A DNA stretch of 59,911 nt. Origin: an uncultured Clostridia bacterium. GTDB lineage: Bacteria; Bacillota; Clostridia; TANB77; CAG-508. The translations under genes and the position numbers were made by a program. Shown here piece by piece: positions 1 to 59,911 of the stretch. The DNA lies in contig CANPWE010000005.1 in assembly GCA_947581895.1 (NCBI GenBank), positions 1-59,911 of the forward strand, given 5' to 3'. The notes under the pieces were generated by a model. That model was not told where the DNA came from, made no database searches, and worked only from the letters and a program-made list of their open reading frames with translations. The stretch's first letter is position 1; the number at the start of each line of letters is the position of its first letter.

Positions 1-81
1 TAGCTAGCCGGTCTCCACTTAAGCCACATTTTCAAAATAATATATGTCAACAGCCATACTTATCTTGGATTTTTTGATGGT

Positions 82-165
82 CTCCTGCAAAAGCATTACA
101 TAACTATTGAATTTGACTACTCTACAGAAGTGGGTTGTTTGAATGGTGTGAAATAGGAATCTTTT
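82..165 (+). repeat. Partial, diverged third copy of the palindromic repeat family (right-arm side only)
   Basis: 93..126 gcattacataactattgaatttgactactctaca matches the right arm and flank of the element at 28553..28793 in the same orientation. Weaker similarity continues to about 160. Confidence 0.6.
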
Positions 166-189
166 ATGTGGGACAAATATTTAAAGATG

Positions 190-218
190 TTGAAAATTTG
201 GGAAATATATAATATAAT
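190..218 (+). promoter_or_regulatory. SigmaA-type promoter upstream of rbgA
   Basis: TTGAAA (190..195), 17 nt spacer, TATAAT (213..218). Confidence 0.5.
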
Positions 219-316
219 ACATAAGAGTGAAAAATTGATTATATGAGAAAAAATAGGTGAGTATTCTAAATTTTTTTTGTTTAGATGAAAATAAAAAGAT
301 ATAAGGAAGTGAAAAA

Positions 317-1207
317 ATGGATAATAAGATGAATATAAACTGGTATCCAGGACATATGGCTAAAACCAAAAGACAAATAATTGAAGATTTAAAATTAATA
401 GATGTTGTAGTAGAAATATTGGATGCAAGAATTCCTGTGTCTAGTCAAAATCCTGATGTTAAAGAATATATTAAAAATAAAAATAAAGTTATGGTTTTAA
501 ATAAATCAGATTTAGCAGATGAAAATGAAACTAAAAAATGGGTTAAATATTTTGAAAGTAAAGGAATTCCAGCAGTTATAACAGATTCTAGCAATGGTAA
601 AGGAATTAATGATGTTATAAAAACTGTTGAAAATATTGCTAAAGAAAATAAAGAAAAATTTGCTCAAAAAGGTAGAGTTGGGAAATCTATAAGAATTATG
701 ATTATAGGAATTCCAAATGTTGGAAAATCATCTTTCATAAATAGAATTACTAAAAAAAATACTGCACAAGTTGGAAATAGACCTGGTGTAACAAGACAAA
801 AACAGTGGATTAGAATAAAAGATGGAATTGAATTAATGGATACACCAGGTGTTTTGTGGCCTAAATTTGAGTCTGAAGAAGTGGGATTAAATTTGGCTTT
901 TACAGGAACAATTAAAGATGATATTTTGGAAAAAACTGAAATAGCATTTCAATTAATTAAATTTTTGGTTAATAATTATTTAAAAAATGTTGTTGAAAGA
1001 TATAAATTAGATGAAATTTTGGTAAATAATATTTTAAATAGTGATGAAGAAGAAAATGATAAAATCATGCAAATTATAGATATAATAGCTAAAAAAAGAG
1101 GGGCTATTTTATCTGGAGGAAGACTTGATTATGAAAAAATTTCTATAATCTTATTGGATGAATTTAGAAGTGGAAAAATGGGGAGAATTACAATTGAAAA
1201 AGTTTAA
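317..1207 (+). CDS. rbgA: Ribosome biogenesis GTPase A (YlqF/RbgA family)
   Basis: N-terminal NINWYPGHMAKT motif. Circularly permuted GTPase motifs NKSDL and GIPNVGKSS, then DTPG. AAGGAAG RBS 7 nt upstream. Confidence 0.9.
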   Translation: MDNKMNINWYPGHMAKTKRQIIEDLKLIDVVVEILDARIPVSSQNPDVKEYIKNKNKVMVLNKSDLADENETKKWVKYFESKGIPAVITDSSNGKGINDVIKTVENIAKENKEKFAQKGRVGKSIRIMIIGIPNVGKSSFINRITKKNTAQVGNRPGVTRQKQWIRIKDGIELMDTPGVLWPKFESEEVGLNLAFTGTIKDDILEKTEIAFQLIKFLVNNYLKNVVERYKLDEILVNNILNSDEEENDKIMQIIDIIAKKRGAILSGGRLDYEKISIILLDEFRSGKMGRITIEKV

Positions 1208-1369
1208 TAATAAATTTGGAATATTTTTGTCTTATCAAAATAAAAATTGAAGATAATTTTTGATTTTATTTTAATAATTAAAAAATGAAAATTTTAATGA
1301 AAATTGTTAAAATTAAGTAAATAAAGTCTTTTGTTTAAAAAAGAAAAGAAGAGGTGTAAAAAGAAAATA

Positions 1370-1762
1370 ATGGAATTAATTGATAGAGAAAAAAATGAAG
1401 TTGATGTAAATATGTTATCTCCATTAACATGGGCATATGTGGGTGATGCTATTTATGAATTATACATAAGAACAAATTTGGTAAATAATACTAAATTAAA
1501 ACCTCATAAATTACATATAGAATCTATAAAATATGTTAAAGCTAAAGCACAAGCTGATATATTAAAAAAAATTGAAGATAGTTTGACTGATGAAGAAAAA
1601 AATATAGTAAGAAGAGCTAGAAATGCAGAAAATCATCATTTGCCTAAAAACGCAGATCCTGTTGATTATATGTATTCTACTGCATTTGAGGGATTAATAG
1701 GTTATTTATATTTAACTAAAAAAGATGAGCGTCTAAAAGAAATTTTAAAAATGTGTATATAA
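1370..1762 (+). CDS. mrnC: Mini-ribonuclease III
   Basis: LSPLTWAYVGDAIYELYIR catalytic motif and about 130 aa length match Mini-III. I prefer the ATG at 1370 over the TTG at 1331, which would add a K-rich extension. Confidence 0.85.
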   Translation: MELIDREKNEVDVNMLSPLTWAYVGDAIYELYIRTNLVNNTKLKPHKLHIESIKYVKAKAQADILKKIEDSLTDEEKNIVRRARNAENHHLPKNADPVDYMYSTAFEGLIGYLYLTKKDERLKEILKMCI

Positions 1763-1820
1763 CCATTGACTATTGTGTAAGAAATATGTTATAAATAATA
1801 AGTAGCATAAAAAATGTTAT

Positions 1821-1895
1821 GGCCCGTTGGTCAAGCGGTTAAGACGCGGCCCTCTCAAGGCCGAATCATGGGTTCGATTCCCGTACGGGTCACCA
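1821..1895 (+). tRNA. tRNA-Glu (anticodon CUC), CCA encoded
   Basis: Manual cloverleaf: acceptor GGCCCGT/ACGGGTC, anticodon stem CGGCC/GGCCG, loop CTCTCAA, T-loop TTCGATT. The backbone is near-identical to Bacillus-type tRNA-Glu. Confidence 0.9.
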
Positions 1896-1911
1896 AAATT
1901 AAATATAATTA

Positions 1912-1955
1912 GAGTATCAAGGATTCTAATATTAGCTTGATACTCATATTTTTTA
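1912..1955 (+). terminator. Rho-independent terminator after tRNA-Glu (may also serve convergent gpr)
   Basis: 10 bp stem gagtatcaag/cttgatactc followed by a T-run. Confidence 0.6.
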
Positions 1956-2003
1956 TATAAAGAGTATGTGTCCACACAAATTCTGTGTTCCAAAATTTTT
2001 AGA

Positions 2004-2936
2004 TTAAACTGCAAAATTAATAGATCTAACAACAATATCTTTCATATTCTCAATTAAATCATCTATTTCTTTAGGTGTAACAATCATGTTATATCCTGTA
2101 GGATTCAAACTTTCCTTGATTTCTTCATAATTATCTTGTTCTTTTAACTTATTTAAATAATCATTAGATTTAGCTTCATTTTGTAATTTTTCAATAAATA
2201 AATTTAAACAATCATTAACCAAAACAGCAGATTCAACAACCATAGGAACTCCAATTGCAATAACAGGAATACCCATAGTATTAATACTTAATTCTTCTCT
2301 AGCATTTCCAACACCTCCACCTGGAACTATTCCTGTATCTGAAATTTGCACAGTACTACTAATTCTTTCAATGCTTTTTGATGCTAAACTATCTATAACA
2401 ATTAACATTTTTGGTTTTACATTATCTACAATCCCTTTAATAATTTCTGAAGTTTCAATCCCAGTAGTTCCAAGTACTCCTGGGGCAATAGCACAAACTG
2501 AACGAGTACCTTCTGTCACATATTGGGGTGTGTATTTTATAAAATGTTTTGTTACATCTATTTCAGAAACTACCTTTGGACCTAAAGAATCAGGTGTTAC
2601 AAATTGATTTCCTAAACCAACTACTAAAATTTCATCTTGACTTTCACAATGTGAATCTATTATTTTTTTTAATTCATCTTTTACAACTTCTGAGGCTTTT
2701 TCAATATCATCATCTGTTGCTAATTTTAAATTTTTAATGTCTACTGTTACATATGTTCCAATAGGTTTTCCAAGTGCTTGTTCTCCCTGAGAATCTAATA
2801 TTTTTACAATATTAGTTTTTATGTTTTGATTTACTGTATTTTCTGATGTTTCAATTCCTGGAATATTATCAAGTTTATTAGCTTTTTTGTATATGTCCTT
2901 TCGTTCATCAGCCATATCTGTTCTAAAATTATACAT
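2004..2936 (-). CDS. gpr: Germination protease GPR (spore SASP endopeptidase)
   Basis: N-terminus MYNFRTDMADE... and about 310 aa length are typical of GPR. The Gly-rich GVGNAREEL and GIPVIAIGVP motifs are conserved. Confidence 0.9.
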   Translation of the reverse strand: MYNFRTDMADERKDIYKKANKLDNIPGIETSENTVNQNIKTNIVKILDSQGEQALGKPIGTYVTVDIKNLKLATDDDIEKASEVVKDELKKIIDSHCESQDEILVVGLGNQFVTPDSLGPKVVSEIDVTKHFIKYTPQYVTEGTRSVCAIAPGVLGTTGIETSEIIKGIVDNVKPKMLIVIDSLASKSIERISSTVQISDTGIVPGGGVGNAREELSINTMGIPVIAIGVPMVVESAVLVNDCLNLFIEKLQNEAKSNDYLNKLKEQDNYEEIKESLNPTGYNMIVTPKEIDDLIENMKDIVVRSINFAV

Positions 2937-3031
2937 AAAATTACCTCACTTTCTTTGGATAGTATTTGATTTTTTATATAAATTTATTCGTATGTAATTT
3001 TAAGTAGTATGGTGTAAATTTTGAAGAAAAA

Positions 3032-3038
3032 TGTCGAA
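3032..3038 (+). promoter_or_regulatory. Perfect Spo0A-box heptamer (TGTCGAA) upstream of the recN promoter
   Basis: Exact TGTCGAA in aaaATGTCGAAAAAtt, 21 nt upstream of the -35. Confidence 0.35.
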
Positions 3039-3058
3039 AAATTCTTCTTGAAAAGGTA

Positions 3059-3087
3059 TTGACAATAATAATAAATGTTACTATAAT
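3059..3087 (+). promoter_or_regulatory. SigmaA-type promoter of recN
   Basis: TTGACA, 17 nt spacer, TATAAT (both consensus hexamers). Confidence 0.55.
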
Positions 3088-3119
3088 AAAACATAGGTTT
3101 GGCAAAAGGAGGTTTGCAT

Positions 3120-4748
3120 ATGATAAGTACAATGCATATAAAAAACATAGGGATTATAGAGGATTTAACAGTAGAGTTTAATAATGGTTTTAATGTTTTA
3201 ACAGGTGAAACTGGTGCAGGTAAAACACTAATTATAGACTCATTAGGTATAATATCAGGAGATAGATTTTCTAAAGATATGATTAGAAAAGGTGAGAATC
3301 ATTCTTTTGTTGAATTAAATTTATTTTTACCAAACAATGAAAATTCAATTGACTCTAATATTGTAGTTTCAAGAGAAATTTTTGATAATGGTAGAAATAC
3401 TTGTAAAATAAATGGAAGATTAGTTACAGTAAATGAATTGAAAGAATTTATGAGTAATATAATAGATATACATGGGCAAAATGATAATCAAATTTTGCTA
3501 AAAAAACAAGAACATATTAAATATTTAGATAATTTCATAGGGGATGAAATTTTAAACCAAAAGAGTGAATATTTAAAGTTATTTAATAACTATAATCAAA
3601 TAAAAAAGGAATTAAAAGAAAATTATGGTGATGAAAAAGAAAAACAACGTAAACTTGATTTATTAAAATATCAATTAAATGAAATTAATGAAGCTGATTT
3701 AAAAAAAGATGAAGAAAATGAATTAAATGAATTTCATAAAATGATGAAGAACTCTGAAAAAATATGTACTAATTTAGTAGAAATAGAACAAAATCTAAGT
3801 AATAATGCAATTGATGCTATAAATAATGCAATTAGATGTTTTGAAAAAATAGAAAATTTAAACAAGAAATATCAAAATAAACTAACAGAATTAAAAAACA
3901 TATATTATGAAGTACAAGAATTATCAAGAGATGTTTCAAGTATGAATAGTGATTTATTTTTTGATGAAGAAAAAAGAAATGATGTAGAAAAAAGGCTTGA
4001 TTTAATATATTCATTAAAAAGAAAATATGGTAATAGTATTGATGAAATATTAGAATATAAAAAAAATGTTGAAAATGAAATTTATAATATAGAAAATAGT
4101 GAAATACGTAATAATGAATTAAAACAACAATTAAATACATTAGAAGATAAAATGTTAATTCTGTGTATAAATATGAATAAATTGCGTAAAAAGTATAGTT
4201 TAATTTTAAGTGAACATATAAATAAAGAGCTTATTGAATTAGAAATGATTAATGCGAAATTTAGTGTATATATAGATTTTAATACTGAAAATCATTTTTC
4301 AGAAAATGGTTTAAATCAAGTTGAATTTTTAATTTCAACTAATATAGGTGATGATGCAAAACCACTAGTAAAAATAGCATCAGGTGGAGAAATTTCTAGA
4401 ATAATGCTTGCAATAAAAACTGTTTTAGCAGATACTGATAAAGTACCAATTTTAATATTTGATGAAATAGATACAGGAATAAGTGGAAAAGCAGCAAAAG
4501 CAGTAGGAGAACAGATAAAAACAATATCACAAAAACACCAAGTATTATGTGTTACTCATCAACCAAGTATAGCTGCAAAAGGAGATTATAATTATTATAT
4601 AAATAAAAAAGTAAAAGATGGAAAAACAATCACTAATATTAAATTATTAAGTGAGAAGGAAGTAATAAATGAAATAGCAAGAATTTCTAGTGGAGAAATT
4701 ACAGTTAATTCATTAAATCATGCTAAAGAATTAAGAAAAGTAGGGTAA
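3120..4748 (+). CDS. recN: DNA repair protein RecN
   Basis: Walker A GETGAGKT, long central coiled coil, C-terminal ASGGEISR signature and ILIFDEIDTGISG. AAAGGAGG RBS 7 nt before the ATG at 3120. Confidence 0.9.
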   Translation: MISTMHIKNIGIIEDLTVEFNNGFNVLTGETGAGKTLIIDSLGIISGDRFSKDMIRKGENHSFVELNLFLPNNENSIDSNIVVSREIFDNGRNTCKINGRLVTVNELKEFMSNIIDIHGQNDNQILLKKQEHIKYLDNFIGDEILNQKSEYLKLFNNYNQIKKELKENYGDEKEKQRKLDLLKYQLNEINEADLKKDEENELNEFHKMMKNSEKICTNLVEIEQNLSNNAIDAINNAIRCFEKIENLNKKYQNKLTELKNIYYEVQELSRDVSSMNSDLFFDEEKRNDVEKRLDLIYSLKRKYGNSIDEILEYKKNVENEIYNIENSEIRNNELKQQLNTLEDKMLILCINMNKLRKKYSLILSEHINKELIELEMINAKFSVYIDFNTENHFSENGLNQVEFLISTNIGDDAKPLVKIASGGEISRIMLAIKTVLADTDKVPILIFDEIDTGISGKAAKAVGEQIKTISQKHQVLCVTHQPSIAAKGDYNYYINKKVKDGKTITNIKLLSEKEVINEIARISSGEITVNSLNHAKELRKVG

Positions 4749-4893
4749 ATTGAAATTATCATATAAAATTTCCATTTAAAGTTGATTTAGTAGAAACTTC
4801 CACCTTAAAGAAAAGGTTTTTAAAAGTATTTACTTTTAAAGGTTTTTAATATATAATATTGAAAGTTTAGTAATTATGAAGGAGGAACTGTTT

Positions 4894-6399
4894 ATGAGCG
4901 AAAATGAAGTAAATAATACACAAGAAGTTGACTTAAATCAATTAATGAAAGTTAGGAGAGAAAAATTATCAGAATTACAAAAACAAGGAAAAGATCCATA
5001 TCAAATAACAAAATTTAACAGAACTAACACAGCAGGAGAAATAAAGGCAAATTATGATAAATTCGAAGAAAAAGATGTAACAATTGCAGGAAGAATAATT
5101 GCAAAAAGAATAATGGGAAAAGCTTCTTTTTGTACTATACAAGATTGTGATGAAAGAATTCAAAGTTATGTTAGTATAAATGATATAGGAGAAGAAAGCT
5201 ATAAAGCATTTAAAACATATGATATAGGAGATTTTATAGGAATAACAGGTTTTGTATTTAAAACAAAAACTGAAGAAATTTCAGTACATGCTAAAGAAGT
5301 AACTTTATTATCAAAATCATTACGTCCATTACCAGAAAAATTCCATGGACTAAAAGATCCAGATTTACGTTATAGACAAAGATATGTTGATTTAATAGTA
5401 AATCCAGAAGTTAAAAAAAGTTTTGAAACAAGAAGTAAAATAATAAAAGAAATTAGAAAAATATTAGATGAAAAAGGATTTTTAGAAGTTGAAACACCTA
5501 TATTAAATACTATTTCTGGTGGAGCAACAGCTAAACCATTTCAAACACATCATAATGCATTAGATATTTCAATGTATTTAAGAATAGCATTAGAATTAAA
5601 TCTAAAAAGATTAATTGTTGGTGGAATTGATAAAGTATATGAAATGGGGAGAGTTTTTAGAAATGAAGGAATGGATATAAGACATAATCCTGAATTCACA
5701 GAATTAGAATTATATGCTGCTTACCAAGATTATAATGATATGATGGATATAACAGAAGAAATTTTTGCTAGATGTGCTAAAGAAGTTATTGGCTCAACTA
5801 AAATAACATACCAGGGACAAGAAATTGATTTAACACCATCATGGAAAAGAATAACAATGATAGATTCTATTAAAGAAGTTACAGGAATAGATTTCAATAC
5901 AATTAATTCTGATGAAGAAGCGGTAGCATTAGCAAAAGAAAGAGGAATCGTAATTCCTGATACAACAAAAGAAACAAGAGGAGATGTTATAAGTTTCTTT
6001 TTTGATGAATATGTTGAAAAAACATTAGTACAACCAACTTTCATATATGATTATCCAGTTGAAATTTCACCACTAGCAAAAAGAAAGGCTACTGATCCAC
6101 GATTAACTGAAAGATTTGAATTATTTATAGGTGGACGTGAATATGGAAATGCTTTTTCAGAATTAAATGATCCAATAGACCAATATGAAAGATTTAAAAA
6201 ACAAGTTGAAGCAAGAGAAGCAGGAGATGAAGAAGCTGGAATGATGGATGAAGATTATGTTCAAGCTTTAGAATATGGAATGCCTCCAACTGGTGGATTA
6301 GGAATAGGAATTGATAGACTTATAATGTTACTTACAGATTCTGTATCTATAAGAGATGTATTATTATTTCCAACAATGAAACCTCTAACAGATTATTAA
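4894..6399 (+). CDS. lysS: Lysine--tRNA ligase (class II)
   Basis: Class II motifs: [24 protein letters not shown] and [21 protein letters not shown] before the ATG at 4894. Confidence 0.95.
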
Positions 6400-6510
6400 T
6401 ATTAAGTAAATAGTGTTATGTTAATATGGAAAATGTATATTATATCAATTTGAAAATTTATTATTAAGTACTAATCCATATAAAAAATATATTGTGATGA
6501 AAGGAAAATT

Positions 6511-7263
6511 ATGTTTAGTTTTGACAAAAGAATTTTATATATTATTTTAGGAATATTTGTTTTAAGAAATATCGTAAGTAGACTTACGAGTACAGAAAGT
6601 ATACTAATATTGCTATTAACATTACTAGCTGTACTTATATCTATAACTTTTCATGAATTTGCACATGCATTTTCAGCAGATAAATTAGGGGATGATACCC
6701 CACGACAACAGGGAAGACTAACATTAAATCCATTAAAACATATTGATCCAGTTGGATTTATATTATTAATTGTTGCTGGTTTTGGATGGGGAAGACCTGT
6801 ACAAATAAATCCAGTAAAATTTAAAAGAAATATATCAATGACAAAGGCAGAAGCAATAGTTTCTATTGCAGGACCATTAATGAACTTCTTTTTAGCTATT
6901 ATTTCAACTATAATATTGGGTGTATTATTAAAATATGATTTTTTAATTAATCTTCCATATAGAATAGCGTGGTTAATAATAATATTTATGATTGAACTAG
7001 TATCAATAAACATAGGATTGGGGTTATTTAATTTAATACCACTTCCACCACTTGATGGTTCAAAAATTATAAATCCCTTTTTGCCATATAATGCTAAAGT
7101 ATGGTTTGAAAGAAATGAAATGATATTATATATGGTTTTTATAGTTATATGGGTTACAGGTATTGCAGGTCTTATAATAACACCTTGTATAAATGGAACA
7201 GTAAAAGGTCTATTTGCATTAATAGGGAATATTCTTAATGTTAACTTAAATTTATTTATATAA
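6511..7263 (+). CDS. Site-2 protease family (M50) zinc metalloprotease, integral membrane
   Basis: HEFAHA zinc motif within a TM helix, downstream NLIPLPPLDGS motif, multiple hydrophobic segments. Confidence 0.8.
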   Translation: MFSFDKRILYIILGIFVLRNIVSRLTSTESILILLLTLLAVLISITFHEFAHAFSADKLGDDTPRQQGRLTLNPLKHIDPVGFILLIVAGFGWGRPVQINPVKFKRNISMTKAEAIVSIAGPLMNFFLAIISTIILGVLLKYDFLINLPYRIAWLIIIFMIELVSINIGLGLFNLIPLPPLDGSKIINPFLPYNAKVWFERNEMILYMVFIVIWVTGIAGLIITPCINGTVKGLFALIGNILNVNLNLFI

Positions 7264-7328
7264 AAGTTAACTTTATTCTAAATATAATAGAAAGGAGCAC
7301 AAGATTTATATTATCTTGTGATAAGTAA

Positions 7329-8330
7329 ATGAAAGATATAATAACTCTCGGAATCGAATCAAGTTGTGATGAGACTTCAGTTGCAGTAGTAAGAAATGGC
7401 AGAGAAGTACTTTCAAATGTTATAAATTCACAAATAAAAATACATGAACAATATGGAGGGGTTGTACCTGAAATAGCATCAAGAAATCATGTAGAAGCTA
7501 TTTCTGAAGTTACAAACCAAGCATTAAAGGAAGCTAATATTAAATTTGAAGATATAGACCATATTGCATGTACATATGGTCCTGGTCTAGTAGGAGCCTT
7601 ATTAGTAGGAGTCTCATATGCAAAAGCTTTAAGTTATACATTAAATATTCCACTAGTAGGAACAAATCATATACAAGGTCATATAGCAGCAAATTACATA
7701 ACTCATAAAGATTTGGAGCCTCCATTTTTATGTATGATAATTTCAGGAGGTCATACTCATTTAGTATATATAAAAAATTATGAAGAATTCGAAATATTAG
7801 GTAAAACAAGAGATGATGCAATTGGAGAAGCTTTTGATAAAGTAGCAAGAGTAATAGGTTTAGGATACCCAGGAGGACCTAAAATTGATAAATTAGCTAA
7901 AGAAGGAAATGCAAATATACAATTACCTAAAACTCATTTTGATAATTTAGATTTCAGTTTTAGTGGGATAAAAACTGCAATAATAAATTTACATCATAAA
8001 AATCCAGATATAAATAAAGCAGATTTATGTGCTAGTTTTGAAGAAAATGTAACACAAGTTTTATTAGATAATGTATTAAAAGCAAGTAAAAGTTTAAATA
8101 TAAATAAAGTTGCATTAGCAGGAGGTGTTTCTGCAAATACATATATAAGAGATAGATTTATGGAATTAGAGAAAACACATAATATGAAAATATATTATCC
8201 AACCCCTATTCTTTGTACAGATAATGCTGCAATGATAGCATGTGCAGGATATTATAACTATATTAATGGAAAAAAATCTGATTTATATTTGAATGCAATC
8301 CCTAATTTAAAATTAGGAGAAGAAATATAA
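7329..8330 (+). CDS. tsaD: tRNA N6-adenosine threonylcarbamoyltransferase
   Basis: [15 protein letters not shown] start, [16 protein letters not shown] metal-binding motif. Confidence 0.95.
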
Positions 8331-8401
8331 ATTAAGTATATTTTATAATAAAAAGTTGCAATTTTATTAAAAAGTAGTTATTGAAGAAAAGGAGGAATAA
8401 T

Positions 8402-9109
8402 ATGGCAATATATGTTATAGCTGATTTACATTTATCTTTTACTGTAAATAAACCTATGGACATCTTTGGAAATAATTGGGAAAAACATGAAGAAAAAATT
8501 AAAAAAGATTGGCTTGAAAACGTTAAAACTGAAGATACAGTTATTCTTCCAGGAGATTTTTCTTGGGCTACATATATAGAAGAAGCAAAAAAAGATTTTG
8601 AATATTTAAATGATTTACCAGGAAAAAAAATTTTATTAAAGGGAAATCATGATTATTGGTGGACAACTTTGAAAAAAATGAAAGAATTTGTAAAAGAAAA
8701 TAATTTTACTAATATAGATTTTTTATATAATAATTCACATTTGGTTGAAGACAAAATTATAGTAGGTTCAAGAGGTTGGTCTTTGCAAGATACTGAAGAA
8801 AGTAGAAAAATGATAAATAGAGAAAATGAAAGATTAAAATTATCTCTTAAAGATGGGATAGAAAATTATGGTAATAGTAGAGAAATAATTGTGTTTATGC
8901 ATTATCCACCAATTTTATCTAAGAATTTGTTGGATAATAATCATTTAGAATTTTTTAAAACAATGAAACAATATAATATAAAAGAATGTTATTATGGGCA
9001 TTTACATGGAAATTCTCATAATGAGGCAGTAGAAGGTAATGTGGGAGGAATAAATTTTCATTTAATAAGTGCAGATTATTTAAATTTTAAATTAATGAAA
9101 ATATGTTAA
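8402..9109 (+). CDS. Metallophosphoesterase family protein
   Basis: Calcineurin-like motifs DLHL, GDFSW, GNHDYW and HYPP. AGGAGG RBS before the ATG at 8402. Confidence 0.75.
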   Translation: MAIYVIADLHLSFTVNKPMDIFGNNWEKHEEKIKKDWLENVKTEDTVILPGDFSWATYIEEAKKDFEYLNDLPGKKILLKGNHDYWWTTLKKMKEFVKENNFTNIDFLYNNSHLVEDKIIVGSRGWSLQDTEESRKMINRENERLKLSLKDGIENYGNSREIIVFMHYPPILSKNLLDNNHLEFFKTMKQYNIKECYYGHLHGNSHNEAVEGNVGGINFHLISADYLNFKLMKIC

Positions 9110-9254
9110 ATTATAACAATAAATAGAGAGTTCCTAATAGAAAACTTTTTTACTGAAACTATTGCAAAACTGGAAAAATGTGGTATAATAAAAAAGCTAG
9201 TTACTTTTCAAGAAAGTAACATAAAAGAGAGAGTTGAAAGGATGTATGTAGAAA

Positions 9255-10538
9255 ATGAGTATAAAAGTAGAAAAAACAGATAATACAAATGAATTAAAGT
9301 TAACATTTACTATTCCAGCAGAAAAATTTGATGAAGGAATGAAAAAAGTATATGCTAAAACAGCAAAATATTTCAACATACCAGGATTTAGAAAAGGAAA
9401 AGCACCAATGGCTTTAGTTGAAAGAACATATGGTTCAGAAATATTTTATGAAGATACTTTTAATGAAATAGTTCCTGAAATATTTGATAATGAAGTTAAA
9501 GAGAATAATATAGAGGTTGTTAGTAAACCACAAATAGATATAGTAGAAATGGGAAAGGGTAAAGATTTAGTATTTACAGCTATTGTACAAGTTAAACCTG
9601 AATTCAAATTAGGAAAATATAAAGGTATATCTATGAAAAAAGTAGAATACAAAGTAACAGATGAAGATATACAAAAAGAATTAGAGCGTATGGCTGATAA
9701 AAATTCAAGATTAGTAAGTGTAGAAAATGAACCAGTTGTTGAAAAAGATATAGTTGTTATAGATTTTGAAGGTTTTGTAGATGGAGTAGCATTTGAAGGT
9801 GGAAAAGCAGAAAACCATGAGTTAGAAATTGGTAGCAAAACATTTATACCAGGATTTGAAGATCAAATAATAGGAATGAAAATAGATGAAGAAAGAGATA
9901 TAAATGTAAAATTCCCAGAAGAATATTTTTCAGCAGAACTAGCTGGAAAAGATGCTGTATTTAAAGTAAAATTACATGAAATAAAAAGAAAAGAACTACC
10001 TAATTTAGATGATGAATTTGCTAAAGATGTTAGTGAATTTGATACTCTTGAAGAATTAAAAAACAGTATTAAAGAAAAATTAGAAGAAGAAAATACAAAT
10101 AAAGCAAAATATGAAACAGAAAATAATGCTATAAAAAAAGTATGTGATTCAACAGAAATAGAAATTCCATCTGGAATGATAGACACAGAAATTGATAATA
10201 TGTTAAAAGATATTGAAACAAGATTATCATATCAAGGTTTCAATATGAAACAATATCTTCAAATGGTAGGAAAAACAGAAGAAGATATGAGAAAAGAATA
10301 TGAAGAACAAGCCAAAATATCTGTAAAAAATAGATTAGTATTAGAAGCAATAGTAAAAGCTGAAAAATTGGAAGCATCTGAAGAAGAAATTACTGAAAAA
10401 ATCAATGAAATGGCTGAAAATTATGGAAGAAAAGCTGAAGATTTAAAAAATAATGAACAATTAATCAATTATATAAAAAATAATATGGCAATAGAAAATG
10501 CAGTAAAATTTGTAGTTGAAAATGCAAAAATAAAATAA
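9255..10538 (+). CDS. tig: Trigger factor
   Basis: GFRKGKAP ribosome-binding signature and a central FKBP-type PPIase segment (IDFEGFVDG...FIPGFE). Position upstream of clpP-clpX. Confidence 0.95.
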   Translation: MSIKVEKTDNTNELKLTFTIPAEKFDEGMKKVYAKTAKYFNIPGFRKGKAPMALVERTYGSEIFYEDTFNEIVPEIFDNEVKENNIEVVSKPQIDIVEMGKGKDLVFTAIVQVKPEFKLGKYKGISMKKVEYKVTDEDIQKELERMADKNSRLVSVENEPVVEKDIVVIDFEGFVDGVAFEGGKAENHELEIGSKTFIPGFEDQIIGMKIDEERDINVKFPEEYFSAELAGKDAVFKVKLHEIKRKELPNLDDEFAKDVSEFDTLEELKNSIKEKLEEENTNKAKYETENNAIKKVCDSTEIEIPSGMIDTEIDNMLKDIETRLSYQGFNMKQYLQMVGKTEEDMRKEYEEQAKISVKNRLVLEAIVKAEKLEASEEEITEKINEMAENYGRKAEDLKNNEQLINYIKNNMAIENAVKFVVENAKIK

Positions 10539-10550
10539 GTAATAAATGTA

Positions 10551-10585
10551 AAAAGTTAGGGATAAAGATTGTTCCTAACTTTTTG
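10551..10585 (+). terminator. Rho-independent terminator of tig
   Basis: 10 bp stem aaaagttagg/cctaactttt followed by T residues. Confidence 0.7.
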
Positions 10586-10677
10586 CTAATTTACATAAGC
10601 TTAATTATTATGATAATTTACGATAATAAAAAAATGTAAAATTGAAATGAGAAAATTTAAATAATTCAAAATAAGTA

Positions 10678-10706
10678 TTGAAAAAAAGGTCATTATAGTA
10701 TAAAAT
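10678..10706 (+). promoter_or_regulatory. Candidate clpP promoter overlapped by a degenerate CtsR-like box
   Basis: TTGAAA, 17 nt spacer, TAAAAT. The spacer contains GGTCATTATAGTATAAA (10688..10704), which only partly matches the CtsR direct repeat GGTCAAAnAnGGTCAAA. Confidence 0.3.
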
Positions 10707-10889
10707 GCTATTAATATTTAGATAAATAGTAACTAAAAAAAGTATTATTTATAAAATATATAATAAGAAAAATATTAGTTATATAATTAAATGGTATGTT
10801 ATATAAAAAAGTAATTTGTGAATAATTATATTAATAATTCATAAGTAGTGTAATATACTATATATTTTAAATAAAATAGGAGGATAAAT

Positions 10890-11495
10890 ATGTTAGAAAG
10901 AAATAGTTTAGTTCCATATGTAATAGAGCAAACATCAAAAGGGGAAAGATCATATGATATCTTTTCAAGATTATTAAAAGACAGAATAATATTTTTAGGA
11001 GAAGATGTTAATGCAACTTCAGCAAGTTTAGTAATAGCACAATTATTATTTTTGGAATCAGAAGATCCAGATAAAGAAATATCATTATATATAAATAGCC
11101 CAGGAGGATCTATAACAGATGGTATGGGAATAGTTGATACAATGAATTATATTAAATGTCCTGTTTCAACAATATGTATAGGAATGGCTGCTAGTATGGG
11201 AGCTGTACTTTTAGCATCTGGAGAAAAAGGAAAACGTTTTGCTACACCAAATGCAGAAATTTTAATACATCAACCATTAATAGGTGGTGGAGGACTTTCT
11301 GGGCAAACTACAGAAATAAAAATCCATGCAGACCATATGGTAAAAACACGTGAAAAATTAAATAAATTATTGAGTGATAGAACAGGTCAACCATTAGAAG
11401 TAATTAATAAAGATACAGAAAGAGATAATTATATGACTGCACAAGAAGCTTTGGAATATGGGTTAATAGATGGCATTATGGAAAAAAGAGCATAA
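10890..11495 (+). CDS. clpP: ATP-dependent Clp protease proteolytic subunit
   Basis: [19 protein letters not shown], catalytic GMAASMG and ILIHQP motifs. Confidence 0.95.
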
Positions 11496-11719
11496 ATGTT
11501 TTAAATAAAAAATATATGTTAAAATTAAAAAACTAACAAAACATATAATGTATTTAATATACTGTAAAATTTAGTAAAAATAAAGTAAAACATAGTAAAT
11601 CAAAATTAGAATAAAACTAGAAAATATGGTAAAAAATACTAAAGAAATCTAAAACAAAATAAATGAAGAAAGGAGTGTATGATATATATTAATAAAAATA
11701 TATATTATACAATATAACA

Positions 11720-13051
11720 ATGCCAAGTAAAGAACAAAATAGAACAATTAGATGCTCTTTTTGTGGTAAAACACAAGAAGTTGTAGATAGGATTATTGCA
11801 GGACCTGGCGTATATATTTGTAATGAGTGTATTGGTGTATGCAATAATATTATTGAAGATGATTTATATGAAGAACAAGATATGACATATACAGTAGATG
11901 AAACAGACAAATTACCAACACCAGCCCAGATAAAAAGTATTTTGGATGAATATGTAATTGGTCAAGAAGATGCAAAAAAAACACTTTCAGTTGCAGTATA
12001 TAACCATTATAAAAGAATAAATAATAATGAATATATTATAGAAAAAAATAATAATAGTAATAGTGTTGAAATTCAAAAAAGTAATATATTATTATTAGGA
12101 CCAACTGGATGTGGAAAAACACTATTAGCACAAACATTAGCAAAAGTATTAAAAGTACCTTTTGCTATTGCAGATGCAACTACTTTAACAGAAGCTGGTT
12201 ATGTAGGTGAAGATGTAGAAAATATCTTATTAAAACTTATTCAAGCAGCAGATTATGATATCTCAAAAGCTGAAAAAGGTATTATTTATATTGATGAAAT
12301 AGACAAAATAACAAGAAAATCAGAAAATCCATCAATTACAAGAGATGTAAGTGGAGAAGGTGTTCAACAAGCATTACTAAAAATTGTTGAAGGAACAGTT
12401 GCTTCAGTTCCACCACAAGGAGGAAGAAAACATCCACATCAAGAATTTTTACAAATAAATACAGAAAATATATTATTTATTTGTGGAGGTGCATTTGAAG
12501 GTTTAGAAAAACTAATAAATGACAGAATAGGAAAAAAATCTATTGGTTTTGGGGCAAAAATAGAAAGTAAAAAAGAAATAGATAAAACTAAAGTATTTAG
12601 TGAATTATTACCACAAGATTTATTAAAGTTTGGCTTAATTCCTGAATTTGTTGGAAGATTACCTATTGTAGCAACTTTACAAGATTTAGATAGAGATGTG
12701 TTAATTCAAATTGTAACAGAACCACGAAATGCATTAGTAAAACAATATAAAAAATTATTTGAATTAGATGATGTGGAATTAGAATTTGAAAAAGAAGCTT
12801 TAGAAGCTATAGTAGATAAAGCTATTGAAAGAAAAACAGGTGCTAGAGGATTACGTGCTATATTAGAAGATATTATGAGGGATATAATGTTTGAAATTCC
12901 TTCAAATCCAAATATAGAAAAATGCATAATTACAAAGGAAACTGTTTTAAATGGGGAAAAACCAAAAGTAATTATAAATGATAATAAGCATATGAATACG
13001 ATTGCTAAAAAAATTAGAACCAAAACTAATACAGGAATGGAAACTGCATAA
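11720..13051 (+). CDS. clpX: ATP-dependent Clp protease ATP-binding subunit ClpX
   Basis: N-terminal C4 zinc finger CSFCGK...CNEC, Walker [19 protein letters not shown], sensor motifs. Confidence 0.95.
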
Positions 13052-13272
13052 TCAGAAAAATTAAAATAGTGTAGAAACTATATAATATAAATAGCTATAG
13101 ACTATGTTAAACACAATATAAATTTTGCTAAAATATAGTAAAATATAATTATATATGAAATACAAAAATATGTAGAAAAATAAAAATATAGAAACAATAT
13201 AAATTATTTGCAATTTAAAAAAAGATATGCTAAAATAAGCAAAGGAAAAATATATGAATGGAGAGTGTAAAA

Positions 13273-13521
13273 ATGACAACATTAAAAAATATAGTATTAG
13301 CAATTTATATAGTAATTTGTATAGCTGTAATAATAATAGCTACAATACAAACAAAGGATTCAAATGGACCTTCTGAAGCAATGACAGGTAGTTCTACAGG
13401 TAATTTTTATGAAAAAAATAAAGGAAGAACAAAGGAAGGAAAATTAAAAAGACTAACAATTATATTAGGAATTGCATTTATAATACTTTCAGTAGCATTA
13501 GGAGTATTATATGTAATATAA
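13273..13521 (+). CDS. secG: Preprotein translocase subunit SecG
   Basis: About 80 aa with two TM segments separated by a Gly/Ser-rich loop. Conserved position immediately upstream of rnr. Confidence 0.75.
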   Translation: MTTLKNIVLAIYIVICIAVIIIATIQTKDSNGPSEAMTGSSTGNFYEKNKGRTKEGKLKRLTIILGIAFIILSVALGVLYVI

Positions 13522-13543
13522 TTAATCAAGTCACCAGAAAAAA

Positions 13544-13585
13544 GCCTCAAAATTGTAGCTGTTACAGTATTTTGAGGCTTTTTAT
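13544..13585 (+). terminator. Rho-independent terminator of secG
   Basis: Stem gcctcaaaat/attttgaggc followed by TTTTT. Confidence 0.8.
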
Positions 13586-13633
13586 TTATTGGAAAGGAGA
13601 ATTTAGTATAATAAATATACTATAATAAATTTA

Positions 13634-16015
13634 ATGGAAGAAAATAAAGAAATAATTTTAAAATTTATGTCTGATGATAAATATGTTCCTATGAAACCAA
13701 AGGATATGGCATTTATATTAGGTGTGCCTAAAGATAAATATGCAGAATTTCATCAGGTTTTAAAACAACTTGAAAGTGAATATAAAATACAAATAACTAA
13801 AAAGGGAAAATGTTTATTAGTAGATAATAATACATATAAAACTGGAATACTAAAATTAAACCAAAAGAAGTTCGGATTTGTAAAAATTGAAGATTCAGAT
13901 GATGAAATATATATATCTAGTAATAACATAAATAATGCATTAAATGAAGATTTGGTATTAGTAGAAATAATAGAGCCAAATAGTAATAATGCTAATATGG
14001 AAGGAAAAATTATCAAGATATTAAAACACGAAAAAGACCGTATTGTTGGAACTTTCCAAAATAATAGAAATTTTGGATTTGTTGTGCCAGATGATAAAAA
14101 ATTTGGTACAGATATTTTTATTTCAAAAAAAGATTTTGGAAAAGCTAAAAATAATCAAAAGGTAGTAGTTAAAATAATTAAATATGCACAAAAAGGGAAA
14201 AAAGCAGAAGGAAAAATTATTGAAGTTTTAGGTAATAAAGATGAAGCAGGAGTAGATATGCTATCTTTGGTAAAAGAATATAATTTACCATATGAATTTC
14301 CAGAACCTGTATTAGAAGAAGCTAAATCATTAGAAATAAATATAACTGATAAAGAATTAAAAAGAAGAATAGATTTACGTAATAAAGAAATATTTACAAT
14401 TGATGGTGAAGATGCTAAAGATTTAGATGATGCTGTTTGTGTTGAGAAAAATGATGATGGAAACTATATTTTAGGAGTACATATAGCAGATGTTAGCCAT
14501 TATGTTAAAGAAAATTCTGCATTAGATAATGAGGCTATAATAAGAGGGACAAGTGTTTATATGATGGATAGAGTTATTCCTATGCTTCCAAAAGAATTAT
14601 CAAATGGAATATGTAGTTTAAATGAAGGAGAAGATAGATTTGCTTTATCTGTTATTATGGAAATTAATGATAAAGGACAGGTTATATCATCTGATATTAA
14701 AAAAAGTATAATTAAAGTTACTAAGAGGATGTCTTATACAAATGTATATAAAATTTTAAAGTATATTAATTATGAGGAGAGTATAAAAAATAATGAAAGT
14801 ATAAAAAATGAGGAAAGTATAAAAAATAATGAAAGTATAAAAAATGAGGAAAGCATAAAAAATAATGAAAGTATAAAAAATGAGGAAAGCATAAAAAATA
14901 ATGAAAATATTGAAAATGAGGAAAGTATAAAAAATAATAAAAATATTGAAAATGAGGAAATTATTAAAAATAATGAACCTAATGAAAATGAACAATTAAC
15001 AACTGAGGATATAGATTTAGTTAATAATGAATATAAACAATATTTTTCACATTTTAAGTTAATGGCAGAACTAGCATTAATACTAAAAAATAAGAGAGTA
15101 AATGAAGGAAGTTTAGATTTAGATGTACCAGAAAGTAAAATCATATTAGATGAAAATGGAGTTGCAATAGATGTAAAAAAATATGAAATAACTTTTGCAA
15201 ATGAGATTATAGAACAGTTTATGCTTATTGCAAATGAAACAGTAGCAGAGAAATTTTATTGGTTAGAAGCACCATTTATATATAGAGTTCACCCAGTTCC
15301 AGATATGGAAAAAATAAAAGAGTTAAATAAATTTATATGGAATTTAGGTTATAGAATCAAGGCAAATAAAGATAATATACATCCTAAAGCATTTGCAGAA
15401 GTGCTAGAACAGGTAAAAGGCAAACCAGAAGAAAGAGTAGTTTCTAATTTAATATTAAGAACTTTAAAAATTGCACAATATGAAAGTGAAAACCAAGGAC
15501 ATTTTGGAATCGCAAGTAAATATTACTGCCATTTCACATCACCAATAAGAAGATACCCTGATTTATTTATACACAGAATAATTTCAAAATACATAGAAAA
15601 AAATTATAATTTATCTGAAGAATATCTGGAGAAATATTCAGATGAAGCAAAAAAATATGCAAGAACATCTTCAGAAAGAGAAAAAGTGGCACAAAAAGTT
15701 GAAAGAGATAGTATAGAAATGAAAAAAGCTGAATATATGCAGTCAAAATTAGGTGAAGAATTTGATGGAATAATTTCTAATATTACTTCTTTTGGAATAT
15801 TTGTGGAATTAGAAAATACAGTTGAAGGATTAATTAGATTTGAAGATCTCGGAAATGAATATTTTATATATAATGAAGAACATAAAATGTTGATTGGAGA
15901 AAACACTAATATTATGTTTAAAATAGGAGATTCAATTCATATTAAAGTAATTGAGGCAAATAAAGAAACAAGAAGAATATCTTTTGCAAGAATAGAAAAT
16001 GAAAATAAAGATTAA
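13634..16015 (+). CDS. rnr: Ribonuclease R, carrying an in-frame tandem-repeat insertion
   Basis: RNB catalytic region (FTIDGEDAKDLDDAV, HFGIASKYYCHFTSPIRRYPDL) and a C-terminal S1 domain (GIISNITSFGIFVEL). Confidence 0.9.
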   Translation: MEENKEIILKFMSDDKYVPMKPKDMAFILGVPKDKYAEFHQVLKQLESEYKIQITKKGKCLLVDNNTYKTGILKLNQKKFGFVKIEDSDDEIYISSNNINNALNEDLVLVEIIEPNSNNANMEGKIIKILKHEKDRIVGTFQNNRNFGFVVPDDKKFGTDIFISKKDFGKAKNNQKVVVKIIKYAQKGKKAEGKIIEVLGNKDEAGVDMLSLVKEYNLPYEFPEPVLEEAKSLEINITDKELKRRIDLRNKEIFTIDGEDAKDLDDAVCVEKNDDGNYILGVHIADVSHYVKENSALDNEAIIRGTSVYMMDRVIPMLPKELSNGICSLNEGEDRFALSVIMEINDKGQVISSDIKKSIIKVTKRMSYTNVYKILKYINYEESIKNNESIKNEESIKNNESIKNEESIKNNESIKNEESIKNNENIENEESIKNNKNIENEEIIKNNEPNENEQLTTEDIDLVNNEYKQYFSHFKLMAELALILKNKRVNEGSLDLDVPESKIILDENGVAIDVKKYEITFANEIIEQFMLIANETVAEKFYWLEAPFIYRVHPVPDMEKIKELNKFIWNLGYRIKANKDNIHPKAFAEVLEQVKGKPEERVVSNLILRTLKIAQYESENQGHFGIASKYYCHFTSPIRRYPDLFIHRIISKYIEKNYNLSEEYLEKYSDEAKKYARTSSEREKVAQKVERDSIEMKKAEYMQSKLGEEFDGIISNITSFGIFVELENTVEGLIRFEDLGNEYFIYNEEHKMLIGENTNIMFKIGDSIHIKVIEANKETRRISFARIENENKD
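14777..14992 (+). repeat. 12 tandem copies of an 18 bp unit (encoding ESIKN[N/E]) in frame inside rnr
   Basis: Read directly: gagagtataaaaaataat/gaaagtataaaaaatgag alternating, degenerating toward the 3' end. Confidence 0.9.
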
Positions 16016-16278
16016 TATTTAGTATTGTTTCATAAATTTTTTAACTAAATAAATTACAAAACATATAATGAATATCTAATACTTTCTACGAAAAATAATT
16101 GTAAAGAATTTTAATTAAAATTATTATAAATCACAAAAAATATATTAATATACATTTTCAGGTTTACAGTTTTGCACTTTTACCTAATATATTTTTACAA
16201 AACCTCAATATAAGCAAATGAAAATAATATTAATATATTTTTTGGTGATATATAATGATTAGAATAAAAACTATCTAA

Positions 16279-16443
16279 TTATAGTAGAAATAATGTTACA
16301 TTAGCAAAAATAAAACAAAAAACATTAATAATTGCAACAGTTAAACTACCACTAATATTATTATTAACTTTATATTCATAAACTGCATAAGAAATATTCT
16401 TAATCAAAATCCAAATACTTAAAATACAAACTAAAATCTTCAC
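16279..16443 (-). CDS. Unannotated 54 aa two-TM membrane protein (GTG start) just downstream of the gerA-type operon
   Basis: GGAGG RBS (16450..16454) 6 nt before GTG. Translation: MKILVCILSIWILIKNISYAVYEYKVNNNISGSLTVAIINVFCFIFANVTLFLL. Absent from the ORF track. Confidence 0.4.
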   Translation of the reverse strand: MKILVCILSIWILIKNISYAVYEYKVNNNISGSLTVAIINVFCFIFANVTLFLL

Positions 16444-16479
16444 AAAAATCCTCCTAAAACATTGTTTAACACATTCTTA

Positions 16480-17911
16480 TTAAGGTGATTTATTAAATTC
16501 ATACCCAGAATTTACATACATATTAACTTTTACATCAAAAAAAGCATTTTTATAATTTTCAAGCCAATTTGAATTAATCCATTCATCCCATGTCAAGTAT
16601 TTAGATAAAGCATATTTACCAAATCCAGAAATATCAGAATGGAACTCTTTAGAAGTTTTATATAAATAGTTTTCTAATTGCACTTTCAAATATTCTTCAG
16701 TATAATCATTTATAGTATTTAAATCTACAGAGGAATCATAATTTGTAGCATCATCTAAAGAAAGACCAAATCCCTCTAAGAAAACTTCTATTGAAATATA
16801 TGGTGTACCATTAATGAACTCTAAATTGATTTTTGCATCTTTCTTTTTATTTATACGTAAATCTAGAGTAGAATTTCTAGTAAAAGGATCTGGTACTGAT
16901 ATAGTACATGTTTTTAGCTTATTTGTAACCAATAAAAAACATATAGTTTCCATACCAGTTAATTCCCCAACTAATTTATCATCATAAAAAACAGCAGTTC
17001 CAAATGTTTCTACACCGTTTTGAATCTTGAATTGGAGTTTCATTTGCCTTAGATTGACTGTCTGCTCCTATATCAACTTCATCATCACTACTAGAACTAC
17101 CACTAGACTCATTATTAGAGCCTTCGCCTTGAGAGCCACCACTAGATTCATTATTAGAGTCTTCGCCTTGAGAGCCACCACTAGATTCATTACCAGAACC
17201 CTCGCCTTGAGAACCACCACCAGATTCATTACCAGAGCCTTCACCTTCAGAGCTACTACTAGATTTACTACTAGAAGAATCTTCACTACCATTTTCACCA
17301 GATGATTGACTAGAATTTACACCACCTAAAATAGCATGTCCCTGCATAAAAGTACTCTTTACAGCACTTAAAAAATCAGTTAATTTAGTAGAAGTTGTAT
17401 AACCAGTATATTCACTAGAATTTAAAGCAACTTCATAATATCTAGCTGTTAATGTTTCAATAGAAGGAGAAGCGTTTTTTATAAAATCTTTTGCAGTACA
17501 TCTTGATATAATTACATTACAATCAGGTCTAATTTCAATATTATTTGCTAATGTATCTAAATACTCAGATATACCTTTTTCAGCTAATTCTTCAGATATA
17601 ACAATAACTTTACAATGTGATAAATTTACTTCTTTACTAATATAGCTATTAAATAAACCAATTCCAGAACTTATACTACTACAATCAATACTAATAGAAT
17701 CTGTTTTACTAGATTGACTACTTCCAGATTCTGAACTAGAACTTGGAATAGAAAATTGTAAAGTCAATGTTAGTGCTTTTTTATCTGACACATCTAATCC
17801 CATAGCAGTAGCATATGCTAAATCTTCAATACCACGAGAATCATAGCAACCAGAAAGTGAAGTAAGAGTTATTAATAATATACATAAAATTAAAAATAGT
17901 TTAGTTTTCAT
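16480..17911 (-). pseudogene. Germinant receptor C subunit (GerAC/Ger(x)C lipoprotein), split by a +1 frame break
   Basis: Lipobox LTSLSGC at the N-terminus (ORF 16982..17911). The conserved C-terminal part, FGTAVFYDDKLVGELTGMET..., lies in ORF 16480..17043. Total length is 3n+1. Confidence 0.8.
17097..17252 (-). repeat. 4 tandem copies of a 39 bp unit encoding a Ser/Gly/Glu-rich linker inside the gerAC-like gene
   Basis: Plus-strand units ccaccactagattcatta..agag..ttcgccttgagag, translated as GGSQGEGSGNESS repeats. Confidence 0.85.
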
Positions 17912-17933
17912 AATTACATACTGTATGAAATTT

Positions 17934-19038
17934 TCATACTTTTCCTTTCTTATTATTAATAATTTTTAATTTTAAATTAGCAAGAATTAATATAATTATG
18001 CTAAGTCCAAATATTAAAATTAAAGAACTAAATTTAAAAATTTTCCCTATTAAATTATTTATGGTTGCAAAATTACCAGGTAAAATTAGAAGTGTTAAAA
18101 TAAATAGATTAACAGTATAATTCATAGAACTTGAATCACATATTTTAGTTAATTTTTTAAAAATATATATACAAAAATATATTGCAATACTAATATAGGA
18201 AATTGTAGAAATTATCCATATTAGAATAAAAACTGCATCAATTCTTTGAATAAATCTGCCATATTCTAAATTTCTAGTTAATAAATATAATGAAAATGAT
18301 TCTCCACTTTTAAATGTAAATGCAAGTGATAATAAAATACAAGTTACACTTAAAAATAGATATATTCCAGATATTATTATTGATATAATAGAAATTTTCT
18401 TAAATTCTGTTGTCTTATTAATAAAAGGGTTGAGAAACAGTAAATAACCTATTCCAGAAAAACTAAATAAATTAGCTAATCCTTTAAAAAATGTCTCATT
18501 TACTCCATAACCTAAAATAGGAAATACACGTTGTGGAGAAAAATTTTTTATTGATGACAAAAGAATAACTATAATACTAATAAAAACTATTGGAATTATT
18601 ATAAGATTTGCCTTTGCTAGTACCTTTATTGAGAATTTATTAGCAATTGTGCTACTTACAATAAAAAATAAAACTATAAATATTAAAGGTGATGTTCTAA
18701 AATAGATTAATTGCAAATTTTCAGAAAAGTTTTTAATTACAAACATTGGAACTATTAGTAAAAAAGATATATAAAGTATACCCATAATAATTTTCAAAGT
18801 ATTTCCACCTAAAAACTCACAAACATCTAATATATCTTTACCTTGGAATTTTTTAAATAAATATGCAATAAACCATGTTATTAAAACTGCTACAATAGAT
18901 ACATATAATGAATTTAGCCATGCAGAAGATCCGAGTGCTAGAAATAATTTCTTTTGGTGTATTTAGTATTATTTTATTAGTCATTACAATTGCAACTAAT
19001 GCAATAGCTTCAATAAATCCAATTTTTTCTGAATTCAT
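17934..19038 (-). pseudogene. Germinant receptor B subunit (GerAB, APC-like permease), split by a +1 frame break
   Basis: The N-terminal piece (18853..19038) ends ...NTPKEIISST. The +1 frame continues GSSAWLNSLYVSIVAVLITWF... into ORF 17934..18797. Total is 1105 nt (3n+1), about 367 aa as expected for GerAB. Confidence 0.8.
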
Positions 19039-19094
19039 TAATATAAGTCTCCTTCCTTTTATAAAAGAAATTTAAATAATATTACTAAGCAAAA

Positions 19095-20813
19095 TTATTT
19101 AACTTTATTATTCTTCCACAACATACTAATTTTCCCTTGAGAATATTTTTTCTTAGGATTAACAATATTAGAGCGATTTTCCCTTTTCCAAATAGGAGGT
19201 AAAAAATAAGAAGCGGCAGCACGTTTATTATTGTGTAACATATATGGTCTAAGATATGGTGAACCAAATGATTTTAAGTTACACAAAAAGATTATTTGTA
19301 AAAATACCCCAACTGCAATACCTAAGAAACCTGCTATATATCCTAAGAAAATATAAATAAATCTACAAGCTCTTACTGTAAAATTTAAAGTAAGGTCAGG
19401 AATACTAAATGAGCAAATAGCAGTAATTGCAACTATTATAATCAAAACAGGACTAACAAGATTTGCATTAACAGCAGCATCACCAAGTATAAGACCACCA
19501 ACAATACCAATAGTTGGACCTATAGGGGAAGGTACTCGTATTCCAGCTTCACGAATTAGTTCAAATGATATTTCCATAAGTAGAATTTCTACAATAGTTG
19601 GAAATGGTACAGTTTCACGGGCTGCCTCAATTGTAAAAAGGAGCTCAGTTGGTAATAATTCATGATGATATGCAGTAACTGCAACATATATTCCAGGTAA
19701 AAATAATGCAATAAATACAGCCAATAACCTAATTAATCTTAACAAATCTGAAAATTGAAACCTAAAATTTATATCTTCAGGTGATGATAAAAAATCAGAT
19801 AAAACTCCAGGAGCAATTAAAACATATGGAGTACCATTTACTATAATAGCAACTCTTCCTTCTAAAAGGTGAATTACAGTTTTATCTGGTCTTTCTGTTG
19901 CAATAAGTTGTGGAAATAAGCTACTAGTACTATCCTGAACTAATTGTTCAAGTTGACCAGATGAAATTAAATGATCTATATCTAAATTATTAATTCTATA
20001 TTTTACTTCTGCAACTAAATCATTATTTGTAATATCTTTTAAATAACAGATAGCAACTTTTGTTTTTGTAATTTTTCCAACAGAGCAGTTTTCAATTACT
20101 AAGTTTTCATTATTAATAATTCTTCTTAACATAGAAGTATTTGTTCTTATATTTTCAACAAAAGCTTCTTGTGAACCTCTTATAATAACTTCATTTTGTG
20201 GGGAACTAATACTTCTTTGCTTAAAACCTTTAACATCAATATCAAAACCTATGTTTAAAGTATCTACTAATAAAAAACAATTTCCCATATTAATACCTGA
20301 AAAAGCATCTTCAAATTTTTCTATTTTTTTTACATCATTTTGTGGCATTAAATGATCAATTATATAATTTCCTAAATTAAATTTTTTAATTTTTCTAATT
20401 ATTACATCATTATTATTAAATTCAGAAATTATTTCTTTTTCATTTCCTGTATAGGTATTTGCTCTGTTACGTAGCATTAGTGGATTTAGAACTGAATTGT
20501 TTATTGTTTTTGAATCAACCATTCCATCTATATAAATTATAACAGCGTTATATTCTTTATCTCTAGCTGTTATAACAAATTCTCTAATTATAATGTCACT
20601 ATTTATTAGGCTATTATATTTTGTTTTTATAAAGTTCAGATTTTCATCTAGGTTTGTGTAAAAGTTAGTTGGTTCTAAGTCTTTAGCAGGGGAGACTGGA
20701 ACATTTTCTATATCTTTTACATTTTGTGATGCTAGAAAAAAGTTATATTCATTTTGTGGGTTATATTTGAAGAATTGAGTGTATAATTTTTTTAAAATAT
20801 TATTGTTGTTCAT
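19095..20813 (-). CDS. Germinant receptor A subunit (GerAA/GerKA family)
   Basis: Family-typical soluble N-domain plus a C-terminal 4-5 TM region (PFPTIVEILLMEISFELIREAGIRVP). First gene of the A-B-C operon. Confidence 0.9.
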   Translation of the reverse strand: MNNNNILKKLYTQFFKYNPQNEYNFFLASQNVKDIENVPVSPAKDLEPTNFYTNLDENLNFIKTKYNSLINSDIIIREFVITARDKEYNAVIIYIDGMVDSKTINNSVLNPLMLRNRANTYTGNEKEIISEFNNNDVIIRKIKKFNLGNYIIDHLMPQNDVKKIEKFEDAFSGINMGNCFLLVDTLNIGFDIDVKGFKQRSISSPQNEVIIRGSQEAFVENIRTNTSMLRRIINNENLVIENCSVGKITKTKVAICYLKDITNNDLVAEVKYRINNLDIDHLISSGQLEQLVQDSTSSLFPQLIATERPDKTVIHLLEGRVAIIVNGTPYVLIAPGVLSDFLSSPEDINFRFQFSDLLRLIRLLAVFIALFLPGIYVAVTAYHHELLPTELLFTIEAARETVPFPTIVEILLMEISFELIREAGIRVPSPIGPTIGIVGGLILGDAAVNANLVSPVLIIIVAITAICSFSIPDLTLNFTVRACRFIYIFLGYIAGFLGIAVGVFLQIIFLCNLKSFGSPYLRPYMLHNNKRAAASYFLPPIWKRENRSNIVNPKKKYSQGKISMLWKNNKVK

Positions 20814-20953
20814 ATTGATAAAATCCTTTCGATTTTTTGTTGATTATGTGTAGTATTTACAAAAATTATGAAAATATGTAAAAAATTTTTATTGGATGAT
20901 TAAAAAGTCAGTATAAAATTTTGAACTGAAAAGCTAGAATTAAATTACAACAA

Positions 20954-20960
20954 TGTCGAA
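20954..20960 (+). promoter_or_regulatory. Perfect Spo0A-box heptamer (TGTCGAA), intergenic
   Basis: acaATGTCGAAAAAat, between gerAA and the Sel1 fragment. Confidence 0.3.
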
Positions 20961-21100
20961 AAAATAAATAAATTTATAGTTACTTTCTTACAAATAAAAT
21001 GTTTATGTGTTAAATTTTTAATATAGAATAAATGTTATGGAGAAAGGTAAGTATAATATATTAAATTTTAAACTTTATTATATTATACAAGGTATGAAAA

Positions 21101-21328
21101 ATGGAAGATACAGAATTAAATGAACTACTAAAAGATTCAGAGAATGGAAATAGTGAGGCACAATATAAACTAGGGAAATACTATTACAATAGTAAAGATT
21201 ATGATAATGCTATTAAATATTTTAAAATGGCAATTGAAAATGAAAATGCAAGTGCAAGTGCAGAGATTGCATTAGCAGATTGTTATTTTTTTGGAAAAGG
21301 TGTTGAACAAGACCAGAAAAAGCATTAA
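21101..21328 (+). pseudogene. Sel1/TPR-like repeat protein fragment (truncated)
   Basis: Two Sel1-type repeats (AQYKLGKYYYN..DYDNAIKYFKMA; LADCYFFGKGVEQDQKK), then a premature stop. Another frame stays open for about 38 more codons. Confidence 0.5.
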
Positions 21329-21518
21329 CAGTTTAGATGATCTATTTGAGTTAGATGATATACCTAAGAAAAAGACAGAAGAAGAAATAGAAATACAAAA
21401 GAAATTGGAAAAAAAATTTAATGAACTTCTTCGGAAGAGTAGATGATTAGATACCAAGAGAATAAAGTGGACAACTTGAAGAAGATTTAGAATAAATAAT
21501 ATTATAATGATTAATTTT

Positions 21519-21597
21519 GAAAGATTTTGTTGAAAAAAGCAAATCTTTCACTAAACTGAAAGATTTGCTTGACAAACGAAAAATCTTTCACTATAAT
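21519..21597 (+). promoter_or_regulatory. Consensus sigmaA promoter with two copies of an inverted repeat (candidate operators)
   Basis: TTGACA (21569..21574), 17 nt spacer, TATAAT (21592..21597). GAAAGATTT/AAATCTTTC pairs at 21519..21549 and 21558..21589; the second spans the -35 and spacer. Confidence 0.5.
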
Positions 21598-21615
21598 ATT
21601 ATTGAGGTGGTAATT

Positions 21616-30438: not shown

Positions 30439-31164
30439 ATGAAAATTTTTGCAAGAACAGATATTGGTAAAGCTAGAGAAATGAATCAGGATAGCTATTA
30501 TATTTCAAAACCAGAGGATAAAGTACAGTTATGTATAATAGCTGATGGCATGGGAGGATATAAAGGAGGAGAAATAGCTAGTCAATTAGCTGTTGAAACA
30601 TCTAAAAATTACATTATAAATAATTTTGACTTAATAGAGCATGATAGAGAAGGTATCCTAAATTTAGTAAAAAGTGCAATTGAATATGCTAATTTAGTTA
30701 TATATGAAAAATCACAAGAAATACCTGAATTAGAAAATATGGGAACAACAATCGACATATGTCTAATAATAACAAATAAGGTATATATAGGTCATGTTGG
30801 AGATAGTAGAGTATATAGAAAAAGAAAAGATTTTTTTAGAAAACTAACAACAGATCATAGCTATGTTCAAAAATTAGTATCTGATGGAACAATAACAAAA
30901 GAGGAAGCATATAATCATCCTAAAAAAAATATGCTTATAAAAGCATTAGGATGTTCATCATTAGTAGAACCAGATGTAATGGTTAGAGGCTTTTTAAAAG
31001 ATGATATATTGTTGATGTGTTCTGATGGACTAACAAATATGTTGAAAGAAGAAGAAATTGTAGATATAATTAATGAAAATCCAATTGAAGCATGTAATAA
31101 ATTAATATTTGCAGCAAACGAAAAAGGTGGACATGACAATATTACAGCTGTAATTATTTTATAA
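30439..31164 (+). CDS. prpC: PP2C-family Ser/Thr phosphatase
   Basis: DGMGG, GTT, HVGDSR, SDGL and GGHDNIT motifs. Upstream of prkC. Confidence 0.9.
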   Translation: MKIFARTDIGKAREMNQDSYYISKPEDKVQLCIIADGMGGYKGGEIASQLAVETSKNYIINNFDLIEHDREGILNLVKSAIEYANLVIYEKSQEIPELENMGTTIDICLIITNKVYIGHVGDSRVYRKRKDFFRKLTTDHSYVQKLVSDGTITKEEAYNHPKKNMLIKALGCSSLVEPDVMVRGFLKDDILLMCSDGLTNMLKEEEIVDIINENPIEACNKLIFAANEKGGHDNITAVIIL

Positions 31165-31178
31165 GGAGAGAATTACAT

Positions 31179-33203
31179 ATGAATATAGAAGGAAAAATAA
31201 TAGGTAATAGGTATGAAATTATTGAAAAAGTAGGTAGTGGTGGAATGGCAACAGTATATAAAGCTAGAGATACTATTCTTAACAGATATGTAGCTGTTAA
31301 AGTATTAAGAGATGAATTCACTACTGATGAAGAATTTATAAAAAGGTTTAATACAGAAGCTCAATCAGCTGCCAGATTAACACATCCTAATATAGTTTCA
31401 GTATTTGATGTAGGTCAAGAATATAATATATATTATATAGTAATGGAATTAGTACAAGGGAAAACCTTAAAACAGATTGTTTCAGAAGAAGGTGCACTCC
31501 CATGGAAATGGACAGTAAATATAGCTATACAAATATGTTCTGCATTAGAGATGGCTCATCGAAATGGAATAGTACATAGAGATATAAAACCTCATAACAT
31601 AATTATTACAGAGGATGGTATTGCAAAAGTTACAGATTTTGGAATAGCTAAAGCTGTATCTAATTCAACAATTACAGCATTTGGCACAACAATTGGTTCT
31701 GTACATTACTTTTCTCCAGAACATGCAAGAGGTGGATATACAGATGCAAAATCAGATTTGTATTCATTAGGTGTTGTAATGTATGAAATGGTAACAGGAA
31801 GAGTTCCATTTGATGCAGATACTCCTGTATCTGTTGCATTAAAACATATGCAAGAAGAACCTATAGAACCAATAAAATTAAATTCACAAGTTCCTGAAGC
31901 TGTTAATCAGATAATATTAAAAGCAATGAAAAAAGAGGCTAGTTCAAGATACAGTTCAGCAACCGAAATGATGAAGGACTTAAGTTTAGCAATAAAAAAT
32001 CCAACAGGAAAATTTGTAGAAGATAAAAGCAATGGAGATTTTACAAGAGTAATACCAACAATTAAAGAAAATATTGATGATAAAGATAAATATAAAACAA
32101 ATAAAACAAATAAAGAAAACCGAAGCAAAGGACAACCAAAATCAGCATTTGCAAGGTATTTAGAAAAAAATCCTAAAATGAAACCAGTTATATATTTAGG
32201 ATTTATAATACTATTTATAATGATAGCTGTATTAATATTTTGGGGAAGCTTAAAATTATCAACTAAATTATTAGGTGGAGATTCTAGTGTAACAGACCAA
32301 GCAGGAATAACATTACCAAATTATGCATCAACATCAGTAGAAGAAGCAAAACAAAAATTAGATGAACAAGGAATTAAGTATGAAATTGAAGAAGTGTATA
32401 ATAATGATATTGCACAAGGAATTGTAATATCACAGAAACCATCTGCTGGAACTTTATATGATCCTAATAAACAAAGCCCAGTAAAATTAACTGTAAGCAA
32501 AGGTGTCAAACTTGTTCAAATGCCAAAAGTCAAAGGATTAACTTATAAAGAAGCTGTTGAAGCTTTACAAAAAGTGGAATTAGTAGCAGAAAGAATTGAT
32601 GAAATAAGTCAAACTGTTGAAGAAGGAATAGTAATTAAACAAGATGTTGCAGAAGGTGATAATATAGCTTCTGGTTCAAAAGTAAAAATTCATGTTAGCT
32701 CAGGTAATGGACTTGAAAAAGAAACTGTTCCTTATGTTGTAGATTTAGATATAGAACAAGCAAAAAAAGTTTTAACAGAAAATAAATTGGAGGTAAATAT
32801 AACATATCAAGAAGATACAAATAAATCTAATGGTGTTGTATTAAAACAAAGCCTTGAAGTTGGAAGTGTTGTAGATGAAGGAACTTCAATAACATTAACT
32901 GTAAATAAAATTCAAGAATTAAAAGAAGGAACAATTAATATTAATGTAAAATCTATTACAGGATATAAAGAAGAAAAAGATGAAAATGGAAAAGTTAAAA
33001 CACCAAAAAATGTTTTAGTAAGAGTAAATGTTGATAATGAAGACATTTATAAAAAAGAATTACCTGAAAATACAGAAAATGTTAATGTAACAATAAAAGG
33101 AAAAGGTGTTGTAACTATAAAAGTATATATTGATGAACAAAGATATGCATATGAGCAAATGGATATGAATGGAAATAATACAATCTTAGAAGTTAAAAAG
33201 TAG
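31179..33203 (+). CDS. prkC: Ser/Thr protein kinase with PASTA repeats
   Basis: Hanks kinase motifs GSGGMATVYKA, HRDIKPHN and DFGIA. One TM, then three PASTA-like repeats and a C-terminal extension. Confidence 0.9.
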   Translation: MNIEGKIIGNRYEIIEKVGSGGMATVYKARDTILNRYVAVKVLRDEFTTDEEFIKRFNTEAQSAARLTHPNIVSVFDVGQEYNIYYIVMELVQGKTLKQIVSEEGALPWKWTVNIAIQICSALEMAHRNGIVHRDIKPHNIIITEDGIAKVTDFGIAKAVSNSTITAFGTTIGSVHYFSPEHARGGYTDAKSDLYSLGVVMYEMVTGRVPFDADTPVSVALKHMQEEPIEPIKLNSQVPEAVNQIILKAMKKEASSRYSSATEMMKDLSLAIKNPTGKFVEDKSNGDFTRVIPTIKENIDDKDKYKTNKTNKENRSKGQPKSAFARYLEKNPKMKPVIYLGFIILFIMIAVLIFWGSLKLSTKLLGGDSSVTDQAGITLPNYASTSVEEAKQKLDEQGIKYEIEEVYNNDIAQGIVISQKPSAGTLYDPNKQSPVKLTVSKGVKLVQMPKVKGLTYKEAVEALQKVELVAERIDEISQTVEEGIVIKQDVAEGDNIASGSKVKIHVSSGNGLEKETVPYVVDLDIEQAKKVLTENKLEVNITYQEDTNKSNGVVLKQSLEVGSVVDEGTSITLTVNKIQELKEGTININVKSITGYKEEKDENGKVKTPKNVLVRVNVDNEDIYKKELPENTENVNVTIKGKGVVTIKVYIDEQRYAYEQMDMNGNNTILEVKK

Positions 33204-33223
33204 TGATAAGAAAAGGAGAGTAT

Positions 33224-34108
33224 ATGCCAAAAGGACTAATAATTAGCAATATTTCAAATGTTTATGAAGTAGAAAATGTTGATAATAGTAGTATAATAAA
33301 ATGTATTCCAAGAGGAAAGCTAAAAAAAGATGATATAATTCCTGTCGTAGGAGATAATATAAAATTTGAATATCAAGATGATGGGACAGGAATTATAACT
33401 GAAATTTTAAAAAGAAGAAATTATATTAAAAGACCCAAAATGTCTAATGTAACTCAAATGATTTTTGTTATTTCAATGAAAATGCCAAAACCAGATTTAT
33501 TGTTATTAGATAAACAATTAGTTTTTACAGAATATAATAATATAAAATCAGTTATATGTTTAAATAAAATTGATTTAGAGGATGAAACTAATATTAACAA
33601 TATAGCAGATATATATGAAAAAATAGGGTACAAGGTTATTAAAACAAATGCAAAAACAGGTGAGGGAGTTGACCAAATTCGAGAATGTTTAGAAAATAAT
33701 ATTACTGCTTTTTCTGGTAATTCAGGTGTAGGTAAATCAACTTTAATTAATGATATATTTAAAAATACATTAACTATAGAGGGAGAAATAAGTAGTAAAA
33801 ACAAACGTGGAAAAAATACAACAACATCTATTACATTATATAAAACTAGTCCAAATTCATATATTGCAGATACTCCGGGATTTTCAACTTTTGATATATA
33901 TGAAATTGAAAGCAAAGATTTATCAAAATATTTTATAGATTTATCAAAATATATAGATGATTGTGAATTTATAGGATGTACACATATTAAAGAAAATAAA
34001 TGTGGTATAAAAAAAGCATTAGAAGAAAATAAAATAAATATACAAAGGTATGAAGCATATTATAAATTGTATAATGAGCTAAAAGAAAGGGAGTTGCATA
34101 AATGGTAG
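33224..34108 (+). CDS. rsgA: Ribosome small subunit-dependent GTPase A
   Basis: Circularly permuted GTPase (NKIDL, GNSGVGKSTLIN, DTPGF) and a C-terminal CxH...C zinc motif. Confidence 0.9.
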   Translation: MPKGLIISNISNVYEVENVDNSSIIKCIPRGKLKKDDIIPVVGDNIKFEYQDDGTGIITEILKRRNYIKRPKMSNVTQMIFVISMKMPKPDLLLLDKQLVFTEYNNIKSVICLNKIDLEDETNINNIADIYEKIGYKVIKTNAKTGEGVDQIRECLENNITAFSGNSGVGKSTLINDIFKNTLTIEGEISSKNKRGKNTTTSITLYKTSPNSYIADTPGFSTFDIYEIESKDLSKYFIDLSKYIDDCEFIGCTHIKENKCGIKKALEENKINIQRYEAYYKLYNELKERELHKW

Positions 34109-34761
34109 AAATATCAACATCATTATTAGGTGTAAAAAAAGATAATATAATAAAAACAATATATAATTTAGAAACTGCAAAAACAGATTATTTTCACATA
34201 GATGTGATGGATGGTGTTTTTGTTAAAGATAATACAGTAGAAAGAATGGTAGAATATTGTGATTATTTAAACAATATAACAAATATACCATTAGATGTTC
34301 ATTTAATGGTATCAGATGTTCGTAAATATATAGATTTGTTTTTACCATATAACCCTAACATAATAACAATACATTATGAAGCTTTTAAGGATAAAAATAA
34401 ATTATTAGATACATTAGATTATATAAAATTAAATAATTGTAAAGTTGGCATTTCAATAAAACCTAATACAGATATATCAGAAATTTTGGATATATTAGAA
34501 ATAGTTCATATTGTTTTAGTAATGACTGTTGAACCTGGAAAGGGTGGTCAGAAATTAATAAATACAACATTAAATAAGATTAAACAATTATCAAAATATG
34601 TAAAAGAGAAGAATTTAGATATTCTAATTGAAGCTGATGGTGGAATAAATATAGATAATGTAAATGATGTAAAAGAATCAGGAGCTGAAATTATTGTTTC
34701 TGGAACAGGAATTATAAGTTCAGAAAATTATGATGAAATTATAAAAAAAATGAAAGAATAA
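34102..34761 (+). CDS. rpe: Ribulose-phosphate 3-epimerase
   Basis: HIDVMDG, DVHLM, MTVEPGKGGQ and DGG motifs. Confidence 0.9.
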   Translation: MVEISTSLLGVKKDNIIKTIYNLETAKTDYFHIDVMDGVFVKDNTVERMVEYCDYLNNITNIPLDVHLMVSDVRKYIDLFLPYNPNIITIHYEAFKDKNKLLDTLDYIKLNNCKVGISIKPNTDISEILDILEIVHIVLVMTVEPGKGGQKLINTTLNKIKQLSKYVKEKNLDILIEADGGINIDNVNDVKESGAEIIVSGTGIISSENYDEIIKKMKE

Positions 34762-34919
34762 AAAACAAGTTTTAATAATTACAATAAATTTAATTATAAT
34801 ATGTTTAATATTATAATACATAATAATAGGGTCAAAATAATATGACCCTATTAAATATAATTAATTATATAAAATGTATAAATAAAAAAATTTATTAAAA
34901 CCTATTCTAAATTTAAAGT

Positions 34920-35471
34920 CTAATTTTCATTGGAATCATGCAATAAATCTAAAATTTTTGGATAAATTTTTTCTGCATTATTTTTCCAATTTTCTACTAT
35001 ATCTTTAGCCTGTTCACGAGAATATGCTAGAGTTTTTACTTCAAATACAGTTTCATTATTTTCAACGATTTTACAATTGATAACATAATTGTTTTCACTT
35101 TTTGGAGTATATTCTGAAATAATAGAATGTTCTTCTTCAACTTTTTCTAAAGTACTTTTCAAATTTGTATCCACTTTTAATTTTACAATACCAGGTAATA
35201 TATCTAATGTAAGGTCTAGTGTATTTTTACCTAAGTCAGTTAATTCATAAATTAATTGATCTTCTTTTATGTAAGATACTATGAATTTTGTATTTATCAT
35301 ATCTAGTAAAAATTGTTGAAAATAGAAGTAATTCATATCAATGGCTGATAGTACTAATTTATACAAATTATCATTAGTGATTGGTTTGTGTGTTTGATCT
35401 AATATATATAAAATTAGAACCTTGTTTTCTGCTAATGTTTCACTATCTGTGTTTATTTTCAAGTTTTTCAT
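34920..35471 (-). CDS. DUF4364-like (PadR-like winged helix) protein
   Basis: ENKVLILYILDQTHKPITNDNLYKLVL N-terminal wHTH-like segment. The start is uncertain: ATG at 35471, or a TTG three codons downstream that has better RBS spacing. The track's 244 aa form is an over-extension. Confidence 0.5.
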   Translation of the reverse strand: MKNLKINTDSETLAENKVLILYILDQTHKPITNDNLYKLVLSAIDMNYFYFQQFLLDMINTKFIVSYIKEDQLIYELTDLGKNTLDLTLDILPGIVKLKVDTNLKSTLEKVEEEHSIISEYTPKSENNYVINCKIVENNETVFEVKTLAYSREQAKDIVENWKNNAEKIYPKILDLLHDSNEN

Positions 35472-35498
35472 CTCCTGATCTTCTTTAAATTTATGAAC

Positions 35499-35527
35499 AT
35501 TATAGCATATATGAGAAATGATTTCAA
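35499..35527 (-). promoter_or_regulatory. SigmaA-type promoter for the DUF4364-like gene
   Basis: On the minus strand: TTGAAA, 17 nt spacer, TATAAT. Confidence 0.5.
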
Positions 35528-35652
35528 TACTTTTACATAATGCAACAATTGATGTATATTCTTGTTTTAAACTTATTGGTTGACCTATTTTAATAAATGT
35601 AGTAAAATGTGAAAAAATATTGAAAAATATTGAGGAAAGGGGATTTTTACAC

Positions 35653-36312
35653 ATGCGTATTAGATTTAAACCTTGGGCTAGAGCAGAACTAGAGGCTAGT
35701 AGTTTTTATATTGATAATCCAGAAGAATATAAAGGAAAATGGAAAAAAGTATTTGGAAATGATAATCCTATTTGCTTGGAGCTTGGTTGTGGAAAAGGTG
35801 GATTTATTTCAAAACTTGCTTCTGAAAATTTAAATGTGAATTATATAGCTATTGATATGGTAGATGCTATGTTAGGTTTAGCTAAAAGGAATATTGAGAA
35901 AGAATATAATGAAAAAAACATACCAATAAAAAATATTATTATTACTAGATTTGATATTGAAAGAATTTTATTAATTCTTAATGATACTGATAAAATTGAC
36001 AGAATATATATTAATTTTTGTAATCCATGGCCTCGTGGAAAACACAGAAAAAAAAGATTGACACATATCAGACAATTAGAAAAATATAAACAATTCTTAA
36101 AACAAGATGGAGAAATTTATTTTAAAACAGATGATGATGGTTTATTTAATGATAGTTTGTTATATTTTGAACAAGCTGGACTTAAAGTTATAGATAAAAC
36201 TTTTGATTTAGCTAATACTGAAAACTTTTGGAATAACATTGAAACAGAACATGAAAAAATGTTTAAAGAACAGGGAATAAAAATTAAAGCTGCTATAGTA
36301 AAAAAGACATAA
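35653..36312 (+). CDS. trmB: tRNA (guanine46-N7)-methyltransferase
   Basis: MRIRFKPWA start matches the canonical TrmB N-terminus. Also ELGCGKGGF (SAM motif) and NFCNPWP. Confidence 0.9.
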   Translation: MRIRFKPWARAELEASSFYIDNPEEYKGKWKKVFGNDNPICLELGCGKGGFISKLASENLNVNYIAIDMVDAMLGLAKRNIEKEYNEKNIPIKNIIITRFDIERILLILNDTDKIDRIYINFCNPWPRGKHRKKRLTHIRQLEKYKQFLKQDGEIYFKTDDDGLFNDSLLYFEQAGLKVIDKTFDLANTENFWNNIETEHEKMFKEQGIKIKAAIVKKT

Positions 36313-36483
36313 TTTGTGAATTTTTTGTAAATTTTAAAATAATGAAAAAAACTTGAAAAGTTACAGTAAGTTGCATTTTAACACATTTTATGTAAAAAAA
36401 AATCAAAAACAGCTATTGCAAATAAGCAAGAATATTGATATCATTAATATGATGAACAAGAAATTAATAAAGGAAGATATATT

Positions 36484-37170
36484 ATGATAGAATTTAGAAA
36501 TGTTAATAAAACCTATGACACAGGTACAGTAGCTGTAAATAATGTTAGCTTTAAAATAGATAAAGGTGAATTTGCTTTTTTAGTTGGAAGTTCTGGTTCT
36601 GGAAAATCTACACTTATAAAAATGATACTTAAAGAAGAAGAACCTACATCTGGAAATATAATTATTAATGGAAAAGATACAACATTTCTTAAAACTAAAA
36701 GAGTTCCATATTTACGTAGAAGTATGGGAGTTGTTTTTCAAGACTTTAGATTATTACCAGATAAAACAGTATATGACAATGTAGCATTTGCTATGCATAT
36801 TGTAAAAGCTACACCAAGACATATAAGAAGACAAGTTCCAATGGTTTTGTCTTTGGTGGGTTTAAGTGATAAATCACATGTATATCCAGATGAATTATCA
36901 GGAGGAGAACAACAAAGAGTTGCACTAGCTAGAGCTTTAGTTAATAATCCATCAATGCTTATTGCAGATGAGCCTACAGGAAATTTAGATCCTGATACAG
37001 CTTGGGAAATAATGAACCTTTTAAATGACATAAATTTAAGAGGAACTACAATTGTTGTTGCAACACATGCAAAAGATATTGTAGACAAAATGAAGAAAAG
37101 AGTTATACAAATAGAAAAAGGTAACATTATAAGAGATGATAAAAAAGGTGGGTATGATAGTGAGATATAA
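36484..37170 (+). CDS. ftsE: Cell division ATP-binding protein FtsE
   Basis: Walker A GSSGSGKST, LSGGEQQR, LIADEPTGNLD. Confidence 0.9.
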   Translation: MIEFRNVNKTYDTGTVAVNNVSFKIDKGEFAFLVGSSGSGKSTLIKMILKEEEPTSGNIIINGKDTTFLKTKRVPYLRRSMGVVFQDFRLLPDKTVYDNVAFAMHIVKATPRHIRRQVPMVLSLVGLSDKSHVYPDELSGGEQQRVALARALVNNPSMLIADEPTGNLDPDTAWEIMNLLNDINLRGTTIVVATHAKDIVDKMKKRVIQIEKGNIIRDDKKGGYDSEI

Positions 37171-38251
37171 TTTAATTAGTTATTTAATTGGTGATGGAAT
37201 AAAAAACATAGCCAAAAACAAAAAATCTACTTTTACTGCGATAATAATTATGGTTATTTCAATGATAACAGTTGGAATTTTTATTATAATAGGTGAAAAT
37301 GCAAAAGCAATTTTAAAAAATTTGGAAACAAGTTATCCAATTGAAGTATTTATATTGAATGGAACAACAGATGAACAAAAGGAAACATTAAAAAATGAAA
37401 TTAAAAATATAGAGTATGTAAATCCAGATAATATCCAATTTATAAACAAAAGAGATTCATATTATTTAGCTTTAGAAAAATTGGGAGATAGTGCATTATC
37501 AGCTGAAATAGTGGGATATACAGAAGATGAGCATCCTTTCCCTGAAAAATATATTATAACATTAACAAATTTGGATAAACTGAATGAGGTTGTATCTAAA
37601 ATAGAAAAATTGGATTATGTACAAGGTACTTCTGAAAGATTACAAAACGAATCAGATAATGAAATATCAAATGTAAATAAAGAAAATGGTGTAACAACAG
37701 ATGAAAATGAGTTAGGAAATTTATCGTATGAAGAACAATTACAAAATACAATGCAAAATTCATCTATTACTAGTAATACAAAAGGAAATGAAGGTTCAGC
37801 AGAAAGATTAACACACCTTAATAAAGGTATAAATATAGCATTAATAATAATTGGAGGTGGACTAATAATTTTTTCAATTATTATAATAGGAAATACAATA
37901 AAATTAACAGTACATGCTAGAAGAAAAGAAATTTCAATAATGAAATATGTTGGAGCTACAAATAATTTTATAAGAGCACCTTTCATTGTTGAAGGTATTA
38001 TTATAGGGATAATATCATCATTATTTTCAATTGTTCTTGTAGGAGGTTTATATGTTTGGGTAAAAAAAGGTTTAATAGGTAATTTAATTCAAGGATGGCT
38101 AAAAGGATTTAACAATATGAATACTGGAATGGAAAATTTATTACAGTTTGATCAAATGTTTGGACAAATAATGACTATATTTTTAATAATTGGAATTGGA
38201 ATTGGAGTTCTTGGAAGTATTATATCTATGAAGAAATATTTAAAGGTTTAA
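37160..38251 (+). CDS. ftsX: Cell division permease FtsX (with an enlarged, low-complexity extracellular loop)
   Basis: N-terminal LIGDGIKNIAKNK motif and a 4-TM layout with C-terminal KYVGATNNFIRAPF. Start GTG at 37160 (or ATG at 37154), overlapping the ftsE stop. Confidence 0.8.
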   Translation: MRYNLISYLIGDGIKNIAKNKKSTFTAIIIMVISMITVGIFIIIGENAKAILKNLETSYPIEVFILNGTTDEQKETLKNEIKNIEYVNPDNIQFINKRDSYYLALEKLGDSALSAEIVGYTEDEHPFPEKYIITLTNLDKLNEVVSKIEKLDYVQGTSERLQNESDNEISNVNKENGVTTDENELGNLSYEEQLQNTMQNSSITSNTKGNEGSAERLTHLNKGINIALIIIGGGLIIFSIIIIGNTIKLTVHARRKEISIMKYVGATNNFIRAPFIVEGIIIGIISSLFSIVLVGGLYVWVKKGLIGNLIQGWLKGFNNMNTGMENLLQFDQMFGQIMTIFLIIGIGIGVLGSIISMKKYLKV

Positions 38252-38270
38252 GAATGGGGAGTGGATAAAA

Positions 38271-39458
38271 ATGAAAATGTTAAAAAGAATTGTATCAATA
38301 ATGATTATAGTAATGATAATAGGTTCTTTAAGTTTAACAGTATCAGCAGAGAATAGTAGTGAATATTATCAAGAAAAACATATTGAAGCTGAGCAAAATT
38401 CTCAAGATACACAGACTCAAATAGATGATGTTTCTAGTCAAATAGACGAAGTATTACAAGCAGTTGCAGATTTAAATAGTTCTATATCAAATTATGAAAG
38501 TGAAATACAACAATTAACAGAAAAAGCAGAGGATTTAGAGCAATCAATACAAGAAAAAGAAGAAGAATTAAAAGAGAAAAACAAAATTTTAGAAAATAGA
38601 TTGGTTGCTATGTATATGAAAAAACAAGTTACATTTTTAGATGTAGTACTTTCAGGAAATTTAATAAATTTTATATCTAATAAAGATTTAGTAAAACAGA
38701 TAGCAGAATATGATAATAAGTTAATTTCAGAAGTTGAAGATTTAAAAACTACATTAGAAAGTGAAAAAAAAGAGGTTGAAGAAGTAAAATCTCAAAAGGA
38801 ACAAAAAAGTAAAGAGTTACAAAATTTAAAAGCTGAAAAAGAAGAAAAAGCAGCAAGTTTAACAGAAGAGCAAAAACAATTAGAAACACAATTAGCTGAA
38901 TATAGAGCACAAGCAGAAGAATATGCTGAATTGGAAAGACAAGCAATAGCTAAAGAAGAAGAACAAAGAAAAGCTGCAGAAGAAGCAGCAAAAAAAGCAA
39001 ATGAACAAAATAATACATCATCAAATAGTTCAGATACATCTGATCCATCAACAGTAACTCCATATCAAGGAGGAAAATTAGGATGGCCATGTCCTTCTAG
39101 TTCAAGAATAACTTCTCAATATGGATATAGAATATTATTTGGAGTTAGAGATTTCCACACAGGAGTAGATATAGGAGCATCTACAGGCTCAAATATAGTT
39201 GCAGCAGAAAGTGGTACTGTAATATTAGCAAGTTATGGATGGAATGGTGGATATGGTAATTACATAATAATAAACCATGGAAATGGAATAACAACAAGAT
39301 ATGCTCATGCTAGTCAATTATTTGTAACAGCAGGACAAACAGTATCAAAAGGACAAGTTATTGCAGCTGTTGGAACAACAGGAAATTCAACAGGACCACA
39401 TTTACATTTTGAAGTAAGATTAAATGGTGCACATAAGAATCCACTAAATTATTTATAA
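38271..39458 (+). CDS. M23 (LytM) peptidoglycan metalloendopeptidase with N-terminal coiled coil
   Basis: Signal/TM sequence, long coiled coil, HTGVDI...GPHLHFEV LytM motifs. Follows ftsEX. Confidence 0.85.
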   Translation: MKMLKRIVSIMIIVMIIGSLSLTVSAENSSEYYQEKHIEAEQNSQDTQTQIDDVSSQIDEVLQAVADLNSSISNYESEIQQLTEKAEDLEQSIQEKEEELKEKNKILENRLVAMYMKKQVTFLDVVLSGNLINFISNKDLVKQIAEYDNKLISEVEDLKTTLESEKKEVEEVKSQKEQKSKELQNLKAEKEEKAASLTEEQKQLETQLAEYRAQAEEYAELERQAIAKEEEQRKAAEEAAKKANEQNNTSSNSSDTSDPSTVTPYQGGKLGWPCPSSSRITSQYGYRILFGVRDFHTGVDIGASTGSNIVAAESGTVILASYGWNGGYGNYIIINHGNGITTRYAHASQLFVTAGQTVSKGQVIAAVGTTGNSTGPHLHFEVRLNGAHKNPLNYL

Positions 39459-39615
39459 AATATTAGGAGCAGAAAATTTCTAACTGCTCCTTTTGAATAA
39501 TATAATGCATATAGAATTATATTTTTAAGTAAATTTATTTAAAATTTCTAAAATTTAGAATAAAAAAAATACTAGATAATATAATATTTATAATTATATT
39601 AGGAAGGATTGTGAA

Positions 39616-40881
39616 ATGGAAGAAAACAAAAAAGATAATAAATATAAAAGTTTTATGACTGTTATAATAACAGCATTAATAACTTGTATTATAACAACAA
39701 TATTAATATACAATTATTTTTTAATACGAACTGGAGAAGCAAGAGAAAATAACATAATAGCAAATGCAATTAATAATATTGTATCATCTATAACAGGAAA
39801 AGAAATAACTACAAAAACATCTATTAATGGTAAAATCGCTGATGTAAAGGCAAAATTAGACGAATTATATATGGGAGAAATAGATGAAGAAAAAATGATA
39901 GATGGAGCTTTAGAAGGTTATGTATCAGCATTAGGAGATGAATATACTGAATATTTAACAAGTGAAGAAATGACAGAATTAATGCAAGATATAGAAGGAA
40001 ATTATGTTGGAATTGGTGTATATATAGCTCAAAATACAAAAACAAATCAAATTTTAGTAATAGGAGTAATAGAAGATTCACCTGCACATAAAGGAGGAAT
40101 TTTAGCTGGAGATATTATAAAAAAAATAGATGGAATAGAATATACAGGAGAGCAAATAAACCAAGCATCAAATCAAATGAAGGGAACAGAAGGAACACAA
40201 GTCGCAATTACTGTAGAAAGAGATGGTAAAGAAATAGAATTAAATGTTACGAAAGAAACTATAAAATTTAAATATGTTGATTCAGAAAAATTAGAAAATG
40301 ATATAGGATATATTAAAATAAGCTCATTTGAAGGAGAATGTGCAAAAGATTTTAAGAATGCATATATGAATCTAAAATCACAAGGTATAAAATCACTAAT
40401 AATTGATTTAAGAAATAATGGAGGAGGGTTAGTAGACCAATCTTTAGAAATTGCTGAGACAATAGTACCACGAGGAGCAACAATGTTAATAACAAAAGAT
40501 AAATATGGTAATGAGGAAATATCTACTTCAGAAACTGATCCTATAGTAGATGTTCCAATAGTAATATTAGTTAATGAATTTACAGCAAGTGCTTCAGAAA
40601 TTCTAACTGCTGCAATTAAAGAAAACGTAGAATGTAAAGTTATAGGAACACAAACATATGGAAAAGGTATAATACAAGGAATATTCCCATTTAAGGATAA
40701 AAAAACAGGATTAAAAATTACAATACAAGAGTATTTTACACCAAAACATAACAAATTACACAAAATTGGAATAAAGCCAGATGAAGAAATACAATTGCCA
40801 GAAGAATGGCAAGGTCAGGTAACAATAGAAAGAGAATATGATAATCAATTAAATAGAGCTATTGAAATTTTAAGTAAGTAA
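39616..40881 (+). CDS. ctpA: Carboxyl-terminal processing protease (S41)
   Basis: PDZ segment (GDIIKKIDG), LIIDLRNNGGG, catalytic ASASEI and KG motifs. Confidence 0.9.
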   Translation: MEENKKDNKYKSFMTVIITALITCIITTILIYNYFLIRTGEARENNIIANAINNIVSSITGKEITTKTSINGKIADVKAKLDELYMGEIDEEKMIDGALEGYVSALGDEYTEYLTSEEMTELMQDIEGNYVGIGVYIAQNTKTNQILVIGVIEDSPAHKGGILAGDIIKKIDGIEYTGEQINQASNQMKGTEGTQVAITVERDGKEIELNVTKETIKFKYVDSEKLENDIGYIKISSFEGECAKDFKNAYMNLKSQGIKSLIIDLRNNGGGLVDQSLEIAETIVPRGATMLITKDKYGNEEISTSETDPIVDVPIVILVNEFTASASEILTAAIKENVECKVIGTQTYGKGIIQGIFPFKDKKTGLKITIQEYFTPKHNKLHKIGIKPDEEIQLPEEWQGQVTIEREYDNQLNRAIEILSK

Positions 40882-40986
40882 TATAAATTTCAAATGTAAG
40901 TTTATAGATAATATAAAATGCAATAATATTTATATAAAAAAATGAGCATTTGATAAATACAGAAAGAAGACTTGAAAATATAAAAT

Positions 40987-41031
40987 AAATAAGCTTAATA
41001 AATTATTACAATAAATTTATTAAGCTTATTT
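40987..41031 (+). terminator. Long hairpin after ctpA
   Basis: 18 bp perfect stem aaataagcttaataaatt/aatttattaagcttattt. The T-tail is weak. Confidence 0.5.
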
Positions 41032-41154
41032 AATAAAATATGAAAAAAATAGTAAAAGATGGATTAAATTAATCACTTGAAACCCTACAAAATAGCACAT
41101 TTAGAATATATGAAAAAATTTTTTGAAAAAAATTAAAAAAATTTAAAAAAGTTA

Positions 41155-41183
41155 TTGACAATTAATCCAAAATTTAGTATACT
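41155..41183 (+). promoter_or_regulatory. SigmaA-type promoter of the tRNA cluster
   Basis: TTGACA, 17 nt spacer, TATACT, 19 nt before tRNA-Val. Confidence 0.6.
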
Positions 41184-41201
41184 AAACGAGTCGAAGGAAA
41201 T

Positions 41202-41277
41202 GGGCGCATAGCTCAGCTGGGAGAGCATCTGCCTTACAAGCAGGAGGTCATAGGTTCGAGCCCTATTGCGCCCACCA
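41202..41277 (+). tRNA. tRNA-Val (anticodon UAC)
   Basis: Manual cloverleaf: acceptor GGGCGCA/TGCGCCC, anticodon loop CTTACAA, T-loop TTCGAGC, CCA encoded. Confidence 0.95.
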
Positions 41278-41322
41278 TTTTCTTATAAAAGATATTTAGG
41301 AAACTAAATATTTTTTATTTAC

Positions 41323-41399
41323 GGCCTGGTAGTTCAGTTGGTTAGAACGCTAGCCTGTCACGCTAGAGGTCGACGGTTCGAGCCCGTTCCAGGTCGCCA
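41323..41399 (+). tRNA. tRNA-Asp (anticodon GUC)
   Basis: Acceptor GGCCTGG/CCAGGTC, anticodon loop CTGTCAC, CCA encoded. Confidence 0.95.
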
Positions 41400-41431
41400 T
41401 TTTTTTTTATAAGAAATTTACAATCATAAAA

Positions 41432-41507
<76 letters not shown>

Positions 41508-41517
41508 ATCAAAAATG

Positions 41518-41547
41518 CAGTATTTTTAAGAATACTGTTTTTTTTAG
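41518..41547 (+). terminator. Rho-independent terminator of the tRNA cluster
   Basis: Stem cagtatt/aatactg followed by a 10 nt T-run. Confidence 0.8.
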
Positions 41548-41601
41548 TTTAATTCAATAAAAAGCTTAGAAACATATTTAAAATTATTGTTTTTTAAGCA
41601 T

Positions 41602-41670
41602 AAAAAAAAGATATGTGTTCTCCTCACATATCTAGTGTCGTTACTATAAACGGTTACTTTACTTAAGCTA
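41602..41670 (-). ncRNA. Candidate small RNA of about 65-70 nt (own promoter plus terminator, no ORF)
   Basis: A minus-strand promoter (41676..41704) is followed about 35 nt later by a 9 bp hairpin (41609..41633) and an 8 nt U-run. There is no RBS or ORF. Confidence 0.35.
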
Positions 41671-41675
41671 TTATC

Positions 41676-41704
41676 AGTATAGCATTCTTTTTTACATTTG
41701 TCAA
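41676..41704 (-). promoter_or_regulatory. SigmaA-type promoter of the candidate sRNA
   Basis: On the minus strand: TTGACA (41704..41699), 17 nt spacer, TATACT (41681..41676). Confidence 0.45.
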
Positions 41705-41733
41705 ACAATTTGCAAAAATTTTTATTTAAAAGT

Positions 41734-41762
41734 TTGACGCTGTTTAAGTAAAATAGTATAAT
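41734..41762 (+). promoter_or_regulatory. SigmaA-type promoter, divergent from the sRNA candidate
   Basis: TTGACG, 17 nt spacer, TATAAT, about 155 nt upstream of ORF 41919. Confidence 0.5.
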
Positions 41763-41918
41763 TTGTATGTAAACAATTTAATAATAAATATATTTCTCTG
41801 CAAATAAGCTATAAGAAAAATTTTTTGGAAAACATAAAAAATTAAAATTGAAAATAGTAATTTTGTGTATGTAATTATTAAGAAATATAATAATTAAAAA
41901 TATAAGGAGTGAAAAGTA

Positions 41919-42206
41919 ATGGATATAATTGTTGAAATATTTACAGATTTTATTGAAACAATTTTTGTTGAAAATTCAGAAAAAATAGTAAAAGATAAAA
42001 AAATTAGTAAATTTATTAGATATCCAGTAATTCTTATAATATTATTGTCATGTGGATTACTAACATTAGGTCCAATTATATTAGGAATATTATTATTTAA
42101 ACAAAATATAATAGGAGCTACAATAAGTATTTTAATTGGAACTATTTTCTCAGTATATATATTCTATAAAATAAAAAAAGTTATTAATAAACAGAGAAAA
42201 AATTAA
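41919..42206 (+). CDS. Hypothetical 95 aa two-TM membrane protein
   Basis: AAGGAG RBS, two hydrophobic helices, basic C-terminus. I recognise no family. Confidence 0.5.
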   Translation: MDIIVEIFTDFIETIFVENSEKIVKDKKISKFIRYPVILIILLSCGLLTLGPIILGILLFKQNIIGATISILIGTIFSVYIFYKIKKVINKQRKN

Positions 42207-42226
42207 TAATCATTAATGAAAATAAT

Positions 42227-42260
42227 AAAACATTGCTATTAATATAATAGCAATGTTTTT
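42227..42260. terminator. Bidirectional terminator between convergent genes
   Basis: 14 bp stem aaaacattgctatt/aatagcaatgtttt. Confidence 0.7.
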
Positions 42261-42290
42261 GAGTACCATAATTTATTCCTCATATGAAGA

Positions 42291-43109
42291 TTAATTACCA
42301 GTATCATAATTGTCAATCAATTCAACAATTTGTGCAATTGTTTCAAATGATTCAGTGAGCTTTGGTAAGAGCAGTTCAATCTGTTCACCAGTATGCTGAA
42401 TGCTAAAACCAGTGGAGTAATTGCCTGATACAGACATATTCTTCAAAATCTCGGAATAGATTTGGTCAAGATGGTGAATGTCTTTTGAAGAAAATGTAAA
42501 TTTGTAGTGTAAATCTAATACACTAATCGAAAAAACTGCTTTATAGCTTACATTTTGGGTAAATGCTTCCCTAATTTCAACATAGCATTTTCTTTCAAGT
42601 CTGGCAACATAGCTTTGAGATACATTAATCTTTTTAGCAATATAGTGCTGTGCTTTATTTGCCATGCGGTAAAGAACGGTTAATTTCTTCTTGTAATCCA
42701 AATAATTTAATACAATATTAAATACTTGAACAAAGATGTCATTATTCTCGATTGTCCGTATAAACTCGTCAGAATATGGTTGTTCAATGATGTCCATCAA
42801 TGTTTTTGTTTCATCACTTTTAGAGTCCTGTGTGATGGGAGAATATAATGAAATATCTTGGGTATGTTTAGATACCTTGCGATAATACATTAAAATCTCA
42901 TTTTTTATGCATTGACCAGCATATGTTGAAAATGCATAATTTTTGTCAGAATCAAATGTCATTACAGCTTTCATTAAGCCAATCGTTCCTATAGAAATGA
43001 TATCATCATATTCCACAGAACAATGCCTTGCTCCTAACCGGTTCGCAATGTGATGAACAAGGTTCTGATTTTTTACAACAAGTTCCTGTTGTTTTGCAGT
43101 AAGCCCCAT
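42291..43109 (-). CDS. Sigma-70 family sigma factor (SigF/G/E/K-like regions 2 and 4) with an extra C-terminal domain of about 85 aa
   Basis: Region 2: DDIISIGTIGLMKAVMTFD...FSTYAGQCIKNEILMYYRK. Region 4 HTH: HYIAKKINVSQSYVARLERK. The tail after region 4 is unmatched. G+C is visibly higher than in the neighbouring genes. Confidence 0.8.
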   Translation of the reverse strand: MGLTAKQQELVVKNQNLVHHIANRLGARHCSVEYDDIISIGTIGLMKAVMTFDSDKNYAFSTYAGQCIKNEILMYYRKVSKHTQDISLYSPITQDSKSDETKTLMDIIEQPYSDEFIRTIENNDIFVQVFNIVLNYLDYKKKLTVLYRMANKAQHYIAKKINVSQSYVARLERKCYVEIREAFTQNVSYKAVFSISVLDLHYKFTFSSKDIHHLDQIYSEILKNMSVSGNYSTGFSIQHTGEQIELLLPKLTESFETIAQIVELIDNYDTGN

Positions 43110-43390
43110 AGCTTAAATGCTCCTTTCATTTTTTAGAGTAATTGATGAATTAAAAGTTGATAATATGAATTAAAGTACCCCCAATCAAATATAATTTTAG
43201 TATGAAACTAATATTATTATTTTACCATATTATTGCACAAAATTCAATATTAGATTTCGGTATTTGCAAACTGGGCATACGAAAAAATTATAGAACAAAT
43301 AATTGATAATTATTTTCCCCTATGTTATTATAAAACCACAAAAATAACAAATGCAATAAAAACTAATTTATAATTATATAGGGGGTTAAA

Positions 43391-44281
43391 ATGGGACTAA
43401 AACTAAGAAATGTATCTAAAACATTTGCAGGAAAAAAAGCAGTTGATAATATTTCACTAGAAATAAACACACCTGGTGTATATGGTTTATTAGGATCAAA
43501 TGGTGCAGGAAAAAGTACTACCATCAGAATGATATTAGGAATTTTAAAAAAAGATGAAGGTGAGATTTCATGGAATGGAAAACAGGTAAACAGAAAAAGT
43601 GTTAATTTTGGATATTTGCCAGAAGAAAGAGGAATATATCCAAAAACTAAAGTGTTTGATCAATTGATGTATTTTGCAGAATTAAAAGGAATGAATAAAA
43701 ATGATGCCAAAGAATCAATAGAAAAATGGGCAAAAAAATTAAAAGTAGAAGAATACTTAAATATGACAGCTGAAAAACTTTCAAAGGGAAACCAGCAAAA
43801 AATTCAATTTATGACAGCAATAATTCATAATCCAGAATTGATTATATTAGATGAGCCATTTAGTGGTTTAGACCCAGTAAATTCAGAAATATTAAAAAAT
43901 ATAATAATAGAATTAGTAGAAAGTGGAAAATATGTTATAATGTCATCTCATCAAATGGTTACTATTGAAGAATTTTGTAGTAATATATTAATTTTAAAAG
44001 AAGGAAAAACAATTTTGCAGGGAAATTTAAAAGAAATTAAGGATTCATATCCTGCAAACAGAGTAGAAATACATGTTAATCAAAATATTGACAATTATAT
44101 TAAAGAATATGGTTTAGAAAATATAAATGAAAAAAATAATGAATATATTATAAAAATAACTGAAGAAGGAACTGCTCATAAACTATTAAATAAATTAATA
44201 TTAGATGGAGTAAAGGTAAGTAAATTCGAAATTATGAAACCTACTTTAAATGATATATTTATAGAAAAGGTAGGTGAGTAA
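43391..44281 (+). CDS. ABC transporter ATP-binding protein (ABC-2/NatA-YhaQ type)
   Basis: Walker A GSNGAGKST, LSKGNQQK signature, ILDEPFSGLD, C-terminal extension typical of the NatA-like family. Confidence 0.9.
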   Translation: MGLKLRNVSKTFAGKKAVDNISLEINTPGVYGLLGSNGAGKSTTIRMILGILKKDEGEISWNGKQVNRKSVNFGYLPEERGIYPKTKVFDQLMYFAELKGMNKNDAKESIEKWAKKLKVEEYLNMTAEKLSKGNQQKIQFMTAIIHNPELIILDEPFSGLDPVNSEILKNIIIELVESGKYVIMSSHQMVTIEEFCSNILILKEGKTILQGNLKEIKDSYPANRVEIHVNQNIDNYIKEYGLENINEKNNEYIIKITEEGTAHKLLNKLILDGVKVSKFEIMKPTLNDIFIEKVGE

Positions 44282-44284
44282 AAT

Positions 44285-45511
44285 ATGAAAGAAACAATAA
44301 CAGTAATGAAATTTACAATAAGTGAAATGATTAAAAGAAAATCATTTGTAATATCTACTTTAATTATTTTAGTATTAATAGTATTAGGTTTTAATGTACC
44401 TAATATGGTAAAAAATATAAAAGGTGAAGATAGTGGTGATAAAATATTAATAGTTGATAATCAAAATATTTTTGAGGGAAAGCTAGAAAATTTAAAAGAT
44501 ATGGGGTTTGAATATGATATTGAAATAGGACAAGAAAATTATGAACAAATAAAACAAAAAATAGAAGAAAACCAAATAGATTCAGCTATTATTATAGAAT
44601 CAAATAATAATAATTATAAAATTAGATATATTGTAGAAAGTAAAACAATGATGGATGGTGTGCCAGAAGATATAGTAAATAGTATTAATACATTATATTC
44701 TAATATTCAAATTGGAAAACTAGGGTTAACAGAAGCAGAACTACAATCTATAACTCCAAATTTTGAATTTAGTTTAGAACAAACAGATGAAGAAGAAGTA
44801 AAGGGAAATGTACTTGTAATGATGATAATGTCAATTGTATTTTTTTATGCAATATATTTTTGTGCTTATCAGGTTTCAAGTTCAATAACAACAGAAAAAA
44901 CATCAAGAATAATGGAAACATTAGTTACTTCTACAAGTCCTAAAACTATTATATGGGGTAAAACCCTTGGAATAGGGCTAGTAGGTTTAGTTCAGATGAT
45001 ATTGATAATAGGAACAGCATTATTTAGTGCAAAAATGTTTTTAGATGAACAACTGATAAATTCTGTACTAGATATGTCTAATATTACAATTTCATTAGGT
45101 ATAATAACCATAATTTATTTTGTTTTAGGATATTTGGCATATTCATTACTATATGCTTTAACTGGTTCAACAGTAAGCAAACCAGAAGATATTAATTCAG
45201 CAAATGCTCCAATTGCAATTTTATCTGTAGTAGGATTTTATTTATCATATTTCACAATGATAAATCCAACAAGTCAATTAAATGTTTATGCATCATTATT
45301 ACCAATTTCTTCACCATTTTGTATGCCATTTAGAGTAATGATGGGATTAGCAAGTACAAAAGATATTATTATGTCTATTTTAATTTTAATTATTACAATA
45401 TTGATAATTGCAAAAATTGCTATAAAAATATATTCATCAGCAATTTTAAATTATGGAACAAAGTTAAGTTTTAAAAATCTTTTTGGTATATTTAAAGATA
45501 AGAAGAACTAA
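44285..45511 (+). CDS. ABC-2 family transporter permease (NatB/YhaP-like)
   Basis: N-terminal TM, a large extracytoplasmic loop, then 5 C-terminal TM helices. Translationally coupled to the ATPase gene. Confidence 0.8.
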   Translation: MKETITVMKFTISEMIKRKSFVISTLIILVLIVLGFNVPNMVKNIKGEDSGDKILIVDNQNIFEGKLENLKDMGFEYDIEIGQENYEQIKQKIEENQIDSAIIIESNNNNYKIRYIVESKTMMDGVPEDIVNSINTLYSNIQIGKLGLTEAELQSITPNFEFSLEQTDEEEVKGNVLVMMIMSIVFFYAIYFCAYQVSSSITTEKTSRIMETLVTSTSPKTIIWGKTLGIGLVGLVQMILIIGTALFSAKMFLDEQLINSVLDMSNITISLGIITIIYFVLGYLAYSLLYALTGSTVSKPEDINSANAPIAILSVVGFYLSYFTMINPTSQLNVYASLLPISSPFCMPFRVMMGLASTKDIIMSILILIITILIIAKIAIKIYSSAILNYGTKLSFKNLFGIFKDKKN

Positions 45512-45546
45512 ATTATATAAAAATAATAGTGGTTATAAATATGATA

Positions 45547-45578
45547 AAAAGGATGAATAGTGTTTTATTCATCCTTTT
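45547..45578. terminator. Bidirectional terminator between the ABC permease and kinase genes
   Basis: 13 bp stem aaaaggatgaata/tattcatcctttt, overlapping the kinase stop codon. Confidence 0.7.
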
Positions 45579-47041
45579 ATAATAATATTCCTTTTTGAAT
45601 TATTTATGTTATTAATATTTTCATATCTGTCAGAAATAATAATATATTCTTGTTTATTATCAAATTTGATTTCAATAGATTTGGTATAATTGTTATGTGT
45701 AATTTCATTAATAATTAAACTTGCATTACAAGAATTTATAGTTTCAAAGGTAGTTATAAATCCAATTCCAGTACCACCTTCACTTTCATGTGTAGAAGCG
45801 GGTTTTAATCCAAGATTTAATAATGTATCAATTTCAAAAGGTATACCACTATCAAAAACACATAATTCATATGATTCATCTTTTATTCCAAATACTACCA
45901 TAATACTTTTATAAGTATTTGAACTATGGTTTATGGCAATAATTGCATTTCTAATTAAATCACCAAGTAATGTTTCTAATTGATTTTGGGGGATTAAGTT
46001 ATTTATCATATGTTGTATATTGCAATCTATTTTTAAGATGAATTCAATATTATTTTTAGTACATTCTGATTGCATATAAGATAACATATCATCTATTTCA
46101 ATAATATTTGTTTTTGTAAGTTTTGGTTGAGTATAGGTTTTAGCAGAATATTCATCTGATAGTTTATTTATTCTATCTAAAAGATTTCCATAATCTTCAC
46201 CAAATTCAGTATTAAATGATGAAGAAGTTTGTTTTATTAAATCATCTAGCTTTTTTCTTAATGCTTCTTGTCTGTGATAAAATTCATGGTTTGATTTTAT
46301 GAGTTTTTGTTTTTCTTCAAGAGCTGTTTGTAGTTTTTGTTTGGTGTCTTGTAATTCTTGTTCGCAGTCTTTTAGGGTGTTATATATAAGTTTTTGCTTT
46401 TGGTATAGGATAAAGATTCTTCTAATGATAGGAATAAGTATTATAGAAGAACATACTAAAGATATAAAAATTATATCACGTGATAAAATCTTATAATTTC
46501 CAAGTAAAAAGCAAGTAATAATAACTATAAAACTAGCTATAAGTATAAATAAATCAAAGTAATTATTATAATCTTTATTATTCAAAAATGGAAAACCATT
46601 TTTAAACCTTTTAATTCTAAAAAAATAGTGTACTGTAATAAATTGCAGTATAGATATTAATAGAAGTAGGATAGTGTTATTAAATGTATCAAAATTAAAA
46701 ATAAGAAAAATTATTGTCCATATTAAAGTTGAAATTAATAAAGTAATATAAGATAATGAAGCCGAGATTATAGTTATTATTAAGCATGAACTAAACTTAT
46801 AATGAGTAAGTAGAGTAAAGAATATACTATATAAAACAAATACACTAATCCATAGTGTAAATCCAGGAAAAATTTTTTTGAAGCATGTCACCATTATAGA
46901 TACTAGAATTGAAAAAGTGAAAATAAATAAATTCTTCAATAAATTACAGCTTTTTAATTGAGTTACTTTTATGTATATATAACTAAGTGATAAGGTAATT
47001 CCAAAAGTTTTTATAAATGTATTAATAAATATTGAATTCAT
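45569..47041 (-). CDS. Polytopic sensor histidine kinase with GHKL ATPase domain (AgrC/ComD-like architecture)
   Basis: About 6-7 TM helices in the first ~225 aa, a coiled linker, a candidate H-box SNHEFYHRQ, N-box LGDLIRNAI, and G-boxes FDSGIPF and GGTGIGF. AAAGGAGG RBS before the ATG at 47041. The track's longer form translates through that RBS. Confidence 0.8.
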   Translation of the reverse strand: MNSIFINTFIKTFGITLSLSYIYIKVTQLKSCNLLKNLFIFTFSILVSIMVTCFKKIFPGFTLWISVFVLYSIFFTLLTHYKFSSCLIITIISASLSYITLLISTLIWTIIFLIFNFDTFNNTILLLLISILQFITVHYFFRIKRFKNGFPFLNNKDYNNYFDLFILIASFIVIITCFLLGNYKILSRDIIFISLVCSSIILIPIIRRIFILYQKQKLIYNTLKDCEQELQDTKQKLQTALEEKQKLIKSNHEFYHRQEALRKKLDDLIKQTSSSFNTEFGEDYGNLLDRINKLSDEYSAKTYTQPKLTKTNIIEIDDMLSYMQSECTKNNIEFILKIDCNIQHMINNLIPQNQLETLLGDLIRNAIIAINHSSNTYKSIMVVFGIKDESYELCVFDSGIPFEIDTLLNLGLKPASTHESEGGTGIGFITTFETINSCNASLIINEITHNNYTKSIEIKFDNKQEYIIISDRYENINNINNSKRNIIIKG

Positions 47042-47080
47042 ATGTCCTCCTTTATTATAAATTTGTATAATTATATAATA

Positions 47081-47129
47081 AAAACAAAAAGTAATCAACC
47101 ATTACTTTAATTTGAAAGTAATAGTTGAT
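47081..47129 (-). terminator. Hairpin terminator/attenuator between the micro-ORF and the kinase gene
   Basis: On the minus strand: 15 bp stem ATCAACTATTACTTT/AAAGTAATGGTTGAT (one G-U pair) followed by TACTTTTTGTTTTT. Confidence 0.7.
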
Positions 47130-47155
47130 TTTTAAATGTGTGTAAACCAATGATA

Positions 47156-47209
47156 TTATAGTCCCATTACCCATGCAACAGTTTCAACAAGTTTATCCCA
47201 CCAAGACAT
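47156..47209 (-). CDS. Unannotated 17-codon ORF MSWWDKLVETVAWVMGL (candidate signalling, amphipathic or leader peptide)
   Basis: AAAAGGAG RBS (47218..47225) 8 nt before the ATG at 47209; TAA stop at 47156..47158. It sits just upstream of the kinase on the same strand. Too short for the ORF track. Confidence 0.5.
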   Translation of the reverse strand: MSWWDKLVETVAWVMGL

Positions 47210-47233
47210 ACAAATCACTCCTTTTATAGTATT

Positions 47234-47250
47234 TGCACAAACCTTGTGCA
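47234..47250. promoter_or_regulatory. Palindromic candidate operator upstream of the micro-ORF
   Basis: TGCACAA-acc-TTGTGCA, perfect 7 bp half-sites, 25-40 nt upstream of the micro-ORF start codon. Confidence 0.4.
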
Positions 47251-47339
47251 TATAAAAAGGATATCATCGTGATAGCCCAAAATAGCTGAAATGAGAGATT
47301 ACAAAACAAATGCAAAAGCTACAAAAAAATAATAAAATA

Positions 47340-47366
47340 TGACAAAATGTGACAAAATATGACAAA
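47340..47366. promoter_or_regulatory. Three direct TGACAAA repeats at exact 10 bp spacing (0A-box-like)
   Basis: TGACAAA at 47340, 47350 and 47360. This is one mismatch from the Spo0A-box consensus TGNCGAA. Looser T[GA]NCAAAA repeats continue from 47300. Confidence 0.45.
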
Positions 47367-47439
47367 CAAAAAATAATAGAATAAATAGACGTAATTACAT
47401 ATATAGGATTAAATGCATGTAACTAAATATCAGGTTATA

Positions 47440-47690
47440 GAAATAGAAAATATAAAAAGGTATAAATAAAGATGTAAAAAACAAAGAATATAAAAATATA
47501 AACATATAAGAAAATAAAGATATAAGAATATAAGAATATAAAAATATAAATATATAAGAAAATAAAAATATAATAATATAAAGATACAAGAAAATAAAAG
47601 TATAAGAATATCAAGATATGAAAATATGAAAAAATAAAGATATAAGAAAAGAAAAATATGAGAATATAAGAATATATAAATATCAAAAAA
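47440..47690. repeat. About 250 bp degenerate, nearly C-free (plus strand) A/T-rich repeat tract
   Basis: Iterations of ATATAAGAA/AATAAAGA-like units. Only about 5 C residues on the plus strand. It gives rise to the artefactual IFLYSY... ORFs in the track. Confidence 0.6.
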
Positions 47691-47710
47691 AGCACTTTAC
47701 TTAAGTGCTT
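47685..47710 (-). terminator. Rho-independent terminator of the response regulator gene
   Basis: On the minus strand: stem AAGCACTT/AAGTGCTT, with the stop codon straddling the stem-loop junction, followed by a 6-7 nt T-run. Confidence 0.7.
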
Positions 47711-48497
47711 TCTTAATCTTATTCGCATAATAATAAACAAACTCAGTAGGTGTAGGAACACCAGTTTCATAATTAATCTTAGCTGTATAATAAGTTTCTA
47801 AATCCTCCAAACTTGAAAATCTCCAAGCATGTAAAATAGCATTTTGCATATTTCTACTAATAGTACTACTAGCACGCTTATATTTATTTATCAAATATTG
47901 AACAACACTAATCTTTTCACCACCATTTTCATTAGTAATTAAATAATAAATTGCATCATGTAAATATGTTCTACCTTTTAAATGTAATCCAATACCAATT
48001 AAATCTAGCTCCTCATTAATCATATTAGAAATCTTTTCTTCATTTTCTTCAGTATCTTCAACAACAATATTACCAGTAAAAGAAGTATCTTCACTATACC
48101 CACTAATCAATACCAAAGTATTAATCACATTTTCAACACTATAATTTTTCTGTTTTTTATAAAAAATTAAATCAACACCTTTATCATGTAAATAATCATA
48201 AATAGTATTTGATGAAACAACAGTATTAACAACTAATTTAGGCTTTTTAGCAAACCTCATCTTTTGTAAAGTTTCTATTAAACCAAAGGTATTTGAATTA
48301 CCAGTACCATTGTGTAATTCAATATCTAAAATTACAGCATCTGGTAAATTAGTTTTTATTAATTTTAGAGCCTCAATATCAGAATCTGTTATTGCTACAA
48401 GATTTACATCATTTCTAGTTTTTATATATTTTTCAAACTTTAAACATTCAGATTTATCATCTTCAACTAATAGTACATTAAGAATTTTATTACTCAT
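47697..48497 (-). CDS. Response regulator with a Spo0A-type C-terminal DNA-binding domain (Spo0A paralogue)
   Basis: Receiver domain: LLVEDD, ILDIEL. The C-terminal domain aligns with Spo0A motifs: LIGIGLHLKGRTYLHDAI, ASSTISRNMQNAILHAW, VPTPTEFVYYYANKI. Confidence 0.85.
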   Translation of the reverse strand: MSNKILNVLLVEDDKSECLKFEKYIKTRNDVNLVAITDSDIEALKLIKTNLPDAVILDIELHNGTGNSNTFGLIETLQKMRFAKKPKLVVNTVVSSNTIYDYLHDKGVDLIFYKKQKNYSVENVINTLVLISGYSEDTSFTGNIVVEDTEENEEKISNMINEELDLIGIGLHLKGRTYLHDAIYYLITNENGGEKISVVQYLINKYKRASSTISRNMQNAILHAWRFSSLEDLETYYTAKINYETGVPTPTEFVYYYANKIKKALK

Positions 48498-48707
48498 TTT
48501 ACCATCATTCCTTCCTAAACTTCATCTAATCTATTTTCAAAATCATAATAACATATTCATTTGCAGAATTCTACAAAATTTTTGCATTAATTATCAAATT
48601 TTATCAATAGCAAGTATAGTAGAATTAATATTAATTAATCAGGTTATATAATATGGTATATAAAAGTAAAAATATAAATTCAACCAAAGAAAGGAAAGGA
48701 ATTTTAA

Positions 48708-49073
48708 ATGAGTAAAAATATAGAATTAATGGAACAAATTGGGGAAAGAATTAGAAATATTAGAAATGAACTAAAAATGAATAAAGAGTCTTTAGCTAGA
48801 GCTTTGGGTGTTACAGGTCAATTTTTAGGTGTTGTAGAAAGTGGAAGAAGTAATATTTCATATGATAAATTAAAAAAACTGTGTGATATTAGTGGATATT
48901 CTGCTGATTATATTTTATTTGGTAGAAATAATGAGATTATTTCTGAAACTAAAAAAGGTTTAGAGGAATTTTCTAATGAGCAAATTCAAGATGCATGTGA
49001 AATAATTAGTAAAATTGCAGTTTTTATGAAAAACAATAAAGAAAGTTTTGAAAATGATGAACAGCAGAATTAG
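48708..49073 (+). CDS. XRE-family helix-turn-helix transcriptional regulator
   Basis: IGERIRNIRNELKMNKESLARALGVTGQFLGVVESGRSNISYDKLKKLCDISGYSADYILFG. Divergent from the response regulator gene. Confidence 0.8.
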   Translation: MSKNIELMEQIGERIRNIRNELKMNKESLARALGVTGQFLGVVESGRSNISYDKLKKLCDISGYSADYILFGRNNEIISETKKGLEEFSNEQIQDACEIISKIAVFMKNNKESFENDEQQN

Positions 49074-49203
49074 AAATCTTTTTCCATAATATGAAATTAT
49101 AAAAATTTAAAATGATAAAAAAAATCTTTTGATTTTGATAAAAATATAAAAAATAAAAAAATATATAAATGAATACAATATTTACAAAATGAAAATACTA
49201 TAT

Positions 49204-49232
49204 TTGACATAAAACCATTATTTTGGTAATAT
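49204..49232 (+). promoter_or_regulatory. SigmaA-type promoter
   Basis: TTGACA, 17 nt spacer, TAATAT, upstream of ORF 49275. Confidence 0.55.
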
Positions 49233-49274
49233 ATGTATAAAAATACAAAAGTACCAAAATAAGGAGTAATAGAA

Positions 49275-59911: not shown

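Follow-up and report, generated by a model that had tools for sequence, protein, structure and literature searches.

The stretch of DNA analysed here, 59,911 nucleotides from an uncultured Clostridia bacterium and referred to below as the window, raises the question of whether an open reading frame of only 17 codons, lying on the minus strand just upstream of a gene for a polytopic histidine kinase, is a gene in its own right and, if so, what its product does. The original prediction offered three readings of this micro-ORF, namely a short, unmodified signalling peptide that the neighbouring kinase would sense, a small amphipathic peptide of the PSM/delta-toxin type and a leader peptide of the trp-attenuation type. 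The locus was compared with related cassettes from other genomes, and the features assigned to it in the window are collected in Table 1.

Table 1. Genes and putative expression signals of the regulator–peptide–kinase cassette in the window.
Feature	Position	Strand	Basis
Small Xre-type HTH protein, 121 aa, divergent from the regulator	48708..49073	+	Pfam HTH_3/HTH_19
Regulator-gene promoter region: tandem TTGATA boxes, 10-nt period, and TTGATA-18-TAGAAT promoter-like site	48568..48607	-	
Response regulator, 266 aa, receiver + Spo0A_C	47697..48497	-	Pfam Spo0A_C, 55 bits
Predicted intrinsic terminator of the regulator gene	47686..47714	-	Hairpin prediction
Three direct repeats TTTGTCAYAT, 10-nt period, putative Spo0A-like regulator site	47334..47366	-	Upstream of peptide promoter
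TGATATCCT, extended -10-like element, putative peptide-gene promoter	47258..47266	-	Consensus match
Palindrome TGCACAA-GGT-TTGTGCA in the presumed 5' leader	47234..47250	-	Sequence and relatives
Shine–Dalgarno sequence AAAGGAGTGA	47215..47224	-	Sequence; GGAG-to-ATG gap of 8 nt
Micro-gene for MSWWDKLVETVAWVMGL, 17 aa, leaderless, Trp-rich, amphipathic	47156..47209	-	Sequence and relatives
Predicted intrinsic terminator of the peptide transcript, 16-bp stem and T-run	47080..47130	-	Hairpin prediction
Kinase's own promoter TTGATT-17 nt-TATAAT, predicted sigma-A	47070..47098	-	Consensus match
Sensor histidine kinase, 490 aa, seven TM helices	45569..47041	-	Sequence, TM prediction, profile searches
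Predicted terminator of the kinase gene, cassette end	45547..45578	-	Hairpin prediction

Conservation of the micro-ORF

The micro-ORF reads from the ATG at 47209 to the TAA at 47156 (codons ATG TCT TGG TGG GAT AAA CTT GTT GAA ACT GTT GCA TGG GTA ATG GGA CTA TAA) and encodes the 17-residue peptide MSWWDKLVETVAWVMGL. The Shine–Dalgarno sequence that the original prediction had placed 8 nt before the ATG was borne out, with the strong element AAAGGAGTGA at 47224..47215, and in all relatives it is present as GGAG(G)TGA or GGTGGTGA with the spacing unchanged. The window, with a G+C content of 25%, contains on its two strands five ORFs of 10–25 aa that have a Shine–Dalgarno sequence and an ATG, among which the micro-ORF is the sole one with more than one Trp. 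A Cys-rich 13-aa ORF with the same start signals at 31706..31665 was also considered and was rejected as an artefact because it lies antisense within a 674-aa gene.

A genuine gene had been expected to recur upstream of homologous kinases, and among 40 related cassettes from other genomes, whose kinases are 29–72% identical, 38 do have a Trp-rich ORF of 12–18 aa in the identical position, with the Shine–Dalgarno sequence retained. When about 0.5 Mb was scanned for the motif on both strands, 36 matches were obtained, all 36 at the cassette position and none elsewhere. The 36 distinct peptides have a Trp content of 18% and share the pattern [ST]-[FW]-W-[DE]-x-[LIF]...G-[LI], and their conservation runs along the whole peptide, including the N-terminus. 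Loss of the reading frame in related loci would have spoken against a gene; instead, start, length and pattern are kept and synonymous changes are in excess. The pN/pS ratio of the peptide genes is 0.36 (pS 0.54, pN 0.20; Fisher p = 1e-10), a p-value that overstates independence because the loci share descent, and the five closest pairs differ by 16 synonymous and five non-synonymous changes. An ORF at the same place in 38 of the 40 cassettes, together with purifying selection, rules out a chance ORF; judged from this comparison, the micro-ORF is a genuine conserved coding gene under purifying selection.

The peptides, encoded by genes of 39–57 nt, are leaderless, total 12–18 aa in length and have no secretion signal. 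Their net charge lies between -3 and +1, and an acidic residue is found in every one of them. An amphipathic helix is predicted, with the hydrophobic moment peaking at 100–110 degrees and exceeding that of shuffled sequences in 35 of the 36 peptides, and the Wimley–White interface sums reach -8.7 kcal/mol.

Expression signals of the peptide and kinase genes

The terminator that had been noted past the ORF is present; it starts 25 nt beyond the stop codon, and every relative has a hairpin with a T-run behind the ORF, the stems being variable and co-varying. An Rfam search gave no match here. On the 5' side, 36 of 39 loci have an element of the form TGnTAYnnT, at a distance from the ATG of 40–68 nt and, in one locus, 82 nt. 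The arms of the palindrome between this element and the Shine–Dalgarno sequence co-vary among relatives (GCAC/GTGC versus GTAC/GTAC), and the palindrome may serve as a stabilising hairpin at the 5' end or as an operator. Further upstream, the TTTGTCAYAT direct repeats (period 10, 3.3 copies in the TRF analysis) are found nowhere else in the 60-kb window and are kept in relatives, where tandem box pairs number eight upstream of peptide genes versus one in 463 kb elsewhere. We infer that the Spo0A-like regulator encoded in the cassette binds these repeats. The promoter, operator and transcription-start assignments are consensus matches, and on this footing the peptide gene appears to be a transcription unit of its own, putatively regulated.

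The kinase gene starts with an ATG at 47041, 115 nt past the stop codon of the micro-ORF, and appears to have a promoter of its own. The -35 hexamer of this promoter is formed by the end of the 3' arm of the peptide terminator, and at least ten of 12 consensus positions match in 38 of 39 loci, most of which carry exactly TTGATT-N17-TATAAT.

Composition of the cassette

The conserved module combines a response regulator paralogous to Spo0A with the peptide and a seven-TM histidine kinase, in the order regulator–peptide–kinase in 38 cassettes, usually with a divergent Xre gene. Cassettes of this kind occur in many genomes of gut Clostridia, all of the carriers being uncultured. The Xre gene adjoins the regulator gene in 34–36 of 39 cassettes and can be regarded as a facultative fourth member; the cassettes L029, L035 and L044 are without it and still contain peptide, regulator and kinase. 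The Xre proteins are 102–136 aa long across cassettes, leaving no domain of TPR size, and have a helical, conserved C-terminal extension of about 45 aa.

The regulator scores 91.8 bits against the Spo0A equivalog model TIGR02875, and because this is far under the cut-off of 200 it is taken to be a distant Spo0A paralogue. It matches Spo0A C-terminal domains in the PDB, and conservation extends to the acidic pocket, the phospho-acceptor Asp and the recognition helix. At the regulator promoter, relatives carry TTGACA where the window has TTGATA boxes, and tandem TGACA-N5/6-TGACA is strongly enriched there, in the orientation opposite to that of the boxes upstream of the peptide genes.

The kinase is predicted to have seven TM helices with very short loops, followed by canonical DHp (SNHEFYHRQ) and CA domains; the cytoplasmic RFKNGFPF loop is conserved and Lys11 in TM1 is invariant. 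In metagenomes, its family forms about 1,400 clusters when grouped at 50% identity. Profile searches returned HATPase_c_2 alone, with 16.7 bits and under the cut-off, no NCBIfam family and no match to the HPK10 or HATPase_c_5 models. Sequence and fold searches of solved structures gave generic DHp/CA matches only, the TM sensor being without a counterpart. A model of the kinase places its N-terminus and Lys11 of TM1 towards the outer leaflet. An origin in phages, plasmids or other mobile elements was considered and set aside, as the kinase was without a match in phage, plasmid and viral-contig collections.

Next to the cassette in the window lie genes for an ABC ATPase and an ABC-2 permease at 43391..45511, as the original prediction had stated. 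Neither this pair nor a SigK/E-like sigma factor is conserved in any related locus, and the match of the ABC pair to the PmtA model is generic (106 bits, cut-off 350). Recurrence around the peptide gene is confined to the kinase, the regulator and, in most cases, Xre; no exporter, protease, importer or immunity gene recurs within ±6 kb of the related cassettes, and no Rgg gene was found in any locus examined.

Hypervariability of peptide and sensor

Seven genomes carry the cassette at one shared position between rpsO and pnp, and their RpsO proteins are 95–97% identical. Across this set, the regulator is 76–81% identical and the DHp/CA part of the kinase about 70%, whereas the peptide is 35% identical and the TM domain of the kinase 25–39%. 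The nucleotide identity along the locus runs 80/62/54/44/48/62/71%, a single contiguous trough. In these alignments, the peptide and the kinase membrane domain are thus one hypervariable block between conserved flanks.

Several divergent cassettes are found per genome, and duplicate receptor cassettes that lack a peptide gene adjoin a peptide-bearing cassette; because of this arrangement, the peptide would be expected to act in trans on the second kinase. Individual pairs of loci show that peptide and sensor can diverge to different extents: L017 and L022 have near-identical peptides and sensors that are only 30% identical, and a single terminal Leu is all that distinguishes the peptides of L011 and L012, whose sensors are 56% identical versus 93% for the rest of the kinase. 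When peptide distances were correlated with those of seven protein segments, partial correlations included, the sensor domain was not singled out, in a test in which every segment tracks phylogeny and sensor distances are saturated. Co-variation with the peptide is no stronger for the C-terminal region of Xre than for other segments.

A proposed signalling model for the cassette

The model that is best supported is the first of the three original readings, because of the linkage to kinase and regulator, the hypervariable block shared with the sensor and the regulated-looking promoter of the peptide gene itself. The micro-ORF product would be a leaderless, unprocessed, Trp-rich amphipathic ligand of the adjacent seven-TM kinase in an autoregulated loop, a proposal to which we give an even chance of being correct. 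The kinase would be produced constitutively from its own sigma-A promoter, which is seen as a sequence and presumed to be active, and the peptide from a separate short mRNA comprising promoter, Shine–Dalgarno sequence, 54-nt ORF and terminator, with the putative promoter 3' of the three repeat boxes. The peptide, as translated or minus fMet, would exit by a route unlinked to the locus and reach the membrane interface; its release is purely inferred on our part, there being neither a linked exporter nor a secretion signal. It would bind the membrane-embedded sensor of the kinase, where the universal Asp/Glu of the peptides possibly pairs with the invariant lysine of TM1. The seven TM helices with minimal loops, Lys11 in TM1 and the acidic residue of the peptides suggest that the kinase is suited to a ligand of this kind. 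The kinase would then phosphorylate the Spo0A-like regulator, which would bind the TGTCAY repeats at the peptide and Xre/regulator promoters and so close an autoinduction loop, and which would also control further targets elsewhere. In operation, the cassette would thus resemble the peptide/kinase/regulator quorum-sensing systems agr, comCDE and plnABCD, except that its signal is translated directly.

More tentatively, and with rather less than even confidence, the cassettes might represent a new class of Gram-positive quorum sensing, in which leaderless, Trp-rich peptides from genes of 12–18 codons leave the cell with no dedicated exporter and are sensed at the outer leaflet by a new family of seven-TM kinases via a buried lysine, with Spo0A paralogues as output and many private pherotypes. 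The peptides may be N-formylated, several channels may exist per genome, and the class would be widespread among uncultured Clostridia of the gut and the rumen.

Alternative explanations

A rather unlikely alternative is that the peptide is never exported and acts within the cell, binding the kinase membrane domain at the inner-leaflet interface as a regulator-dependent device of positive or negative feedback, comparable to MgrB and SafA acting on PhoQ. The lack of a linked exporter and of a secretion signal would be accounted for directly, as would the strongly interface-seeking character of the peptides, the regulator-controlled appearance of the peptide promoter and the cases in which the sensor has drifted and the peptide has not. 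However, a hypervariable peptide–sensor block and many paralogous cassettes per genome are predicted by selection for private intercellular channels, whereas housekeeping feedback gives no obvious reason for them, and the peptide-less receptor cassettes beside a peptide-bearing one imply action in trans. Moreover, the N-terminus of the kinase and Lys11 of TM1 are modelled towards the outer leaflet, and 12–18 aa are too short to span the bilayer as MgrB does.

It is improbable, in our view, that the two-component system senses something else and merely induces the peptide as a membrane-active effector, such as a surfactant, a cytolysin or a small leaderless bacteriocin. The part of the PSM/delta-toxin reading that held is the leaderless, Trp-rich amphipathic helix, to which can be added a strong dedicated Shine–Dalgarno sequence and a terminator of the kind usual for peptide genes with high expression; in staphylococci, AgrA drives the psm genes directly, and in the window an ABC-2 transporter adjoins the cassette. 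The other part, the link to an ABC exporter, is unsupported because the neighbouring ABC-2 pair is in no related locus, the resemblance to PmtA is generic, and no immunity or export gene recurs; an exporter may be encoded elsewhere. The peptides, at 12–18 aa, are shorter than any PSM and are neutral to acidic, whereas the PSMs and leaderless bacteriocins known so far exceed them in length and usually carry a positive charge. Neither the hypervariability of the sensor in step with the peptide gene nor the constant placement of this gene between regulator and kinase would be explained by an effector.

A cytoplasmic partner for the peptide appears very improbable. The pairing of a Spo0A-like regulator with an Xre protein of SinR size and a helical C-terminal extension recalls a SinI/SinR-like arrangement, in which the peptide, induced by the Spo0A-type regulator, would bind the Xre repressor (or, alternatively, the regulator itself), and the W-x-x-L helix of the peptide is one that we take to be loosely like the first helix of SinI. 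However, the three Xre-less cassettes retain peptide, regulator and kinase, searches of Pfam and the PDB gave no similarity to SinR or SinI, and the C-terminus of Xre shows no closer co-variation with the peptide than is seen elsewhere; as for the regulator, its domains are the least variable in the locus, whereas the peptide is hypervariable.

That translation of the Trp codons controls the terminator and thus the kinase, by trp-type attenuation or TnaC-like arrest, was suggested by the tandem Trp codons 3 and 4 and the terminator shortly past the stop codon in the window, and is rejected as scarcely credible because the kinase has its own promoter built into the terminator (downstream of and overlapping it in 38 of 39 loci); in addition, no antiterminator was found, there being no alternative pairing of ORF and terminator in the MFE or centroid fold, both of which contain the terminator, amino-acid selection acts across the whole peptide, the tandem Trp is missing from many members (e.g. 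MSFWEWLAYWFG), and the downstream kinase is unrelated to tryptophan metabolism. Equally hard to credit is an incidental ORF within a small regulatory RNA or a DNA operator region: the transcript region of about 170 nt is predicted to be structured (z = -3.2) and dual-function RNAs such as RNAIII exist, but the nucleotides are poorly conserved (54%) while ORF, start, Shine–Dalgarno spacing, length and amino-acid pattern are retained, and synonymous change is in excess. By these measures coding is clearly selected, and the RNA may have an additional role.

Comparison with known systems

A search of the literature, literal peptide strings included, found no description of the cassette. In its general anatomy it resembles agrBDCA, comCDE, plnABCD and sppIP-K-R, in which a peptide gene lies directly 5' of a polytopic kinase with six to seven TM helices and short loops, accompanied by its cognate regulator; an anatomy suggestive of autoinduction, the hypervariable block of peptide and sensor and the multiple specificity variants are likewise shared with these systems. 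The cassette differs from these in that the peptide has no leader, double-glycine site or thiolactone Cys and no AgrB- or ComAB-type gene is present, in that the regulator output is Spo0A_C instead of LytTR and the kinase falls outside HPK10/HATPase_c_5, and in the regulator–peptide–kinase order, the separate promoters of peptide and kinase and the added divergent Xre. The nearest concepts in the literature were the leaderless communication peptides (LCPs) and an AgrB-linked 44-aa family from a survey of small genes in the human microbiome, the latter being a different system.

Directly translated leaderless peptides secreted as signals are known from the LCPs (SIP/RopB) of Streptococcus pyogenes and relatives (PMC10518010). 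As with the LCPs, an ultrashort ORF in the cassette corresponds to the mature peptide, the locus has neither a secretion or processing signal nor a dedicated exporter, the peptide gene adjoins that of the presumed receptor and autoinduction is probable. LCPs, however, are re-imported and sensed by cytosolic RopB/Rgg (RRNPPA) proteins, whereas in the cassette the partner is a kinase located in the membrane and the output is that of a two-component system; the cassette peptides, which are acidic to neutral and rich in Trp, have 12–18 aa compared with about 8 aa for LCPs. ComS/XIP and SHP are similarly encoded by short unannotated ORFs (17–24 aa) that are hydrophobic or aromatic, some with WW, and their exporter PptAB is encoded elsewhere; unlike the cassette peptides, ComS and SHP are precursors with basic N-termini, cut to C-terminal 7–8-mers and sensed by cytoplasmic Rgg/ComR receptors.

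PSMs and delta-toxin are, like the cassette peptides, directly translated leaderless amphipathic alpha-helices under the control of a peptide-sensing two-component system. PSMs of the alpha type have 20–26 aa and those of the beta type about 44 aa; PSMs need the Pmt ABC exporter and act as effectors and not as ligands, whereas the cassette peptides are shorter and not cationic and the adjoining ABC genes are unconserved. MgrB and SafA offer a parallel for a very small, putatively regulator-induced product that would target the membrane domain of its kinase; they have, however, 47–65 aa and a genuine TM helix, their genes lie apart from that of the kinase, and they are conserved instead of hypervariable. 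The cassette peptides are amphipathic and not hydrophobic throughout. The regulator shares with Spo0A its receiver and Spo0A_C domains, and the TGTCAYA boxes of 10-nt period resemble tandem 0A boxes (TGTCGAA); it differs from Spo0A in having a dedicated kinase and a peptide beside its gene and several copies per genome.

Implications

Should the model hold, a directly translated leaderless peptide would be the ligand of a membrane histidine kinase. To our knowledge, no leaderless kinase ligand has been known before, the known peptide pheromones of kinases being cut from longer precursors and leaderless signals using cytosolic Rgg-type receptors. The cassettes would provide a handle on cell–cell communication in abundant uncultured Clostridia of the gut and rumen, as well as dozens of natural peptide/receptor pairs for the study of specificity evolution or for engineering orthogonal signalling channels, and the output through a Spo0A paralogue could plausibly gate sporulation-like developmental decisions. 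Under any mechanism, the micro-ORF deserves annotation as a gene; at 39–57 nt, the genes of this family rank among the smallest functional protein-coding genes and are missed by standard annotation. As a speculation, amphipathic peptides of this kind, if formylated, might also be seen by formyl-peptide receptors of the host.

Identification and conservation of the peptide gene

The micro-ORF reads as originally described (ATG TCT TGG TGG GAT AAA CTT GTT GAA ACT GTT GCA TGG GTA ATG GGA CTA TAA), with a Shine–Dalgarno sequence 5 nt ahead of its ATG. In the window, the G+C content of which is 25%, five ATG ORFs of 10–25 codons on the two strands are preceded by a GGAG-type Shine–Dalgarno sequence, and only the micro-ORF encodes more than one Trp. 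An ORF of 13 residues including five Cys (MYRTNCCAKCCNC), also with a Shine–Dalgarno sequence and an ATG, is most likely to be an artefact because it lies antisense inside a 674-residue plus-strand gene.

Upstream of the micro-ORF, on the same strand, lies the gene for a 266-residue response regulator whose output domain is Spo0A_C; its score of 92 bits against the Spo0A equivalog model is far under the cut-off of 200 and makes it a Spo0A paralogue. The 490-residue kinase, encoded downstream on the same strand, gives in Pfam no more than a sub-threshold match to HATPase and matched no NCBIfam family. A 121-residue Xre-type HTH protein is encoded divergently from the regulator, and convergent with the kinase lie an ABC ATPase and ABC-2 permease and, beyond them, a SigK/E-like sigma factor.

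Homologues of the kinase number more than 1,300, all from uncultured Clostridia; an exhaustive profile search gave 1,379 clusters at 50% identity (692 with E ≤ 1e-30), and the phage, plasmid and viral-contig collections gave no match. A scan of species-representative genomes yielded 44 loci with kinases 29–72% identical to that of the window. Conservation upstream of homologous kinases, the check proposed with the original prediction, was confirmed: an ATG ORF of 12–18 codons is present in 38 of 40 cassettes (five loci truncated upstream of the kinase were excluded), at about 70–125 nt from the kinase and behind GGAG(G)TGA or GGTGGTGA. At locus L013 the distance is 488 nt because a MITE-like element of about 330 nt is inserted between ORF and kinase, and at L016 the ORF has been lost to the same element, with the terminator and kinase promoter kept. 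The element contains a GC-rich hairpin (GTAGGGG...CCC) between inverted ends (AATCTGTTAAAAACA.../...TGTTTTAACAGATT) and has no match in Rfam; L033 carries a similar GC-rich hairpin ahead of its cassette. Cassette 1 of L025 is a tandem duplicate of a complete cassette without the peptide gene, and L027 has a comparable copy with a frameshifted kinase; in these copies of Xre, regulator and kinase genes the kinase starts about 25–35 nt past the regulator. The L025 copy and its peptide-bearing neighbour have sensors with 77% identity, and such duplicate kinases may be 'orphan receptors' for the neighbour's peptide.

When every ORF within about 6 kb was compared by tblastn and all-against-all clustering, only the kinase, regulator and Xre genes recurred, and two or three divergent cassettes coexist in several genomes. 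These comparisons establish the linkage of the micro-ORF to a two-component system.

Positions of features in the window and in related cassette loci
Locus	Feature	Position	Strand
Window	Shine–Dalgarno sequence AAAGGAGTGA	47224..47215	−
Window	Micro-ORF, ATG to TAA	47209..47156	−
Window	16-bp hairpin and T-run, 3′ of micro-ORF	47130..47080	−
Window	TTGATT-17 nt-TATAAT	47098..47070	−
Window	Kinase start, own AAAGGAGG ahead	47041	−
Window	TGnTAYnnT element, TGATATCCT	47266..47258	−
Window	Leader palindrome	47250..47234	−
Window	Three TTTGTCAYAT copies	47366..47334	−
Window	A/T repeat, unit TATAAAAA	47436..47688	+
Window	Antisense ORF MYRTNCCAKCCNC	31665..31706	−
Window	674-residue gene	31179..33203	+
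Window	Three tRNA genes	41202..41504	+
Window	Sigma-70 family protein	42291..43109	−
Window	67-residue small protein	49275..49478	+
L013	MITE-like element	5390..5700	
L016	MITE-like element	1..330	
L025	Peptide-less duplicate cassette	5164..7461	
L027	Peptide-less duplicate cassette	1701..3952	
L031	SpoIVA-like protein	7589..9067	
L035	SpoIVA-like protein	3056..4534	
L044	Cassette with two kinases	3329..7443	

Coding selection on the peptide

Among the 39 peptides there are 36 distinct sequences, such as MWDKFWEALRWITGLY, MSFWEWLAYWFGL, MDWWTELMKALSYWSR and MFWDWWNHLVQILKGIGT, with a Trp content of 18% and the common pattern [ST]-[FW]-W-[DE]-x-[LIF]...G-[LI]. A regular-expression scan of both strands of the roughly 0.5 Mb examined gave 36 matches to the motif, all 36 at the cassette position. 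Across 14 phylogenetically separate pairs, differences reach a proportion of 0.54 for synonymous and 0.20 for non-synonymous changes (ratio 0.36, Fisher p = 1e-10), and in the five closest pairs 16 changes are synonymous and five non-synonymous. This excess, together with an ORF nucleotide identity of only 54% among close relatives, indicates that the protein is conserved and not the RNA; comparative analysis thus identifies the micro-ORF as a real, selected gene, which merits annotation. The hydrophobic moment peaks at 100–110° per residue and exceeds that of sequence shuffles in 35 of the 36 peptides (mean z = 1.45, a significance overstated by the relatedness of the sequences), and the peptides are predicted to be amphipathic helices.

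Organization of the transcription units

A hairpin of 12–22 bp with a T-run lies 3′ of the ORF in every locus, with stems that vary in sequence but keep their pairing. The last six bases of the terminator 3′ arm are TTGATT, and 38 of 39 loci agree with TTGATT-17 nt-TATAAT at no fewer than ten of the 12 positions, most of them exactly. From this conservation, the kinase is predicted to be transcribed from a separate sigma-A promoter, close to consensus and embedded in the peptide-gene terminator, and the arrangement marks the peptide gene as an insulated transcription unit.

In 36 of 39 loci, a −10-like TGnTAYnnT element of the putative peptide-gene promoter precedes the ATG by 40–68 nt, or by 82 nt in a single locus. 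Direct repeats of 10–11-nt period lie further upstream; the three copies in the window are unique within 60 kb. Tandem TGTCA-N5/6-TGTCA occurs eight times upstream of peptide genes in the forward orientation, seven times, reversed, in Xre–regulator intergenic regions and a single time in the other 463 kb, which reveals operator-like repeats common to both cassette promoters. The strict motif is limited to the clade of the window, and distant cassettes have degenerate forms (TGTAAT, ATCAT). The 0A box of Spo0A is TGTCGAA, and the recognition helix of the regulator is almost invariant across cassettes; the 0A-box-like direct repeats, spaced by one helical turn, are fit candidate sites for the regulator.

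A co-varying palindrome is present in the leader of close relatives; in distant relatives it lies a short way 5′ of the −10-like element and may serve there as regulator-gene terminator as well. An 8-nt A/T unit, repeated about 32 times, occupies most of the gap between the regulator terminator and the peptide promoter, a spacer that is shorter and variable in relatives (179–462 nt), and this repeat may act as a spacer or be bent intrinsically.

The kinase and the hypervariable block it shares with the peptide

The AlphaFold2 model of the kinase (mean pLDDT 78) contains seven transmembrane helices (residues 3–27, 34–54, 60–79, 83–115, 123–140, 160–181 and 188 onward), outer loops of 3–7 residues and a basic cytoplasmic loop with a conserved RFKNGFPF motif, followed by a long helix into the DHp domain and then the CA domain. 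Seven helices and a C-terminus in the cytoplasm would place the N-terminus on the outside. A fold search matched only the DHp/CA domains, those of HK853, CpxA, AgrC-cytoplasmic and similar structures, and the H, N and G boxes are conserved. All 30 full-length receptors have Lys11 in the first helix, and every peptide has an Asp or Glu among its first seven residues, with an aromatic neighbour in 38 of 39; a contact between the two is a speculation.

Seven cassettes (the window and L002–L007) occupy one chromosomal site beside rpsO–pnp, where RpsO is 95–97% and PNPase 90–97% identical. Protein identity is 76–81% for the regulator, 69% for DHp and 72% for CA, and falls to 35% for the peptide and 25–39% for the four segments of the kinase membrane domain. 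Nucleotide identity is 80% in the regulator gene, 62% in the peptide promoter, 54% in the peptide ORF, 44% in the terminator and kinase promoter, 48% in the membrane domain, 62% in DHp and 71% in CA. Peptide and sensor thus form a single contiguous hypervariable block with conserved flanks, an arrangement that is the mark of the agr, comQXP and comCD specificity loci, and this argues that they are functional partners whose diversification into private channels has been selected. Three observations count against a simple lock-and-key relationship: the peptides of L017 and L022 have 12 of 13 residues in common, yet the two sensors reach only 30% identity; those of L011 and L012 differ only by a terminal Leu, yet the sensors are 56% identical versus 93% elsewhere in the kinase; and a global distance-correlation test gave no informative signal.

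Proposed signalling loop and alternatives

Of the readings in the original prediction the first, a signalling peptide sensed by the adjacent kinase, is the best supported, and the model proposed here is an autoinduction loop of peptide, kinase and regulator in which the signal is translated directly. The peptide would leave the cell and bind the kinase, and the regulator would bind the repeats at the cassette promoters, with the feedback presumably autoinducing and a downstream regulon under its control. A precedent exists in the LCP class (PMC10518010), in which leaderless ultrashort ORFs can give rise to signals that are secreted without the standard export machinery; the cassette shares the leaderless principle but lacks the RopB/Rgg receptor of LCPs. 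In its working it resembles the agr/com/pln three-component systems, although it lacks their defining leader and processing/export gene, as well as their LytTR regulator and HPK10 kinase. The openly accessible literature searched gave no description of the cassette or of the literal peptide strings, and the database relatives of kinase and regulator are all unnamed proteins from metagenome-assembled genomes. The functional likeness, the absent defining features and the lack of a description together point to uncharacterized families in peptide-sensing two-component signalling.

The strongest competitor, a cell-autonomous MgrB-like modulator of the adjacent kinase, is rather unlikely, since the hypervariable block is more in keeping with an intercellular signal than with an internal feedback factor. 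A PSM- or bacteriocin-like effector is less probable still: the physical nature of the peptide agrees with the PSM-like reading, but the proposed link to the ABC-2 pair fails, as the pair and the sigma factor were seen at the window's locus alone among those compared, and the ORFs within about 6 kb in related loci include no linked exporter, protease or modification enzyme. A SinI-like partner of the neighbouring Xre protein is improbable; L029, L035 and L044 retain regulator, peptide and kinase without Xre, and the minimal module is therefore regulator–peptide–kinase. A leader peptide has hardly any probability left, and trp-type attenuation of the kinase, suggested by the tandem Trp codons, is ruled out by the separate kinase promoter, by selection on the whole peptide, by the many members without tandem Trp and by folding of the presumed peptide transcript, the MFE and centroid structures of which both contain the terminator and no competing pairing with the ORF. 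An incidental ORF within a regulatory RNA is just as improbable, given the conservation of the protein.

Further features of the neighbourhoods

The sigma-70 family protein adjoining the ABC pair lies outside the conserved cassette; its nearest matches are the sporulation factors SigK/SigE, at a score of 128 bits that stays below the cut-offs, and it has an extra C-terminal region of about 90 residues. The tRNA cluster lies just upstream of the variable region of the window, which comprises a 95-residue membrane protein, the sigma factor and the ABC pair, while the cassette is anchored to rpsO–pnp in seven genomes. Beside Xre, at least four loci, L003 and L027 among them, encode a small protein with the motif FDFxxPxYIIDEL and no Pfam match (67 residues in the window, about 100 in L027). 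A SpoIVA-like sporulation protein adjoins the cassettes of L035 and L031; at least some carriers therefore look like spore formers, which should then also encode a true Spo0A elsewhere. In L044, a single regulator gene and a single peptide gene (MFWDWWNHLVQILKGIGT) precede a tandem pair of kinase genes, and a LytTR-type regulator is encoded upstream on the other strand.
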